Source: a virus (Duplodnaviria > Heunggongvirae > Uroviricota > Caudoviricetes). From it: 64,000 nt of DNA. Positions 1 through 64,000 of the stretch are shown here, one piece after another. The DNA lies in the IMG/VR virus record IMGVR_UViG_2909314774_000001. The stretch is one strand, 5' to 3'. Positions within the stretch are counted from its first letter, which is position 1, and each line of letters starts with the position of its first letter. The translations under genes were made by a program, and so were the position numbers. A model generated the notes under the pieces. It made no database searches. It had not been told where the DNA came from and saw only the letters and a program-made list of their open reading frames with translations.

Positions 1-50
1 AAAACCCCGTAGTTCTCATTCACAAGCGTGAGAACCACGACTCCTATGCG

Positions 51-485
51 GTGGCGATCACCAATGGGAGTCACGATTATTACGATGGTCTGCTAATGGC
101 CTCAGTGTCGCCTGATGAGGCAGACAACTCTTTTGCCGTCTTCGCTATGGTTGGTTACTACATGGCTGCCGAAATTGAGAAGTTGCGGGCGCAGAGAGAC
201 GCATTAGCGGCGGAGAATGCAGCCCTGAAAGAATCTGAGCGAGCATTCGATGAGATGTGTGCCGACGAACACGGAGATAATTGGGTTAGCGAATTAACGG
301 AGACTCCAGCCACCGATGCTTTTCTGGCTGAAGTACGTGCGCAAGGCGTGGATATGGCTCGTAACGCGATGATTGATTTTGTTGATGGTGAAGTTGGGCC
401 AAACAAGAACGTTCCGGGGCTGATTAGAGGCGCAGAGATATGCGTAAGTATTGCTGAACAGCTTCGTAAAGGAGTCGAAGAGTGA
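51..485 (+). CDS. hypothetical protein; reading frame is open to the window start, so probably 5'-partial
   Basis: 144-aa ORF in track; no in-frame stop between position 3 and 51; stop overlaps next start (ATGA-type coupling at 482-485). Confidence 0.45.
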   Translation: MAITNGSHDYYDGLLMASVSPDEADNSFAVFAMVGYYMAAEIEKLRAQRDALAAENAALKESERAFDEMCADEHGDNWVSELTETPATDAFLAEVRAQGVDMARNAMIDFVDGEVGPNKNVPGLIRGAEICVSIAEQLRKGVEE

Positions 486-703
486 ATAAAGCAGAGTTAT
501 TTCAGAAAATATCGGCTCTCGCGACTGAATGCCACGCTATAGCATCTGAGTTTGATGTTGGCGATGAACGAACCGAGATGTTCGAAATATACAGTGTGCT
601 GCGCAATCTCTGTCGGCGTGGCTACGCCACTCAAGTAGGGCGAATGACTAACCCACTACTCTCATCCTGTGATGAGGATGACTCGGATGAGGATGACGAA
701 TGA
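482..703 (+). CDS. hypothetical small protein with acidic C-terminal tail (DEDDSDEDDE)
   Basis: 73-aa ORF translationally coupled to flanking ORFs. Confidence 0.45.
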   Translation: MNKAELFQKISALATECHAIASEFDVGDERTEMFEIYSVLRNLCRRGYATQVGRMTNPLLSSCDEDDSDEDDE

Positions 704-1365
704 TGCATAAATCAGTAGCCGGTGAGTTTCAGAAGGAAGTCGATAATACCACTGATCTATTGGACGATATTTTAAGCATTCTCGCGCTGCTTGAGGCTGG
801 CGATTGGTCAGAACATTGCACTAAAACAGAGCTAGGCGGTCGGCTTGAAAGAGAGATTACACGACTTATTGGTGATGCGCAGGAAGCTACAGTCACTAGT
901 TATGAGTTAATCGCTGAAGCCTGGCGTTTGATGGATGGACAAGATCCTAAAACCAGCGATTGGCATAGCAAGGCTTCGAAGTATTTAAATTCCGATAGGG
1001 TAGAAAAAGTTGATGATGTGAAACCGAAGCCAGTAGACCACGGTTTCCGCGATAACTGCGAATGCTCTAGTTGCCAGACCACGGCCCGTATTTGTTCCGA
1101 ATTGACAGATAAGTCCAGCCTAATCTACGAAGTTAATGTAGGCGGTAATACATGGGTCGAATGCACAAGAGCTGCATACGTAAGAGCAAAAGACAAGGGT
1201 GAATTAACCAGAGTTGTTACCAATCACCCAAATAATGAGCTTAAAGAGCACCAGATTCGAGAACTGGTGAACGAGTTGAGAGATATTGCGGTTCAGTACC
1301 ACGGAACGCAGCAATTGCGGGAGAAGATTGCCAGAGCAGTGAACAACTCAGTCCGTAAAAAATAA
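700..1365 (+). CDS. hypothetical protein (221 aa), Cys-containing
   Basis: ORF overlapping upstream stop; inverted repeat AGGCCCCAT/ATGGGGCCT right after the stop (1382-1405). Confidence 0.5.
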   Translation: MMHKSVAGEFQKEVDNTTDLLDDILSILALLEAGDWSEHCTKTELGGRLEREITRLIGDAQEATVTSYELIAEAWRLMDGQDPKTSDWHSKASKYLNSDRVEKVDDVKPKPVDHGFRDNCECSSCQTTARICSELTDKSSLIYEVNVGGNTWVECTRAAYVRAKDKGELTRVVTNHPNNELKEHQIRELVNELRDIAVQYHGTQQLREKIARAVNNSVRKK

Positions 1366-1804
1366 GCAATAGTACGATAAAGAGGCCCCATGCTCTTGAT
1401 GGGGCCTGTAGCAACTAGCGTTATGGACGCTGGTTTACGTACTCAATGATCGCTTTGATAATCGCGAACATCGGCGGCACGATTTTGAACAGTAAGTTAA
1501 CCATAACAGGCCTCACTTAGTTTTATCGCGCCTAGCTGCAAATACCTTTGGGCTTGCCTTTGCAGTTGCAATATCTGTAGTCGCCAGATACTTACGGCAC
1601 GATTTCGAGTTAAGGTAAGGTTTTAGAGTCACCAAAAACCTGGACTTAAATCTTCTTTGAGAACAACGATGTTTAGTAAATGGTCATTATTACCTGGTAT
1701 GACCACTCAACGTTTCTTGATGAATCCAGTACATTCGGTTAATCTTAATTCAGTCGCCAGATACTTATGGCTCAGGAACAGAGCCGCAAACTCTGTTTCC
1801 TTTT

Positions 1805-1836
1805 AAAAAGCCCAGCCTAGTCAACTGGGCTTTTTA
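1805..1836. terminator. intrinsic terminator-like hairpin (AGCCCAG / CTGGGCT followed by TTTTT, A-run upstream)
   Basis: GC stem with flanking A and T runs, potentially bidirectional. Confidence 0.55.
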
Positions 1837-2130
1837 ATGTCTATTTTTAACCCAATGAACCTTCAATACCGCAACATCAGTGTCTTGCGAATTAAGATAG
1901 TGTGAATAGATTTTTCATGCAAGTGCATAAGCCTGTGGATAACTCAGGAAGGAAAAAGTAGCTTCCGCGCAATTTAGGCCAGACAAGGCTTTCGCAAAAG
2001 TCAATGGGAAGTAAAAATTTGTTAAAAATAACGTTTGTTGGAATTGTATATATTTATGCCTTTCAATAGTTAGCATCTTATTAACATCTTTTTTAAGAGA
2101 TAGAGTTCAAAAATATATAGCTTCAACATA

Positions 2131-2150
2131 TACTGTATGTATATACAGTA
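2131..2150. promoter_or_regulatory. LexA (SOS) box TACTGTATGTATATACAGTA
   Basis: perfect CTGT-N8-ACAG palindrome 17 bp upstream of the umuD-like start. Confidence 0.8.
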
Positions 2151-2166
2151 TTAAGAGGCGAGTATT

Positions 2167-2556
2167 ATGGGCTTCCCTTCTCCTGCGGCGGATTATGCTG
2201 AGAGCCGTATTTCTCTTGATCAGCAGATAATTAGACATCCTTCAGCGACCTACTTCATGAGGGCAGCTGATAGTCATCATCGTGAGGGAATATTACAGGG
2301 TGCATTGCTGGTGGTCGATTCCTCACTTACCCCGGTTGATGGTTCTCTGCTTGTATGCGCTCTGGATGGGGAATATCGCGTAAAAAGATACCGGAAGTAT
2401 CCACGTCAGCATCTGGAGGATTTAAGAACCGGTAAGAAGGAAGCATTGCCAAAGGATGACGATGGATGCACGGGCAGCAATGCCGTGTTTGGTGTGATCA
2501 CTCACATTATCAACGACGCAAGAAGTGGCGAGTTTGATGATTGTCCCGTGATGTAG
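2167..2556 (+). CDS. UmuD-like S24 peptidase (UmuD'-length; begins at the GFPSPAADY segment that follows the UmuD self-cleavage site)
   Basis: translation aligns by eye to E. coli UmuD (GFPSPAADY..RI.L.Q..I.HPSATYF; conserved DS and VK(K/R) catalytic positions; VFGV(V/I)(I/T)H(V/I) near C-terminus); no umuC partner downstream. Confidence 0.75.
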   Translation: MGFPSPAADYAESRISLDQQIIRHPSATYFMRAADSHHREGILQGALLVVDSSLTPVDGSLLVCALDGEYRVKRYRKYPRQHLEDLRTGKKEALPKDDDGCTGSNAVFGVITHIINDARSGEFDDCPVM

Positions 2557-2567
2557 GAGAACTGATT

Positions 2568-2593
2568 AGGCGGTGCAATGCACCGCCTTTTTA
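2568..2593 (+). terminator. intrinsic terminator (GGCGGTGCA / TGCACCGCC + TTTTT)
   Basis: GC-rich palindrome followed by T-run immediately after umuD-like stop. Confidence 0.65.
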
Positions 2594-3694
2594 TCACACT
2601 GCGCGGAATGCGATTTCGCCAGGTATTACTTCACCTTGCCAATACATTTGGGCAGCAACGCGATCTGCGAGGTCACGATAAATAGCCGTAAATTCGCTAT
2701 CTGGACGACTAATAACGGTTGGTGTTCCGTTATCCAGATCTTCACGAAGAGAGATATGAAGTGGCATTTGGCCTAACAACTGCGTGTTGTATTTCTCGGC
2801 CAGTTTCTGTGCGCCACCGGTGCCAAAAATTGGCTCGTGATGACCGCAGTTACTGCAAATATGCACACTCATGTTTTCGACGATACCCAGTACCGGCACT
2901 TCGACTTTTTCGAACATCACAATGCCTTTCTTCGCATCGATCAGCGCGATGTCTTGCGGCGTAGTTACCACAACCGCACCAGTTACAGGAATGTTCTGCG
3001 CCAGCGTCAACTGAATATCACCAGTGCCCGGCGGCATATCGAGAACGAGATAGTCCAGATCAGGCCATAGAGTTTCCTGCAACATCTGCATCAGCGCCTT
3101 GCTGGCCATCGGTCCACGCCACACCATTGCATTGTCGTCGGTGACCAGATAACCAATAGAGTTGGTTGCCAGGCCATGAGACATGATAGGTGCCATGTGA
3201 GTACCGTCAGGTGAGGTTGGACGTTGGTTTTCCGCGCCCAGCATGGTTGGAATTGATGGACCATAGATATCGGCATCCAAAATACCAACTTTCGCACCTT
3301 CAGCAGCCAACGCCAGTGCCAGGTTCACCGCCGTGGAGGATTTACCCACGCCGCCCTTGCCTGAGCTGACGGCGATAATGTTCTTAACGCCATTAATGCC
3401 TGGTTGGTTTTTGACGCGCTTAAGCGTGGCAATGTTGTACGACAGCTTCCAGTCAATAGCCTTTGCGCCAGTGATACGGAGCAGATCACCACTACATTGC
3501 TCTTTCAGGTCTTCAAAAGGCTTATTCCACACGAAAGGCATGATTAGTTCGACATGCAGTGTGTCATCCATCAACGCAACATGGTGTAACGCTTTAAGCG
3601 TAGTCAGGTTGTGTTTCAGGGTTGGGTGCTGAAAATTAGCCAGCGTACCGGCTACCATTGCTCTCAGGGCATCCGGCGATTTGGACTCGCTCAT
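2594..3694 (-). CDS. apbC: iron-sulfur cluster carrier ATPase ApbC/Mrp
   Basis: 366-aa translation near-identical to E. coli Mrp (SSGKGGVGKSS P-loop, CxxC motif); divergent from metG as in E. coli. Confidence 0.95.
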   Translation of the reverse strand: MSESKSPDALRAMVAGTLANFQHPTLKHNLTTLKALHHVALMDDTLHVELIMPFVWNKPFEDLKEQCSGDLLRITGAKAIDWKLSYNIATLKRVKNQPGINGVKNIIAVSSGKGGVGKSSTAVNLALALAAEGAKVGILDADIYGPSIPTMLGAENQRPTSPDGTHMAPIMSHGLATNSIGYLVTDDNAMVWRGPMASKALMQMLQETLWPDLDYLVLDMPPGTGDIQLTLAQNIPVTGAVVVTTPQDIALIDAKKGIVMFEKVEVPVLGIVENMSVHICSNCGHHEPIFGTGGAQKLAEKYNTQLLGQMPLHISLREDLDNGTPTVISRPDSEFTAIYRDLADRVAAQMYWQGEVIPGEIAFRAV

Positions 3695-3851
3695 CCCGTC
3701 TCCTTTATTTTAATTTGCGCAATTGTCGCCTTGTAGTGTACTCCAGCTACGACATTTAATCATTTATGAGAAATGCTGTTATCACATGGCAGACATAAGG
3801 CCATTTTGTTACTATCAAGCCCCTTTTCACTACAAAGAAGTAATGCCTACT

Positions 3852-5885
3852 ATGACCCAAGTCGCGAAGAAAATTCTGGTGACGTGCGCGCTGCCGTACG
3901 CTAACGGCTCAATCCACCTCGGCCATATGCTGGAGCACATCCAGGCTGATGTCTGGGTTCGTTACCAGCGAATGCGCGGCCACGAGGTTAATTTCATCTG
4001 TGCCGACGATGCCCACGGTACGCCGATCATGCTGAAAGCACAGCAGCTTGGTATCACACCGGAGCAGATGATTGGCGAAATGAGTCAGGAACACCAGACT
4101 GATTTCGCAGGCTTTAACATCAGCTATGACAACTATCACTCGACGCACAGCGAAGAGAACCGTCAGTTGTCTGAGCTTATCTATACTCGCCTGAAAGAGA
4201 ACGGTTTTATTAAAAACCGCACTATCTCTCAGTTGTACGACCCGGAAAAAGGCATGTTCCTGCCGGATCGTTTTGTAAAAGGCACCTGCCCGAAATGTAA
4301 AGCGCCAGATCAATACGGCGATAACTGTGAAGTCTGCGGCGCGACCTACAGCCCGACTGAACTGATTGAGCCGAAATCGGTAGTTTCTGGCGCTACGCCG
4401 GTAATGCGTGATTCTGAACACTTCTTCTTTGATCTGCCCTCTTTCAGCGAAATGTTGCAGGCATGGACCCGCAGCGGCGCGTTGCAGGAGCAGGTGGCGA
4501 ACAAAATGCAGGAATGGTTTGAATCCGGCCTGCAACAGTGGGATATCTCCCGCGATGCGCCTTACTTCGGTTTTGAAATTCCGAACGCGCCGGGCAAATA
4601 TTTCTACGTCTGGCTGGACGCGCCGATTGGCTACATGGGTTCCTTCAAGAATCTGTGCGACAAACGCGGCGATACCACCAGCTTCGATGAATACTGGAAG
4701 AAAGACTCCACCGCCGAGCTGTACCACTTCATCGGTAAAGATATTGTTTACTTCCACAGCCTGTTCTGGCCTGCCATGCTGGAAGGCAGCAACTTCCGCA
4801 AGCCGACCAACTTGTTTGTTCACGGCTATGTGACGGTGAACGGCGCGAAGATGTCCAAGTCTCGCGGCACCTTTATTAAAGCCAGCACCTGGCTGAATCA
4901 TTTTGACGCCGACAGCCTGCGTTACTACTACACTGCGAAACTCTCTTCGCGCATTGATGATATCGATCTCAACCTGGAGGATTTCGTTCAGCGCGTGAAT
5001 GCCGATATCGTGAACAAAGTGGTTAACCTGGCCTCCCGTAATGCAGGCTTTATCAACAAGCGTTTTGACGGCGTGCTGGCAAGCGAACTGGCTGACCCGC
5101 AACTGTACAAAACCTTTACTGATGCCGCTGAAGTGATTGGCGAAGCATGGGAAAGCCGCGAATTTGGTAAAGCTATCCGTGAAATCATGGCATTGGCTGA
5201 CCTGGCTAACCGCTATGTCGATGAACAGGCTCCGTGGGTGGTGGCGAAGCAGGAAGGACGCGATGCCGATCTGCAGGCGATTTGCTCTATGGGCATTAAC
5301 CTGTTCCGCGTGCTGATGACGTACCTGAAGCCGGTACTGCCGAAACTGACTGAACGTGCAGAAGCATTCCTGAATACAGAACTGACCTGGGATGGTATCC
5401 AGCAACCGCTGCTGGGCCATAAAGTGAATCCGTTCAAGGCACTGTATAACCGTATCGATATGAAGCAGGTTGAAGCACTGGTGGAAGCATCTAAAGAAGA
5501 AGTGAAAGCAGCTGCCACGCCAGTAACTGGCCCGCTGGCAGATGATCCGATTCAGGAAACCATCACCTTTGATGACTTCGCCAAAGTTGACCTGCGCGTG
5601 GCGCTGATTGAAAACGCAGAGTTTGTAGAAGGTTCTGACAAACTGCTTCGCCTGACGCTGGATCTCGGTGGTGAAAAGCGTAATGTCTTCTCAGGCATCC
5701 GTTCCGCTTATCCAGATCCACAGGCACTGATTGGTCGTCACACCATTATGGTGGCTAACCTGGCACCACGTAAAATGCGCTTCGGTATCTCTGAAGGCAT
5801 GGTGATGGCTGCTGGCCCTGGCGGGAAAGATATCTTCCTGTTAAGCCCGGATGTCGGTGCTAAACCTGGCCACCAGGTTAAGTAA
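3852..5885 (+). CDS. metG: methionyl-tRNA synthetase
   Basis: translation from [26 protein letters not shown] matches E. coli MetG almost residue for residue (HIGH and KMSKS motifs); the ORF-track start at 3723 is an upstream in-frame extension. Confidence 0.97.
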
Positions 5886-5905
5886 TTAAGCAACCATTCT
5901 TCACA

Positions 5906-5934
5906 ATGCCCAGCAATACGCTGGGCATTTTCAT
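5906..5934 (+). terminator. metG intrinsic terminator (AATGCCCAGC / GCTGGGCATT + T-run)
   Basis: GC stem-loop plus T-run 20 bp after the metG stop. Confidence 0.7.
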
Positions 5935-6046
5935 ATAGACACAACCCCTTCTGACTTTAACAAACCCTAAAACAATTTGTTTTCTACCTTTTGTTGATTG
6001 AGATAATAAGCCACATAAGAAAACAAATTGTTTCGGAGTGGTTGAA

Positions 6047-6346
6047 ATGTTGAACATTACCCAAGCCTACCAGGTGGCATTGATCAGTTCATCTCATACA
6101 TCAGAGGAAGATGCTCGCCGATTCATGATCGCAAGCAATGAGCTGGATTGGGTTTCACAAATTGACGGCGGTTGTATTGTCCACGCCGGGTTACAGGATG
6201 ATGTCTGGAAAGAGGACTTGCGTCGATATGGTATATCCGAAGGCGCAATTGCTAACATTCAGAAAGTACTTGATGTAGGCTTTGACTGTGTACATTTTGA
6301 TTGTGGTGCGCCGATCGTTGAAGGGCTTGAGTGCTGGTGTTGGTAG
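6047..6346 (+). CDS. hypothetical protein, first gene of the foreign element (Cys-rich C-terminus ..HFDCGAPIVEGLECWCW)
   Basis: ORF preceded by two copies of the class-A palindrome (5969-5984, 6019-6034); ATG at 6047 preferred over the track start at 6038. Confidence 0.5.
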   Translation: MLNITQAYQVALISSSHTSEEDARRFMIASNELDWVSQIDGGCIVHAGLQDDVWKEDLRRYGISEGAIANIQKVLDVGFDCVHFDCGAPIVEGLECWCW

Positions 6347-6477
6347 AGTGTATAAGCGGATCAATGAGTTACGGAAACAGTTAATAATGAGGAGCTTGTA
6401 ATAAGCTGTATACCCTAGAAAAGCTAGACTAGGGAATAAAATGACGTGAAACTGGGCGGGACAGTAAATAATTCCGA

Positions 6478-7707
6478 ATGATAATTGAACAAATAACCCC
6501 TTGCTCGGAGCTTGGAATGACTGATACCGCTTTTTCAAAATCGTTACAAAAAGAAGTCGATCCTGAGCAGTACTTGGCGCTAAAGAATTTAGATGACAGC
6601 TCGGTTCATGCTATTGCCCGTGACGATATCATCTGCCCCATTTGCAAAGTTGGAGGTGGTTCGTTCGTTAGAGCCACTAGGAATGGTGGCTATCACAAGA
6701 AGGCGCATTTCAGATTTACCGGTGAAGATGGTCAAGGCCATCATCCATCATGTGATTTCTATGGAGATAGATTAACATCTGAGGTGAAGCAGCACCTTGT
6801 CTCATTCACAAAAGATCGAACAAAGTATTCGCAGGTAATACGAAAGCTGGTCTGTGCCGGCATACAGGAAGGGATATTTACTCAAGAAAAAATGTGGCAG
6901 ATGAGGGAATGGTTCTTCAATAAGCGAAAGGATTCCACATTTGAAATATGGTTAGAAAGCGAGCATTTAGACTGGCTTTATTATATTAGTGGGTTACGTG
7001 ATGCATATCTAGCATGGACAACTCCTGATATTCTACCTTTCGCGCCCATTCAGGTTACTGTCCCTGGTTTTTCTTGGAGGCGTGCGATTGACAAAGAGGT
7101 GCTAAGAGTTCACATCAAGACTCTCCAGCAATTGCGTGAAATTTCAGTCTCACATAGTGACATTGCTGTAATCTTAGAACACATAAACAATAATCGTGAC
7201 CGCACAATTCTCGATCCATCGCATTTGGAGGACGAGATAAGTAAGACCTATAAGCTTACTAGTTTTGTGATGGGCAATTACATTGAGTTTCAGACAAAAA
7301 CGGTTAGCGACAGAGCATACGGGGAAGCTAAGTTTCTGGCATTTGCAGCACTTTTGTTGTTCGTGTCAGATTGGGACCTCAACATTGCTATTGGTAAGTT
7401 TTCTAAGATTGCCAGAGTGAAGGAGGTTGATGACATGCTGGCTGGTAATTTCATTGGTCTTAATCCTTACTTCCGATACGACCTGGCTAATGCAGTGAAG
7501 AGATTGCAGGATAACTGGCCGATTGAATACCAAGAGTTGGAGCATTGGAATGTTGAGAAATCCATGCGTGACGCATATGAAAAGTGGCGTGCGACAGAGC
7601 CTGAATTCGCTCCACCCCTATTGCCAGACTTGTATATTGCCAAACATGAGAAAGAAGTCGCACAAGACGAGCAAGTCAGGCAGTGGATTAAGAACGGGGA
7701 TGTTTGA
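6478..7707 (+). CDS. hypothetical protein with N-terminal Cys/His cluster (CPIC ... HH..C), function unknown
   Basis: 409-aa ORF; no recognisable catalytic motif. Confidence 0.55.
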   Translation: MIIEQITPCSELGMTDTAFSKSLQKEVDPEQYLALKNLDDSSVHAIARDDIICPICKVGGGSFVRATRNGGYHKKAHFRFTGEDGQGHHPSCDFYGDRLTSEVKQHLVSFTKDRTKYSQVIRKLVCAGIQEGIFTQEKMWQMREWFFNKRKDSTFEIWLESEHLDWLYYISGLRDAYLAWTTPDILPFAPIQVTVPGFSWRRAIDKEVLRVHIKTLQQLREISVSHSDIAVILEHINNNRDRTILDPSHLEDEISKTYKLTSFVMGNYIEFQTKTVSDRAYGEAKFLAFAALLLFVSDWDLNIAIGKFSKIARVKEVDDMLAGNFIGLNPYFRYDLANAVKRLQDNWPIEYQELEHWNVEKSMRDAYEKWRATEPEFAPPLLPDLYIAKHEKEVAQDEQVRQWIKNGDV

Positions 7708-8148
7708 GTGTAATTAGCTTAATCAATCAGTTGATAATGGCGGTCACAATTTGATTCTTTTCTATAAGAACCCGTTGATCGCCACTACTCCCATCCCATA
7801 CCAGCAATCACATCATTAAATATCAATAGGTTAACGTTGTTTATACCAATAAGAAAACAACTAAATAACAGATCAACGAAACATCAACGCTTTCTCCCGA
7901 TTTGGTCTAAAAAATTGACGTTATCACACATCACTTCTTATACCCGTAATTCTACGCAGCAGATAGCGCCACAGCGTCCAAATTTCACCACAAACGACTC
8001 AACACACTACCAACAAAAACACACGCTCAAAATCGCTCCCGTTGCGTTACACAACCATATAAACAACTTATTTTCAGGCATAACAAAACAACTAAATAAC
8101 ACATATGACATTCCCCAAAACAACCAACCTCTTTATGGCAGGCTACCG

Positions 8149-8215
8149 AAAAGACCCACCTCTTCTCCCCAGGCTACCGGACAACCAACCTAACTTTCAC
8201 AGGCAATCCGAAAAC
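8149..8215 (+). repeat. three imperfect direct repeats CAGGCTACCG-N-CCAACCT inside a G-depleted tract
   Basis: repeat units starting near 8149, 8171, 8201; the same family recurs at 12135-12210. Confidence 0.5.
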
Positions 8216-8701
8216 ATTCATACGCGCGATACCCACGACACGCCATTCCCCAAACAGCGAAGAAACACCAGAATCACTGAAACCCCAACGAAGCCTGTTA
8301 CCGCAAGGTTTCTCTCAATCCCAAAAGACACGAAACATAACAATCACGGGAAACGCCATTACCCAATACACGAATAACTACAAAAGCCCTTCACGCACTC
8401 CAGACAAACAACTCAAACACAATAACGAAAGCAATCGCCCACCTGCCATTACTCCATACACGGAGAAGAACAATCACCAAAACGACGAGAACACCCCATA
8501 GAAGAACCACCGCAAAACGAACGAAACCATTTACACCGACAGAGAGAACAACACACCCAATTCACCAACAGAAATAGTCGCCGCATAGAACGTTCTGGAA
8601 GGAGTGAGCATTAACGCCTATAGAGAGGTTGAGACAGATAAAACACGAAGAAAACACAACATGTATAGCGAACAAGCCAGGTATGTATAAGTGGGGAGGG
8701 A

Positions 8702-8726
8702 AGGAGGTGTGTCGCCTCCTTTTTCG
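8702..8726 (+). terminator. intrinsic terminator (AGGAGG tgtgtcg CCTCCT + TTTTT)
   Basis: stem-loop with T-run at the 3' edge of the G-depleted tract. Confidence 0.6.
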
Positions 8727-8810
8727 TATTTATTCAACTCCTGATTTTATCCCCCGTAACACCCCTACGGTCAGCCTTCGGTCCATACAGGGAAAAGGCT
8801 GCATCCCGCT

Positions 8811-8930
8811 ACAGAAACGGCTGGGTTGCCTTCGGGGAACGGCTGGAGGTTTTCAGGGAAACGGTCGAGTTGCCTGTGTGGATTTCGGGAAACGGCTCGA
8901 TGCCGGTTCAGGAACGGTGGCGTACCGGTA
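8811..8930 (+). repeat. five direct repeats with core G(G/A)AACGG(C/T) at roughly 21-32 bp spacing (iteron-like)
   Basis: cagaaacggctgggttgcc / ggggaacggctggagg / cagggaaacggtcgagttgcc / cgggaaacggctcgatgcc / caggaacggtggcg. Confidence 0.6.
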
Positions 8931-9300
8931 TAGCGAGAGGGAGAGTTGCGGCTACCCACCTGTAATGTGCGGGAAGAAGAGAGGCGCTCACGTGCAGGCG
9001 GACTAACTTACCGTTGGACTCCCTCTGAATGCCCAACTACAGCGTAATTGTGCCAGAGAGTCAGCGGGTCACAATCGATTTCAGTAGGTTTTCGGGGAGA
9101 AGAAAATTCTGCCCACCAGCCCTGCGGCGCGCGTAGGGCAGAATATCGTAAATACTGGTTCCGTGTCGTTCCCGGATACTCACTACCCAGCCTGGCTTTC
9201 CCGACATAAAATCCTTTTCCGCCTTTGTCTTATTGCGATAATAACACCAACAAGTAAACAACATGTTTAGACGTTATATAAACGAAGTGAGGATGAAGAG

Positions 9301-9519
9301 ATGATTAAGATGCCTGTGACGGTTGAGGTGTGGGGCGTGGATTCCCTGGCTGAGTGTCTGGATGCAGTGGGGCCGGAGTTGTACCGCAAGTTGTGGTCGT
9401 TCGTCCCGGCAGAAGGGGAATCGCCCAAAGGGAAGGATATCTGGCACCTGCTGAGTGAAGATGAAAAGCGGGAGCTGGTGTACGCGGTACACAGCGAGTT
9501 CCCGGGCGACGAAGATTAA
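9301..9519 (+). CDS. small acidic early protein (72 aa)
   Basis: class-A palindrome at 9254-9270, RBS GAGGA, hairpin 9526-9547 downstream. Confidence 0.5.
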   Translation: MIKMPVTVEVWGVDSLAECLDAVGPELYRKLWSFVPAEGESPKGKDIWHLLSEDEKRELVYAVHSEFPGDED

Positions 9520-9525
9520 GAGTGA

Positions 9526-9547
9526 GGCCACCAGCACGGTGGCTTTT
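9526..9547 (+). terminator. hairpin GGCCACC agcac GGTGGC + TTTT (member of a repeated GGCCACCA..TGGTGGCC hairpin family)
   Basis: stem-loop followed by T-run; related copies at 11621-11640 and 12094-12116. Confidence 0.55.
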
Positions 9548-9657
9548 GTCGCTATTAACCTCCGGGCAGCGCAGCACCGTAACGATATACTTTGTGGCCG
9601 TTTTCTTACTGGTATTGTTTACGCAATTCAGAAAACAACATGTTTAAGGATTGCGTT

Positions 9658-9987
9658 ATGTTTGCAAATATCGACATCAACCAAATCAAGAAAATGACTC
9701 AAAAAGAGTTTGACCAGTTTTATGAGTTAGAAGGTTGGTCTTCCACGCTGATCAATTCGCGCTGGGTGCTTGAGCTGATGACTCGTGATGACGCACCTGC
9801 TTTGATGATTTGCGACATGGGTGAAGATGCTGACTTTATGGATATGAGCGAATTTTGTGTGGACACATACAACCGCAGCCAGAAGTACTACTTCACATGC
9901 GATAGCGAAAATGACGTGATTTCTAAGGTCTATCTTCACCTCGTCCAGCATTGGGACGTTCAGGAGTTTCTTGAAGTATTCGAGTAA
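9658..9987 (+). CDS. small highly acidic early protein (about 109 aa)
   Basis: class-A palindrome 9629-9647 upstream; many more Asp/Glu than Lys/Arg; hairpin AAGCCAGCATTGCTGGCTT downstream. Confidence 0.5.
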   Translation: MFANIDINQIKKMTQKEFDQFYELEGWSSTLINSRWVLELMTRDDAPALMICDMGEDADFMDMSEFCVDTYNRSQKYYFTCDSENDVISKVYLHLVQHWDVQEFLEVFE

Positions 9988-10141
9988 CCCCAACCAAAGC
10001 CAGCATTGCTGGCTTAACTTAATCTGTAGCCGCAGGGAAGAACCTGCATATCGCTCATGCGCCTGATCAATATGCTTTGTAGCCGCTTTCTTACTGGTAT
10101 TATTTACGCCATTGAGAAAACAAGTTGTTTACGGAGTTGTG

Positions 10142-10453
10142 ATGAAAAAATCATTGGTTCTTGGTCTGGACAAAGACCAGAAGAGAAAAGAGAAGCCTGC
10201 GCTGGTTGCTCAATTAACTTTGCTGGACATCGTTGCCAATGGAACCTCTATTCGTCTGTTCCGTGAAACAGCGGTGTCTTTCGATAAAAACACCTTTACT
10301 CGTTATGTAATGAATGTTCGTCGCCAGCGTGGAAAAGGCTGGGTAGCATTTCAAAGAATGTGGCCGGAACATCAGCTCGAACTGGCTTTGATGGAAGTTA
10401 ACCGCGTGGCCCAGCAAGAAATTCAGAGAGCATCAGTGATGGCAATAGCCTGA
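10142..10453 (+). CDS. small basic early protein (about 103 aa)
   Basis: class-A palindrome 10113-10130, RBS GGAG, terminator 10489-10516. Confidence 0.5.
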   Translation: MKKSLVLGLDKDQKRKEKPALVAQLTLLDIVANGTSIRLFRETAVSFDKNTFTRYVMNVRRQRGKGWVAFQRMWPEHQLELALMEVNRVAQQEIQRASVMAIA

Positions 10454-10488
10454 TAATGTGCAAGTGGTAATTAGTCGACAGTACGACA

Positions 10489-10516
10489 GCCCCGCCATCC
10501 TTACGGGGCTTTTTTG
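10489..10516 (+). terminator. intrinsic terminator (GCCCCG ... CGGGGC + TTTTTT)
   Basis: GC stem with strong T-run. Confidence 0.7.
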
Positions 10517-10579
10517 TATTGTAAGTACATACTTACGATCATAGAATATAAAAATAACCAATACACTACGGAGAGTGAA

Positions 10580-10975
10580 ATGACCGTTAAACGCGAAAAA
10601 CTGACAGTTGATGTTTACTATGCCTCTGAAACCGCCGAAGGTAAGAATGTGGCAAAAATCACCGTTGTTACGTACAACACCGAAACTGGTGCCGAAGTCC
10701 AGGCCAGTACGATCGTGCGTAAAGGTGATGCCTCCGGCGGCGAGTACGCGACTCAATACCAGTCTATTTTCGATGCAACTGACCCGCTGCTGCTGAAAAT
10801 CGAGAACTACTTCCGCCAGGTTGATGAAGAGGTGTTTGAAACCATGATGAATATGGTTAACACCGTATTCGCCTCCAACCTGAATACCAACACTACCTGG
10901 ATTGGTCAGTACGGCCTGCGCATTACCTCCGGCATTCCTGCTGACACCTTAATCCCTGAAAGCGTATTCGCTTAA
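10580..10975 (+). CDS. hypothetical early protein (about 131 aa)
   Basis: RBS GGAGAG before ATG at 10580; class-B palindrome GTAAGTACATACTTAC at 10521-10536 upstream; terminator 10996-11020. Confidence 0.5.
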   Translation: MTVKREKLTVDVYYASETAEGKNVAKITVVTYNTETGAEVQASTIVRKGDASGGEYATQYQSIFDATDPLLLKIENYFRQVDEEVFETMMNMVNTVFASNLNTNTTWIGQYGLRITSGIPADTLIPESVFA

Positions 10976-10995
10976 TCCTCTTTAAATGGCGCGTA

Positions 10996-11020
10996 AACCG
11001 CGCCATTTTCTTATGCCCGA
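10996..11020 (+). terminator. intrinsic terminator (ATGGCGCG taaac CGCGCCAT + TTTC)
   Basis: perfect 8-bp GC stem. Confidence 0.65.
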
Positions 11021-11092
11021 TAACAATTTGTTTTCTGCCTTATCTGATTTGTGAAAATGATTTCACTGAAGCAACTTAATAAGGAAACCATC

Positions 11093-11467
11093 ATGGGACT
11101 TGATATCTATATCGAGACACAGCCTAAAAACGATCTGAATAACGAGGCATCCAGAAAGCGGGTTGCTTACTTCCGTAAGTTCAATGCGCTCGTTGGGTGG
11201 ATGGAGCGCAACGTAGGTGAAGTCGAAAATTGTGAACTTTTAGAATTAACGATGAATGACATTTGTTTTCTGAAGGCTCATTTGATGCACATAAACGAAA
11301 GTAATTGCGAAGAGTACTTGCCTACCCGGGAAGGTTTTTTCTTCGGCAGTCAGGAGTACGATGAAGGTTACTGGCATGATGTGGGGGAGTTGAAAGAGCT
11401 TGTGGAAGATCTGATTAAGAACCACGACTTTCACAATAACAGACTGACCTTCTGCGCCTGGTGGTAA
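11093..11467 (+). CDS. small acidic early protein (about 124 aa)
   Basis: class-A-like palindrome 11023-11037; RBS AAGGAAA; ORF-track start 11051 also possible. Confidence 0.45.
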   Translation: MGLDIYIETQPKNDLNNEASRKRVAYFRKFNALVGWMERNVGEVENCELLELTMNDICFLKAHLMHINESNCEEYLPTREGFFFGSQEYDEGYWHDVGELKELVEDLIKNHDFHNNRLTFCAWW

Positions 11468-11796
11468 ATATGGGCGATTTCAAGAAACGCCTGAAGGAAA
11501 GAGTCGAGATGGTCAGAAAGCAAAACGCCTCTTCTGTCATCAGATACGCAAGGCAGTTTAGTCGCAACAACAAATCAGTTGAGGAAAAGATCCTTAGCGT
11601 AATCGGGCGATAATTATTAAGGCCACCAGCATTGGTGGTCTTAAATGACTTTTAATAACCGAAGGTTAGTTTGAAACCTGGCTATCAACTTCCAGAACCT
11701 TTCTTGTGTATTCAGCCTGTATTAACTTCTTTTATGCCTTATCTACACTGCGATAATTACATCAACAAGAAAACAACATGTTTACGCAGTGAGGAT

Positions 11797-12084
11797 ATGC
11801 TCATGACTGATTTCACCATTACCCCTAAAGCACAAAATGTATTTCTTGAATCATGGCTGGACTTGCCGGAAACAGAACAGCAAGAAATGGATCATGTGGA
11901 ATATGACGAGCAGGTAAGCACGCGATTCTTCCACTTTGAGGGCTGCGTTTACGACATTGCCGACTTCATGCGAGATGACCGCTTCCCTGAATGGCACGCA
12001 AGCTATCCACTAAACGCCTTCGCCATGCTGATGATCCGTGTGGATGATTCAGGGGATACCATCGACATCGGTCTGCTCCACTAA
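11797..12084 (+). CDS. small acidic early protein (about 95 aa)
   Basis: class-A palindrome 11767-11783; RBS GTGAGGA; conserved hairpin AGGCCACCAatgcTGGTGGCCT at 12094-12116 downstream. Confidence 0.45.
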   Translation: MLMTDFTITPKAQNVFLESWLDLPETEQQEMDHVEYDEQVSTRFFHFEGCVYDIADFMRDDRFPEWHASYPLNAFAMLMIRVDDSGDTIDIGLLH

Positions 12085-12134
12085 AGAGTAAGGCCACCAA
12101 TGCTGGTGGCCTTAAATGACCATCCTGTTTCCCG

Positions 12135-12210
12135 CAGGCTAAAACACCAACCTCTTACCTCCAGGCAACCGACAAACCCACCTGTTCCCGTCCGGCTACC
12201 GCAACTTTCC
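12135..12210 (+). repeat. second cluster of CAGGCTA/CCGGCTACCG-type direct repeats in a C-rich, G-poor segment
   Basis: gcaggctaaaacaccaacct / ccaggcaaccgacaaacccacct / ccggctaccgcaactttcc. Confidence 0.45.
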
Positions 12211-12287
12211 ACTTTGACGCCTTATTCGTACAACGATAATTAACACCAACAAGAAAACAATTTGTTATTTACGATAAGGAATTAATC

Positions 12288-12770
12288 ATGAATTTTATCG
12301 CTACTGTAAACGCACCCGCACATGGCAATATCGCTGTAACGTTCTCTGACATTGAAAAACGAGTACTTGGTGCATGGCGCGACAATGAGACGGTAGAACT
12401 GTCAGCACAAGAAAAATGCATTATTGCACGCGACATCATTGGCAATCGTCGTTACTCGCGGGTATTTGAGAAAGCGTATGTGGTAAATTCTGGATTCGGA
12501 ACGTTCGTCTTTCCGGTGCGCTCCGGGCGATTCTGCCAGTCCAAGCTGATTGAGTTCGCTACGCAGATTTCTGTCTGGATTAAAACTCAATCGTCGTTCA
12601 AATTTTCCGACGATGAAGCAGTATCGCAGGGGATGCGGATCGCCAACAATGCGATTAAATGCAAAAACATTACGTATACCGCTGGCGTTGACACATGGAA
12701 ACTGTTTTGCGCTAACTTTATGCTGAATGTATACGCAAGCAACCGCATCCACATCCTTGATGGCGTGTAA
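12288..12770 (+). CDS. hypothetical protein (160 aa) flanked by both direct-repeat families
   Basis: class-A palindrome 12254-12268; RBS AAGGAA; followed by hairpin AGGGCC agaaac GGCCCT. Confidence 0.55.
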   Translation: MNFIATVNAPAHGNIAVTFSDIEKRVLGAWRDNETVELSAQEKCIIARDIIGNRRYSRVFEKAYVVNSGFGTFVFPVRSGRFCQSKLIEFATQISVWIKTQSSFKFSDDEAVSQGMRIANNAIKCKNITYTAGVDTWKLFCANFMLNVYASNRIHILDGV

Positions 12771-12780
12771 CTGAGAAGAG

Positions 12781-12905
12781 GGCCAGAAACGGCCCTTTCT
12801 CTATAGCCACCAGCTGCCGCAGGGAAATTTTCAGAAACGGCGAGGAACGCATTCATGAGCCGACGGGAAACGGCCAGGATTTTTTCGGGAAACGGCTGCA
12901 TTCGC
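12781..12905 (+). repeat. second cluster of GAAACGGC direct repeats (four copies)
   Basis: ggccagaaacggccc / cagaaacggcgagg / cgggaaacggccagg / cgggaaacggctgc. Confidence 0.55.
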
Positions 12906-13386
12906 CTTTATATAGAAAAAACATCGGGAAGCTGGTGGAATCCAACCAGCGGTTGTCGGACAGGTGAGCGGGGAAAATTATGATGACTTTCGTCGCCTGA
13001 GACATCCAGATTTCTTTCGTAGCGTAATCACATATGTGATTAAGTGGTGTGATTATGTGAAAAATCACGCGCACATAATACGCGAGCGGATACGGAACAA
13101 AACAAAATGCCGATCCGCGCCGACAATTAAACGCGGATCACATAGCAAGAATAAAAGCCAATGATTAACCATACACCATAACGCAATATAACGCGATTTA
13201 AGCGCGTTAATGCGCTAAGTAATGGGTATGTACTGGTAAGGATATAAAAGCGCGTCTATGGCGTTATTTTGGCGCTTATTTTTATGTTGTTGGAGTGAGT
13301 CAAAGACAATAAAAAAAGCGCCATCATTGGCGCGTTATGGTGGAAGTATTGGAAACGAAAAAAGCGCCCATAGTGGGCGCTCGATT

Positions 13387-13617
13387 TTATTTATGTAAAC
13401 TGATTTCAAATCCCATTTCTACAAACGCTTTTAACATTAAAAATATATCAGCGTCATTCACGTCTGCTTTTTTTCGCTCCTGGTCGCTCAATAAGTCAAT
13501 TTTGCGCGTCGTTTCATCTATAAGCTCGACTGCGCGCCCAGCGTAACCAGCGATCCCAGCGATGCGATTAACAAAATATTCATTGCGCACGTTAACGCCA
13601 GCGATAAGAATAAACAT
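13387..13617 (-). CDS. hypothetical small protein (76 aa)
   Basis: ORF bracketed by two copies of hairpin GCGCCCATAGTGGGCGC (13363-13380 and 13634-13650). Confidence 0.4.
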   Translation of the reverse strand: MFILIAGVNVRNEYFVNRIAGIAGYAGRAVELIDETTRKIDLLSDQERKKADVNDADIFLMLKAFVEMGFEISLHK

Positions 13618-13664
13618 GATTAAGCTCCTTAAAAGCGCCCATAGTGGGCGCCAGATTCCATTAA

Positions 13665-14315
13665 TTACGCTTTGAAAGCATCAGCCAGATAGTTATAGAA
13701 ATCATTTTTAATAAAGCGATATTGCTGCGTACCAGCTTTTGCGCTTCCCATTCCTTTGACTTTCTCAACAAGTCCAAGACGTTCGCAAAGATTGATAAGC
13801 TGGTTGGCTTGAGTGTATCCTGCGTCTAATTTTATTTCGTTGGCTTTTTTCGCTTCATTCATTAAATCGAAAACAGCGCCATTTGTGAACGTCTCGATCT
13901 CGTCGTTAATCATATCGATTAATGCGAATACACGAGATCCGGACATATCAGCGACGGAATAAACACACTTTCCAGCTTTAATGGATTTAACCAGATAAAC
14001 CAGTTTTTCCAGAGAATAACTATTAGTCATTGCATCACGGAAAAATACTTCTGGCGCTTGTTTGCTTGCTTTGATCGCATAGTAGAAAACAGAGCATAAT
14101 TTTTCGTCTTCTACTGCGTTTACGACGTTGTTGATGAAGTAAGCAAGTTTCGTGGTCGCAGCTTGCATGTTTGCTTTGTCTGCTTTTGTGTGCGTACCAT
14201 TTTTATAATGTTCGTTATATGTTTGAGTTGCCAGATCTGCTTTTTCGCGCAGCTCGTCGGATACAATGGCAGCAGCTTCAATGATGGATTTTTTAGAAAT
14301 GATAATGTTAGCCAT
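13665..14315 (-). CDS. hypothetical protein (216 aa) in an AT-rich segment
   Basis: long ORF with RBS-like GGAAAA upstream of the start; visibly lower GC than surrounding genes. Confidence 0.55.
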   Translation of the reverse strand: MANIIISKKSIIEAAAIVSDELREKADLATQTYNEHYKNGTHTKADKANMQAATTKLAYFINNVVNAVEDEKLCSVFYYAIKASKQAPEVFFRDAMTNSYSLEKLVYLVKSIKAGKCVYSVADMSGSRVFALIDMINDEIETFTNGAVFDLMNEAKKANEIKLDAGYTQANQLINLCERLGLVEKVKGMGSAKAGTQQYRFIKNDFYNYLADAFKA

Positions 14316-14554
14316 GATAATTTTCCTTATGTAAATTTAAAATTTATTGTCGTTAGCGTCTTCGCTTTCGACGAGTTCAATTATCGATACGTGAAAAAAG
14401 ATTGCAAGTGTTTTTTTAAAATTTTTTGCAGGGATGAAAGTCCTAGAAATAAAAGCGAGATCGTCGAAGGTGTTCCCTAAATAAATAATCGAATCCGGCT
14501 TTCGACCTTATATATATTTAGGTTATTTGATTTGTAGATATAAAGAAGTGATGT

Positions 14555-14586
14555 GAAAAATAATAACCGGACTTAGCCGGTTATTA
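14555..14586 (-). terminator. intrinsic terminator for the leftward helicase operon (AATAACCGG / CCGGTTATT, T-run on minus strand)
   Basis: stem-loop just past the 14598 stop with an A-run on the plus strand. Confidence 0.6.
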
Positions 14587-14597
14587 ACCTTATAGAT

Positions 14598-14906
14598 TTA
14601 TTGAACAGACTCTACAGCCTTACGATTGGTGTCAAATAGCGCATCAACGAACTGTGCCGATGACTTGCTAGATTCGCAATCCAACATTGCCCGTTCTTCA
14701 TTTGCCACTTTCTTACACAGTTCCACATTCTCACCTATCGCTTTTCCTGCTTTTACGGCTGCCGAAAATTGATACATGCAAACTGATACATTCTGAGACG
14801 TTGAGCACACATCATTCATCAGCGATTGAATGACAGGCTTATAGTCCATTGCATTTGCCGCAACTGAGCAAAGTAAAAATAATGGTGGTAACAATATCGA
14901 TTTCAT
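14598..14906 (-). CDS. secreted/periplasmic Cys-containing small protein (signal-peptide-like N-terminus)
   Basis: MKSILLPPLFLLCSVAANA hydrophobic leader. Confidence 0.55.
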   Translation of the reverse strand: MKSILLPPLFLLCSVAANAMDYKPVIQSLMNDVCSTSQNVSVCMYQFSAAVKAGKAIGENVELCKKVANEERAMLDCESSKSSAQFVDALFDTNRKAVESVQ

Positions 14907-14909
14907 AAC

Positions 14910-15434
14910 TCAAAAAGGCAAAATTCGTTCAACCCAATCGAACAAAACAACTATTTTTCTACCGTTCTCGACACGTAGTGTAACCTGACAAGCATCTGCG
15001 CCTGCTGACACCCCCTCAATTTCACGGCCATCCGCCATGTACACCCTTATAGATTTGTTTGCTTTGTAGGCTTGGTTGCAAATTGCAAAAAAATCGCGGC
15101 GTGATGGCCGATTATCGACATAATCAGGGTGAACTGTTAGTCGACCTTTGAAATCGTGAGCGATACTGTCAACCACACCTGATTCAATTGTACTAATGCG
15201 TTCAAGTGGGAGCCTTATACGATTTTCTTTGTCAAAAGGGGCTGGGCAAAGGTCAACTTTGTTACGAGATGGCATGAGGCCATAAACGTACATGCAAAAC
15301 GCCTGGCCATCTTCGAGAGTGACCCTTACAGGAATTTGTTCTCTGCGCCAGAACATCAGTAGTTTTTCAACGTTAGTGTAATCTCGCGGCCAGAGTTCAG
15401 CTTGGATACCGTAGGTAATATCTTTGGTTGTCAT
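14910..15434 (-). CDS. hypothetical protein (about 175 aa from the internal Met MTTKDITYG)
   Basis: ORF-track frame; start chosen to abut the upstream lipoprotein gene. Confidence 0.45.
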   Translation of the reverse strand: MTTKDITYGIQAELWPRDYTNVEKLLMFWRREQIPVRVTLEDGQAFCMYVYGLMPSRNKVDLCPAPFDKENRIRLPLERISTIESGVVDSIAHDFKGRLTVHPDYVDNRPSRRDFFAICNQAYKANKSIRVYMADGREIEGVSAGADACQVTLRVENGRKIVVLFDWVERILPF

Positions 15435-15438
15435 GTCA

Positions 15439-15861
15439 TCACAGAGTTGTTGGCAGAATGTCGATGTCACCAGAATTGCTGGTGAACACCCTGAATGCTT
15501 TTGTGTCTCCATTCTTCAGAGTCGTTTCTCGCTCTTGACGAGCGGGGTTTAGAGCACATAAACCTGCACCTTCAAGAGATGCACCCACAATTAATTCTCC
15601 GGCATTTAAATGGAAAGTCGCTTTTTCGCCTGTAGCCAGTTTTGCGACAGTTTCGCCGTTGATGAAAATGGAAGCATCACATCCAGCTCCTACAAAACCT
15701 GTGTCTCTCATTACCACCAACGTAGCTGGCGCTGCGCTTTGATACTTGAACACTTTGGCCTGCGGTGCTGGTTTGGCGTCATGGATTGATATTGGGCGTG
15801 ATTGGCACGCGGCAAGCATCAACACTGGTAACGTTAGTAGAGGGAGAAGCGAGTATTTCAT
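15439..15861 (-). CDS. putative lipoprotein (lipobox LMLAAC after a signal peptide)
   Basis: MKYSLLPLLTLPVLMLAACQS: leader plus Cys lipobox. Confidence 0.6.
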   Translation of the reverse strand: MKYSLLPLLTLPVLMLAACQSRPISIHDAKPAPQAKVFKYQSAAPATLVVMRDTGFVGAGCDASIFINGETVAKLATGEKATFHLNAGELIVGASLEGAGLCALNPARQERETTLKNGDTKAFRVFTSNSGDIDILPTTL

Positions 15862-15929
15862 GATAGTTTTAGAACAGAAAGTGAACAGTATGGGAGACTT
15901 CATCTTTGTCTCCCTAATTGATAGCGTGA

Positions 15930-16208
15930 TTATTTTAATCTGCTTAATAGCGTTTCGAGATCTTCCTTTGTCATATTAGAGTTCTCATAGATACGCATGA
16001 TTTTCTCACGAGTCTTAGCGGAAGCCCCGACAGAAGATATAACCTTGTCAAAGTCGGCCATTGTCAATTGTTCCAGAATGGTATTTATGACTTCAGCCTT
16101 AGACATTTTGATATTTTTTTCTTTTAGTTTCACTTGAAACTTTCCAAGTTTGTCATTGGCCTTATCAGACAATGCTACCTGACAGTAAGTTGTTTTCTTT
16201 TCACTCAT
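15930..16208 (-). CDS. hypothetical small protein (92 aa)
   Basis: ORF tightly packed between the helicase and lipoprotein genes. Confidence 0.5.
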   Translation of the reverse strand: MSEKKTTYCQVALSDKANDKLGKFQVKLKEKNIKMSKAEVINTILEQLTMADFDKVISSVGASAKTREKIMRIYENSNMTKEDLETLLSRLK

Positions 16209-16210
16209 AA

Positions 16211-17770
16211 CTAATCTCGTTTCAGAACTCCAAAATCGAATGCTCCATCAATAGGTAATACACCTTCTGCAAAGCCAGGTGTGGTGTCGATGATGTGTTT
16301 TCGCTCATAAGAGTGAGACAACAGGTATTTGTTGCTAATGTCAATGAAATCAGTGATAAAACACACGTTTGCCTGATTTTTTTTGGCTCGTAAGCCACGA
16401 CCGACACGCTGTCTCATTTCAACTTCTGCTTTCCCACCACCAGCAAGAATGACCGCGCCCACGCTTGGCACATCAACACCGACATCCAGAATAGTCGAGC
16501 CTATTAAAACATCTATTTCGCCAGACGCTAAACTGTTCAGCTTTGCTTGCCTTGTCGCCTGGTTCGATTCCCCATAAATGAAGTCAACTCTAAGGCCGGA
16601 CTCCTTCATCATCTCCATCAGGATTTGCCCGTGGCGTTTAAGACGAACCAGAGTCATACAATTGAGAGAATGTTGCTTATAGAGCAATGCTTCGCGCACA
16701 ATGGCCTCGTTACGTCCCAAATTATACACGATCCCCAACTGATAAGCCTTTTGGTAGGCAGTGCTCATACCTACTCTAAAATTGAGGTGTTTGTTGGCAA
16801 GTTCTGCCTTGATTCTGACCTCGTCCGGTTTGTAGGCAACTTTATGATAAAGGAAGTACGGCTTTGCCAGAATGCCTCGATCAATCAGGTACTTTTCTGT
16901 GACTTTAATTTCAATTCGCCCGGCCACCGCCATCAGGCGCATGTTGGCTTCCGTCGAATCCTTCATGAACGGCGTGGCCGTAAGCGCCAGACGATAGTCT
17001 GCGTTCACACATAATCTGGCAATGTCATAGAAATTAGAGCCTGAAGACTCATGCGCTTCTTCCAGAATAAGCAGAGACACACTTGAAAGGAAGCGTTTCA
17101 CCAACTCCCGACGTTTGAGGTGGTAGCTCTTTTTATCTGGTGTTGCATCGCGTGGTGGTTCTTCGAGGAAACTTGCAAGAGTTTGAACTGTAGCGACGTT
17201 GATATGTCGTGATACCTGGAACTCACCCGAGCCAATGACTCCAACCTTTTGGTCTTTTAACCACGGTTCGCCATTTTCGGCGCGGTAGTCGATGGATCTC
17301 TGGAAGTTTTCGGCCATTTGAAACATCAGAACAGAGCGGGTTGTTAAAAATAATGTCATTCGACCGATACGTGCAGCTGCTTTGCAGGCAACGTTAGATT
17401 TCCCGCCACCAGTAGCGATCTGCGCAATCATCATTCCCTCTCGAACCAGTGTTTCCACAGTCTGATCCTGATACGCATAATCAGGATTGTATGGGAATGG
17501 GTTAACCGCCGGATTTGGTTTACCAAGCGCCGGGGCTTTGTCTTTGCGGATATGAACACATTTGATGCCCGCCTTGTTCAAGTTCGCCGCTACAGGCTTG
17601 GCAAAGCCAGCAGGGAACGAGTTTTTACTCCAGTTGAACATCGTGCTTGTGCCCTTCCAGTCGCCAGTCTCGACTTCGTAGCTCAACATTTGCTGCACCA
17701 GTTGCTTTACCTTGTCATCTGCGCCAGAAATAAGCGCATTTACTGCGTTAGATACAATCCGAACAGTCAT
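16211..17770 (-). CDS. superfamily-2 DNA/RNA helicase (DEAH-like)
   Basis: motif I ATGGGKS, motif II LEEAHE, motif III LTATP, motif VI VGRGLR. Confidence 0.75.
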   Translation of the reverse strand: MTVRIVSNAVNALISGADDKVKQLVQQMLSYEVETGDWKGTSTMFNWSKNSFPAGFAKPVAANLNKAGIKCVHIRKDKAPALGKPNPAVNPFPYNPDYAYQDQTVETLVREGMMIAQIATGGGKSNVACKAAARIGRMTLFLTTRSVLMFQMAENFQRSIDYRAENGEPWLKDQKVGVIGSGEFQVSRHINVATVQTLASFLEEPPRDATPDKKSYHLKRRELVKRFLSSVSLLILEEAHESSGSNFYDIARLCVNADYRLALTATPFMKDSTEANMRLMAVAGRIEIKVTEKYLIDRGILAKPYFLYHKVAYKPDEVRIKAELANKHLNFRVGMSTAYQKAYQLGIVYNLGRNEAIVREALLYKQHSLNCMTLVRLKRHGQILMEMMKESGLRVDFIYGESNQATRQAKLNSLASGEIDVLIGSTILDVGVDVPSVGAVILAGGGKAEVEMRQRVGRGLRAKKNQANVCFITDFIDISNKYLLSHSYERKHIIDTTPGFAEGVLPIDGAFDFGVLKRD

Positions 17771-17852
17771 AAACCTCTTTCCTTAGTGCCTTTTGTATGT
17801 TATTTGGCTATTATAATAAGTAAGTGATTACTTAGTGGATTGTAGCAATAAA

Positions 17853-18533
17853 ATGGATGTAAAAATCACGATTTTGCAGGTTGATGTTGCCAACCTTCGC
17901 CCGAATACCTGGAACACCAATTCGGTTGGTGCGCAGAATTTTGAAAAACTGAAAGGTTCTATCGAAAAATTGGGCTTTTTTAAGCCAATTTTGGCTCGTG
18001 AACTTGAAGATGGATTTTTTGAAATCCTCGGCGGCGAACATCGCTGGCGTGCTGCTATTGAGCAAGGAATTTCAACGGTTCCGGTGCTTTCTGTGGGCAA
18101 AATTAGCGATGTCGTAGCTAAACAGATGTCACTGGTGGACAACGAGCGATACGGTGAAGACGACCAAATCGCATTGCAACGCTTCATTGAAGAAATTCAG
18201 TCAGAACTTGACTATCAACTGTCTGAAATCGCCCCGTATGACGACGAAATCTCGATGGTTTTAGCAAAAGAGGCGGCAATCGACCTTGAAGCACTGGAGG
18301 CGTTGTCTCGTGGTAGTGATGAGCCTGTCGATACCGACAAACGAGAGAAAACCGAACGTGTGGGGGCGGAACATCAGACCATGCGCTTCAAAGTAACTTT
18401 CGATGCGTCAGATCGTGTTGCAGAAACCATAAAAAACATCATCAAAGAGCAGGCTATTAACACCGGTAATGAAATGGAGAACGCTGGTGAGGCTCTGGTG
18501 TGGCTGGTCGACTACTACAAGGAGCGTATGTAA
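17853..18533 (+). CDS. ParB/Srx-fold (ParB N-terminal-like) protein 1
   Basis: GGEHRWRAA motif resembling the ParB GERRWRA box; start at MDVKITIL preferred over the track start. Confidence 0.6.
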   Translation: MDVKITILQVDVANLRPNTWNTNSVGAQNFEKLKGSIEKLGFFKPILARELEDGFFEILGGEHRWRAAIEQGISTVPVLSVGKISDVVAKQMSLVDNERYGEDDQIALQRFIEEIQSELDYQLSEIAPYDDEISMVLAKEAAIDLEALEALSRGSDEPVDTDKREKTERVGAEHQTMRFKVTFDASDRVAETIKNIIKEQAINTGNEMENAGEALVWLVDYYKERM

Positions 18534-19201
18534 TGACCAAAAAGTTTGAAATCGTATATCGCGACCCGGCAGATCTTATTCCCTATGAGATGAATGCCAA
18601 AAAGCATGATGAACAGCAGATCCGAGATCTGGCCGCAGCCATTAAAAAGCGCGGATTTGACCAGCCAATTACGGTCGATAAGAACGACGTAATTATTACT
18701 GGCCACGGCCGCCGTGAGGCTGCAATTTTTGCTGGACTTGAGCGCGTGCCGGTTATTGTTCGCGATGATCTGAGTGATGACGAGGTACGTGCAAAGCGCC
18801 TTGAAGATAACCGACTTGCCAGCATTGATTACGATGCAATTAAGCTACAGAAAGAGCTTGAGTCGCTTGTTCTGGACGATATCGAGGTTTTCGGCTTCGA
18901 AGAGCGTGAGTTGAACGTTCTCGTTGGCAGTATGACAGAAGAAATGGACACCGACTCGCTAGTTATCGATCTTGGCGAAGAAACTAAACGACAGAAGGAT
19001 GAACACACCGAGATCAGTCGTGAAGTTGCAGCGGAAGAAGTACGTGTTGTCGACGTATTGGGCTTTAAAACGCTCCCTGCTGGCTCTGCCATTGTTGTTG
19101 GTGATTTGCTTGCCCATATGGAAGAAATGACGGGAGAAAGCGGGGTAGACGCATTTGTGGCATATGCGGAGAAGATCTCTTCCGGGGAGATGGCTGCATG
19201 A
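18533..19201 (+). CDS. ParB/Srx-fold (ParB N-terminal-like) protein 2
   Basis: ITGHGRREAA motif; start overlaps the previous stop (TAATG). Confidence 0.6.
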   Translation: MTKKFEIVYRDPADLIPYEMNAKKHDEQQIRDLAAAIKKRGFDQPITVDKNDVIITGHGRREAAIFAGLERVPVIVRDDLSDDEVRAKRLEDNRLASIDYDAIKLQKELESLVLDDIEVFGFEERELNVLVGSMTEEMDTDSLVIDLGEETKRQKDEHTEISREVAAEEVRVVDVLGFKTLPAGSAIVVGDLLAHMEEMTGESGVDAFVAYAEKISSGEMAA

Positions 19202-19863
19202 GCAAATACATCATCAACGTATCGTTTCAGACACGCGTAAATAAAACCACGCGCACGTTGGAAATCGCTGAGTCGTTCGGGCTTGGCCTGGACGAAAAAG
19301 AGTGGACGCTTTACGACAATCTGGAGCTGGAAGTGAAGCAGGGCGATGTGGTGTACATCACCGGCCAATCCGGTTCCGGCAAATCCGTTGTGCTGCGCGA
19401 GTTGCAACGACAGATGAAGGATGAAGGGCTGTCTGTAGCCTCCATCGATGATTTTACCTTCGATAATGAGGTTAACGTCATCGATCAGTTGGGCAAAACG
19501 ACCAGTGATGCGCTTGGGTTGTTATCTATGGCTGGTCTGAACGATGCATATCTGTTTGTTCGCAAGCCTTCTGAAATGTCAGACGGCCAGAAATATCGTC
19601 TCAAGATTGCCAAACTGATTGAGTCAGGCGCTAAAGTATGGGCTGCTGACGAGTTCGGCGCTGTTCTCGACCGTGTAACCGCTCAGGTTGTGGCGTCTAA
19701 CCTCCAGCGTGCCGCTCGAAAGGTTGGTGCGACGGTAATGGTGGCGACGACTCACGAAGACCTGAAGAACGCGCTGCGCCCTGATATGCAGATCACCAAG
19801 CACTACAAAGAACGCGTGAAGGTGGAATATCACAATGGTAGTCATGATGAGGTCCATTCATGA
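19198..19863 (+). CDS. soluble ABC-type ATPase
   Basis: Walker A GQSGSGKS, signature-like MSDGQ, Walker B VWAADEF, H-loop TTHE; translationally coupled to neighbours. Confidence 0.65.
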   Translation: MSKYIINVSFQTRVNKTTRTLEIAESFGLGLDEKEWTLYDNLELEVKQGDVVYITGQSGSGKSVVLRELQRQMKDEGLSVASIDDFTFDNEVNVIDQLGKTTSDALGLLSMAGLNDAYLFVRKPSEMSDGQKYRLKIAKLIESGAKVWAADEFGAVLDRVTAQVVASNLQRAARKVGATVMVATTHEDLKNALRPDMQITKHYKERVKVEYHNGSHDEVHS

Positions 19864-20750
19864 CGGACATCATCATTAAACGCTACCGCCCTGAAGAGTT
19901 TCCGCGTCATCTGGACTTTCTGGAGCGAATGACTGTTACAAAGGGAACTGTAGAGGACTGGCACGCTCTTAAGTCGCTTCACTACAAAACAGACGGCAAA
20001 CCTTTCGCGCCAACTTACTATCGCTGCGAACTTGATGACCGTCTGGTGGGCGTCGTGGTTATGGCTTACCCGAAACTACTGTTGGCACCTCGCCACCGCA
20101 TGTTTCCTAAGTTGAAACCAACCACTAATACCACCGTGGCTAACCAGTACTGGGGTCGGTACGTGAATAACAACTTTGCGGTGATCAGTCGCTCAGTTGT
20201 GGATACTCAGTATCGTGGCGTAGGCGTCTCTTATCGAATGATTAACCTGGTTAGCAGGATGCATGACCGGCCAATCATTGAGATCCAGTCCTCGATGAGC
20301 AAATACAATCCCTTCGCCATGAAAGCAGGGTTTAAGTTCATCCGCCCTGAGCGACCGAAGAGCTATGAAAGTGCACTGCGTGTATTCCAGCGCCATTTCC
20401 GTTCCGACCCGGGTGATAACGAGGCGATCGTCAAAGAGTTGTTCGCAATGAGCGAGTCTCGTCGTCGCCGTGCACTGCGTGATCTGGTAGCGGACTACCA
20501 CAAGAACAGTTCCCTGGCAAAAGCTGGGCGGAATCGTGGCACGACGATTCAGGACATTGCCGACAGTCTGGTGGACGAGGCCAGCATTGTGAAGCTGCTC
20601 AAGGACATTCACACCCTGAGCTTTACGTCTCCGTTGTATGGTGTGTACCGAAACCCTGACTTTGGTCGTCGGCTGCCTGACACGCTGCCACTGCTGGCAT
20701 TCGACAAACAACCTTTGGATAAACCGTTAGAAATTGCTTTACCGGCATAA
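19860..20750 (+). CDS. GNAT-like acyltransferase-fold protein with C-terminal extension
   Basis: motif-A-like VDTQYRGVGVSYRM and NPFAMKAGFKFI. Confidence 0.45.
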   Translation: MTDIIIKRYRPEEFPRHLDFLERMTVTKGTVEDWHALKSLHYKTDGKPFAPTYYRCELDDRLVGVVVMAYPKLLLAPRHRMFPKLKPTTNTTVANQYWGRYVNNNFAVISRSVVDTQYRGVGVSYRMINLVSRMHDRPIIEIQSSMSKYNPFAMKAGFKFIRPERPKSYESALRVFQRHFRSDPGDNEAIVKELFAMSESRRRRALRDLVADYHKNSSLAKAGRNRGTTIQDIADSLVDEASIVKLLKDIHTLSFTSPLYGVYRNPDFGRRLPDTLPLLAFDKQPLDKPLEIALPA

Positions 20751-20759
20751 GGATTTGCC

Positions 20760-21026
20760 ATGACGTTAACCGATAAACAAAAGGACATCATCAAAACGCT
20801 CAATCTCGGTTATGAGCGAGGTCATCTACTTGACCTGGACGAATTGCTTGAAGTTTTGCCGTACAAGACAACCAAGCAAAGTATCCAGTTCTCAATTCGC
20901 GCTCTGATAAAAAAGGGGCTGGTGGAGAAAGGGCATACGCGCCAACGCAGTGACAATCGCTATCACCGCCGAACTCTTGGGTTAACCACTTTAGGTCGAG
21001 CCAAAGCGAAGTTACTGGTGATGTAA
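20760..21026 (+). CDS. small basic protein, possible winged-helix DNA-binding
   Basis: 88-aa ORF, Lys/Arg-rich C-terminus. Confidence 0.4.
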   Translation: MTLTDKQKDIIKTLNLGYERGHLLDLDELLEVLPYKTTKQSIQFSIRALIKKGLVEKGHTRQRSDNRYHRRTLGLTTLGRAKAKLLVM

Positions 21027-21048
21027 TCGGTCTGGGAGCTTATTTAAA

Positions 21049-21106
21049 GACCTGCTTCTGTATATATAAATAATAAGTAACTTATTAAATATATACAGAA
21101 GCAGGC
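21049..21106. repeat. large near-perfect palindrome (CCTGCTTCTGTATATAT ... ATATATACAGAAGCAGG) with AATAAGTAACTTATT core
   Basis: 17-bp arms are exact reverse complements; a diverged second copy lies at 55941-56000. Confidence 0.8.
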
Positions 21107-21222
21107 TTAATAAGACATGCCCAGACCTAATTAAACACCCCAGAAAACAAGTTGGTTAGCAGATTCAGTAAACAAGTTGTTTTAGAGCGCATGGACGCGC
21201 TCTGTGTGTTTTAGAGGGATCT

Positions 21223-21855
21223 ATGACGGTCGAAAAAGACGAGGTAAAAACTCGCCTGACACCAGCGGAGTGGGCCGAAGCTGAAGCCAAATGGACGTCA
21301 GGCGAATATACACTCTCAAAGCTGGAGGAAGAGTACGGCATTCGTCGTGAAACACTCTCCAGACATTTCAAAAAGCGAGGATTAGAGAAAGGCGCGGACT
21401 CTGTTGGGAAGATGGTTCGTGAGTCTCTTAAATCTGACGCAGAGCTTCGCGCTAAAGCCCGTGCGGAAAAGATAGAAGAACGTCGTACACGTTATGACGG
21501 CTGGGCGTATGCGTTGGGGCAGATGGTGATGGTCGAAGTCACTACGGCCAAACGTGAGGGTAAGCCTTTAGGGGCGATTGAGGATTCTCTCAAGAGCTTA
21601 CAGAGAGCCAGTAATACCCTTGCAAAATGCTTTGAAGTTTCGTCCAAAGCATTGGGCATGGATCATGCGGAAAATGACGAGGAAGAAATTCCGAACCTGG
21701 TATTTGGTGAGCTTACGCCTTCCCAGGTGGCGAAATTACGTCAGGAAGACGACGAGCCTGAAATCATCGATGACGAATTGCTTGAGACGTTGGAAGAAGA
21801 AGCTCTAAGCGAATTTGATGCGACAGATGATGGAAGTGAAGGGGAGGACGAATAA
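21223..21855 (+). CDS. terminase small subunit (putative)
   Basis: position directly upstream of the large terminase, HTH-like N-terminus, acidic C-terminus; two class-A palindromes upstream. Confidence 0.55.
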   Translation: MTVEKDEVKTRLTPAEWAEAEAKWTSGEYTLSKLEEEYGIRRETLSRHFKKRGLEKGADSVGKMVRESLKSDAELRAKARAEKIEERRTRYDGWAYALGQMVMVEVTTAKREGKPLGAIEDSLKSLQRASNTLAKCFEVSSKALGMDHAENDEEEIPNLVFGELTPSQVAKLRQEDDEPEIIDDELLETLEEEALSEFDATDDGSEGEDE

Positions 21856-23111
21856 TGGCAATCCCGTCCTCGCTCAGTCTTGTGCAACTGCATTCTGGAC
21901 AGATGAAAGTCTTCCAGTCTCCGCATCGATTTAAAGTTGTTTGTGCTGGTCGACGCTGGGGAAAATCCCGGTTGTCGATCTCCACTATTATTCGTGCGGC
22001 GGCAAAGGAAAAAAAGCAAAGAGTCTGGTATGTCGCTCCTACTTACCAGATGGCTCGCCAGATTTTGTGGGACGATCTACAGGAAGTTCTGCCTCGTAAG
22101 TGGGTTAGGAAAAAGAACGACACCACGATGACAATCGTGTTGAAGAACGGTTCGGAGATCGCCCTCAAAGGTGCTGATAAGCCTGACACTCTGCGCGGCG
22201 TAGCGTTGCATTTTGTAGTGCTTGATGAATTTCAGGATATGAAGGCTGACACCTGGTACAAGGTGTTACGACCTACTCTTTCATCGACACGCGGCGGTGC
22301 ACTGATCATTGGTACGCCAAAAGGCTTCTCGGAATTTCACAAACTGTGGACTATAGGCCAGAACGTAGAGCTGCAAAGAAAGGGACAGTGGAAGAGCTGG
22401 CAGTTTGTAACTGCCGATTCTCCGTTTGTACCTACGGCGGAAATTGAAGCTGCTAAGAACGATATGGACCCGAAATCGTTCGCTCAGGAGTACCTGGCGA
22501 GCTTTGAGAACATGTCCGGGCGCGTTTACTACCCGTTCGATCGTAACGTGCATGTAAAACCGCTTCAGTTCAACCCTCGGTTGCCTATATGGGTAGGGCA
22601 GGACTTCAACATTGACCCGATGTCTTCAGTAATTTTGCAACCTCAGCCAAATGGTGAGCTATGGGCAATTGATGAATTGGTGCTCTTTTCCTCTAACACG
22701 GCAGAGGTTTGTGATGAGCTTGAGAGACGCTTCTGGCGCTGGAAATCACAGATAACGGTATTTCCAGATCCGGCAGGTGCTTATCGCCAACATGCTCGCG
22801 GGGAGTCTGACGTCGACATATTCAAAGAGAAGGGATTCTTACGTGTCGATTATTCGAAAAAGCACCCGCCAATTGCGGATCGTGTTAATGCTGTTAACCG
22901 AATGCTGATGACCGCATCTGGAGATATCCGGCTGTATATCGATCCGAAGTGCAAGCATTTGATTGATTCACTGGAAAAAGTCATCTACAAGCCTGGAACA
23001 CGAGATATGGATAAGACAGGTGGCATTGAGCATAGTGCAGACGCATTGGGCTATCCAGTACATCGTAGGTATCCAGTCAAAAACCGTGTTATTCTTGGTG
23101 GTTCTCGATAG
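21855..23111 (+). CDS. terminase large subunit
   Basis: Walker A CAGRRWGKS, Walker B VVLDEFQD, nuclease-domain-like C-terminal half. Confidence 0.85.
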   Translation: MAIPSSLSLVQLHSGQMKVFQSPHRFKVVCAGRRWGKSRLSISTIIRAAAKEKKQRVWYVAPTYQMARQILWDDLQEVLPRKWVRKKNDTTMTIVLKNGSEIALKGADKPDTLRGVALHFVVLDEFQDMKADTWYKVLRPTLSSTRGGALIIGTPKGFSEFHKLWTIGQNVELQRKGQWKSWQFVTADSPFVPTAEIEAAKNDMDPKSFAQEYLASFENMSGRVYYPFDRNVHVKPLQFNPRLPIWVGQDFNIDPMSSVILQPQPNGELWAIDELVLFSSNTAEVCDELERRFWRWKSQITVFPDPAGAYRQHARGESDVDIFKEKGFLRVDYSKKHPPIADRVNAVNRMLMTASGDIRLYIDPKCKHLIDSLEKVIYKPGTRDMDKTGGIEHSADALGYPVHRRYPVKNRVILGGSR

Positions 23112-23137
23112 GTAAGTAATTATCTAAGGTTATTCAA

Positions 23138-24712
23138 ATGGAATTGAACGACAAACAAATTAAGGATCTGGTGGCGCGACGCCACCCGGAATACGAAAAG
23201 AAAAAAGAACATTGGGACTTCCTCGCCAGCACTTACGCTGGCGGGCGTGGTTGGTTTACAGACAATATCTTTCGTTACTTTAAAGAGGGAGATCAGGAGT
23301 TTAAGGAGCGAGTTGAACGTGCTTATCGCTTCAACCACACTCGTGAGGTGGTAAACCTCATCAACAAATATCTCTTTAAAGAAGACATTCATAGAAATAT
23401 CGAAGAGGCACCAGAGCAGATCCGCAATTTCTGGAAACGTGCGACTCGCCAGAATGCCTCTATTGACTCATTTATGGCCGCTATTGATTTGCAGTCGTCT
23501 ATTTACGGTCGCATATGGGTTGTTGTCGATAGCACGATGAGTGGTGATGTTGAGTCAGTAGCTGACGAGAAAAAGAAAGATGCTCGCGCCTACGCCTACT
23601 GGATTTCACCTCAGCAAATGCTGGATGTGGCATGGGACGACGACGGGAATATGTTGTGGGCGTTAATTGTGGAAGTCGCTCGTGATGACGCAGATCCTTT
23701 TACTTCTACAGGTCAGGAATACCAACGTTATCGTCTGTGGACACAAAACGAGTGGTATCTGTTCCGTGAGGAAGTGAAGAAGGGCGCTGGTGGAGCAGGT
23801 CGCCGTCAGGCAAAAGTTATTTTAGAGGATAGCGGTGAGCATAATCTCGGCGTAGTTCCTGTGTTTCCTGTTGATTGTATTGGAGAAAGTGAATCACCGT
23901 ATTTCAGCCCATCGTTGATCGATGATATCGCTTATCTTGATCGTGCGGTTGCAAACTATCTGTCAAACCTTGATGCCATTATTCAGGATCAGACATTTAG
24001 CCAGTTGGCTATACCGGTACAGTCGCTTTTACCTGGTGATGAAAACCACACTAAAGTGCTTGAAATGGGCACAAAGCGAGTCTTCACCTACGATTCTGAA
24101 GGTGGAAACCAGCCGTTTTATCTGTCACCAGACCCGAAACAAGCTCAGATGATCATCACTACGATTAAGACGGTGATTAACGAAATCTACCATTCAGTTG
24201 GTGTAGCTGGTGAGCGAACGAAGCAGGACAACGCACAGGGAATCGATAATTCATCTGGTGCCGCAAAAATGTATGACTTCCAGCGTGTAAATAGCTTGCT
24301 TGTCACAAAAGCAGAGCGTCTGGAAAGGGCTGAACGCCAAATCATGCTACTGGTTGCGAAATGGATGGGGGTAGATCTGGACGAAGACCACTCTTTAATT
24401 GCATATCCAGAAAGTTTCGATATTCGTGGCCTTACTGATGAATTTTCTGTTGCCGAGAAACTGTCATTACTTCAGGCACCGGACTCTGTACGTCGTCACC
24501 AGATGGAAATGCTTATTGAGAAGATTTTCCCGAACATTACTGAGGCGATGAAAAAGGAATTTGATAAAGATCTCTTGAATTTTCCTCCAAAAAATGATCT
24601 AAATACCCTTGAAAATAAGTCAGTACTTACTTATGATCGTGGTGCAGCCCAAGAAAGCGGGCAAGATCAACCCCGAGGGAATGGGGACTCATCTACTCAA
24701 GAGAACGAGTGA
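23138..24712 (+). CDS. portal protein (putative)
   Basis: 524-aa ORF directly after the large terminase. Confidence 0.65.
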   Translation: MELNDKQIKDLVARRHPEYEKKKEHWDFLASTYAGGRGWFTDNIFRYFKEGDQEFKERVERAYRFNHTREVVNLINKYLFKEDIHRNIEEAPEQIRNFWKRATRQNASIDSFMAAIDLQSSIYGRIWVVVDSTMSGDVESVADEKKKDARAYAYWISPQQMLDVAWDDDGNMLWALIVEVARDDADPFTSTGQEYQRYRLWTQNEWYLFREEVKKGAGGAGRRQAKVILEDSGEHNLGVVPVFPVDCIGESESPYFSPSLIDDIAYLDRAVANYLSNLDAIIQDQTFSQLAIPVQSLLPGDENHTKVLEMGTKRVFTYDSEGGNQPFYLSPDPKQAQMIITTIKTVINEIYHSVGVAGERTKQDNAQGIDNSSGAAKMYDFQRVNSLLVTKAERLERAERQIMLLVAKWMGVDLDEDHSLIAYPESFDIRGLTDEFSVAEKLSLLQAPDSVRRHQMEMLIEKIFPNITEAMKKEFDKDLLNFPPKNDLNTLENKSVLTYDRGAAQESGQDQPRGNGDSSTQENE

Positions 24713-24733
24713 TAAGTAACAAAAGGAATTTTT

Positions 24734-25621
24734 ATGAATCTGTGGCAAATGCTTTTGGCCCGTCGTGGTCTGATGGATGTCGCTGAAGCGCATGAGCGTG
24801 GAGGCGCTGGCGGTGTAGCTGCTGATAATGAGCAGAGTACACAAGATCCTGACAAACAGGGTGAACAAAAAGAGCAGCCGAAGGGCGATGACGAATACGC
24901 TGGCATGACTCAGGAAGAGTTACTGGCCGAACTTCGTAAAACCAAGAAAGCTGGTGCTGAACTGCTGAAGGAGAACATGAAGCGCAAAGAGAAAGAGCGC
25001 ACATTGGCCGATCAGCTTGCTCAGTACGGTGATATCGATCCGGCTCGTGCTCGCCAGCTTTTAGAAGCTGAACAGGCCGCAGAAAACGCACGTCGTGAGG
25101 CGGAGCAAGCTGAACTGGAGCGTCGTGGTGAGTTCGATGCTGTTAAAAAACAGATGATCGAAGCACACCAGGCAGAGCTGGCACAGCGTGACGAACGTTA
25201 TGCAGCACTGGAAAGTGAAAACGCATCACTGAAATCTCAATTAGTCGAGATGACCGTGGGCGCTTCCTTCAGTAACTCTCTCTTCCTACGTGACAAAGTT
25301 CTGATGACCCCGGCAAAAGCCCGCGTGATCTACGGTTCTCATTTTGAAGTGGGTGAAGACGGTAGCGTAGTGGGTTATGACAAACCGGCAGGTCACAAAG
25401 AACGAGCTGTTCTGGTTGACGGTGAAGGTAAGCCGTTGCCGTTTGAATCCGCGATTGAACGCATTGTGCGGGCAGATCCGGAAGCTGACGCATTGATGCG
25501 TAGCGAAGCCAAGCAGGGTGTAGGCTCACATTCCAAATCGACCTACACAATATCCCAACCGAAGAACAAGTCGACTATGGATAAGTTGGCCTCCGGTCTG
25601 GGGAAAATTGGACTTAAGTAA
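24734..25621 (+). CDS. scaffolding protein (putative)
   Basis: charged, coiled-coil-like, between portal and capsid genes. Confidence 0.5.
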   Translation: MNLWQMLLARRGLMDVAEAHERGGAGGVAADNEQSTQDPDKQGEQKEQPKGDDEYAGMTQEELLAELRKTKKAGAELLKENMKRKEKERTLADQLAQYGDIDPARARQLLEAEQAAENARREAEQAELERRGEFDAVKKQMIEAHQAELAQRDERYAALESENASLKSQLVEMTVGASFSNSLFLRDKVLMTPAKARVIYGSHFEVGEDGSVVGYDKPAGHKERAVLVDGEGKPLPFESAIERIVRADPEADALMRSEAKQGVGSHSKSTYTISQPKNKSTMDKLASGLGKIGLK

Positions 25622-25646
25622 CATCTAAATCAAAGGGAATTGATAG

Positions 25647-26522
25647 ATGCCATTACTGCGTGAAGAAGCTGAAAAGCTGTCTAACAACGAACTTGAACAG
25701 GGTGTGATCGAAACTATCATCGATCGCGATGACCTGTTTGCCATCCTGCCTTTTATGAAAATTAATTCAAAGGCATATCTGTACAACCGTGAAAAAACGC
25801 TGAGTGAAGCTACCTTCATCGACGTTAACGACACCATCCCTGAAGGTGCAGCAACCTTCGAAGAATGCGTTGCGAAACTGCGTATTCTGGCTGGTGACGT
25901 AGACGTTGATAAATTCCTGGCGACCACTATGGCCGACACCAACAACCAGTTGGCTATTCAGGTTCGTCAGAAAGTTAAAGGTCTGGCTCGTGCGTTCCGT
26001 CGCAACCTGATTTTGGGTGACTCCAGCTCCAACAACAAGGCGTTTGACGGCATTCCACGCCTGATGCACGCAGATCAGAAGATCGATATCGCCGGTGCAT
26101 CTATGACTTTCTCTATGTTCGACGAACTGGTCGATGCGGTGAAAGATCTTGGTGCTGACTGCATCATGATGCGTTCAGAGCACCTGCGTGCTTACCGTGC
26201 GCTGCTGCGTACAGTAAACGTAGGTCCGTCTGAAATCATGATGGAGAACTTCGGTCGTCCGATGCTGTGTCATAACGGCGTTCCGTTCATCATCAACGAC
26301 TTCATCCCGACCGATTCTGGCAAAGCAAGCATCTACTGCCTGCATCTGTCAGAAGAGAACGGCGTTACTGGTCTGTATGGCGGCGACAACGCAGGTATCG
26401 TTGTTGAAAACATTGGTACTGTACAGAACAAAGACGCAGTACGTACCCGTGTGAAGTGGTACTGCTCTCTGGCGAATAAGCACGATAAGGCTATCGCTGC
26501 ACTGACCAATGTAAAAATTTAA
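25647..26522 (+). CDS. major capsid protein (putative)
   Basis: gene order; terminator 26555-26584 downstream. Confidence 0.6.
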   Translation: MPLLREEAEKLSNNELEQGVIETIIDRDDLFAILPFMKINSKAYLYNREKTLSEATFIDVNDTIPEGAATFEECVAKLRILAGDVDVDKFLATTMADTNNQLAIQVRQKVKGLARAFRRNLILGDSSSNNKAFDGIPRLMHADQKIDIAGASMTFSMFDELVDAVKDLGADCIMMRSEHLRAYRALLRTVNVGPSEIMMENFGRPMLCHNGVPFIINDFIPTDSGKASIYCLHLSEENGVTGLYGGDNAGIVVENIGTVQNKDAVRTRVKWYCSLANKHDKAIAALTNVKI

Positions 26523-26554
26523 TCAGTGAAGTAGATAAGTAATTATCTATGTTA

Positions 26555-26584
26555 AAGGGTGGGCTATACGCCCACCCTTTTTGT
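26555..26584 (+). terminator. intrinsic terminator (AAGGGTGGGC tata CGCCCACCCTT + TTTT)
   Basis: strong GC stem with T-run after the capsid gene. Confidence 0.75.
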
Positions 26585-26595
26585 AGGAGCGAGAA

Positions 26596-27516
26596 ATGCC
26601 AGAACAAAAGATGAAGATTACGGAAGAGGCATTTTCGGATTTTACGGGGCATATGTGCCGTGCCGGATTTACCAATTCTATCTCCGATGAACCTTTAACC
26701 GAGCGACAACAAAGTCAGCTATCTGCTTGTTTGCAGGCGGTTCCCTTCTCCCAATCCGTAAACATAACCCCGGCTTCACCGTCAGTTTTGGTTGGGAAAA
26801 CTGTTCAACTTAGTGCAGGTATTACTATGGGTAAGAGTGCCAGTTCATTCACCTGGAAGTCAGCCAATGATCAAATTGCAACCGTCAACGGCACTGGATT
26901 AGTAACTGGCGTAGCACCAGGCAAAGTGAAAATTACCGCAACTGATCAGGAAACCCAGCTTTCCGCGTCAGTGGAAGTCACCGTAAATCCGGTAGCCGTT
27001 CAATCCGTAACGGTAACGCCAGACTCAACCTCTGTTGAGAAAGGGAAATCAGTCAGTCTGAAAGCGAATGTTCAGCCGTCAAATGCGACGAATAAGGCTG
27101 TTACCTGGTCTTCCAAAAATGAAGATAAAGCAACGGTAGACCAGAGCGGGAACGTTACTGGTGTAGAAGTTGGCACTGCGACGATTGAGATCGTTTCCAA
27201 AGATGGCAGCAAAAAGGGAACTGCAACGGTGGAAGTAACTGCGCCTGTTGTGGCTGTTACCGGCGTCGAAATCGACCCAAATAGCACAACCGTTGAGGCA
27301 AACAAAACTGTTCAGCTGACCGCAAATGTCGAGCCGGCAGGAGCAACAAATAAAACCGTTACTTGGGAATCCAAAAATACCGAGTTTGCAACGGTGGATA
27401 GCGAAACCGGTGTTGTAACTGGCGTTGCGGCTGGTACTGCCACAATCGAGGTTACTACCCAAGATGGTAGCCACAAAGCGACAGCGACCGTAGAAGTCAC
27501 TGCTGCACAGGAATAA
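26596..27516 (+). CDS. Ig-like (Big_2-type) repeat protein, probable head decoration
   Basis: three tandem repeats of the VTVTP..VEKGKSV..ATNKAVTW..D..G.VTGV..GTATIEV type. Confidence 0.7.
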   Translation: MPEQKMKITEEAFSDFTGHMCRAGFTNSISDEPLTERQQSQLSACLQAVPFSQSVNITPASPSVLVGKTVQLSAGITMGKSASSFTWKSANDQIATVNGTGLVTGVAPGKVKITATDQETQLSASVEVTVNPVAVQSVTVTPDSTSVEKGKSVSLKANVQPSNATNKAVTWSSKNEDKATVDQSGNVTGVEVGTATIEIVSKDGSKKGTATVEVTAPVVAVTGVEIDPNSTTVEANKTVQLTANVEPAGATNKTVTWESKNTEFATVDSETGVVTGVAAGTATIEVTTQDGSHKATATVEVTAAQE

Positions 27517-27560
27517 TCAATATTGGGCGGCGAAAGCCGCCCATGTAGAGAGAATGCGTT

Positions 27561-27995
27561 ATGAAACCAGCAAAAATTGTTTTATTAGAACCGCAATTTT
27601 CCGGTTATTCGGGAATGTTGTGCGGCGTTCAGTTCGAGAACGGGGTGTCCGTAGCGGAGTTGCCTTTTATCGATCAGCAAAGGATTTGTGCCTCAATGCG
27701 AGCATCAACAGTCGAGGGCAAAAATGTTTCTCCGTCTGCCGCATACAGTGATCGTGGCGAGTTGACCGCAGACCTGATTACCGAGCCAGCAGCACCTGAC
27801 ATTGTGCCAATGAAACGTGGGACACCAGATGAACCGGCCAAACAGATCCAGACTTTCACACGAGAAGAGTTGGAGTCAATTGCAGACAATGAAGGCATTG
27901 CCGGTCTACGTGTGATTGGTAATCAGGTTGGTGTCAAAGCGAAAGGAATTGTCGAGATGATTGAAGGCATCCTGAAAGCACAAGGCGGTGAGTAA
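27561..27995 (+). CDS. hypothetical head-associated protein
   Basis: ORF in the head-tail joining region. Confidence 0.4.
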   Translation: MKPAKIVLLEPQFSGYSGMLCGVQFENGVSVAELPFIDQQRICASMRASTVEGKNVSPSAAYSDRGELTADLITEPAAPDIVPMKRGTPDEPAKQIQTFTREELESIADNEGIAGLRVIGNQVGVKAKGIVEMIEGILKAQGGE

Positions 27996-28828
27996 TGGCG
28001 CAGATCGACTCGTATCGTAGCGGTGAAGCTGTTTCCCTTTCATTTGCCTTCAACGTGCTGGATATCGAATCTGCTACCTACACAGTAAAGGACAGCACCG
28101 GGGCTATTCTCGTTGATGGCGAGCCGCTAGAAATTACCAGCGGTCAAATGTCGATTCCGGTTGTCGTGTCGGCTGAATATAACCAGCTCTCTGAGAAAGA
28201 ACGCGATCTGCGGTACGTCATTGTGAAGGCTGTTGCATCGGGTCTGACGCATGAAGAGCGGCAAATGTATGTTCTGCTGAATAGTTTTGAACTGTCGATA
28301 CCAGAACAGTCGTTTGCAACTGTCGCTGATGCTCAAATGCAGGCGATCGATATGCTGAATGGGGACACTTTGCTGTCGGATGGTGAAGGCTTAATGCGCA
28401 AGCGTCTCATTGAGGCTACCAGACGAATTAAAACTTTACCGTTCTCAATCCGCAAAATTCTACGTATCGACTTTGACCGATACGATCGCCCTCAAAATAT
28501 GCTGAATGTGTATGACATTCCGTGGGGAGCAGATGGAGCGTACCGGCATGATTTAGTCGATTGGGAAAAGATGACGCAGGAGAAGTTTGAAGAGTTCCCT
28601 GACTACTTCAAAGAAGCGTTGATGCTTGCCGTTGTCAACGAAGCGTGTGAGATCGCAAATGGCAATGATGTTGCCGCAGCACGAGAGGATGGCATTTTGT
28701 CAGAGTCAATCGGTGAAACAACCAACATGTACCGTACCGGTAAAGCTGCAAACGTGCATGTGGCTCGCAGTACCTGGCGCTTGCTGGTCAGTTACATCAA
28801 CAACCGTATGATTGTTCGCCGTGCGTAA
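27995..28828 (+). CDS. hypothetical head/connector protein
   Basis: translationally coupled ORF. Confidence 0.4.
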   Translation: MAQIDSYRSGEAVSLSFAFNVLDIESATYTVKDSTGAILVDGEPLEITSGQMSIPVVVSAEYNQLSEKERDLRYVIVKAVASGLTHEERQMYVLLNSFELSIPEQSFATVADAQMQAIDMLNGDTLLSDGEGLMRKRLIEATRRIKTLPFSIRKILRIDFDRYDRPQNMLNVYDIPWGADGAYRHDLVDWEKMTQEKFEEFPDYFKEALMLAVVNEACEIANGNDVAAAREDGILSESIGETTNMYRTGKAANVHVARSTWRLLVSYINNRMIVRRA

Positions 28829-29252
28829 CGCCAGTCGCATTATTTACTTTTGGTCGAAAGGGTTTTTGGCCAGTAATGAGAGCGACCGACAACAACAGAG
28901 AGAGAGCATGAATATTTCGTGGCAAACAGAAATTGCGATCTACCGCTTTGGCGCAAAGAACGTTTACGGCGAGGCGCAATTACAATTCGTCAGGAAGACG
29001 AATGTCGGCGTGGTTAAGTTCGAACAGAGTAATGAGAAATCGTCAGTTCGTGCTGATAGCTCTGGTAGTCGTGGTAAGGCGAGTCTGGAGCTGTTTGATG
29101 CTGTGTTAGTTGTCCCTTTAGAAGCGGCTGTACAACTTGATGATGTGCTGATCCTTGAAGGTCAAAAATTAAAGGTGTCCAGTGTTCATCGCCGCTGGGG
29201 GCTACGAGGAAGACCTGGGCATCTTGAAGTAGGGGCGAATATATGGGTCTGA
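28812..29252 (+). CDS. hypothetical head-tail joining protein
   Basis: ORF with overlapping start. Confidence 0.4.
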   Translation: MFAVRNASRIIYFWSKGFLASNESDRQQQRESMNISWQTEIAIYRFGAKNVYGEAQLQFVRKTNVGVVKFEQSNEKSSVRADSSGSRGKASLELFDAVLVVPLEAAVQLDDVLILEGQKLKVSSVHRRWGLRGRPGHLEVGANIWV

Positions 29253-29716
29253 AATACGATGCGCATCAGTTCAAACGTGCGGGGAATCGACTCAACAACA
29301 GCCAGAAAGCATTTAAGCGATATCTTATCCGGGACATGGAAAAGCTGGCGCGTTTGGTTGAGCGTCTCAGCCGTGCAATGGCCCCGCTGGAAACCGGATC
29401 TCTGGAGACAGCCATCTTTGCCAGGGTGATTAAAGAAGGTTATTCAGGGCTGCGTATTGAGCTTTCTGTGTCTGGAGCAAAACCACGTCAGGGGCATCCG
29501 GGCGTAGAAGTCGGTGACTATGCTAAGTACATGGAGCTGGGTAAATACCGACTCGGTTATCTTTCTCGAATGAAGAACGTGACAAACCCACCAATTGCCG
29601 GTGTTAAACCCCGTGTTGGGCCACACTTTCTGGAAAGAGCGGTGGAAATTAGCGAGAAGCAGTTCTCAGAAGCGATTCTTGAGGCTGCCAGAAAAGCCGG
29701 ATTTACGAGAGGTTAA
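29243..29716 (+). CDS. hypothetical head-tail joining protein
   Basis: ORF with overlapping start. Confidence 0.4.
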   Translation: MGLKYDAHQFKRAGNRLNNSQKAFKRYLIRDMEKLARLVERLSRAMAPLETGSLETAIFARVIKEGYSGLRIELSVSGAKPRQGHPGVEVGDYAKYMELGKYRLGYLSRMKNVTNPPIAGVKPRVGPHFLERAVEISEKQFSEAILEAARKAGFTRG

Positions 29717-29718
29717 TG

Positions 29719-30101
29719 TGTTTATTGAAGCGTTTGCAAGTTTGATGCAGAAGGCAAAGATTGGCACGGTCGGGACTGACATTTTCTGTCACTACTTGCC
29801 TGCCAATGTGAAATCTGGCGTCCTGCTTATTAACCCAAATACCGGCATCAGCATCGATCATGAGCTACAGGGCTTTTATCACGAATCATTCACAATCATT
29901 GTGCGTGGTTCGTCAATTACTACGACGGTTGAGAAAGCCCATAAAATCATTGAGATGTTTCCAGTAGAGGAAACGGAATCTGGTGGTGTTTATTTTCGAC
30001 TTGTACGACCGATGGCGATGCCAATCATTTATCCCAAAAATGATGGGGCATTAATAGAAGCAGGCATTCCTGTTGAATTTGCTGGCTATTTATTGAATTA
30101 A
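29719..30101 (+). CDS. hypothetical tail completion protein
   Basis: ORF, start inferred to follow the previous stop. Confidence 0.35.
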
Positions 30102-30175
30102 CTCAATTAGTAAGTATATACTTACTATTAGCGCAATGAATGCGTAGAATTAACGGAAAAAGGAGTTTTCCATCA

Positions 30176-30922
30176 ATGTCTAATACCCATGTAAAAAACA
30201 TCAAACTTGGTGCCTGTAAGGTGTCGTTTGGTGGTGTGGATTTGGGTTACACCAAAGGTGGTGTTCAGGTTGAAGTAGCCACTGAAACGCTGAAAGTCAC
30301 CGTCGATCAGTTGGGGCAGACCGTAATTTCCGAATTAGTTCAGGGGCGCAACATTACCATCACCGCGCCTCTGGCTGAGTCTGTACTCCAAAACATGGTT
30401 GACCTGATGCCTGGTTCTACTCTGAGCGAAGATGACAACTCTGTCACGATCACATCTGCACAGGGCGTTAACCTGATTGATGTGGCGAAGGAGCTGGTTC
30501 TGACTCCGCAGGACACCACCGACTATGTGTTGACCATCCCGAAAGCGGCAACCGCGGGCAACTTCACTATGACCTACCAGTCTGATGATGTTCGTGTGTT
30601 CTCTGTTCAGTTCAGCGCATACCCGGATGATGAAGGCGTTCTGGGCAAAATGAGCGGTCCTAAACCGGTAAAAACTGTGTCGATCTCACCGGAATCTCCA
30701 ACCGTAAAAGCTGGAGAAACTGTGCAACTGACAGCCGAAATCACTCCAGCTGATGCCGCAGACAAAACCGGTGTTTGGGAATCCGAAGACCAGGAAAAGG
30801 CCACGGTAGATCAAACGGGTCTGGTACGTGGTGTGGCGCAGGGTTCTACAAATATCTCCTTCACCAGCAATAGCGGTGGTAAGAAGGCAACTAAGTCAGT
30901 AACGATTAACCCCGCAGATTAA
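30176..30922 (+). CDS. major tail protein with C-terminal Ig-like (Big_2) domain
   Basis: RBS AAAAAGGAG; C-terminal SISPESPTVKAGETVQLTAEITPADAADKTGVWES..GVAQGST; same position and architecture as lambda gpV. Confidence 0.7.
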   Translation: MSNTHVKNIKLGACKVSFGGVDLGYTKGGVQVEVATETLKVTVDQLGQTVISELVQGRNITITAPLAESVLQNMVDLMPGSTLSEDDNSVTITSAQGVNLIDVAKELVLTPQDTTDYVLTIPKAATAGNFTMTYQSDDVRVFSVQFSAYPDDEGVLGKMSGPKPVKTVSISPESPTVKAGETVQLTAEITPADAADKTGVWESEDQEKATVDQTGLVRGVAQGSTNISFTSNSGGKKATKSVTINPAD

Positions 30923-30977
30923 TCAGTAATTAAGCAGAGGCTCAGGATGGGCCTCTCTTTTAAAAGGATTTTAACCA

Positions 30978-31295
30978 ATGACCAAATTACTCGATCTCGA
31001 TTCCATTCTGCCTCCGAAGAAAAGCATCAAATTTGGCGGTCAGGAATATCCCATCGTTGAAATGACGGTAGGTCTGTTCGTTTCCATCAAGCAGATGGAA
31101 GGCAAAGATCTCATGAACATGTCTCCTGTTGAGCAAGTGACAGCTTATGCAGATCTGGTTCGTAAGGTTATCCCTTCAGTACCTGACGAAGTTCTTGAAA
31201 AACTGACTGTTCCGCAACTCCAGCAGATCTTCACCTTCGCTATGGAAGTGATTGATGAAGAAAACGAAAAAGCGGCTGGCGAAGGGGCAAAGTAA
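30978..31295 (+). CDS. tail assembly chaperone (gpG-like)
   Basis: small acidic ORF directly upstream of the tape measure gene. Confidence 0.6.
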   Translation: MTKLLDLDSILPPKKSIKFGGQEYPIVEMTVGLFVSIKQMEGKDLMNMSPVEQVTAYADLVRKVIPSVPDEVLEKLTVPQLQQIFTFAMEVIDEENEKAAGEGAK

Positions 31296-31645
31296 TTTCC
31301 CGCGATGAATCCGGGACAAGGACCGTCTCAATAGATCTCGGATTCTATTTCAGTCGTGTAGTTGCTCACTACGCCGTGTCGCCATTAGAGCTACTGAACG
31401 TTCCTCTCACGATGTTCTGGATGCTCAGTCGCAATATAGACCGTCTGCGTGCGGAAGAGGATGTCCGCAACTTACAAGTCGCTCGTGCGTCCCAGGCGGA
31501 TGGCGAGGCTGTGAAGGCGTTCATGGAGGGTTTGCAACTCAGGATTGGAAGACCAGTCGTAACAGATAAAGTCTACGATCCAAGCCAGGATAAGGCAGAC
31601 CCTGACGCCAAAGAGCAACTGATGCAAATATTTGGCAGAGGATGA
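31259..31645 (+). CDS. tail assembly chaperone -1 frameshift extension (gpGT-like T segment)
   Basis: the -1 frame is open from about 31259 through 31645, overlapping the end of the G-like gene and ending at the tape measure start; A-rich slippery stretch near 31266-31272. Confidence 0.45.
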   Translation, partial: RKRKSGWRRGKVISRDESGTRTVSIDLGFYFSRVVAHYAVSPLELLNVPLTMFWMLSRNIDRLRAEEDVRNLQVARASQADGEAVKAFMEGLQLRIGRPVVTDKVYDPSQDKADPDAKEQLMQIFGRG

Positions 31646-31652
31646 CAAGGGA

Positions 31653-34600
31653 ATGTCACAAAACGTAGAGTTTATCCTGTCGCTGGAAGACAAACAGTTT
31701 ACAGCGTCAATCGATCGTGCGGGGAAACTGCTTACTCGATTTGGTGAGCAGGTAACAAAGCCTGCTCAAAAAATCCAAACCTTTGAACGCTCTTTGGGTT
31801 CGGTCGCCCGTATCATTGGCGTTCTGGAAAGCAAGCTCGATTCTACGGCAGATAAACTACAGGATGTAGCTGCCGGTTTTGAGCTTGCTTCAGATGCTAC
31901 GCGTAAAATGCGTGGCAACATCACCAGCCTCAATTCTGGTCTTAAAGCCCTGATTGAGCGCGTCGATACGACAACTTCTTCAGTAGATAAACTCACCGCG
32001 TCATTACGTAAAGTGCAATCAGAGCTAAATGATTTCTCTGATTGGGCGACCTATGCAAGCAAAAGCGCAAGCCGCTTTGGTACGGAGGTCAAAGAAGCCT
32101 CTGCGTCCGTGAGTGGCATGAATACGCGCCTTAATACCACGACGAAGCGACTCAGTAATTGGGGTGTCACAACGAGTCAGGCTGCCGAGGGACTGAAAAA
32201 GGTTCGTGAGCAGATGGACGAAGTTATCGGACGTCAGCAACTGATTAGCAAGCCGGTACGCGTTCGTACATCTGGAAGTGGCGATGGTGGTAGCGGGCGG
32301 CGTAGCGGCGCTTCTGGCCATAGCGGTAAAAGTAACGAAGGAGGTATGTTCTCTGGCCTTCGTGGCAACATTTTCCTGCTTGGCGAGATCGGAGATGCAG
32401 CCAGAACGGTTACTGACATCATGTTTGGATGGCAGAAGCCTATTGTTGAAGCTGCGGCCGAAATGGAACGTATGCGGGTGATGCTTCGTGGGTTGAATAA
32501 GGAGAAGTCTAACCCTGGCCAGGCTGCCGCCGATGACATGAAGTACATCGTAGACATGGCTCAAAATGCGCCGTTCGCGATGCAGGCGTTAACAGATTCC
32601 TTCGTGAAGTTTCGTTCTGCTGGCTTAGATCCAACCGATGGCTCTCTGAAGGCGCTGGTGGACTCCGTTGCTCGTTTTGGTGGTGATAGTGAGCTGTTGA
32701 AACGTGCGGCTGTGGCCGTTCAGCAGATGTCCGGTAAGGGCGTCGTGTCAATGGAAGAGCTACGTCAGCAATTAGGTGAAGCCGTTCCTAACGCGATGCA
32801 GGCAATGGCAGACGCCGCAGGCATCACTATGGGGGAACTGACTAAAGCCGTTGCCAGCGGTACGGTTGAGGCAAAACAGGCGTTGTCTCTGATGTTTGTT
32901 GGTCTGCGTGCGGAGAATGAGAACGCAGCGAAAGACATGATGCAAACCTACACAGGTGCGCTGGCGCAACTTCAGACGTCATTCACGTTATTTGCTGATC
33001 GGGTTGGTCAGGCCGGATATCTGGATTCTCTATCGAAGGGGATGAAAGAACTGGCTTCAATCATGAATAGCGCCGAAGGGATTTCGTTTGCCAATTCTTT
33101 AGGTTCGGGGTTAACAACGGCAATCGATGGGTTGCGTCAGCTTGCTCAATGGTTAGCAAAGAACCAAGAGCTGGTAATTAATCTCGGTAAGGTCGTGGCC
33201 GCGATGGTTGCGTTCAAACTGATGCGAGCAGGGATCATGGGGGTAGTTGGCGCTGGGAGCCAGATGGTTAGCACCTTTGCCACGATGGCGACCGCCATAC
33301 AGACTCCATTTAACCTCGGCGCTACAGCAGTAACTCGATTCAATCGTGCGGCACGTATGGGGCTGGCTCCGATCCCCTCTCTTATTTTCGCCATCCGTGG
33401 GGCGATTACGGGGCTTAAAGGCGCTTTTGCTGGATTAACGGCGTTCATTGCAGCAAACCCTATAGGGGCAGCATTTACAGTTGCCACTGTAGCTGTTGCT
33501 GGCCTAATCACGTACATGACCATGCTCCGCAGCGAAACTTCAAAGGTCGTTGACGAGATTAGGAAAATACCAGAAGCGATGACAGCGGCCAAACGTGCAC
33601 AAATGGCCGACCGCGCAGAAAAGCTCGAAAAGCAGATTCTTGCTGATCAACGAGCATTAAAAACTGGTGAGGGTGTTAATTACGTATCTAACTCTGCCGG
33701 TGTTATTACTCACAAAGAGTCGAAGGCTGACATCGAAGCACGCCTGAAAAAAAATCAGGAGGAGTATCAAAAGATAACCGGCACGATAGCTCTTGGTGAC
33801 GGCGCTGTAGCAAAGCGTTTGGCTAAAGAGGCTGCCGAATCTCAGATTGAGAAAATTCGAGCGGAAAACCAGATTTTCGCGGCAACATTCGTGAAAGCCC
33901 GGCAAGAGGCTCTGGATAAGATCCAGAAAATCAATGATGACGGTTCACTTTCAGATGACGAAAAGAACAAGCTATTGGCACCGTTACGTGAAACGGTAAA
34001 CAAAAGCTATCTGGAGCCTGCGCAAAAACTGGTTGATTCACTTTCTTCTCGTAAGAATGCGACCGAGAAGCAAATTGCGACTCTTAATGATCAGCTTGAA
34101 AAAGCCAAAAAGGATGGAAATACCGAGCAGATCCAGAAACTGCAAGGCAGTATTCGTGGTTATCAGGAGCATTTGGAAGCCGTTGCTCAGGAGCTGACTC
34201 AGGCAGAGTTCGAGAGAGATAACGCGGCCAAAACTGGTAAGGGCGTAATGTCAAACCAGGGGACTGTTCTTGGGTTAGGTACAACTGATAAAGCTGCTCA
34301 GAAGGCGCTGGCGCAATATATGCGAAACCAGATGGATTCTGCGACTTATCAACGTACTTTGCCTGACGGCACTCCGATGATGGACTTCGAAGGTAAGCCG
34401 ATTATTGGGCCTAAACAACTCAAGACGCAGCTTAATTTGCAGAAAGCATCCAGCGCCAGCTCTCTGGAGAAAATGAGCGATGAAGAGCGTGCCGCAGCCA
34501 TTGCTGCACTGACTAAAGCTCGTGAACAGGATGCCGCAGCCGCCGAGAAAGCAGCCCAACGATCAGCTAACGCCTCGCAGCGTGCGGCCAAGAAGGAACA

Positions 34601-36224
34601 GGCAGCGCAACAGAAACTGGCAGCCGGATACCAGAAGGCTCTGGACAAAGCCGATCAGCTTATGGGGCAAATGGGTGAAAGCTCTAAGGCTACGGTATCG
34701 TTTGATCAGTCTCTTCGCGATACAACGAAATCGCTGACAGATTTGGCTAATGCGGTTCCTAACGAGTTCATCACTCAAGAGATGATCGACAAGGCGAAAA
34801 AACGTCTTGAAGACCTCAAAAATGCGACACCTGAATATCGCGAGATGTTTAATCGCCGCAATGTTGAGCAGATGATCTCCACCTGGGCACCGGAGGCGGA
34901 TTCCATTATTAGTGCTGGCTATACGCCGTCTCGCGAAGAGAAAGTTGCTGATTTCGAAGACACCTACAACCGCAATCTCAAAGCGTTGATAGAACTTCGT
35001 GATAAGGCGTCTGATCCTAAAGTTGTGGCGCTTTATACAAAGAAAATCAATCAACTGATTGCTGCTGGCAATACCGCGCTTATTAAAGAGACGGGGATTG
35101 CGACGCAGAAGTTGGCACTGGAATACGAAAACCTGGCAGAGCAGATCGAAAGCACCTGGACTGATTTGTTTAGTGGCTTAACTGATGTCCTGACTGATTT
35201 CGTTATTAACGGGAAGATGAGCTTCTCCAGCCTATCTCAGTCCATTTTGAAAGACATCACCAATATGGTCGTGAAGTCGCAGATCACGCTGCCTCTAATG
35301 AACATGTTGGGGATGGGAACCACCGCAGCTGGTAGTTCACAGAGTGGTAATTTGCTGACCGGGGTTGCTTCCGCCGTTGCCAATCAAGGGGTACGAATGG
35401 GCAACACTGTTAACGGCGACAAGTCGGTAGGAGAAGCCACGAAGGAGACGTCCAGTTCGGTAACTGGATTGGGGCAAACGACACAGCAGACCACCAGCGC
35501 AATTGGCACAGCAACAAATGCGATTGGTAGCTGGGTATCAGGGCTATTTGATAGCACCGAAGCCAAAGATGCTGAGACAAAAGCAGTGAAGGATTCCATC
35601 TTCTCGATGCAGAACCTCAGCTCTGTTACCGGTGCTCTGTCTGCCGCGTTTGCAATGCTTGGAGCTAATGCTTCCGGCTCTGGTAATAAGTGGTTGAATT
35701 TCGGCGCGACAGTTGCATCTGGGTTGGTTTCAGTATGGGCTGGTGGTGGATTCGATGGATTGATGTCCGGTTCTTCTGGCTCAACTTCCGGGTTCAACAA
35801 TCTGACCAGTTCTGCTGCCGATGGCACGAATGGTATTCCTGCAATTCCGAAGTTTGCAAATGGTGGCATATTCGGAAAAGACGGCGTGATCCCGCTCCGG
35901 GCATACCAGAAAGGCGGTATCGCCAACTCACCTCAATTGGCGTTGTTTGGGGAAGGCGATATGAATGAGGCGTATGTTCCATTGCCTGATGGTCGAACAA
36001 TCCCTGTAACGCTCAGTACCGATGGTATGAGTGGAGGAGGAAATGTTCTTTCTCCGGTATCAATTGAGATCAACGTCCATAGTGACGGTAGCACAACTGA
36101 ATCCGGCGATACAGAAAGCATATGGAACAATGCCGCTCAACGGATGAAAGCAATCGCGCTTGAGACTATCGCTCAAGAGAAACGCCCTGGCGGATCACTC
36201 AACCCAAACACTCAACGTAACTAA
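31653..36224 (+). CDS. tail tape measure protein
   Basis: about 1520 aa, helical and low-complexity, after G/GT; RBS before ATG 31653. Confidence 0.85.
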   Translation: MSQNVEFILSLEDKQFTASIDRAGKLLTRFGEQVTKPAQKIQTFERSLGSVARIIGVLESKLDSTADKLQDVAAGFELASDATRKMRGNITSLNSGLKALIERVDTTTSSVDKLTASLRKVQSELNDFSDWATYASKSASRFGTEVKEASASVSGMNTRLNTTTKRLSNWGVTTSQAAEGLKKVREQMDEVIGRQQLISKPVRVRTSGSGDGGSGRRSGASGHSGKSNEGGMFSGLRGNIFLLGEIGDAARTVTDIMFGWQKPIVEAAAEMERMRVMLRGLNKEKSNPGQAAADDMKYIVDMAQNAPFAMQALTDSFVKFRSAGLDPTDGSLKALVDSVARFGGDSELLKRAAVAVQQMSGKGVVSMEELRQQLGEAVPNAMQAMADAAGITMGELTKAVASGTVEAKQALSLMFVGLRAENENAAKDMMQTYTGALAQLQTSFTLFADRVGQAGYLDSLSKGMKELASIMNSAEGISFANSLGSGLTTAIDGLRQLAQWLAKNQELVINLGKVVAAMVAFKLMRAGIMGVVGAGSQMVSTFATMATAIQTPFNLGATAVTRFNRAARMGLAPIPSLIFAIRGAITGLKGAFAGLTAFIAANPIGAAFTVATVAVAGLITYMTMLRSETSKVVDEIRKIPEAMTAAKRAQMADRAEKLEKQILADQRALKTGEGVNYVSNSAGVITHKESKADIEARLKKNQEEYQKITGTIALGDGAVAKRLAKEAAESQIEKIRAENQIFAATFVKARQEALDKIQKINDDGSLSDDEKNKLLAPLRETVNKSYLEPAQKLVDSLSSRKNATEKQIATLNDQLEKAKKDGNTEQIQKLQGSIRGYQEHLEAVAQELTQAEFERDNAAKTGKGVMSNQGTVLGLGTTDKAAQKALAQYMRNQMDSATYQRTLPDGTPMMDFEGKPIIGPKQLKTQLNLQKASSASSLEKMSDEERAAAIAALTKAREQDAAAAEKAAQRSANASQRAAKKEQAAQQKLAAGYQKALDKADQLMGQMGESSKATVSFDQSLRDTTKSLTDLANAVPNEFITQEMIDKAKKRLEDLKNATPEYREMFNRRNVEQMISTWAPEADSIISAGYTPSREEKVADFEDTYNRNLKALIELRDKASDPKVVALYTKKINQLIAAGNTALIKETGIATQKLALEYENLAEQIESTWTDLFSGLTDVLTDFVINGKMSFSSLSQSILKDITNMVVKSQITLPLMNMLGMGTTAAGSSQSGNLLTGVASAVANQGVRMGNTVNGDKSVGEATKETSSSVTGLGQTTQQTTSAIGTATNAIGSWVSGLFDSTEAKDAETKAVKDSIFSMQNLSSVTGALSAAFAMLGANASGSGNKWLNFGATVASGLVSVWAGGGFDGLMSGSSGSTSGFNNLTSSAADGTNGIPAIPKFANGGIFGKDGVIPLRAYQKGGIANSPQLALFGEGDMNEAYVPLPDGRTIPVTLSTDGMSGGGNVLSPVSIEINVHSDGSTTESGDTESIWNNAAQRMKAIALETIAQEKRPGGSLNPNTQRN

Positions 36225-36266
36225 CTATCGACTGCCCCGACCGGGGCAGTCTCACAAGGATGTGAG

Positions 36267-36602
36267 ATGGAAAGACAAACGTTTAATTGGTATCCAGATT
36301 ACGAATCTGAAAAAAGCGTAAAACCGAATGTAACGATACTTAATTTTGGTGATGACTACGAGCAGCGACAGGCTCAAGGTCTTAATCGTATTAAAGAAGA
36401 ATGGTCGTTAACCTTTACCAGATCATACAACGAAATTAATGCAATCGATGACTTCCTGACTGAGCGAGCAGGCGTTGAGTCGTTCTATTGGGTTAATCCA
36501 AGAGGAAAACGGATTGTAGTTGTATGTGACAGTCATACGGTCAAGCGATATCAGGGGTACTGTGTCTTAACTGCTACATTCAGACAAGTATTTGAGGCTT
36601 AA
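36267..36602 (+). CDS. minor tail protein (gpM-like)
   Basis: 111-aa ORF following the tape measure gene. Confidence 0.6.
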   Translation: MERQTFNWYPDYESEKSVKPNVTILNFGDDYEQRQAQGLNRIKEEWSLTFTRSYNEINAIDDFLTERAGVESFYWVNPRGKRIVVVCDSHTVKRYQGYCVLTATFRQVFEA

Positions 36603-36651
36603 GTATCTGGATAAGTAAGTACTAATTTACTATCATTGTGGCGCTGACAGG

Positions 36652-37383
36652 ATGTTAGCGCCTACTTATTTCAAGGATGAAACAATGGGAATTAAAGCTG
36701 ATATTCAGAGCTTATCTCCCTCTGCACTCATTGAGTTGTTCGTACTGGATATGTCGAACACAACTTCAGGGGGGAAGCTATTCTTCCACGCCGGAACAAA
36801 CGAACTGATGCAACCGGTCGTCTGGCAAGGAGTGACATACGAGCCGTGGCCAATCAAAGCATCAGGCTTTGACAAAACTGGCCAGGGAACGTTGCCACGT
36901 CCAAAAATTCAGGTATCGAACTTTGCCGGAACTGTCTCTGCGGAAGTTCAGGCAAACGACGATCTTGTTGGCTGCCGCATTATTCGCAAGATGACACTGG
37001 CTCGCTTCCTCGATGCCGTTAATTTTAAAGACGGCAACCCAACAGCAGATCCAAACCAACATTTCCCGGATGAAATGTGGTTTATCGAACAGAAAACTCT
37101 CGAAACTCATCAGGTTGTCGAGTTTGAATTGTCCAGTGTGTTCGATTTGATGGGGGTGCAACTGCCGTATCGTCAGATCATTAAAAACACCTGCCCGTGG
37201 AAATACCGAGGGCCAGAATGCGGCTATACCGGTCCATATTTCGACAAAAATAACCAGCAGACGTCTATGTCTGGTGCGGATTACTGCACAAAACGTTATG
37301 ACGCCTGTAATGCGCGTCGGAATTATTTTGCCGACGGTGTGATCCATTTTGGCGGATTTATTGGAGCTACGCGGTATGGGTAA
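36652..37383 (+). CDS. minor tail protein (gpL-like)
   Basis: 243-aa Cys-containing ORF in the M-L-K-I-J order. Confidence 0.65.
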   Translation: MLAPTYFKDETMGIKADIQSLSPSALIELFVLDMSNTTSGGKLFFHAGTNELMQPVVWQGVTYEPWPIKASGFDKTGQGTLPRPKIQVSNFAGTVSAEVQANDDLVGCRIIRKMTLARFLDAVNFKDGNPTADPNQHFPDEMWFIEQKTLETHQVVEFELSSVFDLMGVQLPYRQIIKNTCPWKYRGPECGYTGPYFDKNNQQTSMSGADYCTKRYDACNARRNYFADGVIHFGGFIGATRYG

Positions 37384-38173
37384 TAAAGCAATCCCTGAGC
37401 TTGGCTCTGACGTTATGCAGCAAATCTATCTCTGCGCCATAAATCGCTACCCTAATGAAGCGTGTGGCTTTCTGGTTAGAACTAATGGCGACAAATATCG
37501 CTTTATGGAAGCGCGGAATGTTTCGGAGAACCCGCAGAACACTTTTGTAATGCACGTTGACGACATTATGGCGGCAGAGGATGCGGGTGATGTTATCGCA
37601 ATCTGGCATTCACATACTGATGAATCAGCAGAAGCATCTGATGCCGATCGTGCAGGCTGCGAAGCGACGGAAGTTCCGTGGATGATTCTGGCTATTCGCA
37701 AGAATGTTGAGGGAGATGCCCCTTTCCATTTTAGCGAGATGAATGTGATCACACCTGATGGTTTCGAAATGCCATACCTGGGCAGACCGTATGTATTTGG
37801 CGTATTCGATTGCTGGATGTTGTGTCGGGACTATTTGAAGCGTGAGTTTAACGTCGAACTAAACCCGAACGCACACCTGCATATTCCATCGTGGTACACC
37901 GGCGATAACGACATTCTCGATCAGAACTACCGTAACGAGGGATTGGTGCGTCTTGCGCCCGGAACAGAGCCTCAACGTGGGGACATCTTCTTTATCCAAT
38001 ACGGGAAAATGCCTGACCACTGCGCGGTTTATATCGGCGATGGAATGATTCTTCATCACCAGATCGACCGCCTTAGTTGTCGTGCTTATTACGGCGGAAT
38101 GTATCAGAAACATACGACGCATCACTTGCGTCACAGAGACTTGCTCAAGGGAGATGAGACGTGTCTGAGTTAG
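37349..38173 (+). CDS. tail assembly protein (gpK-like; JAB/MPN + NlpC/P60-like)
   Basis: JAMM-type motif IAIWHSHTDESAEASDADR and Cys/His region downstream. Confidence 0.7.
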   Translation: MADLLELRGMGNKAIPELGSDVMQQIYLCAINRYPNEACGFLVRTNGDKYRFMEARNVSENPQNTFVMHVDDIMAAEDAGDVIAIWHSHTDESAEASDADRAGCEATEVPWMILAIRKNVEGDAPFHFSEMNVITPDGFEMPYLGRPYVFGVFDCWMLCRDYLKREFNVELNPNAHLHIPSWYTGDNDILDQNYRNEGLVRLAPGTEPQRGDIFFIQYGKMPDHCAVYIGDGMILHHQIDRLSCRAYYGGMYQKHTTHHLRHRDLLKGDETCLS

Positions 38174-38754
38174 TTCATGTGCAGCTTGGCGGCCCTATGG
38201 CCAAACATTTTGGCCGCCACTGGCATCTAAAGGTGCGCAATACAAAACAGGCTCTGGATTTAATTGAGGCCAACAAGCCTGGGTTTAAAGCATGGATGAA
38301 GCGCAATATCAAAACCTATGACCGTTACCACATCCAGATCACCAATAAACAGGGCCACAAGTGGTCTGTTGACGAAAGTGAATATCAGATGATGGGGCAG
38401 TCTGACAACATTGCCAAAATCCGCATTACACCTGTTCCGCGAGGAAGCGGTGGATCTGCTTTTGGGTGGTTTCAGACGGTAGTAGGGGCCGCTTTGTTGG
38501 TTGTATCGGCGGTAGTGATGCCTGCTTTAGCACCTATCGGTTTGTCACTGATGATGGGCGGCATATCACAAATCATATCGCCGCAAGCCACTAACGAAAG
38601 TGTGAGACAGGCAGATAACTCGAACTCTTATTATTTCGACGGCCCTCAAAATACAGAAAACCAGGGCAACCCAGTACAACTTATCTATGGCGAGGAAATT
38701 CTGGTTGGCTCACAGGTTGTGAGTTCTTCAATCACGATTGACCAGCTAATGTAA
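38161..38754 (+). CDS. tail assembly protein (gpI-like)
   Basis: 197-aa ORF with hydrophobic central segment. Confidence 0.6.
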   Translation: MSELVHVQLGGPMAKHFGRHWHLKVRNTKQALDLIEANKPGFKAWMKRNIKTYDRYHIQITNKQGHKWSVDESEYQMMGQSDNIAKIRITPVPRGSGGSAFGWFQTVVGAALLVVSAVVMPALAPIGLSLMMGGISQIISPQATNESVRQADNSNSYYFDGPQNTENQGNPVQLIYGEEILVGSQVVSSSITIDQLM

Positions 38755-38766
38755 ACAAGGATTTTT

Positions 38767-41700
38767 TTGAACATGGAACAGTTCAAGAAGAAAAAGTTAC
38801 CGCTGTTTATTGCAGGTGCGGGTGGTAAAAAAAGCAGCAAAAGCTCTAGCCGTACACCGGTTGAAGCCGACGATACCGTAAATTCTCGTGCAATGGCCGC
38901 TATCCTCGATCTTCTTGGGGAAGGTGTAATTGGCGGCTTGGTAAATGGCGCAAGATCTATTTTTGTCGACGATCTGCCGATTGTAAATGAAGACGGTTCC
39001 TCCAACTTCAGCGGAATCACATGGGATTTTCGCGACGGTTCGCAAGACCAGACTCCAATGTCTGGCTTTGATTTCGTTGAAACGCCTAAATCCGTCAATA
39101 TCCAGTTAAAAAAAACACATTATGTAACGGTTTCAATCGATAACGATGAAGCTGATCGGGTTCGTGTCATCATGAAGTTTCCTTCTTTGCGAAGCATAGA
39201 TAAAAAAACTGGTGACACGAACGGTACAACCGTTGAGTACAAGTTCCAGATAGCAAATGGCGACTCAACATTTGTAGATGTGGTCGCAGAAGGTGAAAAA
39301 AGCGTTGGCATTAAGCTAACAGCAAAGAAGACAGGTGTTTATTACCGTAGCTATGAGCTGAAGCTGCCTAAGCCTGGACGCGCGTACAAGGTTCGTGTAG
39401 TCCGTATTACCGATGATAACAGCAGCCAGTATCTCTATAACGATACATGGGTGGACTCAATAGGTGAGATTGTAGATACACCGATGAACTACCCAAACTC
39501 TGTGCTGGTGGGTCTGAAGGTTAATTCTGAGCAGTTTGGTAGCACCATGCCATCTCGTTCGTATTTGGTACGTGGATTAAAAATTCGCGTGCCGTCAAAC
39601 TACAACGAGGCCAGCAACACTTATGATGGTGTATGGGATGGCACTTTTAAGCTGTTGTCTTCTTCAAACCCCGCGTGGATTCTCTTTGATTTGCTTACCA
39701 ATGCTCGATATGGCCTTGGTCAGTATGTGTCGGAATCTATGATTGACCTCGGCCAGCTATACCAGATCGGTCGATATTGTGACGAAGAGGTTGATGATGG
39801 CTTTGGTGGTAAAGAGAAACGCTTTGCAATCAATACGCAGATCACCAGTCGACAGGACGCATACCGATTAATTCAGGATATTGCCGGTGCATTCCGCGGT
39901 ATGGTGTTTTGGGCTGGTGGCATGGTTAACATCATGCAGGATAGCCCATCAGATCCGGTAATGATGTTTACCAACTCTAACGTCAAAGATGGATTGTTTA
40001 CCTATAAAGGTTCTGCGCGTAAAGATCGCCCATCCGTTGCGCTCGTAACCTACAACAACAAGGAGGACGGTTATAAGCAAAACATCGAGTACGTTGAAGA
40101 TCAGGACGCAATGCGCCGTTATGGTGAGCGTAAGACAGAAGTCGTAGCATTTGGCTGTACAAGCCGAGGGCAGGCTCACCGAGTTGGTTTGTGGCTTTTA
40201 TATACCGCCAGAATGGAGTCGGATGTAATTACATTTACTGCCGGCTTAGACGCGTCATTTCTGATGCCTGGTGAAACCGTTCTGATTCAGAACAAATATC
40301 GCGCAGGCAAACGTAACTCAGGTCGAATTGTGGCGTTTACCAAAAACAGCGTCACACTCGATGCGCCGGTGTCGTTAGCCAAAGGCGGCTGCTTTATTCG
40401 AATACTGAATCAGGAAGGCAAAATCGTTGAACGCGATGTTCTTGAAACTGGCGAAAATATAACAAAAGTTACGTTTTCAAAATCCCTGTCTTCGGCTGAA
40501 ACGCCTGTTTTGAACGGCGTCTGGACTATTACAGAACCAGACCTCGAACCTATGCGCGTTCGCATCGTTAACATCGCGCAGGGGGAAACGCCGGGTAGCT
40601 TTGACATCACCGCTGTTGAGAACAATCCGTCTAAATATGAGGCAATCGACAATGGTGCAACGCTGATCCCGCAGAATACGACGGTATTGGACCCAACTTA
40701 CTCCAAGCCATCTAATCTGCAAATCACTGAAGGGACTTATCTCTCAAGCCCGGGCAACCTGTCAGTAAAACTGACTGCAACATGGGAAGGGAAATCTCCA
40801 GAGTATTGGATCAGTTGGCGACGTTCTGATGAAAACAATGTATCGAACTGGCAATCGGCGCGTGTAACCGAAGAGCAATACGAAATCGTTAATGTCGCGG
40901 AGAATGGACGCTACGACTTCCAACTGTATGCGGTTTCATTCAACGGTAAAAAAACAGAAATTATCAGTACCGTTTATCAGGTGCTGGGCACAATGACACC
41001 GCCGGATGCACCAACGTCATTAACGGCCGTTGGAGACTATCGTAATGTGATACTGAATTGGGTTAATCCAGATTCGGTGGACCTTGATCACATTAATGTT
41101 TACGCATCCCAGACCAACAATCTGGATACGGCGAAACTGATCGCAGAGTCTGCAAGCACCACCTTTACACATGCTGGTCTTGGGGATAGCGAAACGTGGT
41201 ATTACTGGGTTCGAGCATCGAACAAGCGAGGTATGTTAAGTCCTCCGAACTCAAACTTGGGTACAGAGGCGACAACTCGCGATGTACTGTCGTTCCTGAC
41301 TGGCAAAATTACATCTTCCGAGCTTGGTCAGGCTCTGCTTGAGGACATCAACAGCAAAGCCTCTCAAGAAGCAGTTGACGAGTTAAATGAGCATATCAAC
41401 CAGAGCGTCGAATCTTTGGAGGGGGCGGTAAACGACGTTAAGGAAGATATAGCTGAATTAGATAAGCAGTTCAGCGATAACCTCGCGGATTTTGAAATAA
41501 AATTCAACGAGCGTAGCGATGCTTTGGAGAACGCACAAACCGAGCTTAAAGGTGAGGTTTCGGCAACGATTGACAAGGTCAATGAAGCGTTTGAAAAAAT
41601 TGATGCTACTGATGCTGCAATTGTTGAAATCGAAAACACCGTATCTGAACACGATAAAGCTCTCGCTAATACAGTCGAGGCAATAAAGGCTGCAAGAGAT

Positions 41701-42048
41701 GAAGCGGCGGCTCTTATTGCTAAGGAAAGCGAGGCTCGTGTTGAAGGCGATGCTGCAAACGCTAAACAACTGGAAGTGTTGCAGTCAACGGTAGAGGAAA
41801 GCTCCGCTGCCGTTGAAGAAATGAAAAAGACGGTTGCAGAGGTCGATCGTGCCAGTGCAGAACTGACTACGAACATTGAGGCGTTAGCCAAAACAAATAT
41901 TGACCTGGCTCTTCGTCAAGATGAAGACCAGCACAAGCAGATGGTCAATAACGCGAAGATCGCAACAACACAGAAAACCTTTGCTGATGATATGTCTGCA
42001 ATGGCCACGAAGGTTGAGGAAATTCGGGTAATGACTCCAACTTACTGA
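38767..42048 (+). pseudogene. central tail fibre / host specificity protein (gpJ-like), N-terminal part truncated by IS1
   Basis: reading frame runs into the IS1 left end at 42027 and stops 7 codons inside the IS; coiled-coil region begins before the junction. Confidence 0.8.
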
Positions 42049-42545
42049 TAGTGTTTTATGTTCAGATAATGCCCGATGACTTTGTCATGCAGCTCCACCG
42101 ATTTTGAGAACGACAGTGACTTCCGTCCCAGCCTTGCCAGATGTTGTCTCAGATTCAGGTTATGTCGCTCAATGCGCTGAGTGTAACGCTTGCTGATTAC
42201 GTGCAGCTTTCCCTTCAGGCGGGATTCATACAGCGGCCAGCCATCCGTCATCCATACCACGACCTCAAAGGCCGACAGCAGGCTCAGAAGACGCTCCAGT
42301 GTGGCCAGAGTGCGTTCACCGAAGACGTGCGCCACAACCGTCCTCCGTATCCTGTCATACGCGTAAAACAGCCAGCGCTGACGTGATTTAGCACCGACGT
42401 AGCCCCACTGTTCGTCCATTTCAGCGCAGACAATCACATCACTGCCCGGCTGTATGCGCGAGGTTACCGACTGCGGCCTGAGTTTTTTAAGTGACGTAAA
42501 ATCGTGTTGAGGCCAACGCCCATAATGCGGGCGGTTGCCCGGCAT
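42042..42545 (-). CDS. insB: IS1 InsB (expressed as InsAB' by -1 frameshift)
   Basis: translation matches the IS1 InsB frame; overlaps insA in the -1 frame. Confidence 0.9.
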
Positions 42546-42739
42546 CCAACACCATTCATGGCCATATCAATGATTTTCTGGTGTGTACCGGGTTGAGAAG
42601 CGGTGTAAGTGAACTGCAGTTGCCATGTTTTACGGCAGTGAGAGCAGAGATAGCGCTGATGTCCGGCAGTACTTTTACCGTTACGCACCACGCCTTCAGT
42701 AGCTGAGCAGGAGGGACAACTGATGGAGATGGAAGCCAC
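42464..42739 (-). CDS. insA: IS1 InsA
   Basis: [40 protein letters not shown] matches IS1 InsA. Confidence 0.95.
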
Positions 42740-42794
42740 GGGAGCACCTCAAAAACACCATCATACACTAAATCAGTAAGTTGGCACCATTACC

Positions 42795-44276
42795 GAAATT
42801 CGCGTAGAAATTGGCGAAGACATTAAGGCCAGTATTCTGGAAGAGTCCACCGCTCGTGCCGATGGCGATGAAGCGTTGGCAAAGCGTGTCACTCAGCTGC
42901 AATCTAAGTTTGAAGGAGATATCAGCGCGGCGATTAGTACAGAGCAGGAGGCTCGTACATCTGCCGATGAAGCTCTGACGACACAGATCACTCAGCTTGA
43001 GTCGAAAGTAAGCAACGATATCGTCGCAGCTATTAAGGAAGAGCAAGAAGCCCGAGCAACGGAAGATTCGGCTCTGGCAAGCCAGATCACCCAACTTCAG
43101 GCAAAGGTTGATGATGATATTTCTGCTGCAATACGTAGTGAGCAGGAGGCTCGAGCAAGCGGGGACTCTGCGTTAGCCAAACAAATAAACCAGCTTCAGT
43201 CAAAGGTTGACGGTGATATATCCGCTGCCATCACTCAGGAGCAGGAGGCCAGGGCAAGTGCTGACCAGGCGCTCTCACGAGAAATTAACAGCCTGCGAGC
43301 ACAAACCGGAACTGATATTGCCGCAGCGGTTGCTGTAGAGACAAAAGCAAGGACTGATGCCGATAGTGCATTGTCTACCCAGATTACGTCTCTTACAGCA
43401 AAAGCTAATGATCTCGAGGCGTCTCTTGCCAGAGAAACAACGGCTCGTGCAGATGGTGATACCGCTTTAACAAAAGAGGTTTCAAGTTTAAAAGCACAGA
43501 CAGCGAAAGATATTAGTGCGGCCGTTGCAGTTGAAACGCAGGCTCGAACTGATGCTGACTCGGCGTTGTCGTCTCAGATCACCAAGCTGACCTCTCAATA
43601 CAAAGAGGATATTAAAGCGGCTGTAGCAACCGAAACGAAAACGCGTACAGAGCAAGATGCTGCATTGGCGACTCAAATCACAAACTTAGAGTCTCAAACG
43701 GCAGCCAACATTTCCGCGGCGGTAACAACTGAAACGACAGCGAGAACGCAGGCAGATAATGCTTTGAGTGGGCGAATCGATACTCTGAAAGCAGAGGTGG
43801 ATGGAAATACCGCGACAATTCAACAGCAGGCAACAGCTATTGCTGATACCAACAAAAAAGTGTCAACCGCGTGGACGTTGAAAATGGAAACTTCAACGAG
43901 CGGAGGGCAGAAGTATGTTGCTGGTATTGCGCTTGGTATCGACACCACTGGCCTTTCTCAGTTTTTGGTGCAGGCTGACAGGTTTGGTTTGGTCAACTCT
44001 GTTAACGGGAAGATCACAACGCCATTTGTTATCGAAAACAGTATCGCCTATATGAATGGAGCGTATATCAAGGATGGCACAATCACCAATGCAAAAGTAG
44101 GCGATCTGCAATCTACCAATTTTGTTAGCGGTAGATCTGGATGGCGGTTCGGCAAAAATGGAACGCTTGAGATCAACGGTAATAGCGGCGGCAATGGGCG
44201 ATTGGTTATAAATGGTCAGCGGATTGACGTTTATGACGATAACAACGTCTTACGAGTAAGAATTGGCCGTCTGTGA
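42795..44276 (+). pseudogene. gpJ-like host specificity protein, C-terminal part downstream of IS1
   Basis: frame is continuous with 38767 once IS1 and one TSD copy are removed (..KVEEIR|VEIGEDIKAS..); about eleven tandem 30-36 aa repeats of the SAAI..EQEARA..D.AL..QI..L type. Confidence 0.8.
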
Positions 44277-44369
44277 TGGTGGAAAAAAAATTTTATATCG
44301 GTAAAAATAGGTAAGTATTTACTTAATGGCGGGCAAGGATAGCCCGCCAAATCAAGGAGCATATTCAAC

Positions 44370-47300
44370 ATGTGGTACAGGGAAGGTACTATCACATTTA
44401 CACAGGGTAGCAATACTCTGGTTGGGGCAGGGACAGCCTGGAACGTAACAGCTAATGGTGTGTTGCCGGGGATGATCGTCATTGGCCCCGACAATAAGCT
44501 GTATGAGATCAAGCGCGTAACCAGTGATACGAACATTGTTCTCTCAGAACCTTATACCGGCGAAACTCAGTCTGAAGTTCCGTGCCGAATCATTACGACC
44601 TATGAAGGCGACTTAACACAGTTTAGCGCGCGCTTTACAGCACTAATGTCGCGTATGTCGGCTGATTCCAAGTCCATGCGCAGTTGGTTGACTGCTCTGG
44701 ATGAGGTGACAATCGAGCGTGAAGACGGTACAGAAGTGACCGTTAAGCCGCTAATGCAGATCGTCAACGAGCACAACGAAAACGTTGAGTGGTATAAAAA
44801 TAACACTGACGCGATTGATGCTGCTGGCGACAAAGCTCGTGAGGCGGCGGCCAGTGCTGCCGCAGCAGCAGAAAGCGCCAATATCGCTGGAGAAAAAGCC
44901 TCTCAAGCGTCTCAAAGTGCATCCGCTGCGGCATCCTCACAAAGTGCCGCAAGTGCGAGTGCAACTGCTGCGAAAAAATCTGAAACGAATGCTGCAGCGT
45001 CACAAAAATCTGCAGCCACTTCTGCATCCACCGCGACCACGAAAGCGTCAGAAGCTGCCACCTCAGCCAGAGATGCGTCGGCTTCAAAAGAGGCGGCAAA
45101 ATCATCAGAAACGAGCGCAGCCTCCTCGGCAACAGCGGCAGGCAATTCCGCGAAGGCGGCAAAAACGTCCGAGACGAACGCCAGGTCTTCTGAAACGGCA
45201 GCGGGACAGAGTGCCTCAGCTGCGGCAGGCTCAAAAACAGCGGCTGCGTCGTCTGCCAGTGCCGCGTCAACAAGTGCCGGGCAGGCCTCATCCAGTGCCA
45301 CCGCCGCCGGAAAATCGGCAGAAAGTGCCGCATCGTCTGCTTCAACAGCCACAACGAAGGCTGGCGAAGCCACTGAACAGGCCAGCGCAGCAGCGAGGTC
45401 TGCTTCCGCAGCGAAGACATCCGAAACGAACGCGAAAGCGTCGGAAACCCGTGCAGAATCCTCAAAAACGGCAGCCGCATCGTCCGCCAGTTCGGCAGCG
45501 TCATCGGCATCATCTGCGTCTGCTTCAAAAGATGAGGCGACCAGACAGGCGTCAGCAGCGAAGGGCAGCGCCACGACGGCATCCACGAAAGCAACAGAGG
45601 CGGCAGGCAGTGCGACGGCAGCATCTCAGAGCAAAACTGCTGCTGAATCCGCTGCGACCCGTGCGGAAGCTGCTGCTGATCGTGCTGAAGAGATTGCCGG
45701 TGCAGTTGCGATGGAAGACGCAAGCCTTACAACTAAAGGTGTTGTGAAACTTAGCAGTGCTGTCGATAGCACCAGCGAATCACTGGCTGCAACTCCAAAG
45801 GCAGTTAAAGCTGCGAATGACAATGCGAATAGCCGATTGGCGAAGAATCAGAATGGCGCTGATATCCCAGACAAGGGCCGCTTCCTGAGTAACATTAATG
45901 TTTACAGCAAAGGTGAAGTGGATAAGAAAAAGGGGATGCGAAAATACACTTTCTCTGCTCCTGCAAATGCAGTAAGCGGTAAGTGGTATCCTGTAGTCTT
46001 TCGCCGAACTGGTGGTGGCACAGATGAATTAGCCTCACGAGTGGTTATCACCACTTATTCCTCAGCTGGCGGATACGCCATGAATAATTGTGAATTTAAT
46101 GGGTTTGTTATGCCTGGCGGTTGGTCTGATCGCGGTTCATATGCGGCTGGTTTTTTCTCAATATATTCTACTGCTGAGCGAGCTATACACTCGATTATCG
46201 CAAGCGTGAAAGATGATGATTTGTGTAGTGTATTTTACGTTGAGACAAGAGCATTCCCTATCCAGATTTTTGCTGAGGAAGGATTAAATGTGATTGTTCC
46301 AACGGCTGATTATGCAGTTGGTCAAACCACTTATAAGTGGGGGGCAACTGATCCTTTATCAGAAAGTACGAATGCACAGATAATTTTGGACTTTAAAAAT
46401 GGACGAGGTTATTACTGTTCACATCCATTTATTTCAAGTCTTTCAGGAAATGCTGCTACAGCCACGAAATTGCAGACGGCAAGATCTATCGGTGGAGTTG
46501 TTTTCGACGGTTCTGCAAATATTAACCTTCCAGGTGTAAACACTACGGGTAATCAGAACACCACTGGTAATGCTGCAACTGCTACAAAACTTCAGACTGC
46601 AAGAAAAATATCCGGTGTTCCATTTGATGGTTCTACTGATATCACTTTAACCGCCGCGCATGTTGCCGCTTTCGCAAGAAGAGCAACAGGGTCATATGCT
46701 GATGCTGATGGCGGCGTGCCGTGGAATGCTGAATCTGGTGCTTATAATGTAACTAGAACGGGCGACAGTTATATTCTTGCCAACTTTTATACTGGTGTAG
46801 GTAGTTGCCGTACGCTTCAAATTAAGGCTAACTATAAAAATGGTGGGTTGTTTTATCGTTCATCTCGCGATGGCTATGGTTTTGAAAGTGGTTGGGAGCA
46901 GGTTTACACGACTGGATTTAGACCTCAGCCGGCTGATATAAACGCACCAACCGCTGCCGACGGATGGTTAAATAGTGGTAACGGAACAGCATTTACGACT
47001 GCTCAGTTTATAACGTGGCTAAATAATCAGGGTGCATTTTCAAACAAATATTGGATTGCACGGTGCTCATGGTATTACGCCAACAATAATTATATAGACG
47101 ACACTGGTTGCGGTAGGATCGATCTATCTGGTTCCGTGATTGAGGTGTTTAGTAATAAGACAACAAGCAATTACACTATTCGTGTTACAACGACAACAAC
47201 ATCGGGTCATGGTGGCGTTAATAATGCGGAATTTATTTATGTGTACAATGGCAGTGATTACTCGCCAGGCTGGCGTCGTTCTTATAATACTAGAAACAAA

Positions 47301-49655
47301 CCAACAGCTTCTGATGTAGGAGCATTATCGCTTTCTGGAGGAGCGTTAACTGGCGGATTAACTGCTGCTGGCGAGATTATTTCAAAATCGGCGAATGGTC
47401 TGCGCATTGCCTACGGAAACTACGGATTCTTTATCCGAAACGATGGTTCAAGCACATACTTCATGTTGACCGATTCGGGTAACAGCCTGGGAACCTATAA
47501 TAGTTTAAGGCCGCTTATCATTAACAATGCCAATGGTGCTGTTAGGATCGGTAATGGACTCAATGTTACTGGCGGCATCAATGGTAGTTTGAACGGTAAT
47601 GCTTCAACAGCTACGAAGTTGCAAACAGCGAGAAACATCAATGGTGTTAAGTTTGATGGTTCAGGCGATATCAATATTAATACATTGGTATCTCGTGGCC
47701 GAGTTACGGCGTTAAGCGGCTCTACTCAAGGCACTGCTGGCATTCAAATGTATGAGGCGTACAACAATAGCTACCCGACCACGTATGGCAACGTATTGCA
47801 CATGAAAGGTGCGAGTGCTGCTGGTGAGGGCGAGTTGCTTATTGGCTGGAGCGGAACGGATGGTGCTCATGCACCGGTTTATGTTCGTTCACGCCGTGAT
47901 ACTTCGACAGCGAATTGGTCTGGTTGGGCGCAGGTCTATACCACTGCTCATAAACCCACAGCGAAAGATGTTGGGGCTGCACAGACGTTTAGCGCGTCAT
48001 ACAGTACTGGGGCTGGCAACTGGACTACCGCTGAATTTATCGCATGGCTGAAGGAGCGTGGTGCTTTCGCCGTACCGTATTGGATGATGAAAGGCTCTTG
48101 GTCATATGCCGACAATAAAATTATCACTGATACAGGTGTCGGCAATATTTGTCTTGCTGGTGCGGTTATCGAGGTTTTAGGTCACGAAGGCGCAATGACC
48201 ATCCGAGTTACTACGCCTACAACGACAACCGGAGGTGGTATTGCCAGTGCTCAGTTCACCTATATTAATCACGGTAGCGCGTATGCCCCTGCCTGGCGCA
48301 GAGATTACAACACGACTCTCAAACCAACTGCGGCTGATGTTGGTGCGTTGCCGAGCGGTGGCGGCACACTTTCCGGCGCACTCACATTATCTATGGTTGC
48401 GCCGAGTGTTCAATTACGAGGGCAAGGTACTGATACCAGGCAGTACATCATGGCTTACAGAACCGATGGTGCTACATCATGGTATGTAGGTAAGGCTAAC
48501 AACGGCTCTGATAGCGCGATGCTCTGGAACTATACGGGGGCAAACGGAGTCGAGTTGGCTGCCGATGGCAATGTGCGCATTAATGCGAAGGGTAAGCAGT
48601 TTACGTTCGCAAACAACGGCAATTTGGGGCTTGTCGCTTCGTTGGATCAAAGTTCTGTTCCACAGGGCATTTACCATCAAGTTGCTATGAACTCTGGAAC
48701 CAGAGGTGCTAAATCCTATCTTCGTAAGTTCAGGGGTGGGAACGCAGATACCGTCTGGCATGAAACCGTTCAAGACGGAAATTACCGACTTGCTACTGGT
48801 GACACTGATTCTCAGGGTGAAATGTACCTTTCGACTTCGGGTTGGGTTCGTTTCCGTGGTGAAGTTGTTTCAGAATCGGCCAATGGTTTGCGAGCCGCAT
48901 TCGGTAACTTCGGTTTCTTTATCCGAAATGATGGAACGAACACTTATTTCCTTTTGACAGCTTCAGGTGACAAGTACGGTTCTTGGAATGGTTTGCGGCC
49001 TCTGACTATCAACAATGTCAGTGGCGCAGTGTCAATGAGCAACGGACTAACTGTTGCTGGTGGACTTAATGTAACGAGCGGAAACCTGAAAATCTCGACG
49101 TCCAGCACATCGTGGATCGACATGAGAGCAGGCGTAGCCCTTTCGAACTCTTCAGCTGTTTCGACGTCATCCGCTTCGGCGATAGTCCGTCAAGAACACG
49201 CCGATCGCCATTTCATTCTTGGCGGTTTGGGTAACTCGCAGTTCGGGATTTACATGATTAACAAATCTCGAACTGCGAACGGCACTGACGCTGCCGCTTA
49301 TCTCCAGAACGACGGCACTTGGGTTTGCGCAGGCAACGGTAGTTTTAATGACGTTTACATCCGTTCCGACCGCCGTAGTAAGCGCAATATTCGCAAAATT
49401 GAGCGGGCGCTCGACAAGCTGGAGCAGATCGAAGGTGTTCTCTACGAGATTCAGGTCTGTGGCCGTTATGAGCAGTCTGGTGGCCTCATCGCTCAGGATG
49501 TCCAGAATGTTCAGCCTGAACTGGTAACGGTCGACCATAACGATCAGTCAGGAGAGCCTCGTCTGCGTCTTAACTACAACGGCGTTATCGGCATGTTGGT
49601 TGAGGCTGTCAAAGAGCTGCGCGAGGAAGTGCGCGAACTGAAGGCAAAAATGTAA
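44370..49655 (+). CDS. long tail fibre protein with C-terminal intramolecular chaperone-like domain
   Basis: 1761 aa; Ala/Ser-rich N-terminal repeat region; three ATATKLQTAR motifs; internal duplicated domains; C-terminal SDRRSK...coiled-coil resembling self-cleaving chaperone domains. Confidence 0.8.
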   Translation: MWYREGTITFTQGSNTLVGAGTAWNVTANGVLPGMIVIGPDNKLYEIKRVTSDTNIVLSEPYTGETQSEVPCRIITTYEGDLTQFSARFTALMSRMSADSKSMRSWLTALDEVTIEREDGTEVTVKPLMQIVNEHNENVEWYKNNTDAIDAAGDKAREAAASAAAAAESANIAGEKASQASQSASAAASSQSAASASATAAKKSETNAAASQKSAATSASTATTKASEAATSARDASASKEAAKSSETSAASSATAAGNSAKAAKTSETNARSSETAAGQSASAAAGSKTAAASSASAASTSAGQASSSATAAGKSAESAASSASTATTKAGEATEQASAAARSASAAKTSETNAKASETRAESSKTAAASSASSAASSASSASASKDEATRQASAAKGSATTASTKATEAAGSATAASQSKTAAESAATRAEAAADRAEEIAGAVAMEDASLTTKGVVKLSSAVDSTSESLAATPKAVKAANDNANSRLAKNQNGADIPDKGRFLSNINVYSKGEVDKKKGMRKYTFSAPANAVSGKWYPVVFRRTGGGTDELASRVVITTYSSAGGYAMNNCEFNGFVMPGGWSDRGSYAAGFFSIYSTAERAIHSIIASVKDDDLCSVFYVETRAFPIQIFAEEGLNVIVPTADYAVGQTTYKWGATDPLSESTNAQIILDFKNGRGYYCSHPFISSLSGNAATATKLQTARSIGGVVFDGSANINLPGVNTTGNQNTTGNAATATKLQTARKISGVPFDGSTDITLTAAHVAAFARRATGSYADADGGVPWNAESGAYNVTRTGDSYILANFYTGVGSCRTLQIKANYKNGGLFYRSSRDGYGFESGWEQVYTTGFRPQPADINAPTAADGWLNSGNGTAFTTAQFITWLNNQGAFSNKYWIARCSWYYANNNYIDDTGCGRIDLSGSVIEVFSNKTTSNYTIRVTTTTTSGHGGVNNAEFIYVYNGSDYSPGWRRSYNTRNKPTASDVGALSLSGGALTGGLTAAGEIISKSANGLRIAYGNYGFFIRNDGSSTYFMLTDSGNSLGTYNSLRPLIINNANGAVRIGNGLNVTGGINGSLNGNASTATKLQTARNINGVKFDGSGDININTLVSRGRVTALSGSTQGTAGIQMYEAYNNSYPTTYGNVLHMKGASAAGEGELLIGWSGTDGAHAPVYVRSRRDTSTANWSGWAQVYTTAHKPTAKDVGAAQTFSASYSTGAGNWTTAEFIAWLKERGAFAVPYWMMKGSWSYADNKIITDTGVGNICLAGAVIEVLGHEGAMTIRVTTPTTTTGGGIASAQFTYINHGSAYAPAWRRDYNTTLKPTAADVGALPSGGGTLSGALTLSMVAPSVQLRGQGTDTRQYIMAYRTDGATSWYVGKANNGSDSAMLWNYTGANGVELAADGNVRINAKGKQFTFANNGNLGLVASLDQSSVPQGIYHQVAMNSGTRGAKSYLRKFRGGNADTVWHETVQDGNYRLATGDTDSQGEMYLSTSGWVRFRGEVVSESANGLRAAFGNFGFFIRNDGTNTYFLLTASGDKYGSWNGLRPLTINNVSGAVSMSNGLTVAGGLNVTSGNLKISTSSTSWIDMRAGVALSNSSAVSTSSASAIVRQEHADRHFILGGLGNSQFGIYMINKSRTANGTDAAAYLQNDGTWVCAGNGSFNDVYIRSDRRSKRNIRKIERALDKLEQIEGVLYEIQVCGRYEQSGGLIAQDVQNVQPELVTVDHNDQSGEPRLRLNYNGVIGMLVEAVKELREEVRELKAKM

Positions 49656-49721
49656 TCAAGGTGAATGGTGAGGGGCCACCCTCACCAATTCAGGATATTC
49701 ACATCAAAAAGGAGATTAGAT

Positions 49722-50504
49722 GTGCCAATTGTCGGTGTTCCCGGTTGGATTGGGTCTTCGGCTGTCAGTGTGACAGGCCAGAGATGGATGAGTGCGGCTC
49801 GAACGGCGGTGCAACTGCCAGCGGCTGGTTCAATGTCTCAAATGGCCGGGCGATCTAAAGAAGTTCAGTACAGCATCGGTGCGAATCATAACTACAACAA
49901 AGACACACTGATCAACTATTTAAAATCCCAGGGGGCGACGCCAGTCGTTGTTACCATTACAGGGGATCTGGTGTCGTCCAGTAGCGGCGTGCCATGTTTA
50001 GATTTCCCGAGTTCACTTACCAACTCTTATATCAGCCTTGTAATCAACGCAGGTGTGACTGTCTATGGACGCGGTGGCAATGGTGGTAGTAACGCTGCCG
50101 GTGCTGCTGGTGGTAACGCAATTAATAATGGCATCGGTACACGCTTGCGTATTACGAATAATGGTGCAATCGCTGGAGGTGGCGGCGGCGGTGGCGGCGG
50201 TAACAGGGGTAAACTAATATTTGGTGGTGGCGGTGGTCGCCCATTCGGTGCTGGTGGGTCTTCCTCTCATATGAGTTCCGGTGCAACTGCTGGTACTATT
50301 TCCGCTCCTGGTAAAGGATCTGTTGGTGAGGGGTCTCTTAGTGCATATACAGGCGGTTCGGGTGGTAATGTCGGTGCTGCTGGAGGAAGATGTAATACTC
50401 AAGGTAACGGTACAGAATATAACGGCGGAGCAGCTGGTAAAGCCGTAACTGGCAACGCGCCTACATGGACTAAAGCTGGGGCAATTTACGGCGCTCATGT
50501 GTAA
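49722..50504 (+). CDS. glycine-rich tail-fibre-associated protein (possible adhesin or assembly factor)
   Basis: poly-Gly tracts (GGGGGGGGGN, GGGGGRPFGAGG); GTG start at 49722 after RBS AAAAAGGAG. Confidence 0.5.
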   Translation: MPIVGVPGWIGSSAVSVTGQRWMSAARTAVQLPAAGSMSQMAGRSKEVQYSIGANHNYNKDTLINYLKSQGATPVVVTITGDLVSSSSGVPCLDFPSSLTNSYISLVINAGVTVYGRGGNGGSNAAGAAGGNAINNGIGTRLRITNNGAIAGGGGGGGGGNRGKLIFGGGGGRPFGAGGSSSHMSSGATAGTISAPGKGSVGEGSLSAYTGGSGGNVGAAGGRCNTQGNGTEYNGGAAGKAVTGNAPTWTKAGAIYGAHV

Positions 50505-50566
50505 GTACTTACCTACCAAGTGTGGGCGTTTTATGATATAAAACCGCCATCCCGATTTGACGATTC

Positions 50567-50902
50567 ATGGAGGAAATAATGTCGAACGAGATGGCAGGCG
50601 TAACGCCAGAGCAGGTAGAGCGCATTGCCGCTATCGTTGCGCGTGAAGTTGTCGGCAAATTAGGTAAGGAGTTGCGTGAGGAAATTGGCCAGGAGGTCAA
50701 CGACCAGCTCAAAACCTACTTTGGCGATATGACGCCTTCGCAACACAGCATTCAGCACTCCAACCTGGACAAACTACTTAATCGGCTAGACGCCATCTCC
50801 AGCGGGTTCTTTGGCGGCATTATCTCAAAGATAACGTCGTTCCTGATTACCGCGCTGCTGCTGGGTCTGGCCGCTTATGGCGTGAAGAATGGACTGCAAT
50901 AA
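50567..50902 (+). CDS. small membrane protein, possible holin/antiholin
   Basis: single C-terminal hydrophobic helix; first gene of the lysis region. Confidence 0.4.
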   Translation: MEEIMSNEMAGVTPEQVERIAAIVAREVVGKLGKELREEIGQEVNDQLKTYFGDMTPSQHSIQHSNLDKLLNRLDAISSGFFGGIISKITSFLITALLLGLAAYGVKNGLQ

Positions 50903-51608
50903 CAGGAGATCAAGGATGAAAACTCCGAGAGGCATTCGTAATAACAACCCTGGCAACCTCGACAAAGGTTCGCCGTGGCAGGGGCTAATCGACAACCCTG
51001 CCGAACCGCGCTTTTGCACGTTTAAAGACCCTGTTTGGGGGATTCGTGCGCTGGCGGTGACTCTAATTACCTACCACGATAAACGTCGCGCAAAAGACGG
51101 CACAAGTATCGATACCATTCGTGAAGTTATTGAACGTTGGGCACCGCCGAATGAAAACAACACTGACGCCTACATTAATGAGGTGTCTAAAGCCGTTGGT
51201 GTAACCGCAGACATGATCATCGATCTGCATGATTACGACATTCTTCGACCTTTGGTTGAGGCAATCATTCGCCATGAGAATGGGCGAGGTCCGCTAAAAA
51301 CGCTGAACACCTGGTATGCGGCAGAAGTTATTGAGGAAGGTCTGCGTCGAGCTGGCGTCGTTAAGCCGGTGAAAACCGTGAAGGCTGTTCCTGTAACTAA
51401 AGAAACTGCAGGCGCAACTGTTACAGCAGGTATTGGTCTGGCGCAGCTGGCCGATGTTATGCCGCAGGTTTCCGCTGCTATGGATAAAGCACAAGGTCAT
51501 ATCTCTAGCGGGGATACAGTACGCATCATCTTCGGTATTGCCACTATTGTTGTGGCAGGATTCATTGCCTGGTCGCAGGTAAGAAAACACCAGAAAGGGA
51601 TGGTCTAA
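50889..51608 (+). CDS. putative lysis protein / cell-wall hydrolase with C-terminal membrane anchor
   Basis: conserved-looking N-terminal RNNNPGNL segment, C-terminal hydrophobic helix, position before spanin-like genes; hydrolase assignment is tentative. Confidence 0.35.
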   Translation: MDCNNRRSRMKTPRGIRNNNPGNLDKGSPWQGLIDNPAEPRFCTFKDPVWGIRALAVTLITYHDKRRAKDGTSIDTIREVIERWAPPNENNTDAYINEVSKAVGVTADMIIDLHDYDILRPLVEAIIRHENGRGPLKTLNTWYAAEVIEEGLRRAGVVKPVKTVKAVPVTKETAGATVTAGIGLAQLADVMPQVSAAMDKAQGHISSGDTVRIIFGIATIVVAGFIAWSQVRKHQKGMV

Positions 51609-51609
51609 T

Positions 51610-51861
51610 ATGCTAGGCAGCCTGATGACAAAGCTAAAAGTTGCTTTGATTACGCTGGCTGCCGTTCTTTTCGTTCTTGTCGGCGCTTACACGATGGGCG
51701 GGAATGCGGCGCGACGAGCAATGGAAGAGAAGGCAAAACAGGAAGACAGAAAACGACTTCAAAACACAGTGAAAGTGGTGAATGAGACGAGCAGTAAAAT
51801 ACGTCAGAAAGATGCTTCTGCCGTTCATCGTGAGTTGTATGATAAGTGGGTGCGTCATTAA
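51610..51861 (+). CDS. i-spanin-like (Rz-like) protein
   Basis: N-terminal TM helix then charged helical region. Confidence 0.5.
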   Translation: MLGSLMTKLKVALITLAAVLFVLVGAYTMGGNAARRAMEEKAKQEDRKRLQNTVKVVNETSSKIRQKDASAVHRELYDKWVRH

Positions 51862-51997
51862 ACCACAAACAGCCAGCGTGTTGTTCTGCGATGGGGCTGA
51901 GCCTATCTATATCAGCAATAATGATGTAATGACTGAAGAAACCGAACGCCAAATCCTTTTTCACAATACGATGGGAGAGAGGGTTTGTGGTTGGTGA
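51782..51997 (+). CDS. o-spanin-like (Rz1-like) lipoprotein overlapping the i-spanin gene
   Basis: lipobox ISGC after a short leader; ORF starts within the Rz-like gene in another frame. Confidence 0.5.
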   Translation: MRRAVKYVRKMLLPFIVSCMISGCVIKPQTASVLFCDGAEPIYISNNDVMTEETERQILFHNTMGERVCGW

Positions 51998-52029
51998 TGT
52001 CGAAGTTCCCCTCAAATGAGGGGAACACA

Positions 52030-52551
52030 TTATTCTTCGAACAATTTTTCGATAGATTTTGTAGGATAGAACAAAGAACGCTCGTTGTTACCAACCAGCT
52101 GGATAAAGCCTAAACTTTTATAAAACGCCTTGGCTTTGTCATTTAACGCCTCAACGAAAAGTCCATGAATGCCTACAGCAAGAGATGCATTGTACACAAC
52201 GCGCATTGCATGTGTTACAAGCATTGAGCCAAATCCTTGACCTTGAAGGGACTTGTCCAAAGCCAGCCTACCCAAAGTAACACTTGGAACATTCCGATAA
52301 GGAACCTTCTTTTGTTTGCTTCTTGAAGGTAAGGACTCCTTTTCAAAACAACTACCTGACAAAGTGTAATATCCTAACACTTTTGGCCTTTCTTCTTGAG
52401 TGCAAAGCACATAAGCACGAAGAATTTTTCCCTCATGCTGCCTTTTTAAGTGGTTGGCTAAAAAGGCGTTTAGTGACTCTTCGCCGCAATCAAAACCGTT
52501 TAGATCATAATCTTTCTCTCCAGAGAAAATCTCTATCGTTGTATTGCTCAC
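52030..52551 (-). CDS. GNAT-family acetyltransferase toxin (TacT/AtaT/KacT-like)
   Basis: GNAT motif LQGQGFGSMLV; immediately downstream of a DUF1778-type antitoxin-like gene. Confidence 0.75.
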   Translation of the reverse strand: MSNTTIEIFSGEKDYDLNGFDCGEESLNAFLANHLKRQHEGKILRAYVLCTQEERPKVLGYYTLSGSCFEKESLPSRSKQKKVPYRNVPSVTLGRLALDKSLQGQGFGSMLVTHAMRVVYNASLAVGIHGLFVEALNDKAKAFYKSLGFIQLVGNNERSLFYPTKSIEKLFEE

Positions 52552-52558
52552 GAGTAAA

Positions 52559-52828
52559 CTACTCCATGCTTTTCAGACGATCAGCAGCTCGTTTCAGCTT
52601 GTCGTTCGGTGCCGGAGGATTGCTTATAGCGTCCATAACCAGATTCCAGGATTCTTCATTCAGAACTAGTCTACGGTGTTGCTCTATAACTTTCACGGCA
52701 CGTTCAGATGCACTGCTAACCATAAACTGAGTAATGCTCTGGTTAGACATTGCGGCAGCTTCCTCGATGATGCTTTTATCGTCATCGGTTAATCTCAAAT
52801 CGATGCGCTGCTTTTTTAGTGCTGACAT
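52559..52828 (-). CDS. DUF1778-type RHH antitoxin (TacA/AtaR/KacA-like)
   Basis: about 90-aa ORF (start MSALKKQRIDLRL) 8 bp upstream of the GNAT gene. Confidence 0.7.
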   Translation of the reverse strand: MSALKKQRIDLRLTDDDKSIIEEAAAMSNQSITQFMVSSASERAVKVIEQHRRLVLNEESWNLVMDAISNPPAPNDKLKRAADRLKSME

Positions 52829-53146
52829 GTATTCCTCCTGATGGCCGTGATGTAGGAAGGCCATCAATCTCCTCTGTTCAAACTGAGTTTTCGACTCAAA
52901 AATTACTTTAAAAGGCTATAGCCCATTACGTGTGCATTATCAAATTGTGTACGGCATATCACCGTACTTGTAATATAGAGGTCATTGTTACTTTTTTCAA
53001 CAGACAAATACAAGCTATGATTGCCAATTGTTAATCACAACCTACCATTTAACCTTTACACCGCAGCCGTAGGCATTTAGGCTATATCACATATAAGAAA
53101 ACAAGTTGTTTCAGACGATAATTATATACGCAAAGGGAACTCTCCA

Positions 53147-53815
53147 ATGACCAAGATCTTTGTGGTTGGCGGCACAAAGGGCGGGCCTGGCAAATCCACC
53201 GTTGCCCAGCAAATTGCCGTTTGCCTGAAAGTCAAAAAGAAGAAGAAGGTTTATATTACCGATATAGATATTCAGCGCACGACAACGAGCTGGTGTGAAG
53301 ACCGTCGACAGAACGAAGACCTTGAGCTGATTCCTTTTGCATACGTTCAGGATGACATCATTAAGCACCTAAAATCGCTTCAGGGTAGAGCTGAGTTTGT
53401 AGTGGTAGATGCCGGTGGCTTTGACTCCGAAATTCAGCGACAAGCGATGCTGATGGCTGACGTTATCATTATCCCGCTTCGTCCTAAGCGTCGTGATTTG
53501 AAATCTCTGCGTGACATTGATCCTATTATCGACAATGTTCGTAATGTAAACGATAAAGTGAAGGTCCGCGCGGTCATGAACCAGTGCCCGGCTTTGCCAT
53601 CACAAGTGTCTCGCATTCTGGCGGCTAAAGAGATTGTCGAGACGTTTGGCATCGAGTCTGCGCCAGTCAATCTATATAACCGCAACGTCTATGATGATGC
53701 GGAAGAGTCTGGTCGTTCTATCTTTGAAATGACCGGTAGCGAGCGCGACAAAAAGGCGGAAGCCGAGTTTGAAGAATTTGTAGATTATCTGTTGAGTCTG
53801 GAGGAAGAAGAATAA
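53147..53815 (+). CDS. ParA-type partition ATPase (small type Ib, ParF-like)
   Basis: deviant Walker A GGTKGGPGKST; 222 aa; class-A palindrome 53096-53112 upstream. Confidence 0.8.
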   Translation: MTKIFVVGGTKGGPGKSTVAQQIAVCLKVKKKKKVYITDIDIQRTTTSWCEDRRQNEDLELIPFAYVQDDIIKHLKSLQGRAEFVVVDAGGFDSEIQRQAMLMADVIIIPLRPKRRDLKSLRDIDPIIDNVRNVNDKVKVRAVMNQCPALPSQVSRILAAKEIVETFGIESAPVNLYNRNVYDDAEESGRSIFEMTGSERDKKAEAEFEEFVDYLLSLEEEE

Positions 53816-54174
53816 TGTCCATGAAAATGGGTGACCTAGCAAAGCGCAAAGAGCCTGATGCACCGGCTAAGAACACAACTCCTTTGCGCCAACCAGTCAG
53901 ACCACAGGGACGCCCGACTCGTGGCAAAGAGAAAATTAAAAGCCGCACAATGTCACTGGAGGACGAATACTTCGAACTGCTGGAGATGATGAAGTTCATC
54001 CCTCGCTTCGAGAAATTCACCCGCTCTGATGTGATTCGTGCTGCTATTTTCCATCTTGCGGAGAAGACACCGCAGGAAATCGAGGACATCGTGAAACTTA
54101 ACGAGGCGATCACAGCTGCCGATGTCACGATGCGTACCGATGAAATTAAACGCGAGTTGATGAAGAAAGGGTGA
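53815..54174 (+). CDS. ParG-like small DNA-binding partner (putative RHH)
   Basis: 119-aa ORF translationally coupled to parA-like gene; basic N-terminal tail. Confidence 0.5.
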   Translation: MSMKMGDLAKRKEPDAPAKNTTPLRQPVRPQGRPTRGKEKIKSRTMSLEDEYFELLEMMKFIPRFEKFTRSDVIRAAIFHLAEKTPQEIEDIVKLNEAITAADVTMRTDEIKRELMKKG

Positions 54175-54177
54175 TTA

Positions 54178-54200
54178 TATTGGGCGTTTGTTACGCCCAA
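54178..54200. terminator. hairpin ATTGGGCG tttgtta CGCCCAAT
   Basis: perfect 8-bp stem between the partition genes and the KAP gene; no clear T-run. Confidence 0.45.
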
Positions 54201-54225
54201 TATATGAGTTGAAGGATAGACACCA

Positions 54226-55932
54226 ATGGAATCGATAGAAGTATTTTTAAAAAATTTTTTGGACTCAGATCATCGGGTTGCTGTCATAAAAGGAAATTGG
54301 GGAGTAGGTAAAACGCATTATTGGAATAGCTTTTATACTAAACATTCTAAAAAATTAGATTTTAATGCATATTCATATGTTTCTTTGTTTGGAATAAATT
54401 CTATTGGAGACATTAAAAAAGCTCTTTATCATTGTGCCACACCAATTAATGAAAAGAAATATAAAGAACTGATTTTATCTGAAACGGATCGAACTATGAT
54501 TCGTTATAGAAATGGGTTTTGGGGATGGTTGAAATACAACTCCTTGTCAAAATTTTTAATACATTTTGGAAAGAACGATTTTTTTGGGTTCAAAACTGAT
54601 AATCTGCTGTCATCTCTTGAGTATAAATTTGTTAATAATTATTTGGTTTGCATTGATGATATTGAACGAAAAGGTAGTGCGCTAGAAATTAAAGAGATTA
54701 TGGGGGTAATTGATGAGTTGGCAAGAAGAAAAAATTGCAAGGTTGTTCTAATATTAAATGAAGATAACTTACATGAAGAAACTGCACAACAACAGTTTTT
54801 AGAGTATAGAGAAAAAATAATTGATGTGGAAATAAAATACGATCCCACGCCTGAGAAAAACTTAAGAAAAGTTTTTTATGAGACTGACCCTGATTTTCTT
54901 TTGTTAAAAAACCTAGTAAATGATTTAAACATCAAAAACATTAGAATATTAAATAAAATAAAATCATCTCTAGTTATATTTAGAGATGTGCTAAAGTTAG
55001 CAGAGGATAAGGTTAGAGAAAGTTTTATTAATAGATTGGTCTTATTTTCAGTGGTTTACTATTTTGGTGTTCCTAGCGTTGATTATGCTTCATTTAAGGA
55101 GTCAATCAAAAATATACATGCATTCGACTATATGTTAGATGATAAAGATGAAAAGGAAGAAGTTAACTCTGTATATTCATTTGTTAATAGCCTTGATGTT
55201 ATTTATGAACGAGCAGAAAGTGCTTTCGATGATGATATAGATTTTTACCTTAAGAACGGTTATGTTTCTTCTGAAAGCAATATTCTAAATATAATAAAAG
55301 AAAAAAATGAACAATATAGAGATAATAGGGTTTTATGTGAGGTTTATAAAATTTGGGATGTTTTTAGAAACTCTTTTAAAGATAATGAATCAGAGTTTAT
55401 TTTTCAAATTGAGCGCGTAATTAACGATAGTCTGTTGCGTATACCAATTGGACAGTTCGTAGGTTTAATAAATGTCCTAATTAAATTGGATAGAGATTGT
55501 AATAATATTATAGAGGCATATGCAGATGCTTTTGTTAATAAAGAAAATGCGTATGCTACATTTAATTCTTTGCGAGTAGAGATCTTCGGAAATGAAGAAT
55601 TAGGTTTCAGAATTGAAAAAAAATTGAAAGATAGAAATCCAGATGACTATAACTTAGATAAAATTATAAAAAAAATAGCTGGTGGAAGATTTAACCATAG
55701 TGATGTGAATATTCTTAACAGTTTTTCTAAAGATGATTACGTAAACTGGATATTATCCTGTGATCAGGATGCTTTGAATTTAGTAGAAGAGACTATGCTC
55801 AAGTTCAAGGGTATGCAACACCCGACAGACGAACAGAAGAGCATCACTGATAAAGCAATAGAAGCTTTGGAGGAAGTTGCTTCAAAATCAACACTTAATA
55901 AGCTGCGTGTTAATAAAATACTCAATCATTAA
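54226..55932 (+). CDS. KAP-family P-loop NTPase
   Basis: Walker A GNWGVGKTHYW (the G.WG.GK(S/T) form typical of KAP NTPases), Walker B LVCIDDIER; strongly AT-rich gene. Confidence 0.75.
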   Translation: MESIEVFLKNFLDSDHRVAVIKGNWGVGKTHYWNSFYTKHSKKLDFNAYSYVSLFGINSIGDIKKALYHCATPINEKKYKELILSETDRTMIRYRNGFWGWLKYNSLSKFLIHFGKNDFFGFKTDNLLSSLEYKFVNNYLVCIDDIERKGSALEIKEIMGVIDELARRKNCKVVLILNEDNLHEETAQQQFLEYREKIIDVEIKYDPTPEKNLRKVFYETDPDFLLLKNLVNDLNIKNIRILNKIKSSLVIFRDVLKLAEDKVRESFINRLVLFSVVYYFGVPSVDYASFKESIKNIHAFDYMLDDKDEKEEVNSVYSFVNSLDVIYERAESAFDDDIDFYLKNGYVSSESNILNIIKEKNEQYRDNRVLCEVYKIWDVFRNSFKDNESEFIFQIERVINDSLLRIPIGQFVGLINVLIKLDRDCNNIIEAYADAFVNKENAYATFNSLRVEIFGNEELGFRIEKKLKDRNPDDYNLDKIIKKIAGGRFNHSDVNILNSFSKDDYVNWILSCDQDALNLVEETMLKFKGMQHPTDEQKSITDKAIEALEEVASKSTLNKLRVNKILNH

Positions 55933-55940
55933 TAGATTAT

Positions 55941-56000
55941 GACCTGCTTCCGTATGTATTTAATAAGTTACTTATTATTTGTATATACAGAAGCAGGTCT
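55941..56000. repeat. second copy of the large palindrome (GACCTGCTTCcGTATgTA ... AATAAGTTACTTATT ... TATATACAGAAGCAGGTC)
   Basis: shares arms and core with 21049-21106; followed by TTTTAAAG. Confidence 0.75.
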
Positions 56001-56104
56001 TTTAAAGACACCCACCAGAACAAGTCCCTTCCGTTTCCACTTCCAAAAACTGCCACCAGTCGCTATCATCCGCTCATTGTGATAAGTAAGTAACTACCTA
56101 CCAG

Positions 56105-56854
56105 GTGAGCCACATGAGCCAAATCTTTTTCGATACCATCGACAACGACCAGTACGACTTCATGACAGAGTGGAATACCGCTGTTATGGACAAGTGGGTT
56201 GCTGAAAACATTGGTTTGTCGCGCTGCAAAGACGAGGCTGAACTGTTTGAGACGAAGTGGTTTGATTACCGCGATATGCATCCTCTCATGGCCACCTGTC
56301 TGTTTACGGAGGCATACAAACGTCAGTACTCAAATATCATGCTGACGCACGGTCGTGAACACTTTGAAACAGCTCCGTTCACCACCGGGTTAAAACGCTT
56401 GCCTTATCAGGAGTTGTCGACTGCTAATAAAACGTCGCTATGGAAAGCACGCCAGTTTGCGGATCGCTATTGCTGCTCATACGACTACTTTATCTCCACT
56501 GTTCTTTCCGCAGCTGCACGACGTCTGTGGGACAAGCTGCCTCGCCCACAGCATTTGTGGCAGCCAGAACTGATTGAGATATTTGAAGAGAAATTAGCCA
56601 GACGCGCAACAACCCGTCTGGATGACTCTCTGGTTAGCTTTAAGCATATGGGAGACATGCAGTTCAACCCGATTCAGGAAAGCTATTTTGAGTGGATTCT
56701 GGAGCGTTTGCGCACCATCCCTCGCAGCAAGCGCATACGCGCAATTTTCTCCGCTATCTGGCTAATGGAAATCGTTCCAGAGCGCCTTATTTCCGACCAC
56801 TTTCCAGAAGAACTGGAAGAAGCACGGCGGTTTATTGATCCCCTATCTAATTAA
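56105..56854 (+). CDS. hypothetical protein (possible replication accessory or loader)
   Basis: 249-aa ORF directly upstream of the helicase gene. Confidence 0.45.
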   Translation: MSHMSQIFFDTIDNDQYDFMTEWNTAVMDKWVAENIGLSRCKDEAELFETKWFDYRDMHPLMATCLFTEAYKRQYSNIMLTHGREHFETAPFTTGLKRLPYQELSTANKTSLWKARQFADRYCCSYDYFISTVLSAAARRLWDKLPRPQHLWQPELIEIFEEKLARRATTRLDDSLVSFKHMGDMQFNPIQESYFEWILERLRTIPRSKRIRAIFSAIWLMEIVPERLISDHFPEELEEARRFIDPLSN

Positions 56855-56897
56855 CTAATACTAGAAAACAATTTGTTTAAAAAACAAAGGAAAGCAC

Positions 56898-58238
56898 ATG
56901 ACCGAACTTTGCCATACAGGACGCGGGCTGTCCGAAGAGTTTGATGAAGATTTCCAGAACAGACTGACGGCATATTTTTGTCGTGATCACGAGTTTCTTA
57001 CTCGTGCGGGAGATCTGGTTGTGCCTAGCCAGTTTGCCAATGCGGCCAATGCCATATTGGTTAATATGGTTTCGGGCTATTACCGTATGTACAAGAGCGC
57101 GCCCTCTTCATCTGCAATTCTGGATATGCTTAAGCGTGCGAAACGCGATAAGACTATCCGTGAGGAACTATTCGCCGATGTTGTTGCTGCGTTTAAGCGC
57201 ATTCTTGCAGAAAAATTGTCCGATACCTCGTACATGGTTGACCAGGTATCAACCTTCGCAAAAAGTGTAGCGTTTGATGATGCTCTGATTAAGGCTGCTG
57301 AACTGAAAGAGAAAGGCGACTTTCAGGGGGCGATGGCAATCATGGCCAAGGTTCAGCAGATTGGATCGAACGAAGCGACCGGAATCTATGACTACTACAC
57401 CTCCGCAAGTGAGCGATTGAAAGCGCGTGAATATGAGGCTTCAGAGGAGTATGTACCAAACAGTATTACAACTGGACTCCCTCTTCTCGATAGGTTGCTG
57501 TACCAAAAAGGCTGGGCAAAGCGCGAAATGGTGCTCTTCATGGGGTTCGCTAAATCCGGTAAATCGACCGCAATGGGTGAGTTTTCCATAAACGCAACGC
57601 TTGCTGGCTACAATGTTCTGTATCTCTCGCTGGAGGTTCACACCACCATTTTATCCGACCGTTTTGATGCAAGATTGTCGGAGACAGAAATGTCCAAGCT
57701 GGTGGAACGGCGCGATGAGGTTCATCGTAAGTTGGCAGAGTTGGGAGCCACGAAGGGGATTGGTAGTTTGTGGGTGGTTGAGCGTCCGTCAGGAAGTATG
57801 TCACCGGCAGATCTGGACCGTATGCTTAACAGCATGAAAGCCAACGGCATGGTACCTGACATGGTTGTTGTCGACTACGCAGATTTGATGCGTGCCAGTT
57901 ATGACCTTCGTGATGATCGCGCCAACATTCGTAGTATCTACACCGATTTACGTGCTCTTTATGACAAGCATAACGTTGCTGGGATCACGGCATCGCAGAC
58001 AAACCGTGAAGGTGGAGCGTCAGAAGTTGCCACAATGATGCACGCTGCCGACAACATCGAAAAAGTACGTATTGCTGACCTGGTAATAACGATCAACAAA
58101 ACCGAAGAAGAAGAAGCGAAAGGAGAGGCTCGTCTCTACTTTGCTGGTTCACGTAACCAGCAGGGAGGGATCAGCATTCGCGTTAAACAAAACCTCGAAC
58201 AAATGCGCTTCATTGAGCGAATCTTAGACGTTACCTAA
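56898..58238 (+). CDS. DnaB-like replicative helicase
   Basis: Walker A GFAKSGKST, Walker B VVVDYADLM, SQTNREG arginine-finger region. Confidence 0.7.
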   Translation: MTELCHTGRGLSEEFDEDFQNRLTAYFCRDHEFLTRAGDLVVPSQFANAANAILVNMVSGYYRMYKSAPSSSAILDMLKRAKRDKTIREELFADVVAAFKRILAEKLSDTSYMVDQVSTFAKSVAFDDALIKAAELKEKGDFQGAMAIMAKVQQIGSNEATGIYDYYTSASERLKAREYEASEEYVPNSITTGLPLLDRLLYQKGWAKREMVLFMGFAKSGKSTAMGEFSINATLAGYNVLYLSLEVHTTILSDRFDARLSETEMSKLVERRDEVHRKLAELGATKGIGSLWVVERPSGSMSPADLDRMLNSMKANGMVPDMVVVDYADLMRASYDLRDDRANIRSIYTDLRALYDKHNVAGITASQTNREGGASEVATMMHAADNIEKVRIADLVITINKTEEEEAKGEARLYFAGSRNQQGGISIRVKQNLEQMRFIERILDVT

Positions 58239-58385
58239 AAAATAAGCGTGGAGAACACCTCCACGCTTGATTCATTGGTGAAACAACTTTTCTTTTGCCA
58301 AACCACAAAAGAAAAACACATGAGCCTTTATGTTATATCAACATTTAGGTTGGTCACAATATTGCCTGTTAAAAGTGGAATTATC

Positions 58386-59498
58386 GTGAGCGAGCTGAAA
58401 GAGCTAATTACCGAATTAGATTTTGAACAATGGTTGGATACTGAAGGTATCGTTTATCGACGTGGAGGCGTGAGTGCTCGCGGTCGTGAAGTGAATATCA
58501 AGGAATGTCCGGTATGCGGCAGCTCCAACTGGAAGGTATATTTCAATCTGACCAGTGGCGTCGGCAAATGCTTTGCTGGTGATCATCCCGAAGAGATTCA
58601 GTTCAATAAGCTGGTCTTCCTCAAGCACTACAGCGGCAAATCACGACGACAGTTCGAGGAATATGTGCAGAACGCCCTTCTTTCCCAGGGGTGGGCACCA
58701 AAGAAAGAAGAGATAGTGCTTGCAAGCACAGTCGAGTTAGAGGGACCACTTGCACTCCCTCGTCATTACGAACTTCCTATAGATGGCCGTCTTCCAGACT
58801 ATCTGGTTGAACGAAACATATCGCCTGAAATGGCAAAGTATTTTGACCTACGATACTGCGTCGAAGGCAAGCACGCCTATGTAGATCCGTATACAGATCA
58901 GGTTAAAGGACAGATATTCGATATGCGAATACTGATACCGGTTTACGATCTGGATGGGGTAATGAAGACATTTCAGGGACGAGACATTACCGGTACAGCA
59001 GAACGCCGCTACCTCTTTCCTATGCAGCTTCCAGCTTCAGGTAAGTTTCTCTACAACGGCCATAATGCAGTCGGCAAACAGACTGTAGTTGTCTGTGAGG
59101 GGGCGTTCGATGTTATGGGGGTTAAACGAGCTATTTTTGACGAAGAAACATTACGTGATTACGTGGAACCAATAGGAACGTTCGGGATGCATCTATCTGG
59201 TAACACCACTCAGGATGCAGAAGATCAGTTAGGCGCGTTCCTGACGCTCAAGGCGCGTGGGTTACGTAATGTGATCATGATGTGGGATAGTGAAAAGCAA
59301 GCTATACGTAATACGATGGCCGCAGCCAGGCGACTGACCAGTATTGGTCTTAATGTCAAAGTGGCGTGTTTGGGCGAGGAAGGACTCGACCCGGGCGATG
59401 CAACGCCAGAGCAAATCATCAAAGCCTATTATCGGGCAAAACCGTATACCAAGCAGTTGGAGTTACAAAGCAAGGTTTTGGGCATTAAGGCTCTATGA
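58386..59498 (+). CDS. DNA primase (zinc-ribbon + TOPRIM-like)
   Basis: CPVCGSS..(n)..KCFAGDH zinc-binding segment then acidic TOPRIM-like region; GTG start after SD-like AAAGTGGA; track start 58248 lies inside an upstream hairpin. Confidence 0.6.
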   Translation: MSELKELITELDFEQWLDTEGIVYRRGGVSARGREVNIKECPVCGSSNWKVYFNLTSGVGKCFAGDHPEEIQFNKLVFLKHYSGKSRRQFEEYVQNALLSQGWAPKKEEIVLASTVELEGPLALPRHYELPIDGRLPDYLVERNISPEMAKYFDLRYCVEGKHAYVDPYTDQVKGQIFDMRILIPVYDLDGVMKTFQGRDITGTAERRYLFPMQLPASGKFLYNGHNAVGKQTVVVCEGAFDVMGVKRAIFDEETLRDYVEPIGTFGMHLSGNTTQDAEDQLGAFLTLKARGLRNVIMMWDSEKQAIRNTMAAARRLTSIGLNVKVACLGEEGLDPGDATPEQIIKAYYRAKPYTKQLELQSKVLGIKAL

Positions 59499-59576
59499 TA
59501 ACAATCACCTTTAAAATAAGTAGATGATTACTTATCTTTCTGTGAGAATACTTTCATCTGTTAGCTAGGAGTTGGT

Positions 59577-64000: not shown

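Follow-up and report, generated by a model that had tools for sequence, protein, structure and literature searches.

An operator-like, promoter-proximal palindrome recurs across SSU5-like phage-plasmids of Enterobacterales

The window analyzed here, a 64-kb stretch of DNA, is part of an SSU5-like phage-plasmid whose E. coli relatives include pSTEC409_1 and phage Cyrano (pLF82). A 7.1-kb region around the sites described below is 97% identical to plasmid pSTEC409_1 and to Cyrano (pLF82), and matches to it were retrieved from 700 plasmids of ∼100–115 kb in Escherichia, Klebsiella, Enterobacter, Salmonella, and Citrobacter. In order, the window holds Ea-like genes, a region of small genes, a helicase/FljA-like operon, the packaging and structural genes, parA, and dnaB. 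An earlier note on this DNA had placed a pair of palindromes (5969/6019) before the first gene of the element; however, the upstream genes metG and apbC are phage-plasmid genes as well. Since the records of annotated relatives list apbC and metG within the phage-plasmids, we assign the window to such an element. The alternative of a chromosomal island beside the host metG was rejected, as the entire window, including metG and apbC, aligns to phage-plasmids. Cyrano itself is a plasmid prophage that is present in 5.5 copies, makes virions, and can be induced with ciprofloxacin (PMC9928086).

Some of the cargo of this element deserves a brief description. The apbC–metG segment (2594–5885) is a divergent pair encoding an iron-sulfur carrier protein and a full methionyl-tRNA synthetase, and the annotations of pSTEC409_1, Cyrano, and PhiR41_1 show it as well; the Cyrano lysogen expresses apbC, and metG hardly at all. 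An S24 peptidase of 129 aa (2167–2556) is UmuD-like, has no DNA-binding domain, and begins at profile position 21 of 140 (MGFPSPAADY...), and therefore resembles an already-cleaved UmuD'. Its Cyrano homolog ranks among the highest-expressed prophage genes (log2 7–12). Besides, a gene for a 568-aa KAP-family P-loop NTPase (54226–55932), with 31% G+C versus roughly 47% in its surroundings, is inserted after the parA operon, where Cyrano has a different gene. It is probably acquired cargo and possibly a defence gene.

The palindrome that is the subject of this work (class A) was recovered at all 12 positions given in the earlier note. In front of a forward-strand gene for a DUF5983-domain protein (ATG at 6047), a reverse copy at 5970–5985 (minus strand; top strand AAACAATTTGTTTTCT) and a forward copy at 6018–6033 (plus strand; AGAAAACAAATTGTTT) lie 51 bp apart from centre to centre. 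Between them is an extended −10 element predicted from the sequence (TGAGATAAT, 5999–6007, plus strand; hexamer 6002–6007). The core of the reverse copy ends 19 nt before this hexamer and is centred at about −38; the forward copy is centred at about +14 and is directly followed by a GGAG Shine–Dalgarno sequence. An additional, degenerate copy on the minus strand (8061–8073, AAACAACTTATTT) has no recognizable promoter and is accompanied by a conserved A/C-rich stretch. This stretch (…ggcataacaaaacaaccaaataacac…, within 8000–8110) follows the degenerate copy, is shared by relatives in E. coli, Salmonella, and Klebsiella, and is coding according to the Cyrano annotation (CYRAN_103) and non-coding by appearance.

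Further sites are strung along the region of small genes. On the plus strand, they lie at 9253–9268 (AGTAAACAACATGTTT; −10 TGcGATAAT at 9237–9242; ATG 9301), 9630–9645 (AGAAAACAACATGTTT; −10 TGgTATTGT at 9613–9618; ATG 9658, with an AAGGA Shine–Dalgarno sequence abutting the site), 10115–10130 (AGAAAACAAGTTGTTT; −10 TGgTATTAT at 10098–10103; ATG 10142), 11768–11783 (again AGAAAACAACATGTTT; −10 TGcGATAAT at 11752–11757; ATG 11803), and 12252–12267 (AGAAAACAATTTGTTA; −10 GATAAT at 12235–12240; ATG 12288). The minus-strand copy at 11021–11036 (top strand TAACAATTTGTTTTCT) is preceded by a terminator hairpin and stands 19 nt before an extended −10 element (TGTGAAAAT). Between 9000 and 12800, the small genes form a row in which each is a unit of its own, with terminator, extended −10, class A site, and ribosome-binding site, an arrangement that is unusually modular.

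Outside this region, two tandem forward copies, 25 bp apart, precede the small terminase gene terS on the plus strand (21142–21157, AGAAAACAAGTTGGTT; 21167–21182, AGTAAACAAGTTGTTT). Directly after the second comes a terminator-like hairpin with a T-rich tail (21183–21214, plus strand; terS ATG 21223), which sits between the tandem sites and the ribosome-binding site and whose stem is retained in relatives, suggesting that expression of the late operon may require antitermination. The last two copies, both on the plus strand, are found before parA (53096–53111, AGAAAACAAGTTGTTT; ATG 53147) and before a DnaB-like helicase gene (56863–56878, AGAAAACAATTTGTTT; ATG 56898).

Other palindromes share these regions. 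Between the gene of an 88-aa protein and the terS promoter, a 47-bp near-perfect palindrome (CTTCTGTATATATAAATAATAAGTAACTTATTAAATATATACAGAAG, 21055–21103) holds a class-B-like core and may be a packaging or regulatory site. Two AGGCTATAGCC-type palindromes upstream of parA (52913–52926 and 53079–53092, the second directly before the class A site) may constitute a par operator or centromere. A second dispersed class, aTAAGTA-N2-6-TACTTAt, occurs in the window at 10523, 17818, 30112, 44313, 59518, and 62871; its copies are found in the region of the divergent helicase/ParB-like promoters and ahead of tail and tail-fibre genes and a few others. Conservation of this class extends to Cyrano, SSU5, and a divergent Klebsiella plasmid, and some of the genes behind it (CYRAN_12, CYRAN_34) are expressed at higher levels in the lysogen than their neighbors.

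Regarding its sequence, the class A palindrome had been described with two bases between its arms. The corresponding pattern, AAACAANNTTGTTT, has no match; there is a single central base instead, and the true core is AAACAA-N-TTGTTT (or AAACA-N3-TGTTT), a 13-base palindrome usually with AGA in front. It does not conform to the LexA (SOS) box, CTGT-N8-ACAG. Exact matches to AAACANNNTGTTT number nine in the window against 0.18 expected, a count that none of 100 shuffles reached. With up to one mismatch allowed, AAACAANTTGTTT is present 13 times against 0.56 expected, including the degenerate copy at 8061. Among all 6-N-6 palindromes in the window, those with the arm AAACAA are the commonest (six copies, with two for the runner-up arm). 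The consensus of 66 sites from four genomes, oriented by their flanks, reads aAGAAAACAA-N-TTGTTTa, with nine mismatches in the AGA-side arm and 20 in the opposite one, and the better-kept AGA-side arm faces the promoter in forward and reverse copies alike. Full genomes of relatives carry 18–20 copies.

The sites hold a fixed position relative to predicted promoters. The hexamers preceding forward copies (GATAAT, TATTAT, and TATTGT) are −10-like and mostly preceded by TG, while a standard −35/−10 scan recovered none of these promoters and no usable −35 was apparent. In 22 of 50 oriented units from four genomes, a −10-like hexamer ends 13–14 nt before the core (14 of the 22 with TG); none has one at 15–19 nt, and a second sharp peak at 20–21 nt corresponds to the reverse copies. 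In the latter (top strand AAACAA-N-TTGTTTTCT), 19 nt separate the end of the site from the −10 element, which would put the centre near −38; they often come after the terminator of the preceding gene. Given this fixed spacing, and with the start assumed 7 nt after the −10 element, forward copies would be centred near +14 with the AGA at +4/+5, so that the +14 and the −38 position both depend on where the −10 hexamers are predicted. Pairs in which one −10 element lies between a reverse and a forward copy, with 51 bp from centre to centre, were seen at 5970/6021 and at several promoters in relatives. By comparison, the distance from the end of the core to the start codon is variable, at 11–40 nt for nine forward copies in the window, which agrees with the 10–45 nt stated in the earlier note; in three of these nine, no more than 2 nt, if any, separate the motif from the Shine–Dalgarno sequence. 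Taken together, the spacing to the predicted extended −10, the reverse copies at about −38, and the 51-bp pairs are in line with the earlier proposal of an operator near the transcription start, and the motif does mark a set of promoters and 5' regions across one mobile element.

This marking is confined to the element. Allowing up to one mismatch, we found no copy in 50 kb of E. coli chromosome, none in 80 kb of other enterobacterial loci, and none in the window's initial 5.9 kb, where the host-derived apbC–metG segment lies. Matches to a 40-nt consensus of promoter plus motif numbered 880 and came from 245 of the 5,426 complete E. coli genomes searched (median of four matches per genome), all of them on plasmids and none chromosomal. 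Since the 130 kb of sampled chromosome lack the motif and the cassette is found on plasmids only, the host chromosome does not carry the palindrome at a density similar to that of the element, and the suggested confinement holds. Likewise, 21 of the 22 IMG/VR loci with at least two copies are SSU5-like, that is, homologous to Cyrano, the exception (L117) having two copies far apart. The same IMG/VR search returned no unrelated phages bearing the motif, whose shared genes could have offered a clue to the binder.

Within the family, the same sites stand before the same genes in Cyrano and PhiR41_1 (E. coli), SSU5 (Salmonella), pJN2-26 and p4727 (Klebsiella), and pMT1 (Y. pestis). Even the divergent Klebsiella plasmid NZ_CP101792, whose proteins are often just 35–50% identical to those of the window, carries 15 perfect copies. 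At orthologous promoters the arms are invariant while central base and flanks vary, a pattern that an alignment of the terS leader reproduces. This leader contains two tandem copies in E. coli, Salmonella, and Yersinia elements and one in Klebsiella, the difference being a clean 25-bp unit. One orthologous site occurs as mirror images, AAACAACATGTTT in the window (the 9630 site) and AAACATGTTGTTT in Cyrano. Because even the most divergent lineage retains the motif unaltered, covariation with the site cannot be used to identify its binder.

Does the palindrome act as DNA or as RNA? The earlier note had left room for an RNA hairpin in the 5' untranslated region (5'UTR). We found the motif alone to have a minimum free energy (MFE) of 0 kcal/mol, and of eight leaders, just two have the hairpin in their best structure. 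None of them exceeds its own shuffles in stability (UTR z-scores not significant), and no compensatory changes exist, the variants being one-sided mismatches in a single arm; among forward copies, U-G-compatible and C-A-incompatible changes both occur. In addition, reverse copies lie outside the transcript of their own promoter. A structured RNA hairpin operator was therefore ruled out by its energy and by the absence of compensatory changes, and the same instability and non-compensatory variation favor an operator in duplex DNA. Since reverse copies lie outside that transcript and the spacing is fixed to the −10 element rather than to the ribosome-binding site, a two-fold symmetric DNA binder is favored in turn. 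That the strong arm faces the promoter in both orientations would be natural for a DNA site and not for a one-strand RNA. Further support comes from the enrichment of the motif and its restriction to the element, from a conservation that resembles a footprint, and from a two-fold symmetry that leaves the central base free. On balance, we lean, with modest confidence, towards a double-stranded DNA operator for one regulator, which is probably a dimer and most likely a product of the element itself. The palindrome has the form expected for the dimeric factor that the earlier note invoked. While the motif, its restriction to the element, its geometry, and its conservation are shown here, binding on DNA, repression, and the nature of the binder are inferred.

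Read in this manner, the roughly 20 palindromes per genome of SSU5-like phage-plasmids would be double-stranded operators bound by one sequence-specific regulator. Their targets would be sigma-70 promoters of the extended −10 type without a good −35. In a forward copy (AGAAAACAA-N-TTGTTT), 10–11 nt after the −10 element and near +14, a bound protein might block open-complex formation or promoter escape. Where an inverted second copy lies near −38, the two sites would bracket the polymerase-binding region at a distance of 51 bp, or about five helical turns, such that cooperative binding could occur. The regulon would include the late packaging and structural operon (terS), dnaB, parA, nrdB, a cobT-like gene, and the row of small single-promoter genes. 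The likeliest role of the palindrome is that of a common switch site through which one regulator controls the lytic genes of the element.

Published expression data are consistent with repression, yet do not prove it. In the LF82/Cyrano transcriptome, the genes standing first behind the motif (CYRAN_1, 32, 47, 58, 70, 85, 87, 93, 101, 105, 106, 108, and 110) are at log2 2.3–6, with CYRAN_105 reaching up to log2 7.8 in the lysogen (PMC9928086). Since their −10 elements look constitutive while the genes are near the floor, something appears to hold the motif promoters down. The exception among motif genes is parA, which has a perfect site and yet is expressed at log2 5.2–10.1 (PMC9928086). On the other hand, most motif-less lytic genes are equally silent in the Cyrano lysogen (PMC9928086), so silence does not single out the motif.

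An RNA-level regulon that does without a hairpin has to be taken seriously, because the element encodes a full-length FljA-family protein that is present in every SSU5-like record and expressed in the lysogen. FljA is reported to block translation of fliC mRNA. The protein in question (14910–15431, minus strand; annotated as 'transcriptional regulator') matches PF03614 (FljA) over its full length (E=2.5e-84), its gene is found in all 12 SSU5-like phage records and on 830 plasmids, and its expression in the Cyrano lysogen (log2 4.2–8.1) exceeds that of lytic genes. No solved structure exists for the family; its members are predicted to consist of two tandem Hfq/Sm-like domains without a helix-turn-helix, and an N-terminal segment, DITYGxPAEVWPRDY, is nearly invariant. 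Such a protein could read the motif in the 5'UTR (about +5 to +20), block translation, and speed mRNA decay, as Salmonella FljA does on fliC, with the A-rich arm AGAAAACAA and the U-rich arm UUGUUU each lying single-stranded on an Hfq-like surface. Arms of this composition in 5'UTRs would suit an Hfq-like RNA binder of the kind that the element encodes; forward copies are sense-oriented in predicted 5'UTRs, with the Shine–Dalgarno sequence abutting in several, and the motif is asymmetric, with its AGA extension and stronger left arm. Even so, the reverse copies at about −38 fall outside the transcript of their promoter and present the complementary sequence on the coding strand with the same strong/weak-arm pattern, the spacing is fixed to the −10 element and not to the ribosome-binding site, and single-strand binding would need no exact complementarity between arms whose hairpin is unstable anyway. 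The motif is also unchanged where the FljA-like protein is only 36% identical, and the protein may merely repress host flagellin. A resemblance to the fliC leader was considered and dismissed: the shared 8-mer (CAAGTTGT in the Salmonella fliC 5'UTR, also in Citrobacter) fails to reach significance (P about 0.075) and does not occur in E. coli, whose fliC UTR has just 4 nt in common with the motif. Autoregulation of the FljA-like gene via the motif was ruled out as well, there being no class A copy upstream of it in five lineages. On these grounds, we think it unlikely that the FljA-family protein is what reads the motif. The wider proposal, in which the family would be tandem-Hfq global post-transcriptional repressors acting on at least 15 phage mRNAs in the plasmid state and Salmonella FljA a domesticated offshoot, strikes us as, if anything, more doubtful. 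Either way, the predicted tandem Hfq-like fold would offer a structural footing for what has long been known of FljA, namely that it acts post-transcriptionally.

Two further explanations dispense with an element-encoded regulator. Elements from Escherichia, Salmonella, Klebsiella, and Yersinia all carry one identical motif, even where most candidate regulators of the element are 35–54% identical, and a conserved host protein of Enterobacterales binding the palindrome would explain this. However, sampling of 130 kb of chromosome yielded no copy of the motif, and none of 5,426 E. coli chromosomes carries the cassette, so that a host regulator would have no evident chromosomal sites of this kind. 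We know of no host regulator with an AAACAA-N-TTGTTT site; the nearest one, the KdgR box (GAAACA-N-TGTTTC), differs by 2 bp in the spacing of its arms. A host binder thus seems improbable to us. We give as little credence to the idea that no trans-acting factor exists at all and that a promoter/leader cassette spread by duplication and recombination, its conserved part acting in cis, e.g. by enhancing translation through its A/U-rich sequence or by adjusting promoter escape as part of the initially transcribed sequence. Neighboring cassettes are indeed alike beyond the motif (GATAAT-aacaccaaca-AGAAAACAA at 9237, 11752, and 12235), and the change in terS copy number by a clean 25-bp unit between lineages shows that copies have recombined. 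Yet the spacer between −10 and motif and the central base vary freely and the arms do not, an enhancer would need neither dyad symmetry nor inverted copies upstream of the promoter, and the cassettes remain invariant across a divergence that takes flanking proteins down to 35% identity.

If, as we favor, a regulator encoded by the element binds the palindrome as DNA, several small proteins come into question. We have a weak preference for the 88-aa protein encoded just upstream of the terS double site (20760–21026, plus strand), which is predicted to resemble the N-terminal winged-helix domain of LexA. It matches Pfam LexA_DNA_bind across its full length (E=0.07) and ends at the LexA hinge position; in an hhalign comparison with LexA residues 1–87, P was 0.0015 at a probability of just 17%, and its profile retrieved nothing from the PDB. 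The residues of its predicted recognition helix are invariant and its identity is 78% in the most divergent lineage, a conservation that could just reflect its seat in a conserved packaging module. In the Cyrano lysogen, its gene is at log2 2.9–6.6, low but above its upstream neighbors. Another candidate, of 92 aa (15930–16208, minus strand; the CYRAN_117 homolog), has a ribbon-helix-helix-like N-terminal sequence pattern and is expressed at log2 6.3–9.9 in the lysogen according to the LF82 RNA-seq data; its AF2 model is poor (pLDDT 65) and a fold search was uninformative. The 119-aa protein encoded downstream of ParA (53815–54174, plus strand; CYRAN_29), selected by its sequence pattern, is expressed at log2 6.3–10.8 in the lysogen, is 51% identical in the divergent lineage, and is probably the centromere-binding partner of ParA. 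A 71-aa protein (62207–62422) completes the candidates within the window; it and the proteins of 88 and 119 aa are those put forward in the earlier note, which was a reasonable choice. CYRAN_45, an annotated repressor encoded outside the window, was set aside as an unlikely binder: it is absent from SSU5, is 56% identical in Klebsiella, and carries GGTAAG-NN-CTTACC rather than the class A motif in its own control region. Nothing ties the two ParB-like genes (17835–19201), which are silent in the lysogen, to the motif, and around parA, which has other palindromes, we found no repeat arrays that would indicate a centromere built of the class A motif.

A close precedent is provided by phage P1, whose C1 operators, 17 or more in number, are dispersed over the P1 genome; they are asymmetric 17-mers (ATTGCTCTAATAAATTT) to which C1 binds as a monomer. 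As in P1, a plasmid prophage here carries one short site at the predicted promoters of numerous lytic and accessory operons that lie apart from each other, the site facing either way and at times being paired, and the degree of dispersal is comparable (13 copies in the window, 18–20 per genome in relatives, and none in 130 kb of chromosome). In contrast to the P1 site, the present one is a 13-bp dyad with a one-sided 3-bp extension, and its consensus differs from the 17-mer. A second precedent is the O_B site of the IncP plasmid RK2 (TTTAGC-S-GCTAAA), recognized by KorB, a plasmid protein that controls a global regulon and also serves partition. Both sites are 13-bp palindromes of the 6-N-6 type, with about a dozen copies per replicon, some of them at about −39 of promoters. 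However, the sequences differ, most copies here are predicted to lie at +14, the lysogen does not express the two ParB-like genes, and the ParA partner is a small 119-aa protein. With FljA/fliC, the element shares a full-length FljA-family protein and the location of most motif copies in predicted 5'UTRs near ribosome-binding sites, whereas FljA has one known target as opposed to a regulon of 15 or more here, the fliC-leader similarity is not significant, and reverse copies and a fixed −10 spacing do not suit an RNA target. Finally, a dyad site centred 11–14 bp past the predicted start, with an auxiliary upstream site that would allow cooperative binding, recalls lac O1; this likeness is positional only, as there is no LacI-family protein and no sequence relation.

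Neither the motif nor an operator of any SSU5-group element turned up in our literature search, and recent reviews give no regulator or operator for the plasmid/lytic switch of this group. SSU5-like phage-plasmids include pHCM2 of S. Typhi, pMT1 of Y. pestis, and the pKpn and pSLy3 groups with resistance genes, and such elements are common in clinical Enterobacterales, with the FljA-like marker on 830 plasmids and the cassette in 245 of 5,426 complete E. coli genomes. In summary, the present work describes a family-wide, promoter-proximal, operator-like palindrome that defines a regulon of these important and little-studied phage-plasmids. The motif can serve as bait in pulldown experiments for the regulator and as a signature for recognizing these elements. 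By marking the late operon, replication, partition, and small genes with one invariant site, it offers a concrete handle on the switch between the plasmid and the lytic state.

Follow-up and report, generated by a model that had tools for sequence, protein, structure and literature searches.

Temperate phages carry variable cargo slots, such as the hot spots of P2 and P4 and the interval that separates Q from the replication genes in lambdoid phages, and in phage P1 the C1 repressor controls dispersed operators, which are asymmetric. Here we compare with these systems a two-gene locus found in a window of 64,000 nucleotides (the whole stretch of DNA analysed, IMG/VR record IMGVR_UViG_2909314774_000001). 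Clinical E. coli, Shigella, Salmonella Typhi and Klebsiella commonly carry SSU5/pHCM2-like phage-plasmids, the group to which this DNA belongs, and these elements are mostly written off as cryptic. To our knowledge, no member of DUF5983, the family of the first gene (ORF1), has a known function. The literature describes DUF5983 as phage-derived and adjoining CbtA/CbeA. For the second gene (ORF2), an 88% identical orthologue is carried by pHCM2-like plasmids, in which a published DefenseFinder v1.3.0 screen reported no defence system.

By its sequence, the window comes from a circular SSU5/pHCM2-like phage-plasmid of ~110 kb with a metG of its own. The locus shared about 99.3-99.5% identity with pECAZ155_2, a circular plasmid of E. 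coli (99.3% for window positions 1915-8492), and the genome record of phage Cyrano showed 98% identity over positions 470-6337. Collinearity with complete circular plasmids and with the Cyrano genome held on both sides of metG, which excludes an integration of the phage-plasmid exactly at metG. To the left of metG and apbC, we found Ead/Ea22-type phage genes and an S24 peptidase gene. The initial annotation had taken ORF1 and ORF2 as the first genes inside an element, next to a chromosomal junction and to an att site. Since metG and apbC are plasmid-borne and phage genes lie on both sides of them, there is neither a chromosomal junction nor an att site here; both flanks are phage-plasmid sequence in circular records, and the locus is a hot spot for accessory genes inside the phage-plasmid, not the end of an element (Table 1). 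A plasmid-borne metG can pass for a chromosomal junction, and recognising it avoids mis-calling plasmids as integrated prophages. ORF2 itself stands in a region of small genes, between the Ead/Ea22-type genes and a run of small ORFs.

Table 1. Coordinates of the features at the metG/ORF1/ORF2 locus (positions in the window).
Feature	Position	Strand	Description
Left context	2167..5885		S24 peptidase, apbC, metG; phage-plasmid DNA, not chromosome
S24 peptidase	2167-2556	+	Pfam Peptidase_S24 match
apbC	2594-3694	-	Phage-plasmid-borne, also in the Cyrano record
metG	3852-5885	+	Phage-plasmid-borne, also in the Cyrano record
Putative ORF1 promoter	5963..6033	+	GATAAT -10 at 6002-6007 between two perfect copies of AAACAAnnTGTTT (5970-5982 and 6021-6033)
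ORF1	6047..6346	+	99 aa from ATG; DUF5983; GGAG 8 nt upstream; C-terminus ...GLECWCW
Exchangeable cassette	6347..7730	+	~12-codon small-ORF remnant, promoter-like site and ORF2; from comparison with Cyrano
ORF2 promoter candidate	6458..6485	+	Sigma-70-like: GGGACA, 16 nt, GATAAT; no palindrome
ORF2	6517..7707	+	396 aa (most likely start); uncharacterised family
ORF2 invariant site (predicted metal site)	C40 6634-6636; C43 6643-6645; H75 6739-6741; C79 6751-6753	+	396-aa numbering
Right flank of slot	7731..9269		Conserved ~1.5-kb backbone region, no annotated gene
A/C-rich stretch	7830-8600		Within the right flank
Hairpin and T-run	8698-8724		Within the right flank

The reading frame proposed for ORF1, including its last residues, was confirmed by the sequence. 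ORF1 matched Pfam PF19419 (DUF5983) with 41.6 bits and E = 1.6e-10, passing the gathering cut-off of 27 bits, over residues 15-102 of the 102-aa ORF read from a GTG start (model positions 3-90 of 90). It also matched PHROG 5003, which, like DUF5983, has no known function; PF19419 was present in all the close homologues listed. We found 112 homologue clusters, and relatives were seen in SSU5-like phage-plasmids of Escherichia, Salmonella, Klebsiella, Citrobacter, Cronobacter and Raoultella. By comparison with these relatives, ORF1 is a real gene and belongs to the backbone of SSU5-like phage-plasmids. Its C-terminus had been singled out as cysteine-rich. The orthologues end in LPAWDW and the only conserved C-terminal residues are two Trp; a metal site formed by the cysteines is ruled out because these are not conserved among orthologues. 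The structure of ORF1 was modelled confidently, yet the model had no neighbour in the PDB. As in the DUF5983/YeeW-like proteins of CP4-44-type islands, the whole domain is shared above the Pfam threshold. Unlike these proteins, encoded downstream of cbtA, ORF1 is not accompanied by cbtA or cbeA: it follows metG here, and another small gene in SSU5, pHCM2 and Klebsiella. The ORF1 subfamily, which is part of the phage-plasmid backbone, also shares only 33-53% identity with most other DUF5983 members.

The -10 element of the putative ORF1 promoter lies between two copies of AAACAAnnTGTTT, a 13-bp palindrome. Counting both strands, this sequence matched the window 27 times (14 sites) versus 2.5 expected, and none of 100 shuffles reached 27. 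It stands just 3' of a -10 element at a dozen promoters in the window, and the layout of a -10, 12-13 nt, the palindrome and then SD-ATG recurs at no fewer than seven small genes besides ORF1. These positions suggest that AAACAAnnTGTTT acts as an operator and marks a dispersed regulon. The resemblance to the C1 operators of phage P1 is that of a short conserved site at many scattered promoters of a phage-plasmid, that of ORF1 included; the difference is that AAACAAnnTGTTT is another sequence and a true palindrome whereas the P1 sites are asymmetric. ORF1 would then be repressed along with the other palindrome-bearing genes while the element persists as a plasmid, as the position of AAACAAnnTGTTT and the silence of the Cyrano ORF1 orthologue (see below) suggest.

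ORF2 occupies a slot whose borders are exact, at 6346 and 7731. In Cyrano, the cassette is replaced by 785 bp carrying a gene of 244 aa, with flanks that are 94-98% identical. The initial annotation had proposed to compare related elements for variability, and the slot did prove polymorphic: across about 244 E. coli phage-plasmids, otherwise 93-98% identical, we counted at least four alternative states, with ORF2 in 35, the 244-aa coiled-coil gene in 29, a two-gene cassette (61 aa and 186 aa) complete in 66 and at least partial in 105, and an empty slot in 76. As far as sequence comparison goes, ORF2 thereby shows the variable presence among near-identical elements that is expected of a moron. 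It had also been held that conserved synteny with a core function would speak against cargo. SSU5, pHCM2 and Klebsiella phage-plasmids do keep ORF1 and ORF2 in synteny, and in them the position of ORF2 is as fixed as that of a backbone gene, but this synteny comes with no core function and ORF2 is dispensable in about 85% of the E. coli relatives. The other occupants (244, 61 and 186 aa) gave no significant Pfam or PADLOC match, and inspection of the cassette borders by eye revealed no flanking repeats that suggest site-specific exchange. Identity to pHCM2 is 88% for ORF2 versus only 45% for ORF1; in keeping with these values, the ORF2 cassette may have been swapped between phage-plasmids by recombination. 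In a comparison of contexts for an RNA or a small partner gene conserved 5' of ORF2, we found nothing except the decayed remnant of a 63-66-aa ORF (SSU5_106-like), absent or degenerate in the window, Klebsiella, Pectobacterium and IncX1.

Expression of the slot in a lysogen could be read from published values for phage Cyrano in LF82 (S1 Table of PMC9928086; log2 values, floor 2.32). CYRAN_102, which is the allelic cassette and not ORF2 itself, stood at 6.0/5.6 and rose to 9.2, and was listed as a moron by the authors (PMC9928086). In the same data, the ORF1 orthologue CYRAN_101 (97% identical) was silent, with values of 2.8/3.0 near the floor, and CYRAN_103, downstream of the slot, was at the floor. 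The slot thus resembles the variable slots of P2/P4 and lambdoid phages by its exact borders, its conserved flanks and its several mutually exclusive contents, and its Cyrano occupant resembles morons in that the lysogen transcribes it and leaves the adjacent genes silent. Moreover, the lambdoid slot between the replication genes and Q itself harbours ORF2 family genes in prophages. Unlike such sites, this one lies within a prophage in plasmid form, away from any att site, and its four occupants match no known family of defence, counter-defence, toxin or virulence genes. An exact-bordered backbone slot cycling among at least four unrelated cargoes offers a concrete place to seek the traits that these elements confer.

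For ORF2, the initial annotation had given a 409-aa frame from ATG 6478 to 7707 with an N-terminal CPIC...HH..C cluster. That frame is indeed open and contains the cluster, but the start is most likely ATG 6517, since the homologues all begin with MTDTAFSK there, it follows a GGAG by 7-10 nt, and it is in line with RefSeq and PHROG 12525; a promoter-like site downstream of ATG 6478 also favours 6517. This site is the sole promoter-like match in 5800-9700, and it agrees with the consensus at only 9/12 positions. The dN/dS of ORF2 against its orthologues was 0.06-0.12, which indicates a real gene under strong purifying selection. The Cys/His cluster fared well, as C-x2-C...H-x3-C is invariant in 44 homologues, down to 19% identity. 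A confident model (pLDDT 83.6) predicted an N-terminal beta/zinc-ribbon-like domain (~residues 1-100) followed by an all-alpha C-terminal domain, and the strands predicted at residues 49-51 and 64-66, between the ligand pairs, would make up a knuckle, beta-hairpin, knuckle arrangement. In this model, C40, C43, H75 and C79 fit a zinc ribbon of the Cys2-His-Cys type and form a predicted metal site.

Both genes had been called unannotatable. Families could be assigned to each of them, and what stands is that these families have no assigned function. ORF2 matched PHROG 12525 (function unknown) with 695.5 bits and E = 4e-209, residues 14-408 of the 409-aa ORF corresponding to model positions 1-396 of 399. 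No significant match was found in Pfam, NCBIfam, PADLOC or PDB sequences, either with the single sequence or with profiles of 25 and 44 sequences. The best match in PADLOC-DB v2.0.0 had E = 0.007 over 30 residues, and searching that database with 44 diverse family members gave no credible match. Neither the PDB nor viral structure predictions contained a structural neighbour, and a literature search with the RefSeq protein accession returned nothing. An eIF2-beta/eIF5 domain (Pfam PF01873) was considered and rejected, as there was no significant profile or structural match. We found no nuclease, NTPase, TIR, SIR2, protease or transmembrane module in the protein; since we could name no effector domain, whether enzymatic, membrane or nucleic-acid-binding, any mechanism past "zinc module plus helical domain" is speculative. 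The family comprises at least 178 representative clusters at 50% identity, in all 178 of which the protein has a single architecture, stand-alone and of ~375-400 aa, and members were seen in Alpha-, Beta- and Gammaproteobacteria.

Relatives of ORF2 are found in several kinds of elements. A chromosomal islet of Pectobacterium, devoid of mobile-element genes, shares the ORF alone; lambdoid prophages of Klebsiella and Salmonella carry a relative between the replication genes and the Q antiterminator; a Yersinia integrative element has one with ArdC nearby; a conjugative element has one between relaxase/coupling genes and pilus genes; and further ones are carried by IncX1 plasmids. A genome scan with an alignment of close ORF2 sequences returned only five loci, and 4 of the 50,697 phage records matched, all of them SSU5-like. 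The distant copies are true members of the family (hhalign probability 100%, E = 1e-43 to 1e-46). One relative adjoins a complete Lamassu system (LmuA/LmuC/LmuB at 529/233/815 bits with PADLOC). In Rhizobium, GajA (925 bits) and GajB (788 bits) end 70 nt upstream of a relative on the same strand, with a reverse transcriptase and PtuA/PtuB (Septu) in the vicinity, and an AbiD fragment or a NACHT gene adjoins others. No known defence neighbour was found for the relatives in Ralstonia, Acinetobacter, Pectobacterium and the conjugative element, and the association as a whole comes from a handful of loci inspected and is not an enrichment statistic. Because some relatives stand inside anti-phage defence islands, ORF2 is a reasonable candidate defence gene. 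It is comparable to single-gene abortive-infection or "PD"-type proteins in being stand-alone, of ~375-400 aa and of a single architecture, in occurring on prophages, plasmids, integrative and conjugative elements, and, for some relatives, in adjoining Lamassu, Gabija, Septu, AbiD or NACHT genes. It differs from them in matching no PADLOC v2 model and no named effector module. Hence, of the lysogenic-conversion or defence cargo suggested for the pair in the initial annotation, ORF1 drops out as a backbone gene, and ORF2 is kept as accessory and possibly defensive on other grounds, namely the slot with its four states, the occurrence as a lone gene in unrelated elements and the neighbours of relatives, which comprise Lamassu, Gabija and Septu systems verified with PADLOC and an AbiD fragment.

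Our best reading, to which we give a probability of roughly 45%, is that ORF2 is a single-gene protective cargo expressed during lysogeny. The gene forms a separate, self-contained cassette placed right after the ORF1 stop, with its own promoter-like site and without the palindrome, and would be expressed in the lysogenic (plasmid) state, where its product could shield the host and the element from competing phages or other mobile DNA. Recognition may fall to the invariant N-terminal segment together with the Cys2-His-Cys zinc module, and effector action or oligomerisation to the conserved helical domain. More tentatively, ORF2 might found a new family of single-gene immunity against phages and mobile DNA, with a fold absent from the PDB and from viral structure predictions, the strictly invariant N-terminal extremity and zinc module as a sensor, and a spread as a naked gene among phage-plasmids, lambdoid prophages, integrative/conjugative elements and IncX plasmids. 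As a single gene whose product has a confident model of no known fold and obvious residues for mutagenesis, it makes a tractable candidate.

Several observations would also suit a counter-defence or host-takeover gene that acts early after entry, either neutralising systems such as Gabija or Lamassu or redirecting a host process. These are the location of ORF2 in the small-gene region of the phage-plasmid, the presence of ArdC near the Yersinia relative and the place of another relative between relaxase/coupling and pilus genes. Counter-defence genes likewise cluster with defence genes and fill polymorphic slots, and the lack of a recognisable enzymatic domain is typical of inhibitor proteins. 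We nevertheless consider this reading unlikely: virulent phages have no homologue among the 50,697 records, the Pectobacterium relative is alone in an islet without mobile-element genes, and the Rhizobium relative, 70 nt 3' of GajB and on the same strand, lies within a Gabija/RT/Septu island. In addition, ORF2 lacks the palindrome found at the neighbouring small-gene promoters, the allelic cassette CYRAN_102 is expressed in the uninduced lysogen, and 396 aa is large for a stoichiometric inhibitor. As for a single two-gene system made of ORF1 and ORF2, for instance toxin/antitoxin-like as with DUF5983 beside CbtA toxins, the two genes lie side by side in the same orientation in SSU5, pHCM2, Klebsiella and E. 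coli phage-plasmids, and the literature places DUF5983 downstream of cbtA. A lambdoid prophage of Salmonella and contigs from Pantoea and RIT691 keep remnants of the DUF5983 C-terminus immediately 5' of ORF2, which further indicates that the block once moved as a unit. However, an obligate pair is ruled out, as each gene occurs intact without the other: ORF1 is without ORF2 in about 85% of the E. coli phage-plasmids, and ORF2 is intact where ORF1 is absent or a fragment (Pectobacterium, prophages, integrative/conjugative elements, IncX1). Given also the discordant histories of the two genes (45% and 88% identity to pHCM2), the silence of the Cyrano ORF1 orthologue next to a transcribed slot gene and the spacer of 131-170 nt with a promoter-like site between them, we regard a two-gene system as quite improbable.

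We judge it very improbable that ORF2 is a housekeeping protein acting on the adjacent 1.5-kb non-coding region, in lytic replication, packaging or regulation. This region does lie directly 3' of ORF2 in every phage-plasmid that has the gene, and the protein combines a zinc-ribbon-like domain with several conserved basic residues, but about 244 E. coli phage-plasmids possess the region and only 35 of them have ORF2, and relatives in prophages, IncX1, integrative/conjugative elements and chromosomes do without the region. Finally, metG and apbC have functions that suggest chromosomal genes, and G+C falls from about 0.51 to 0.43 past metG, as if the ORF1/ORF2 pair were terminal cargo of an integrated element beside an att site and a chromosomal metG. 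This can be practically dismissed, as circular ~110-kb plasmids and a phage record match the entire stretch, with metG and apbC, at 98-99.5% identity, the phage genes carry on beyond apbC on its left, the matching stretch of pECAZ155_2 has no annotated integrase gene, and there is no tRNA gene at the metG/ORF1/ORF2 locus.

We found the right flank of the slot in 244 E. coli genomes, in each case on a plasmid. PGAP annotated no feature in it in 30/30 sampled records, and Rfam gave no RNA family in 5800-13500. The ORFs inside the flank are probably not coding, because their translated identity to SSU5/pHCM2 (42-48%) is below the nucleotide identity (~68%) and PGAP features are absent. At the nucleotide level, the flank is about 68% identical to SSU5, pHCM2 and Kluyvera, and its composition is 39% A, 31% C, 12% G and 17% T.

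By comparing the 5800-8000 segment with known plasmids, we found 99.7% identity to pECAZ155_2, a circular E. coli plasmid of 112.9 kb, and 98-99.5% identity to about 35 further plasmids of 107-115 kb. In those records and in the genome of phage Cyrano (OV696614), metG, apbC and an S24 peptidase gene are annotated within the element, with Ead/Ea22-type phage genes further left, and the window is collinear with Cyrano over 470-6337 and resumes from 7731. Since both flanks are phage-plasmid and metG and apbC are plasmid-borne, there is no att site, and the initial annotation erred in placing two unannotatable genes at the element terminus beside a chromosomal junction: this pair (ORF1 and ORF2) clearly lies inside a phage-plasmid. 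The element belongs to the SSU5/pHCM2 group, and ORF2 orthologues stand at the matching place in phage SSU5, S. Typhi pHCM2 and Klebsiella plasmids. The S24 peptidase/apbC/metG block is carried by E. coli-type phage-plasmids and is absent from SSU5, pHCM2 and the Klebsiella plasmid, where its place is taken by an HD-domain gene and ydfZ (SSU5 and pHCM2) or by an NYN-domain gene and others (Klebsiella). Within this block, the Cyrano lysogen expresses the S24 peptidase and apbC genes well (log2 ~7.4 and ~6.7) and metG at a low level (~4) (PMC9928086).

Both ORFs proved real, although only ORF2 fits the idea of cargo. ORF1 matched Pfam DUF5983 above threshold, as well as PHROG 5003, and its profile search returned 112 clusters, nearly all on ~110-kb contigs of Salmonella, Klebsiella, Escherichia, Citrobacter, Cronobacter and Raoultella, so that it can be firmly read as a backbone gene of SSU5-like phage-plasmids. 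Its conserved residues include H17, G42, G78, F84, D85, A88 and W99; the Cys-rich C-terminus previously singled out does not hold as a feature, with GLECWCW here and LPAWDW in orthologues. From the literature, DUF5983 is known solely as a phage-derived domain whose gene follows cbtA in CP4-44-type islands, whereas cbtA is absent beside ORF1.

In contrast to this backbone gene, ORF2 sits in a slot (6347-7730) that is exactly replaced in Cyrano by 785 bp with a 244-aa coiled-coil gene, the flanks being 94-98% identical on the left up to the ORF1 stop codon and on the right from GTTGATAATGGCGG at 7731. Among complete E. coli genomes, 244 contained the right-flank region, plasmid-borne in every case. 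The slot held ORF2 in 35 plasmids, the 244-aa gene in 29 and a 61-aa + 186-aa pair in 66 (complete; 105 at least partial), and it was empty in 76, ORF1 and the flank being 22 bp apart. The alternative occupants showed no recognisable family in Pfam or PADLOC, a library of defence-system HMMs. Moreover, ORF2 is 88% identical to its pHCM2 copy and ORF1 just 45%, which places a recombination breakpoint between them. We conclude that ORF2 is an accessory cassette in its own right, that its slot is polymorphic, and that the pairing of ORF1 with ORF2 is not obligate. This variable presence was found among E. coli plasmids; in SSU5, pHCM2 and Klebsiella plasmids, ORF2 keeps its place, as would be expected of backbone. 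In the uninduced Cyrano lysogen, the slot occupant, listed as a moron by the authors of that study, is transcribed (log2 5.6-6.0 in LB, rising to 9.2), with the upstream ORF1 orthologue and the downstream region both at background (PMC9928086).

The ORF2 frame is open from ATG 6478 to 7707 (409 aa), as first annotated. However, all homologues begin at the Met of 6517 (MTDTAFSK...), which RefSeq WP_023908297 and PHROG 12525 also take as the start; a GGAG stands ahead of it at 6507-6510, and we therefore took this shorter form. ORF2 is clearly a functional gene, its dN/dS being 0.06-0.12 in comparisons with orthologues of 75-89% nucleotide identity. A word-indexed search gave 34 clusters, Enterobacterales throughout, and a full profile search of 1.84 billion representatives gave 178, including 82 at E <= 1e-30; full-length members are about 360-400 aa each, none with a domain fusion. 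In an alignment of 44 sequences, down to 19% identity, M1, S7, E13, D37, C40, C43, H75 and C79 are invariant, confirming the N-terminal metal-ligand motif, and FRF, R130/W132, LLLF.S.W and GN.IGLNP are nearly so. Structure prediction (pLDDT 83.6, pTM 0.74) yielded a model with a beta-rich, zinc-ribbon-like N-terminal domain of ~100 residues followed by an all-helical domain. A weak likeness of the former to eIF5 (E about 0.03) failed three further checks. Enterobacter hormaechei phage-plasmids carry ORF2 orthologues of 86-87% identity that appear in the records of many members as fragments of 246 aa and 235 aa, so this lineage may have a split or decaying ORF2.

In other genomes, members of the family behave as single mobile genes. 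The stretch shared with Pectobacterium brasiliense is ORF2 alone: it opens 11 nt ahead of the ATG, closes 6 nt short of the stop, and stands there as an insertion between ychF and transporter genes. In lambdoid prophages of Klebsiella and Salmonella, a family member separates the replication genes from the Q antiterminator; the Klebsiella copy has a SocA/Panacea gene and a pyocin S module close by. A conjugative element carries a member between its coupling-protein and pilus genes, and a Yersinia integrative element has one next to a complete Lamassu system (PADLOC: LmuA 529, LmuC 233, LmuB 815 bits), with ArdC and CbtA nearby. IncX1 plasmids of S. Dublin, Shigella and E. coli carry members of 29-30% identity beside an AbiD fragment or a NACHT gene. 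In an integrase-bounded defence island of Rhizobium leguminosarum pR132503, the order is GajA, GajB, the ORF2-family gene (70 nt after the GajB end, same strand), a 266-aa gene, reverse transcriptase, transposase, PtuB and PtuA (Septu). The IncX1 and Rhizobium proteins keep all motifs and align with the family at an hhalign probability of 100% (E = 1e-43 to 1e-46), and can be taken as unambiguous members. Across 50,697 phage records, the gene occurred in four, all SSU5-like temperate elements, and in no virulent phage.

Between DUF5983 and ORF2, a 63-66-aa ORF (SSU5_106-like, ending ...WKIINN) is found in SSU5, Pantoea and RIT691, and is reduced in the window to a ~12-codon remnant. A DUF5983 C-terminal fragment and a small-ORF remnant precede an intact ORF2 in the Salmonella lambdoid prophage, and remnants of both lie upstream of ORF2 in Pantoea contigs. 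This shows that the block once came over from a phage-plasmid and that ORF2 alone stayed intact. In Kluyvera phage-plasmids, where ORF2 is 89% identical, a GIY-YIG-like ORF (...GIYLLTDVDGEKLYVGQ...) directly upstream stands in place of DUF5983 and could be a homing-type nuclease in cassette mobility.

ORF2 is uncharacterised cargo in a mobile-element hot spot, a known kind of object. Its variable presence, the expression of the slot in lysogeny (Cyrano allelic cassette), its spread across mobile-element types, its absence from virulent phages and its position, at a handful of inspected loci, beside Lamassu, Gabija, Septu, Abi or NACHT genes point to a protective role, anti-phage or anti-mobile-DNA, as the most likely reading, with a probability of about 0.45. 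A counter-defence gene ranks next and seems unlikely. Neither ORF2 itself nor 44 diverse members matched PADLOC, and in pHCM2-like plasmids, which carry an ORF2 orthologue, no defence system was found by published DefenseFinder screens; if protective, ORF2 would therefore be an undescribed defence gene. The initial annotation was right about the genes and the metal-ligand motif, misread the context and was partly right on ORF2 by a wrong route; its label of unannotatable does not wholly hold, with DUF5983 matched by ORF1 and PHROG 12525 by ORF2. The only concrete mechanistic handles are the extreme N-terminus, which is strictly conserved, and the Cys2-His-Cys site, and ORF2 is an easy experimental target.

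Positions of features in the window and in compared loci
Feature	Position	Strand	Remarks
S24 peptidase/apbC/metG block	2167-5885		
ORF1	6047-6346	+	99 aa; GGAG 8 nt before ATG
63-66-aa ORF or remnant	6347-6516; L018 5777-5968; L015 about 6810-6970; L011/L012 about 7550-7970		
Promoter-like site of ORF2	6458-6485		
ORF2	6517-7707	+	396 aa; homologue start and GGAG
Conserved backbone region	7731-9269		~1.5 kb, right of slot
A/C-rich stretch	7830-8600		A 39, C 31, G 12, T 17%
Hairpin and T-run	8698-8724		
AAACAAnnTGTTT sites	5970, 6021, 9256, 9633, 10118, 11021, 11771, 12255, 21145, 21170, 53099, 56866		13 nt each, ahead of many plus-strand genes
parA	53147-53815		
KAP-family P-loop NTPase	54226-55932		568 aa; Pfam 25.8 bits, cut-off 20
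tRNA cluster on phage-plasmid	63637-63883		three genes: Asn-GTT, Tyr-GTA, Thr-TGT
GIY-YIG-like ORF	Kluyvera L009/L010, about 7550-7860		
Rhizobium defence island	L029, 1033-15517		

The window holds 27 strand-matches (14 sites) of the 13-bp palindrome AAACAAnnTGTTT, where chance would give 2.5, in a fixed layout: a GATAAT -10, 12-13 nt, the palindrome, 15-25 nt, then Shine-Dalgarno and ATG. Its first two sites lie in the putative ORF1 promoter, and the layout recurs at other genes, among them parA and the small genes of the 9.2-12.3 kb stretch; the palindrome is absent from the ORF2 promoter-like site. This looks like a putative dispersed-operator regulon of the phage-plasmid, whose logic would resemble that of phage P1, where C1 acts through a dispersed operator set. 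The Cyrano transcriptome fits this reading, with the ORF1 orthologue (97% identical) at log2 2.8-3.0 for a detection floor of 2.32 (PMC9928086).

The backbone region right of the slot, strongly A/C-rich at 7830-8600, had no annotated gene in 30 sampled of the 244 E. coli records and no match in an Rfam search; its identity to SSU5, pHCM2 and Kluyvera is about 68%, and its counterpart is transcriptionally silent in the Cyrano lysogen (PMC9928086). Our guesses at its role are a Rho-loading site, an insulator or an origin-like element. In some plasmids, IS3 and IS1 elements are inserted there. Finally, the KAP-family NTPase directly follows parA and a 119-aa gene, inside a low-G+C island (~54000-56000) of only 30-33% G+C, and could be a second piece of accessory or defence cargo of recent acquisition.

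Follow-up and report, generated by a model that had tools for sequence, protein, structure and literature searches.

A conserved, apparently non-coding G-depleted tract next to the cargo hotspot of SSU5-type phage-plasmids, and its possible role as a Rho-loading terminator

The 64,000-nt stretch of viral DNA analyzed here (the window) is an SSU5/pHCM2-type phage-plasmid. It carries, directly 3' of its exchangeable cargo genes, a plus-strand tract of roughly 0.9 kb (positions ~7730-8730) that is non-coding, as judged by comparison with its relatives, and whose extreme base composition appears to be selected. We tentatively propose that the tract is an oversized Rho-loading terminator insulating the early region from transcription of the cargo. 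On this reading, the tract would serve to terminate or insulate and would have no separate job as an RNA. Plus-strand transcription, the action of Rho, and insulation as the benefit are what we infer. Clinical Enterobacteriaceae commonly harbor phage-plasmids of the SSU5 type, whose hotspot for resistance, defence, and metabolic cargo is located directly upstream of the tract. The tract was found in more than 800 plasmids from Escherichia, Salmonella, Enterobacter, Citrobacter, and Klebsiella, some cointegrate plasmids retaining only its initial ~460 nt. A search of the literature on SSU5, pHCM2, and phage-plasmids found no mention of the region. One Logan contig, from a library of unspecified type, covers positions 7840-8827.

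The preliminary description of this DNA had reported about 12% G, with A and C prevailing, between positions 7920 and 8580. The measured frequencies (A 0.395, C 0.330, G 0.121, and T 0.154, versus a G frequency of 0.25 for the whole window) agree with this estimate, as does the count of three G residues in the 60 nt at 7981-8040. The windowed analysis that it had called for gave GC skews of -0.27 to -0.58 and AT skews of +0.2 to +0.6 over ~7700-8600. The G minimum of the window falls in the tract (0.111 in the 660-nt stretch starting at 7782, z = -4.5), the next-lowest 660-nt stretch having a G frequency of 0.165. The sole other compositional extreme of the window (54226-55932) was rejected as a similar tract, being an ordinary and unrelated ORF of 28% GC. 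A complete relative, plasmid NZ_AP027545.1 (111,667 bp), has its most extreme A+C/G+T skew in the tract, with a value of 0.258 as the record is oriented, versus a mean of 0.50, a standard deviation of 0.03, and a next value of 0.40; no second tract of the same kind was detected elsewhere in this plasmid. The limits of the G-poor part had to be redrawn. The skew sets in nearer to 7730-7790 than to the proposed position 7850, and G depletion does not extend to 8726, the final ~130 nt (8590-8726) being rich in purines and G. The tract comprises a G-depleted, T-poor, A/C-rich, non-coding core (7790-8590, plus strand), in which C/G is at least 2 over most of the length, and a purine/G-rich 3' segment (8590-8697, plus strand) that is entered by a switch from C-rich to G-rich sequence.

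The switch at ~8590 was common to all relatives, including lineage L076, which has no blastn similarity to the tract. A+C accounted for 65-78% of the tract in every clade, for 64% of the residues at variable alignment columns, and still for 59-70% in L076; the GC content of the tract was 43-50%. Four-fold sites in co-oriented flanking genes were G+T-rich (58%), a skew opposite to that of the tract. Since the composition is kept at variable columns and in L076, and since the flanking four-fold sites are skewed in the opposite direction, it appears to be the product of selection and not of mutation.

Indels between clades were in the majority not multiples of 3, and substitutions were evenly spread over codon phase. 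The ORFs called at 7837-8193 and 8105-8377 are mechanically present and had been regarded as artefacts of composition, a view to which we subscribe because the composition of the tract depletes stop codons, so that long open frames are expected. A coding frame conserved in related elements, which had been named as the observation that would contradict a non-coding tract, was found on neither strand, and the minus-strand ORFs annotated in relatives were not conserved. The frame of SSU5_108 contained 2 to 5 stop codons in close relatives, in which segment lengths differed by non-multiples of 3, and its most changed codon position was position 2. In the RefSeq records examined, the tract received no call from the NCBI PGAP pipeline, except for a 153-nt minus-strand ORF in a Citrobacter plasmid. 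A gene for a low-complexity protein, in the plus-strand frames 7837-8193 and 8105-8377 or in the minus-strand frames of SSU5_108 and QBP27487.1, has in its favor that both strands hold open frames and that a minus-strand ORF was called in two deposited annotations, SSU5_108 and QBP27487.1, the products of which are 65% identical over 63 residues. Set against the indels, the flat substitution phase, the interrupted SSU5_108 frame, the near absence of PGAP calls, and the depletion of stop codons by composition, such a gene is hardly credible. The possibility of a decayed paralogue of the gene encoding a 160-aa protein downstream, or of other neighboring genes, was also rejected, as tblastn gave no signal.

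The genes located upstream of the tract vary between relatives. A plus-strand frame of 90 codons or more ended at most 150 nt (mostly 4-27 nt) before the conserved block in 30 of the 44 distinct contexts found upstream, and frames of 65-73 codons ended 6-10 nt ahead of the block in several further contexts. Five of the 44 contexts had a long minus-strand frame upstream, and hence a neighbor pointing away, and the tract was still kept. In the window, the genes flanking the tract from 3.7 to 12.8 kb are all on the plus strand. The block starts with a conserved 5' domain (7730-7942, plus strand) located ~23 nt past the upstream gene's stop codon (7705-7707), and ~60 nt of this domain were nearly invariant among 39 non-redundant relatives. 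It contains a plus-strand hairpin with arms GGCGGTCA (7739-7746) and TGATCGCC (7776-7783) and an invariant loop core, TTTCTATAAG (7759-7768), together with two candidate long-range helices (7730-7735 with 7883-7888 and 7763-7770 with 7935-7942). In the divergent L076-type lineage, the arms become CAACCTCTC and GAGAGGTTG around an unchanged loop core, pairing being kept via U.G or A-U. Pair 11:159 occurred as C-G (24), U.G (8), and U-A (6), and pair 46:212 as A-U (23), G-C (10), and G.U (4). Overall, 98.8% of the cells were paired, versus 25-56% when the partners were slid. Because independent events are few, this covariation is only suggestive of pairing in the 5' domain; a comparison with alternative helices among GTTGAC-type 7-mers was uninformative. 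The search for covariation in relatives that had been proposed thus lent some support to an RNA structure in the 5' domain but not in the tract overall, for which the consensus fold (38 relatives) reached just -26 kcal/mol. A globally structured RNA was rejected on this ground and because the fold of 786 nt (-118.8 kcal/mol) had a z of only -0.75. The wobble pairs of the 5' hairpin and helices are permitted on the plus strand only, and the strand-specific composition argues for a single-strand function, as had been suggested.

As an RNA, the core of the tract would be poorly foldable and poorly translatable. A 680-nt stretch contained three start codons, the minimum of the window (36.6 +/- 7.1 window-wide), and three Shine-Dalgarno-like tetramers. 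The same stretch held 96 YC dinucleotides, versus 64.8 +/- 11.8, and is the most YC-rich part of the window. C/G was ~2.6 across ~600 nt of the plus strand, and 78-nt windows in the tract contained on average 24.6 C and 9.4 G, with a maximum ratio of 7.3. The longest plus-strand runs of the window with C/G of at least 2 were 7905-8331 and 8291-8503. When the whole plus strand was folded in 200-nt windows, the 15 least foldable all lay within 7751-8650, minimum free energies in the tract ranging from -7.6 to -23 kcal/mol versus a mean of -52.6 (standard deviation of 10). Sites of Rho utilization (rut) are defined by RNA that is rich in C and poor in G over at least 70-80 nt, with C/G above 1 in a 78-nt window (PMC6407284). 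The tract has the C/G ratio and the low secondary structure of such sites and would, ribosomes being presumably absent, provide the untranslated RNA. Matches to known RNA families were limited to three tRNAs located elsewhere in the window (Rfam 15, gathering score), and no covariance model matched positions 7600-9400 even at E <= 1. The tract was rejected as an Hfq distal-face/Crc target, since (ARN)4 was observed once for 1.1 expected and AAYAAYAA was absent, and as a CsrB-type sponge, the G-poor body being nearly devoid of GGA, which was weakly enriched in 8590-8930 (12 versus 7.8 +/- 2.3 expected, P = 0.06). The segment 8727-8990 folded no better than shuffled sequences.

Conserved modules and repeats are embedded in the tract. 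The plus-strand segment 7837-7873 resembles the promoter/operator module of small early genes (TTGTTTATACCAATAAGAAAACAACTAAATAAC; repeat families D5 and D13) and holds a half-site of AAGAAAACAAnnTGTTT, a motif that recurs across the element; a second related promoter/operator-like module is present at 8057-8104, and L076 has the full AAGAAAACAAnnTGTTT palindrome at both positions. TTGACG-N17-CTTATAC(C) (7915-7944, plus strand) falls on invariant alignment columns and was conserved in every lineage, the L076 counterpart being TTGACA-N17-CTTATAC with equal spacing, and a pattern search with a TTGAC-N17-CTTATAC-type element retrieved 69 viral contigs. Either this element is a weak promoter of the sigma-70 type (TTGACG, 18 nt, TATACC, preceded by an A-tract) or it forms the 3' strand of the long-range helix. 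A scan for consensus sigma-70 promoters passed nothing in the tract of three clades, 7915-7944 included, nor in the upstream spacer of a Klebsiella relative. The direct repeats of the CAGGCTACCG type noticed previously belong to R1, a triplet of tandem 30-31 nt repeats (ACCnACCTCTT-N5-CAGGCTACCG; 8118-8213, plus strand). The R1 pattern had 4 matches for 0.01 expected and was conserved in all clades. Tandem Repeats Finder reported no tandem repeats. A second R1 triplet (12114-12205) lies upstream of the promoter of the gene for the 160-aa protein, which has no recognizable fold and no match to ToxN-like or defence-system models or to any solved fold. R1 box 1 (CAACCTCT) recurs in inverted orientation at 8624-8631, the two being paired in the minimum-free-energy fold, and R1 was strongly complementary to the 3' segment in the E. 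coli lineage only. Dispersed repeats of a second type, R2 (GCCATTACnCnATACACGGAGAAGAAC; 8242-8471, plus strand), occur near 8242, 8355, and 8445, with a degenerate copy near 8524; SSU5 and a Klebsiella phage each have 4-5 copies.

The tract had been described as ending at an intrinsic terminator. A hairpin with a 12-pair stem plus a T-run (TTTTT) was confirmed at 8698-8724, within the plus-strand terminator element 8698-8729 (-22.5 kcal/mol, z = -3.3). This terminator is strong in the E. coli lineage, weaker in Klebsiella relatives, in one of which the hairpin nevertheless passed the terminator scan, and all but missing from the SSU5/Salmonella clade, neither folding nor the terminator scan having revealed a convincing hairpin at the end of the tract in SSU5. 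Immediately downstream, an array of 5-6 direct repeats, (C/G)AGGGAAACGGCTG, occupies 8788-8920 on the plus strand, with starts at 8788, 8810, 8832, and 8854, which are exactly 22 bp apart, and at 8885 and 8909. The repeat had 14 matches for 4.9 expected, clustered at 8788-8920, and a smaller second cluster is located at 12820-12898. The array was conserved in sequence in all clades, the most divergent included, and looks like an iteron array. A candidate for binding the GGGAAACGGC array, R1, and the AAGAAAACAAnnTGTTT motif is the FljA-like protein encoded at 14910-15512. The criterion for iteron origins, phased direct repeats of ~20 bp, applies to this array and not to the G-poor tract. The repeats are unlike the iterons used by RepA in the plasmid replicon, and repA is located ~37 kb away, for which reasons the plasmid oriV was rejected as an identity for the tract. 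Neither an adjacent initiator gene nor an A+T-rich unwinding element was found, the neighboring genes being small and of no assigned function. A packaging function, one of two proposed roles, is unlikely since the terminase genes lie ~13 kb from the tract; the other, in replication, may be retained on account of the 22-bp-phased array.

According to the Rho-loading model, whichever gene occupies the cargo hotspot would stop a few nucleotides ahead of the conserved block, and polymerase would then make ~800 nt of C- and YC-rich RNA that should be untranslatable, owing to the near absence of ATG, GTG, and TTG and of Shine-Dalgarno-like runs, and unfoldable, owing to its low G (12%) and U (15%) contents. 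As such an RNA would be a substrate of Rho, the factor should load on it and release polymerase within or just past the tract. Residual transcription would be caught by the hairpin and U-run at 8698-8729, and the stem-loop located directly after the stop codon would shield the upstream mRNA from 3' trimming. Constitutive transcription of the cargo would thereby be kept off the 22-bp array and the repressed early promoters downstream. The model draws on the C/G ratio, the weak folding, the untranslatability, the selected composition, the position after a stop codon, the plus-strand neighbors and T-run, and the wobble pairs permitted on the plus strand only. We know of no requirement of Rho for T-depletion, which we attribute to the avoidance of start codons and of A-U pairing. 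Several features stand against the model. It does not explain the length of 800 nt, nor the conserved R1 (three copies), R2 (4-5 copies), operator-like modules, and TTGAC-N17-CTTATAC element, although R1, R2, and the operator-like modules may provide added regulation. Five contexts have a neighbor pointing away, conservation of the intrinsic terminator does not extend to the SSU5 clade, and the adjacent array offers an alternative at the DNA level.

Instead of a terminator, the tract might specify a discrete non-coding RNA of ~0.8-1 kb, as the preliminary description had suggested, with an open C/A-rich body carrying R1 and R2 as a platform or sponge for proteins or small RNAs, or with a 3' end (8590-8726) acting as a small RNA that would pair with R1 here and at 12114-12205. 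Repeat families conserved within an otherwise unstructured RNA, the conserved promoter- and operator-like modules (7837-7873 and 7915-7944), the terminator, the pairing of CAACCTCT with its inverted copy, and the covariation of the 5' domain are all in keeping with such an RNA. The empty sigma-70 scans in three clades, the lack of Rfam matches even at E <= 1, an unenriched (ARN)4 and a weakly enriched GGA, and R1 complementarity that is strong in one lineage only make it unlikely, as does the failure to find a partner protein: no fold was recognizable in the 160-aa protein encoded beside the second R1 cluster. A different trans-acting role, in which an abundant, structure-free, C-rich RNA of ~0.8-1 kb would titrate Rho hexamers or another host factor binding single-stranded RNA, seems improbable to us. 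Such a decoy would be the RNA counterpart of Psu, the protein inhibitor of satellite P4. Silencing of the element's own genes by Rho would thereby be relieved, for instance on induction. Decoys or titration are not mentioned in a 2025 review on Rho (PMC12360218).

At the DNA level, the tract could belong with the adjacent 22-bp array to a lytic or second origin, for example one activated by transcription or by an R-loop, or to a looping or partition site, the tract serving as an unwinding, priming, or spacer region and the two repeat clusters bracketing the early genes. The phasing of four repeats at exactly 22 bp, with two more copies after them, and the sequence conservation of the array even in the most divergent lineage fit with this proposal, as do the second cluster 4 kb away, which stands in the same relative order with a second R1 triplet, and the conserved switch at ~8590. 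Genes for a helicase, a primase, a ligase, an alpha subunit of DNA polymerase III, and an RNase HI are also carried by the element itself, and the polarity of Chi sites changes around 12-20 kb, an outward-facing Chi pair bracketing the second cluster. We nonetheless consider this proposal doubtful: a GC content of 43-50% differs from that of known A+T-rich unwinding elements, no initiator gene is adjacent and RepA is distant with other iterons, and 800 nt of strand-specific composition are unnecessary for double-stranded binding sites. The cumulative GC skew of the window had no origin-like minimum beyond the effect of the tract itself, a result uninformative on an origin. Finally, the tract could be a functionless relic, a decayed gene or duplicated promoter module skewed by strand-biased mutation. 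Its arrangement (R1 triplet, ~570 nt, terminator, and GGGAAACGGC repeats) mirrors that at 12114-12898 (R1 triplet, 160-aa gene, terminator, and repeats), and some cointegrate plasmids have the initial ~460 nt alone. A relic is very unlikely in view of the absence of residual protein similarity to neighboring genes, of retention with invariant blocks across five genera (more than 800 plasmids), and of a composition held in a lineage beyond blastn detection while co-oriented four-fold sites are skewed oppositely.

If the tract is a universal stop for the hotspot, differing cargo could be swapped without disturbing the repressed phage program, and the tract would offer a compact natural insulator for engineering. 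Should it prove instead to act in trans as an RNA or to belong to an origin, it would be an unannotated core element of a widespread family of mobile elements.

Among known systems, type III toxin-antitoxin loci (ToxI) also have short tandem arrays of ~30-nt units, like R1, and the second R1 copy precedes a gene of toxin size (160 aa). The tract was rejected as a member since the protein has no match in the ToxN family and since a promoter, in place of a terminator, separates the repeats from the gene. The sponges CsrB/CsrC and CrcZ are also non-coding with repeated short motifs, but the tract has a weak enrichment in GGA confined to the 3'/repeat-array part, lacks A-rich Hfq/Crc motifs, and has an unstructured body rather than a series of hairpins. 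Iteron origins (P1 incC/incA, F, R6K, lambda ori) share with the downstream array direct repeats phased at 22 bp and a second cluster elsewhere; they differ by an adjacent initiator gene and an A+T-rich unwinding element, and have no counterpart of the G-poor tract. Immunity leader RNAs (P4 CI RNA with its seqA/seqC targets, N15 CA RNA, P1 c4) are, we presume, comparable as untranslated leaders of plasmid-prophages with short repeats, possible targets of a processed RNA causing premature termination. The tract differs from them in having no processed small RNA, no clade-wide complementary seed, and no obviously controlled antirepressor or replication gene downstream. Rut regions (lambda tR1, trp t', ends of E. 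coli operons) are, like the RNA predicted from the tract, untranslated, unstructured, YC-rich, with C well above G, and located after a stop codon and before a pause or termination hairpin. The upstream stem-loop of the tract is what one would expect if transcripts terminated by Rho are trimmed at the 3' end, 3'-end processing being mentioned in the review on Rho (PMC12360218). The tract differs from rut regions in being ~10 times longer than the ~80 nt needed by one Rho hexamer and in forming a T-poor, A-rich sequence family with embedded repeats, for which we infer the link to Rho. If this link holds, the tract would be, to our knowledge, by far the longest conserved Rho-loading region and a clean case in which base composition, rather than sequence, is the conserved character.

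The G depletion noted in the preliminary description was borne out by windowed base composition: positions 7920-8580 contain A 0.395, C 0.330, G 0.121, and T 0.154, with 3 G in the 60 nt at 7981-8040, as had been counted there. The ORFs, terminator, and CAGGCTACCG repeats that it named were all found. The 660-nt stretch with the least G in the whole window lies here (z = -4.5), and within the G-poor, A/C-rich tract (about 7730-8730, plus strand) GC skew falls to -0.58 and AT skew rises to +0.61. In a complete relative (111,667 bp), the A+C/G+T skew of the tract was also the most extreme (0.258 versus a mean of 0.50 with sd 0.03, the next most extreme being 0.40). Apart from the tract, the window has a single compositional outlier, 54226-55932 (+), which was considered as a second such tract and rejected, being an ordinary 28%-GC ORF. 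Its 568-aa product has a KAP-family P-loop NTPase domain, and the ORF, located between a parA-like/small-protein pair and the replication genes, is probably acquired cargo and possibly a defence gene.

A segment of 1,041 nt around the tract matched 242 of 5,426 complete E. coli genomes, always in plasmids of about 110 kb. The same segment matched 837 plasmids of Klebsiella, Escherichia, Enterobacter, Salmonella (including pHCM2), Citrobacter, and Cronobacter, together with phages CMS-2020a, PhiR41_1, Cyrano, SSU5, and Klebsiella phages. Because of these combined plasmid and phage matches, the window is assigned to an SSU5/pHCM2-type phage-plasmid. The gene map agrees: the cargo genes apbC and metG occupy 2.6-5.9 kb, plus-strand small early-type genes lie at 9.3-12.8 kb, and the minus strand encodes a FljA-like repressor-family protein and a DEAD helicase. 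ParB-like, terminase, head, and tail genes extend from 17.8 kb onward, with a parA-like gene at 53 kb and helicase, primase, and ligase genes at 56-62 kb. The metG gene (plus), encoding a full-length methionyl-tRNA synthetase, and the apbC/mrp-type iron-sulfur carrier gene (minus) occupy positions 2594-5885, just upstream of the hotspot for swappable cargo genes that directly precedes the tract. The right end of the window (63637-63880) carries three consecutive tRNA genes. Only the first ~460 nt of the tract are retained in some 214-265 kb cointegrate plasmids (L011 and similar large plasmids of Klebsiella).

In the RefSeq records examined, PGAP left a gap of about 1.4-1.6 kb at the tract, the sole exception being a 153-nt minus-strand ORF in a Citrobacter plasmid. 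In an alignment of nine sequences across clades, indels were mostly not multiples of three (0 of 10 between SSU5 and a Klebsiella phage, for example) and substitutions were evenly distributed over the three phases. Two minus-strand ORFs annotated inside the tract, SSU5_108 (L002, 5489-5728) and QBP27487.1 of a Klebsiella phage (L003, 5519-5776), were rejected as composition artefacts rather than conserved genes. In close relatives the SSU5_108 frame contains 2-5 in-frame stops, the length differences between segments are not multiples of three, and changes are most frequent at codon position 2. Residual protein similarity of the tract to any neighbouring gene was not detectable. The non-coding status proposed in the preliminary description is upheld by the indels, the phases, and the broken minus-strand frames, and no conserved frame was found in the relatives. 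A coding gene, contradicted by the conservation and frame analyses, is hardly conceivable.

The A+C content (65-78%) and G content (11-22 per 100 nt) are kept in all clades over about 800-900 nt, followed in each by a switch to 32-42% G. Variable alignment columns of the tract still contain 64% A+C, and the substitution spectrum fits a stationary process at this composition. The most divergent relatives found (L076, L082, and L084), which display 48% aligned identity and no blastn match in the tract, retain ~900 nt with 59-70% A+C and 13-20% G, followed by a purine-rich segment and by GGGAAACGG repeats, as elsewhere. Judged from these comparisons, composition is itself a conserved character of the tract. 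Regional strand-biased mutation pressure was ruled out as the cause of the skew since four-fold degenerate sites of co-oriented flanking genes are skewed in the opposite direction (A 0.17, C 0.26, G 0.29, T 0.29). A selected, strand-specific composition points to function as a single strand, most simply a plus-strand RNA since all neighbouring genes at 3.7-12.8 kb are on the plus strand. The tract is a genuine, unannotated non-coding module under strong selection and with wide conservation; a functionless relic, against which the conservation and frame analyses also argue, is very improbable.

The 5' domain (7730-7942) starts about 23 nt past the stop codon that ends the upstream 409-aa gene; about 60 nt of it are nearly invariant among 39 non-redundant relatives. 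A predicted hairpin has arms GGCGGTCA (7739-7746) and TGATCGCC (7776-7783) and an invariant loop core, TTTCTATAAG. The divergent L076-type lineage has its arms swapped for CAACCTCTC/GAGAGGTTG and retains the loop core; single-base arm variants still pair via U.G or A-U, a pair being lost in just one variant. Compensatory series were found at the terminal pairs of two long-range helices, 7730-7735 with 7883-7888 (C-G 24, U.G 8, U-A 6) and 7763-7770 with 7935-7942 (A-U 23, G-C 10, G.U 4). Paired cells amounted to 98.8% overall in these helices versus 25-56% with partners slid, and the wobble states of the domain are legal on the plus strand only. This evidence, coming from few independent events, is suggestive of a fold. 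Neither the two early-promoter-like modules (7837-7873 and 8057-8104) nor a conserved TTGAC-N17-CTTATAC (7915-7944) passed a sigma-70 consensus scan. The early promoters of the element have extended -10 elements (TGnGATAAT). The G-poor core (7790-8590) carries three tandem 30-31 nt repeats (R1, 8118-8213) and dispersed repeats (R2, within 8242-8471), and is followed by a purine-rich segment (8590-8697). The terminal hairpin and T-run (8698-8729; -22.5 kcal/mol, z = -3.3) are strong in the window, weaker in Klebsiella relatives, and unconvincing in SSU5. A public contig of 988 nt (L090, Logan SRR33769108) corresponds exactly to window positions 7840-8827; its ends may be those of a transcript or an assembly break.

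Relatives differ in what precedes the conserved block, which has a sharp start: an uncharacterised 409-aa protein, a GIY-YIG nuclease together with a small gene, a 186-aa protein, small ORFs, a type I restriction-modification system accompanied by a GmrSD/DUF262 protein, or, in L076, an uncharacterised 158-aa protein; in L076 and L078 a DUF4942 gene lies still farther upstream. Of 44 distinct upstream contexts, 30 have a plus-strand frame of 90 codons or more that stops at most 150 nt (mostly 4-27 nt) before the block. Frames of 65-73 codons end 6-10 nt before it in several more, and five have a long minus-strand frame. Because upstream plus-strand frames end just before the block, the tract would form, in most elements, a shared 3' untranslated tail of the hotspot's cargo gene, whichever gene that is.

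Of all 200-nt windows on the plus strand, the 15 that fold least well fall within 7751-8650 (-7.6 to -23 kcal/mol versus -52.6 ± 10). A 786-nt stretch (-118.8 kcal/mol) did not fold better than shuffles, and the consensus fold of 38 relatives reached -26 kcal/mol. A 680-nt stretch contains 3 ATG/GTG/TTG triplets, the window minimum (36.6 ± 7.1 window-wide), 3 Shine-Dalgarno-like tetramers, and 96 YC dinucleotides (versus 64.8 ± 11.8), at most two short of the window's highest count, likewise found in the tract. The 78-nt windows of the tract contain on average 24.6 C and 9.4 G, and the two longest plus-strand runs of C/G of at least 2 are 7905-8331 and 8291-8503. The sequence signature of Rho utilisation (rut) regions (PMC6407284) extends through the tract without break, over about ten times the required length.

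Downstream, a repeat array (8788-8920) kept in every lineage comprises five to six (C/G)AGGGAAACGGCTG repeats, of which four have a spacing of exactly 22 bp; one E. coli plasmid has an IS26 insertion just past it (L005, 4448-5152). At 4 kb downstream, a 160-aa gene lies between another R1 triplet (12114-12205) and another GGGAAACGGC cluster (12820-12898). The two GGGAAACGGC(T)G direct-repeat clusters, which differ from RepA iterons, jointly bracket the small-early-gene array. Chi (GCTGGTGG) occurs in 22 copies versus 1.4 expected in the whole window, for example at 9113-9120 (-), 9528-9535 (-), 11623-11630 (-), 12102-12109 (+), 12807-12814 (-), 12931-12938 (+), and from 20918 onward (+). Minus-strand copies predominate at 4.7-16.4 kb and copies from 20.9 kb are almost exclusively plus-strand; several are inside terminator hairpins of small early genes, and an outward-facing pair brackets the second GGGAAACGGC cluster. 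A partly palindromic motif, AAGAAAACAAnnTGTTT, has 23 matches versus 4.1 expected (including 5966-6033, 9252-9268, 9629-9645, 10114-10134, 11017-11037, 11767-11783, 12251-12271, 21141-21186, 53095-53111, and 56862-56878). Early genes, the parA-like gene, the DnaB-like helicase gene, and the gene preceding the large terminase have it 20-35 nt ahead of their start codons, and it resembles an element-wide operator or 5'-UTR box. A candidate binder is the FljA-like protein (200 aa, 14910-15512 (-); Pfam PF03614, FljA family, E = 2.5e-84), whose gene is kept in relatives. FljA is the repressor of phase-1 flagellin.

Our favoured explanation, which we hold tentatively, is that the tract acts as a Rho-dependent terminator and insulator of exceptional size. 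It builds on observed features, namely the composition and its selection, the non-coding status, the lack of structure, the position, and the terminal hairpin. Transcription of the cargo would enter RNA neither translatable nor foldable, ideal for Rho loading; Rho would terminate inside or beyond the tract, and the hairpin and U-run would catch the remainder. The stem-loop just past the stop codon would guard the upstream message against 3' trimming. The presumed benefit is shielding of the downstream repeat array and of early promoters that are under repression. The Rho-dependent terminator does not explain the length, R1, R2, the operator-like modules, TTGAC-N17-CTTATAC, or the T-depletion, which is attributed to avoidance of start codons and A-U pairing.

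The preliminary description had proposed a long non-coding RNA or a single-strand function. That proposal is partly supported, in that the tract is a non-coding module kept by selection; a discrete RNA with its own function is unlikely, since the conserved internal repeats and promoter-like modules are set against absence of an Rfam match and of Hfq-type motifs, weak GGA enrichment, and seed complementarity that is not conserved. We similarly doubt that the tract belongs to the 22-bp array as a DNA-level element (origin, looping, or partition site). Such an element would fit the phasing and high conservation of the repeats, their second cluster, the composition switch, and Chi polarity, but there is neither an A+T-rich unwinding element nor an adjacent initiator (RepA, whose iterons are unrelated, lies about 37 kb away), and a strand-specific composition would be needed.

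The tract showed no membership of Rfam families, CsrB-type or Hfq-target RNAs, type III antitoxin arrays, or iteron origins, and the phage-plasmid literature, as far as searchable, holds nothing on this region. Since a 2025 review of Rho (PMC12360218) does not mention RNA decoys or titration, there is a small chance that the tract RNA titrates Rho by a new mechanism. The closest likeness is to rut regions, which the tract resembles in the sequence features tested and in its proposed mode of action, as a putative Rho-dependent terminator. A known mechanism at unusual scale is the most economical explanation of the tract.

Follow-up and report, generated by a model that had tools for sequence, protein, structure and literature searches.

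Operator-marked small-gene cassettes in a variable region of an SSU5-like phage-plasmid of Escherichia coli, probably held by an element-encoded repressor

The C1 immunity regulon of the phage-plasmid P1 has over 17 operators at scattered genomic positions and controls ban, ref, dam, kilA-repL, and others, and partition proteins serve as global regulators in the KorB/OB system of the IncP plasmid RK2 and, as omega, in pSM19035. Conjugative plasmids possess establishment regulons such as that of the IncN CUP repeats with ardA and ardB, and the concept of an anti-defense leading region reportedly goes back to a 2024 paper. The hyperplastic regions of T4-type phages contain promoter-early stem-loop (PeSL) cassettes (Arbiol et al. 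2010, PMC2839356; Comeau et al. 2014, PMC4122927). YfbM (DUF1877) and the DNA-mimic fold of Neisseria DMP12 (PDB 1ryl, 3w1o; PMC3643605) are likewise among the closest known systems.

Here, we describe an array of small genes at positions 9250 to 12800 of a 64,000-nucleotide stretch of viral DNA (the window). The window derives from an SSU5/pHCM2-like phage-plasmid and shares 99% identity with non-mobilizable IncFIB plasmids of E. coli, ∼110 kb in size, and 98.5% with phage Cyrano; P1-like cra and tciA/B genes are present in SSU5-like elements. The array is flanked by structural, replication, and partition genes of the phage and is probably a variable, hyperplastic accessory-gene region composed of small expression cassettes.

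Eight genes in seven transcription units make up the array (Table 1). All seven ORFs of the preliminary description, which regarded each as monocistronic, are present at the positions given there, are annotated as CDSs by PGAP and in Cyrano, and give full-length PHROG matches (E values 1e-44 to 1e-97), in every case to a family of "unknown function." To these we add g5b, which starts 3 nt past the g5 stop, so that g5 and g5b form one bicistronic unit; furthermore, the start of g6 is probably 11803, giving 93 aa, and not 11797. The g2 family is found in E. coli SSU5-like elements only, g6 is restricted to SSU5-like elements, including those of Yersinia pestis, and is absent in phage PhiR41_1, and g4 evolves fast (31–55% identity in relatives). 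Five of the eight products are acidic (pI 4.1–4.8, net charge −7 to −15) and three are basic (pI 9.2–11); since a crude gene call assigns a pI below 5 to about 21% of proteins across the window, the acidic enrichment noted earlier is modest. As anticipated, none is recognizable by motif, with no significant match in Pfam or NCBIfam searches. The most plausible roles for the products are in establishment or in interaction with the host.

Table 1. Coordinates of genes, hairpins, and predicted promoter–palindrome modules in the window
Feature	Coordinates	Strand	Description
g1	9301..9519	+	72 aa, pI 4.5, phrog_6757
g2	9658..9987	+	109 aa, pI 4.2, phrog_7645; variable cassette
g3	10142..10453	+	103 aa, pI 10.5, phrog_5125; core gene of group
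g4	10580..10975	+	131 aa, pI 4.5, phrog_2473; core gene
g5	11093..11467	+	124 aa, pI 4.8, phrog_7971; variable cassette
g5b	11470..11613	+	47 aa, pI 11; absent from the preliminary list
g6	11803..12084	+	93 aa (probable start), pI about 4.1, phrog_1845
g7	12288..12770	+	160 aa, pI 9.2, phrog_1641; core gene of group
g1 terminator	9526..9547	+	GCCACC-AGCAC-GGTGGC then TTTT; −17.3 kcal/mol, z −3.2
g2 hairpin	9997..10015	+	−12.4 kcal/mol, no T tract
g3 intrinsic terminator	10488..10515	+	GCCCCG...CGGGGC then T6; −17.2 kcal/mol
g4 terminator	10984..11012	+	g5 putative operator about 10 nt downstream
g5b hairpin	11617..11644	+	GGCCACCA; left copy of direct repeat bordering g6 cassette
g6 hairpin	12089..12114	+	GGCCACCA; right copy of the same repeat
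g7 terminator hairpin	12773..12803	+	−17.7 kcal/mol
g1 module	9234..9268	+	extended −10 TGCGATAAT (9234–9242), 13 nt, palindrome AAACAACATGTTT (9256–9268)
g2 module	9610..9645	+	extended −10 TGGTATTGT (9610–9618), palindrome 9633–9645
g3 module	10095..10130	+	extended −10 TGGTATTAT (10095–10103), perfect palindrome AAACAAGTTGTTT (10118–10130)
g4 promoter	10519..10547	+	own, σ70-like TTGTAA-17-TAGAAT, no palindrome
g5 module	11021..11058	+	inverted palindrome about −38 (11021–11033), 19 nt, GAAAAT (11053–11058)
g6 module	11749..11783	+	TGCGATAAT (11749–11757), palindrome 11771–11783
g7 module	12235..12267	+	GATAAT (12235–12240), palindrome AAACAATTTGTTA (12255–12267)
Gene 6047 (DUF5983) promoter, outside array	5970..6033	+	palindromes about −38 (5970–5982) and about +13 (6021–6033)
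Upstream region of terminase/structural operon, outside array	21145..21212	+	palindromes at 21145 and 21170, terminator-like hairpin
parA palindrome, outside array	53099..53111	+	between parA promoter and start
DnaB-like helicase palindrome, outside array	56866..56878	+	ahead of helicase gene
Candidate palindrome-binding protein	53815..54174	+	119 aa, ribbon-helix-helix-like, just after small ParA

A hairpin had been reported behind each unit, and all seven are stable (−12.4 to −19.2 kcal/mol, z −2.9 to −5.2). The architecture is, as first described, that of insulated, individually promoted small genes like those of phage and plasmid early or establishment regions. Clear T tracts follow the g1, g3, g4, and g7 hairpins, and none follows those of g2, g5b, and g6, so that insulation may be leaky. 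The arms GGCCACCA..TGGTGGCC, previously assigned to three hairpins, recur perfectly at 12092 and with one mismatch at 11621; the hairpin at 9526 has the left arm only and a shorter stem of 6 bp (GCCACC/GGTGGC).

Six of the seven units carry the palindrome AAACAA-N-TTGTTT adjoining an extended −10 promoter, centered at about +13 and, in g5, at about −38; the g4 unit lacks it. The distance to the ATG is 11 to 32 nt for g1, g2, g3, g6, and g7, so that the 10 to 45 nt once given for every unit applies to five, the g5 copy being inverted and lying 59 nt upstream over the −35 region. In the 64-kb window, the core gives 27 strand-matches (about 13 sites) versus 2.5 expected, a count reached in none of 100 shuffles. 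The spacing of the palindrome is constant relative to the −10 element and variable relative to the Shine-Dalgarno sequence. A generic promoter scan did not flag the extended −10 promoters of the array because a −35 element is absent; judged from their sequence, we consider it likely that the palindrome-bearing promoters are of the extended −10, σ70 type. In g5, a TG at 11050–11051, within the 19 nt, and GAAAAT would form the extended −10 TGTGAAAAT, and the geometry of this module is that of the gene 6047 promoter.

These elements are deeply conserved. The −10 element and palindrome arms are invariant among the E. coli, Salmonella SSU5, and Klebsiella elements, where overall DNA identity is 72 to 76% and the central N is the sole varying position inside the palindrome; in the g3 module, a seven-genome alignment reveals invariant −10 and arms and a near-invariant stretch between them. 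SSU5 and Klebsiella relatives retain the g1 module before a two-gene operon in which g1 is the second gene. In a K. ozaenae lineage, the g1, g3, g4, and g7 proteins are only 31 to 52% identical, yet 17 palindromes (≤1 mismatch) occur in 50 kb. Rather than being confined to the array, the palindrome marks about 20 promoters element-wide, among them those of the terminase operon, parA, nrdB, and the gene for the DnaB-like helicase, and a whole-element census places further copies before nrdB, a tciA-like gene, a cobT-like gene, CYRAN_87, CYRAN_93, and CYRAN_58. Folded as RNA, it has next to no structure (0 to −1.8 kcal/mol, z about 0, no gain over shuffles), and it is therefore best read as a repressor-type operator.

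Cassette content varies among relatives, and cassettes are gained and lost through recombination inside the palindrome or the hairpin. The crossover of the g1 deletion in Cyrano falls within the palindrome, and that of the g6 deletion in PhiR41_1 falls within the GGCCACCA hairpin; the repeated sequences act as recombination joints at which cassettes are deleted, inserted, and exchanged between relatives.

In the LF82 lysogen of Cyrano, RNA-seq gives 5.7 to 25.5 FPKM for g2 to g7 versus a background median of 9.8, and g5b, at 57.9 FPKM, is the sole clearly expressed array gene (PMC9928086, S1 Table). Ciprofloxacin raises Cyrano virion production 39-fold. The near-silence of the array in the lysogen is consistent with genes that are kept off while the element is carried. 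The explanation we favor, with somewhat better than even confidence, is that the array consists of operator-controlled cassettes of an SSU5-like phage-plasmid under an element-encoded repressor. Each cassette would comprise an extended −10, σ70-type promoter, a 13-bp operator (at about +13 or −38), one ORF (two in g5/g5b), and a terminator or hairpin, with the operator-free g4, under its own promoter, as the exception. The operator would define a regulon of about 20 promoters, including those of parA, the replicative helicase, nrdB, the cobT-like and tciA-like genes, and the terminase operon. A dimeric repressor would keep these operators occupied in the plasmid state, leaving the cassettes almost silent, and the cassettes would fire once it is absent or titrated, either in a newly entered naive cell or after induction. 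Repression cannot be all-or-none, since parA, which has the operator, reaches 50 FPKM in lysogeny. The best candidate repressor is the ParG/omega-like ribbon-helix-helix (RHH) protein encoded after parA, which reaches 89 FPKM in the lysogen, conserves its basic arm and β-strand at 48% overall identity, and weakly matches an archaeal RHH family; an alternative candidate is an 88-aa wHTH-like protein (20760–21026) adjoining the late-operon sites, and g3 may be a further candidate regulator.

The preliminary description proposed an anti-defense island, in which the main task of the array is to supply inhibitors, DNA mimics among them, against restriction, BREX, or CRISPR as infection begins; as an account of the array, we regard this as unlikely. 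The best circumstantial link to anti-restriction is g5, a member of a very large uncharacterized family and the only array product with a confident structure model, which has a YfbM/DMP12-like fold. Distant g5 homologs adjoin the anti-restriction gene ardC in four of six informative contexts, and some of the array genes may therefore have an anti-defense role. However, sequence and HMM searches reveal no similarity of any array product to Ocr, ArdA, ArdB/KlcA, or another curated family, three products are strongly basic, and the acidic ones are far less acidic than Ocr and ArdA. The invariant motifs of the g5 family (MGLD, Y-x-R-K-x-N, and GFFFG) suggest a binding pocket or an active site more than they do a charge mimic, Foldseek matches to the PDB all have E values above 0.04, and the g6 model is unusable. 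Finally, the operator is common to housekeeping and late genes, and so the regulatory signature is not specific to anti-defense.

It is distinctly improbable that the palindrome is instead an activator site through which a lytic-phase regulator, such as the wHTH-like protein, turns on about 20 promoters lacking a −35; in that case, expression of the array would fall in middle or late lytic growth instead of being immediate-early. The lack of recognizable −35 hexamers agrees with activation, and the −38-type sites, near the class II activator position, could in principle serve an activator; the wHTH-like gene itself directly precedes the late operon with its two palindromes, shows 78% conservation between lineages, matches Sta1/Lrs14 wHTH models weakly, and is silent in the lysogen (7.8 FPKM), as expected of a lytic regulator. 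However, most sites are centered at about +13, in the transcribed region, which is normal for repressors and not for activators, an extended −10 (TGn) makes a −35 or an activator dispensable, and parA, which has a site, is expressed in lysogeny while the wHTH-like gene is off.

Lysogenic-conversion "morons," genes expressed from the resident plasmid to the benefit of the host, would likewise be autonomous units with a promoter and terminator each, and g5b exceeds the moron cut-off in LF82 and the g4 promoter is operator-free; this reading is nonetheless very unlikely, given that g2, g3, g4, g5, g6, and g7 all fall below the 49 FPKM cut-off and that the operator is common to lytic functions. 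We give almost no credence to an RNA-level motif, that is, a 5′-UTR hairpin, a translational operator under RegA-like or FljA-like control, or a processing site, for although the palindrome of most genes lies in the predicted 5′ UTR and a FljA-family gene (PF03614, E value 2.5e-84) is located about 2 kb away, the palindrome does not fold as RNA, its spacing is tied to the −10, several inverted copies upstream of the −10 would be outside the mRNA, and the E. coli fliC 5′ UTR, the FljA target region, has no such motif.

The favored reading, repressor-controlled cassettes, can be set beside the systems introduced above. Like the leading-region and CUP regulons, the array has repeated promoter elements before small genes that are proposed to be on at entry and then repressed, and g5 has its ardC-neighboring relatives in mobilizable islands; unlike them, the element is non-conjugative and without ssDNA-promoter (Frpo-like) structures, and the array is without known Ard, Psi, or Ssb genes. 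The KorB and omega systems also place partition, replication, and accessory or establishment genes under common control, and like OB, the operator here is a 13-bp 6-1-6 palindrome in many copies, some of them immediately preceding the −35 (at about −38, where class I OB sites lie at −39/−40). One copy occupies the parA promoter, before a small ParA and its RHH-like partner, an arrangement also seen in type Ib ParG/omega systems. In contrast to those systems, the operator sequence is unrelated to OB and late structural genes belong to the regulon; the two ParB_N proteins of the element are silent in lysogeny. With the P1 C1 regulon, the element shares a phage-plasmid lifestyle and one short operator at many scattered promoters, that of a DnaB-like helicase included, whereas the operator of C1 is asymmetric, 17 nt long, and unrelated in sequence; in Cyrano, the cI-like gene CYRAN_45 carries other repeats in its own control region, so that the operator described here is probably a second regulatory tier. 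Finally, T4 PeSL cassettes belong to virulent myoviruses and form one compact motif, whereas the host here is a temperate siphovirus phage-plasmid, the repeated unit holds a palindromic operator used also at housekeeping and late promoters, and promoter and stem-loop are usually 50 to 130 nt apart. In both, small, mostly ORFan genes lie between a σ70-type promoter and a stem-loop or terminator, a terminator and the next promoter are in places composite (here, the terminator of g4 with the operator-promoter of g5), and the repeated regulatory motifs are the indel breakpoints among close relatives.

Annotation around the array (the small genes g1 to g7, with g5b) describes a complete SSU5-type phage-plasmid, with terminase, portal, capsid and tail genes, ParA and a DnaB-like helicase, and with primase, ligase, methionyl-tRNA synthetase, UmuD-like peptidase and FljA-family genes as further neighbors; the element is an SSU5-like siphovirus phage-plasmid. 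Over its full length, the 3.5-kb array region shares 99% identity with ≈110-kb E. coli plasmids labeled "non-mobilizable, IncFIB", and 668 PLSDB plasmids from Klebsiella, Escherichia, Enterobacter, Salmonella, Citrobacter and Cronobacter match the array. With Escherichia phage Cyrano the identity is 98.5%, and Salmonella phage SSU5 and the Klebsiella phage-plasmids are more distant relatives. Cyrano is an inducible phage-plasmid present at ≈5.5 copies per cell, and its virion production increases 39-fold with ciprofloxacin (PMC9928086). SSU5/pHCM2-like phage-plasmids are frequent in clinical E. coli, Klebsiella, Salmonella and Enterobacter. An Rfam scan of the window returned three tRNAs and nothing else.

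The seven open reading frames of the preliminary description are real genes, each with an end-to-end match to a PHROG family and annotated in relatives, but they are not strictly monocistronic, as an eighth gene, g5b, starts 3 nt past g5. Of the products, five are acidic (pI 4.1–4.8, net charge −7 to −15) and the other three basic; because ≈21% of window proteins (crude gene call) already fall below pI 5, the acid bias, though real, is modest. None of the products is recognizable by motif, just as first described, with no significant Pfam, NCBIfam or PDB sequence match: no Pfam family scores at or near its curated cut-off for the eight products, only four unrelated subthreshold matches (to g4 and g5b) reach E < 0.1, and no NCBIfam family matches any of the eight at E up to 0.01. 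The g2, g6 and g7 families are restricted to SSU5-like elements, those of Yersinia pestis included. A resemblance of g2 to multicystatin (E = 1e-4) is a repeat artefact, the sum of three insignificant repeat matches with individual E values of 19–300, and the AF2 model of g6 (17 close homologues; pLDDT 60.7) was too poor and was left out of the fold search.

Coordinates of the array genes and of the promoter and palindrome features
Feature	Position in window	Strand	Remark
g1	9301–9519	+	
g2	9658–9987	+	
g3	10142–10453	+	
g4	10580–10975	+	
g5	11093–11467	+	
g5b	11470–11613	+	
g6	11803–12084	+	
g7	12288–12770	+	
Extended −10 elements			TGCGATAAT, TGGTATTGT, TGGTATTAT, TGTGAAAAT; g7: CGATAAT, without TG
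Palindrome ahead of parA	53099		
Palindrome ahead of DnaB-like helicase	56866		
Palindromes ahead of terminase/structural operon	21145, 21170		two copies; terminator-like hairpin follows
Palindrome at A+C-rich non-coding stretch	8061		another site at gene 6047
Palindromes in rest of Cyrano			ahead of nrdB, tciA-like gene, CYRAN_87, CYRAN_93, cobT-like gene, CYRAN_58

The 13-bp palindrome AAACAA-N-TTGTTT gives 27 strand-matches in the window versus 2.5 expected by chance. It had been placed ahead of every unit; this holds for six of the seven, whereas g4 has a conventional TTGTAA-17-TAGAAT promoter instead. An extended −10 element (TGnGATAAT or TGGTATTnT) is found in five of the six operator-bearing units and at gene 6047, a DUF5983 gene outside the array; these predicted promoters lack a −35 element and are not called by a generic promoter scan. 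In g1, g2, g3, g6 and g7, 13 to 14 nt separate the −10 element from the palindrome, which is thus centered at about +13, while in g5 an inverted palindrome precedes the −10 element by 19 nt, centered at about −38, and the promoter of gene 6047 harbors both palindrome positions, 51 bp apart. Between palindrome and Shine–Dalgarno sequence the spacing is variable (0 to 25 nt), and as RNA the palindrome is unstructured (0 to −1.8 kcal/mol, no better than shuffles). Fixed −10 spacing, variable Shine–Dalgarno spacing and the lack of an RNA fold accord with a DNA operator of a dimeric repressor, which we predict the palindrome to be; an RNA element does not fit this pattern, and an activator site would fit it poorly.

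The palindrome was originally noted ahead of these array genes. It is not peculiar to them but defines a putative genome-wide regulon, as it is also found ahead of parA, the helicase, the terminase operon and others, with ≈20 sites per element, every one on the main coding strand. Among orthologous promoters of SSU5, four Klebsiella phage-plasmids, Cyrano and the related phage PhiR41_1, the −10 element and palindrome arms are invariant, the central base being the sole variable palindrome position, while the flanks diverge (72–76% overall identity). A diverged K. ozaenae element, with g1, g3, g4 and g7 homologues just 31–52% identical, harbors 17 palindrome sites with ≤1 mismatch in 50 kb, with both positional types represented. 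The palindrome is therefore over-represented, fixed in promoter position and conserved beyond its own flanks, and, judged from these sequences, the upstream motifs are the operator–promoter module of a predicted phage-plasmid-wide regulon. A full-text literature search with the operator sequence returned unrelated papers only, and the searched literature contains no description of regulation in SSU5/pHCM2-like phage-plasmids. One deeply conserved operator at ≈20 promoters would offer a direct experimental handle on the plasmid/phage life switch.

Two noncoding regions that carry the palindrome have further features of their own. Ahead of the terminase operon (21052–21212), an inverted repeat with ≈25-bp arms (CTGCTTCTGTATATAT...ATATACAGAAGCAG) is followed by the two operators and then by a terminator-like hairpin (GAGCGCATGGACGCGCTC then TGTGTGTTTT), a layout that suggests layered late-gene control, possibly via antitermination. 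The ≈850-nt noncoding stretch at 7760–8600 is 70–80% A+C on the plus strand, with G at 8–16% and T down to 5%, and this composition persists at the corresponding position in Cyrano, SSU5 and a Klebsiella phage-plasmid despite sequence divergence. The stretch starts with a −38-type palindrome (8061–8073), 19 nt and TAAATA, and ends ahead of a terminator-like hairpin (8698–8724); it may yield a ≈600-nt C-rich, G-poor transcript acting as a rut-like Rho-loading region or a noncoding RNA.

A hairpin follows all seven units, as the preliminary description held, with folding energies of −12 to −19 kcal/mol (z of −2.9 to −5.2), far more stable than shuffled controls in every case. Four resemble intrinsic terminators with T tracts, and the T tract is missing in the other three; a tightly composite terminator–promoter motif is confined to the g4-to-g5 pair. 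The sequence GGCCACCA..TGGTGGCC, reported as common to three hairpins, is present in two copies (11621 and 12092), the 9526 hairpin having one arm only. Insulated small-gene units with common upstream and downstream motifs had been correctly seen, and the downstream motifs are terminators that double as recombination joints.

Gene content of the array differs among relatives: g1, g3, g4, g6 and g7 form the core and g2, g5 and g5b are variable, with other small genes inserted in some relatives. The SSU5 and Klebsiella versions place g1 second in a two-gene operon, with the same module in front. Cyrano lacks g1, and its g2 promoter is a hybrid, the left part corresponding to the g1 module of the window and the right to the g2 module, which places the crossover within the palindrome. 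PhiR41_1 lacks g6, with the junction within the GGCCACCA hairpin, a direct repeat that flanks g6. In a Klebsiella element g5 is 87% identical, compared with 37–82% for neighboring genes, which suggests transfer of g5 as a cassette. Cassette structure accounts for the turnover of accessory genes. Two short direct-repeat families are present both ahead of the array and close to g7, one at 8118–8213 and 12114–12205 and the other at 8814–8917 and 12859–12907; the units of one family are ≈30 nt (ACCAACCTC...CAGGCTACCG) and those of the other are of the GGGAAACGG type. They could be protein-binding arrays or duplication relics, and Tandem Repeats Finder reported nothing relevant in 7600–13400. Elsewhere, the gene that follows the parA pair differs between the window, with a 568-aa KAP-family P-loop NTPase (54226–55932), and Cyrano, with the 267-aa CYRAN_30; the site adds another variable spot, possibly with a defense-type gene.

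RNA-seq of LF82, the Cyrano lysogen, gives 12.8, 12.2, 17.0, 5.7, 6.7 and 25.5 FPKM for g2 to g7, respectively, g5b excepted, against a background median of 9.8 FPKM and the authors' "moron" cut-off of 49 FPKM, with 50 FPKM for parA, 89 for the protein encoded next and 5–24 for structural genes (PMC9928086). The array is thus almost silent when carried despite good −10 elements, which agrees, as indirect evidence, with its being kept down by repression in this state. The exception is g5b, the gene for a 47-aa basic protein, at 57.9 FPKM versus 5.7 for g5 directly upstream (PMC9928086), which implies either a promoter internal to the unit or differential stability of a 3′ fragment. By-eye inspection of macrophage versus LB samples showed most Cyrano genes up, with regulon members not set apart. 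Outside the array, the genes at 2167–5885 include those for a full-length methionyl-tRNA synthetase, an ApbC/Mrp-like ATPase and a UmuD-like S24 peptidase, the last at 148 FPKM in the lysogen. Just upstream of a winged helix-turn-helix (wHTH)-like gene and terminase, the region 17835–20750 codes for an ABC-type ATPase, two ParB_N-domain proteins in tandem and a 296-aa protein whose GNAT signal is faint; the whole group is silent in lysogeny. A full-length FljA-family gene ("repressor of phase-1 flagellin," PF03614, E = 2.5e-84; 14910–15512, minus strand), with a weak Hfq-like signal at the C terminus of its product, is at 18 FPKM for LF82 in LB, with ≈8-fold more in samples from cell culture and macrophages; through it, the phage-plasmid might silence host flagellin.

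In type Ib partition pairs, a small ribbon-helix-helix (RHH) centromere-binding protein that autoregulates the operon follows a small Walker ParA. The best candidate binder of the palindrome is a 119-aa RHH-like protein (53815–54174) encoded after the small ParA (222 aa; matches to MipZ, AAA_31 and CbiA). It has a basic N-terminal arm and the β-strand/helix/helix pattern typical of RHH proteins, with a weak, below cut-off match to the archaeal RHH family aCcr1 (E = 2e-4); it is expressed in lysogeny, has an operator within its own (parA) promoter, and its putative DNA-contacting segment is near-identical, at 48% overall identity, in an operator-keeping lineage. In the one distant homologue examined for autoregulation, on a plasmid that is not a phage-plasmid, IS elements interrupt the locus. 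An 88-aa wHTH-like protein (20760–21026) is 78% conserved and adjoins the late-operon sites, but its gene is silent in lysogeny; a role as a lytic regulator is more likely. The product of g3 is a third nameable candidate. The cI-like CYRAN_45 is unlikely, its own control region having GGTAAG/CTTACC repeats and no palindrome; the FljA-like protein is unsupported, as the E. coli fliC promoter and 5′ UTR lack AAACAA-N-TTGTTT; and g5b is excluded because it is missing from SSU5 and Klebsiella elements that retain the operator. The repeats of the divergent CYRAN_45/CYRAN_46 control region (Cyrano 42574–42829), distinct from the palindrome, are probably master-switch operators.

DNA-mimic anti-defense proteins had been proposed for the array. 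Ocr and ArdA carry a very strong negative charge laid out like the phosphates of B-DNA, stronger than the −7 to −15 of the five acidic array products. None of the eight products belongs to the Ocr or ArdA Pfam families, no Ocr-like or ArdA-like fold was found in the modeling, which gave a confident model for g5 alone, and no array product matches the ArdB/KlcA antirestriction Pfam domain. The defining features of Ocr, ArdA and ArdB looked for in sequence and fold are absent, and a DNA-mimic anti-defense role is improbable but possible for the array, with mild encouragement for g5. Distant g5 homologues lie 0–1 genes from ardC (ArdcN + MPTase-PolyVal) in four of the six contigs long enough to judge, and three of these four contexts are elements that also have integrase, TraI_2 relaxase or both, and CbtA. 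Another distant context has DUF6094, SNF2, DUF1281 and DUF5983 genes, and one further context has no mobile-element marks. This neighborhood is the only positive tie of any array gene to anti-restriction, and it is circumstantial. As the g5 family is large (>2,400 clusters at 50% identity), unannotated, confidently foldable and repeatedly beside ardC, it is a concrete, cheap candidate for anti-defense screening.

A wider proposal, which we offer as speculative and hold to be improbable, is an undescribed KorB/omega-style circuit in which ParA's RHH partner would bind the ≈20 AAACAA-N-TTGTTT copies, coupling partition with repression of replication, late and shuffling accessory genes; the whole set would burst on entry into a repressor-free cell, and within that burst g5, with a possible YfbM/DMP12-like (DUF1877) fold and an ArdC association, would be a new anti-restriction/anti-defense factor. 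If none of these readings holds, the region is an ordinary variable block of phage ORFans.

By analogy, the array resembles a hyperplastic region like those of the promoter-early stem-loop (PeSL) cassettes under P1-like or KorB-like dispersed-operator control. PeSL cassettes belong to T4-type myoviruses, in contrast to the SSU5-like siphovirus phage-plasmid here, and the array motif is another sequence, with the operator palindrome included. Each PeSL cassette has a strong σ70-like early promoter; the array promoters, predicted from sequence, have a −10 without a −35 element. The likeness lies in units that end in stem-loops, four of seven with T tracts, and in indel junctions between close relatives inside a repeated motif (the operator for g1 in Cyrano, the hairpin for g6 in PhiR41_1), a turnover behavior that matches that of the promoter/stem-loop cassettes of T4-type phages (PMC2839356; PMC4122927).
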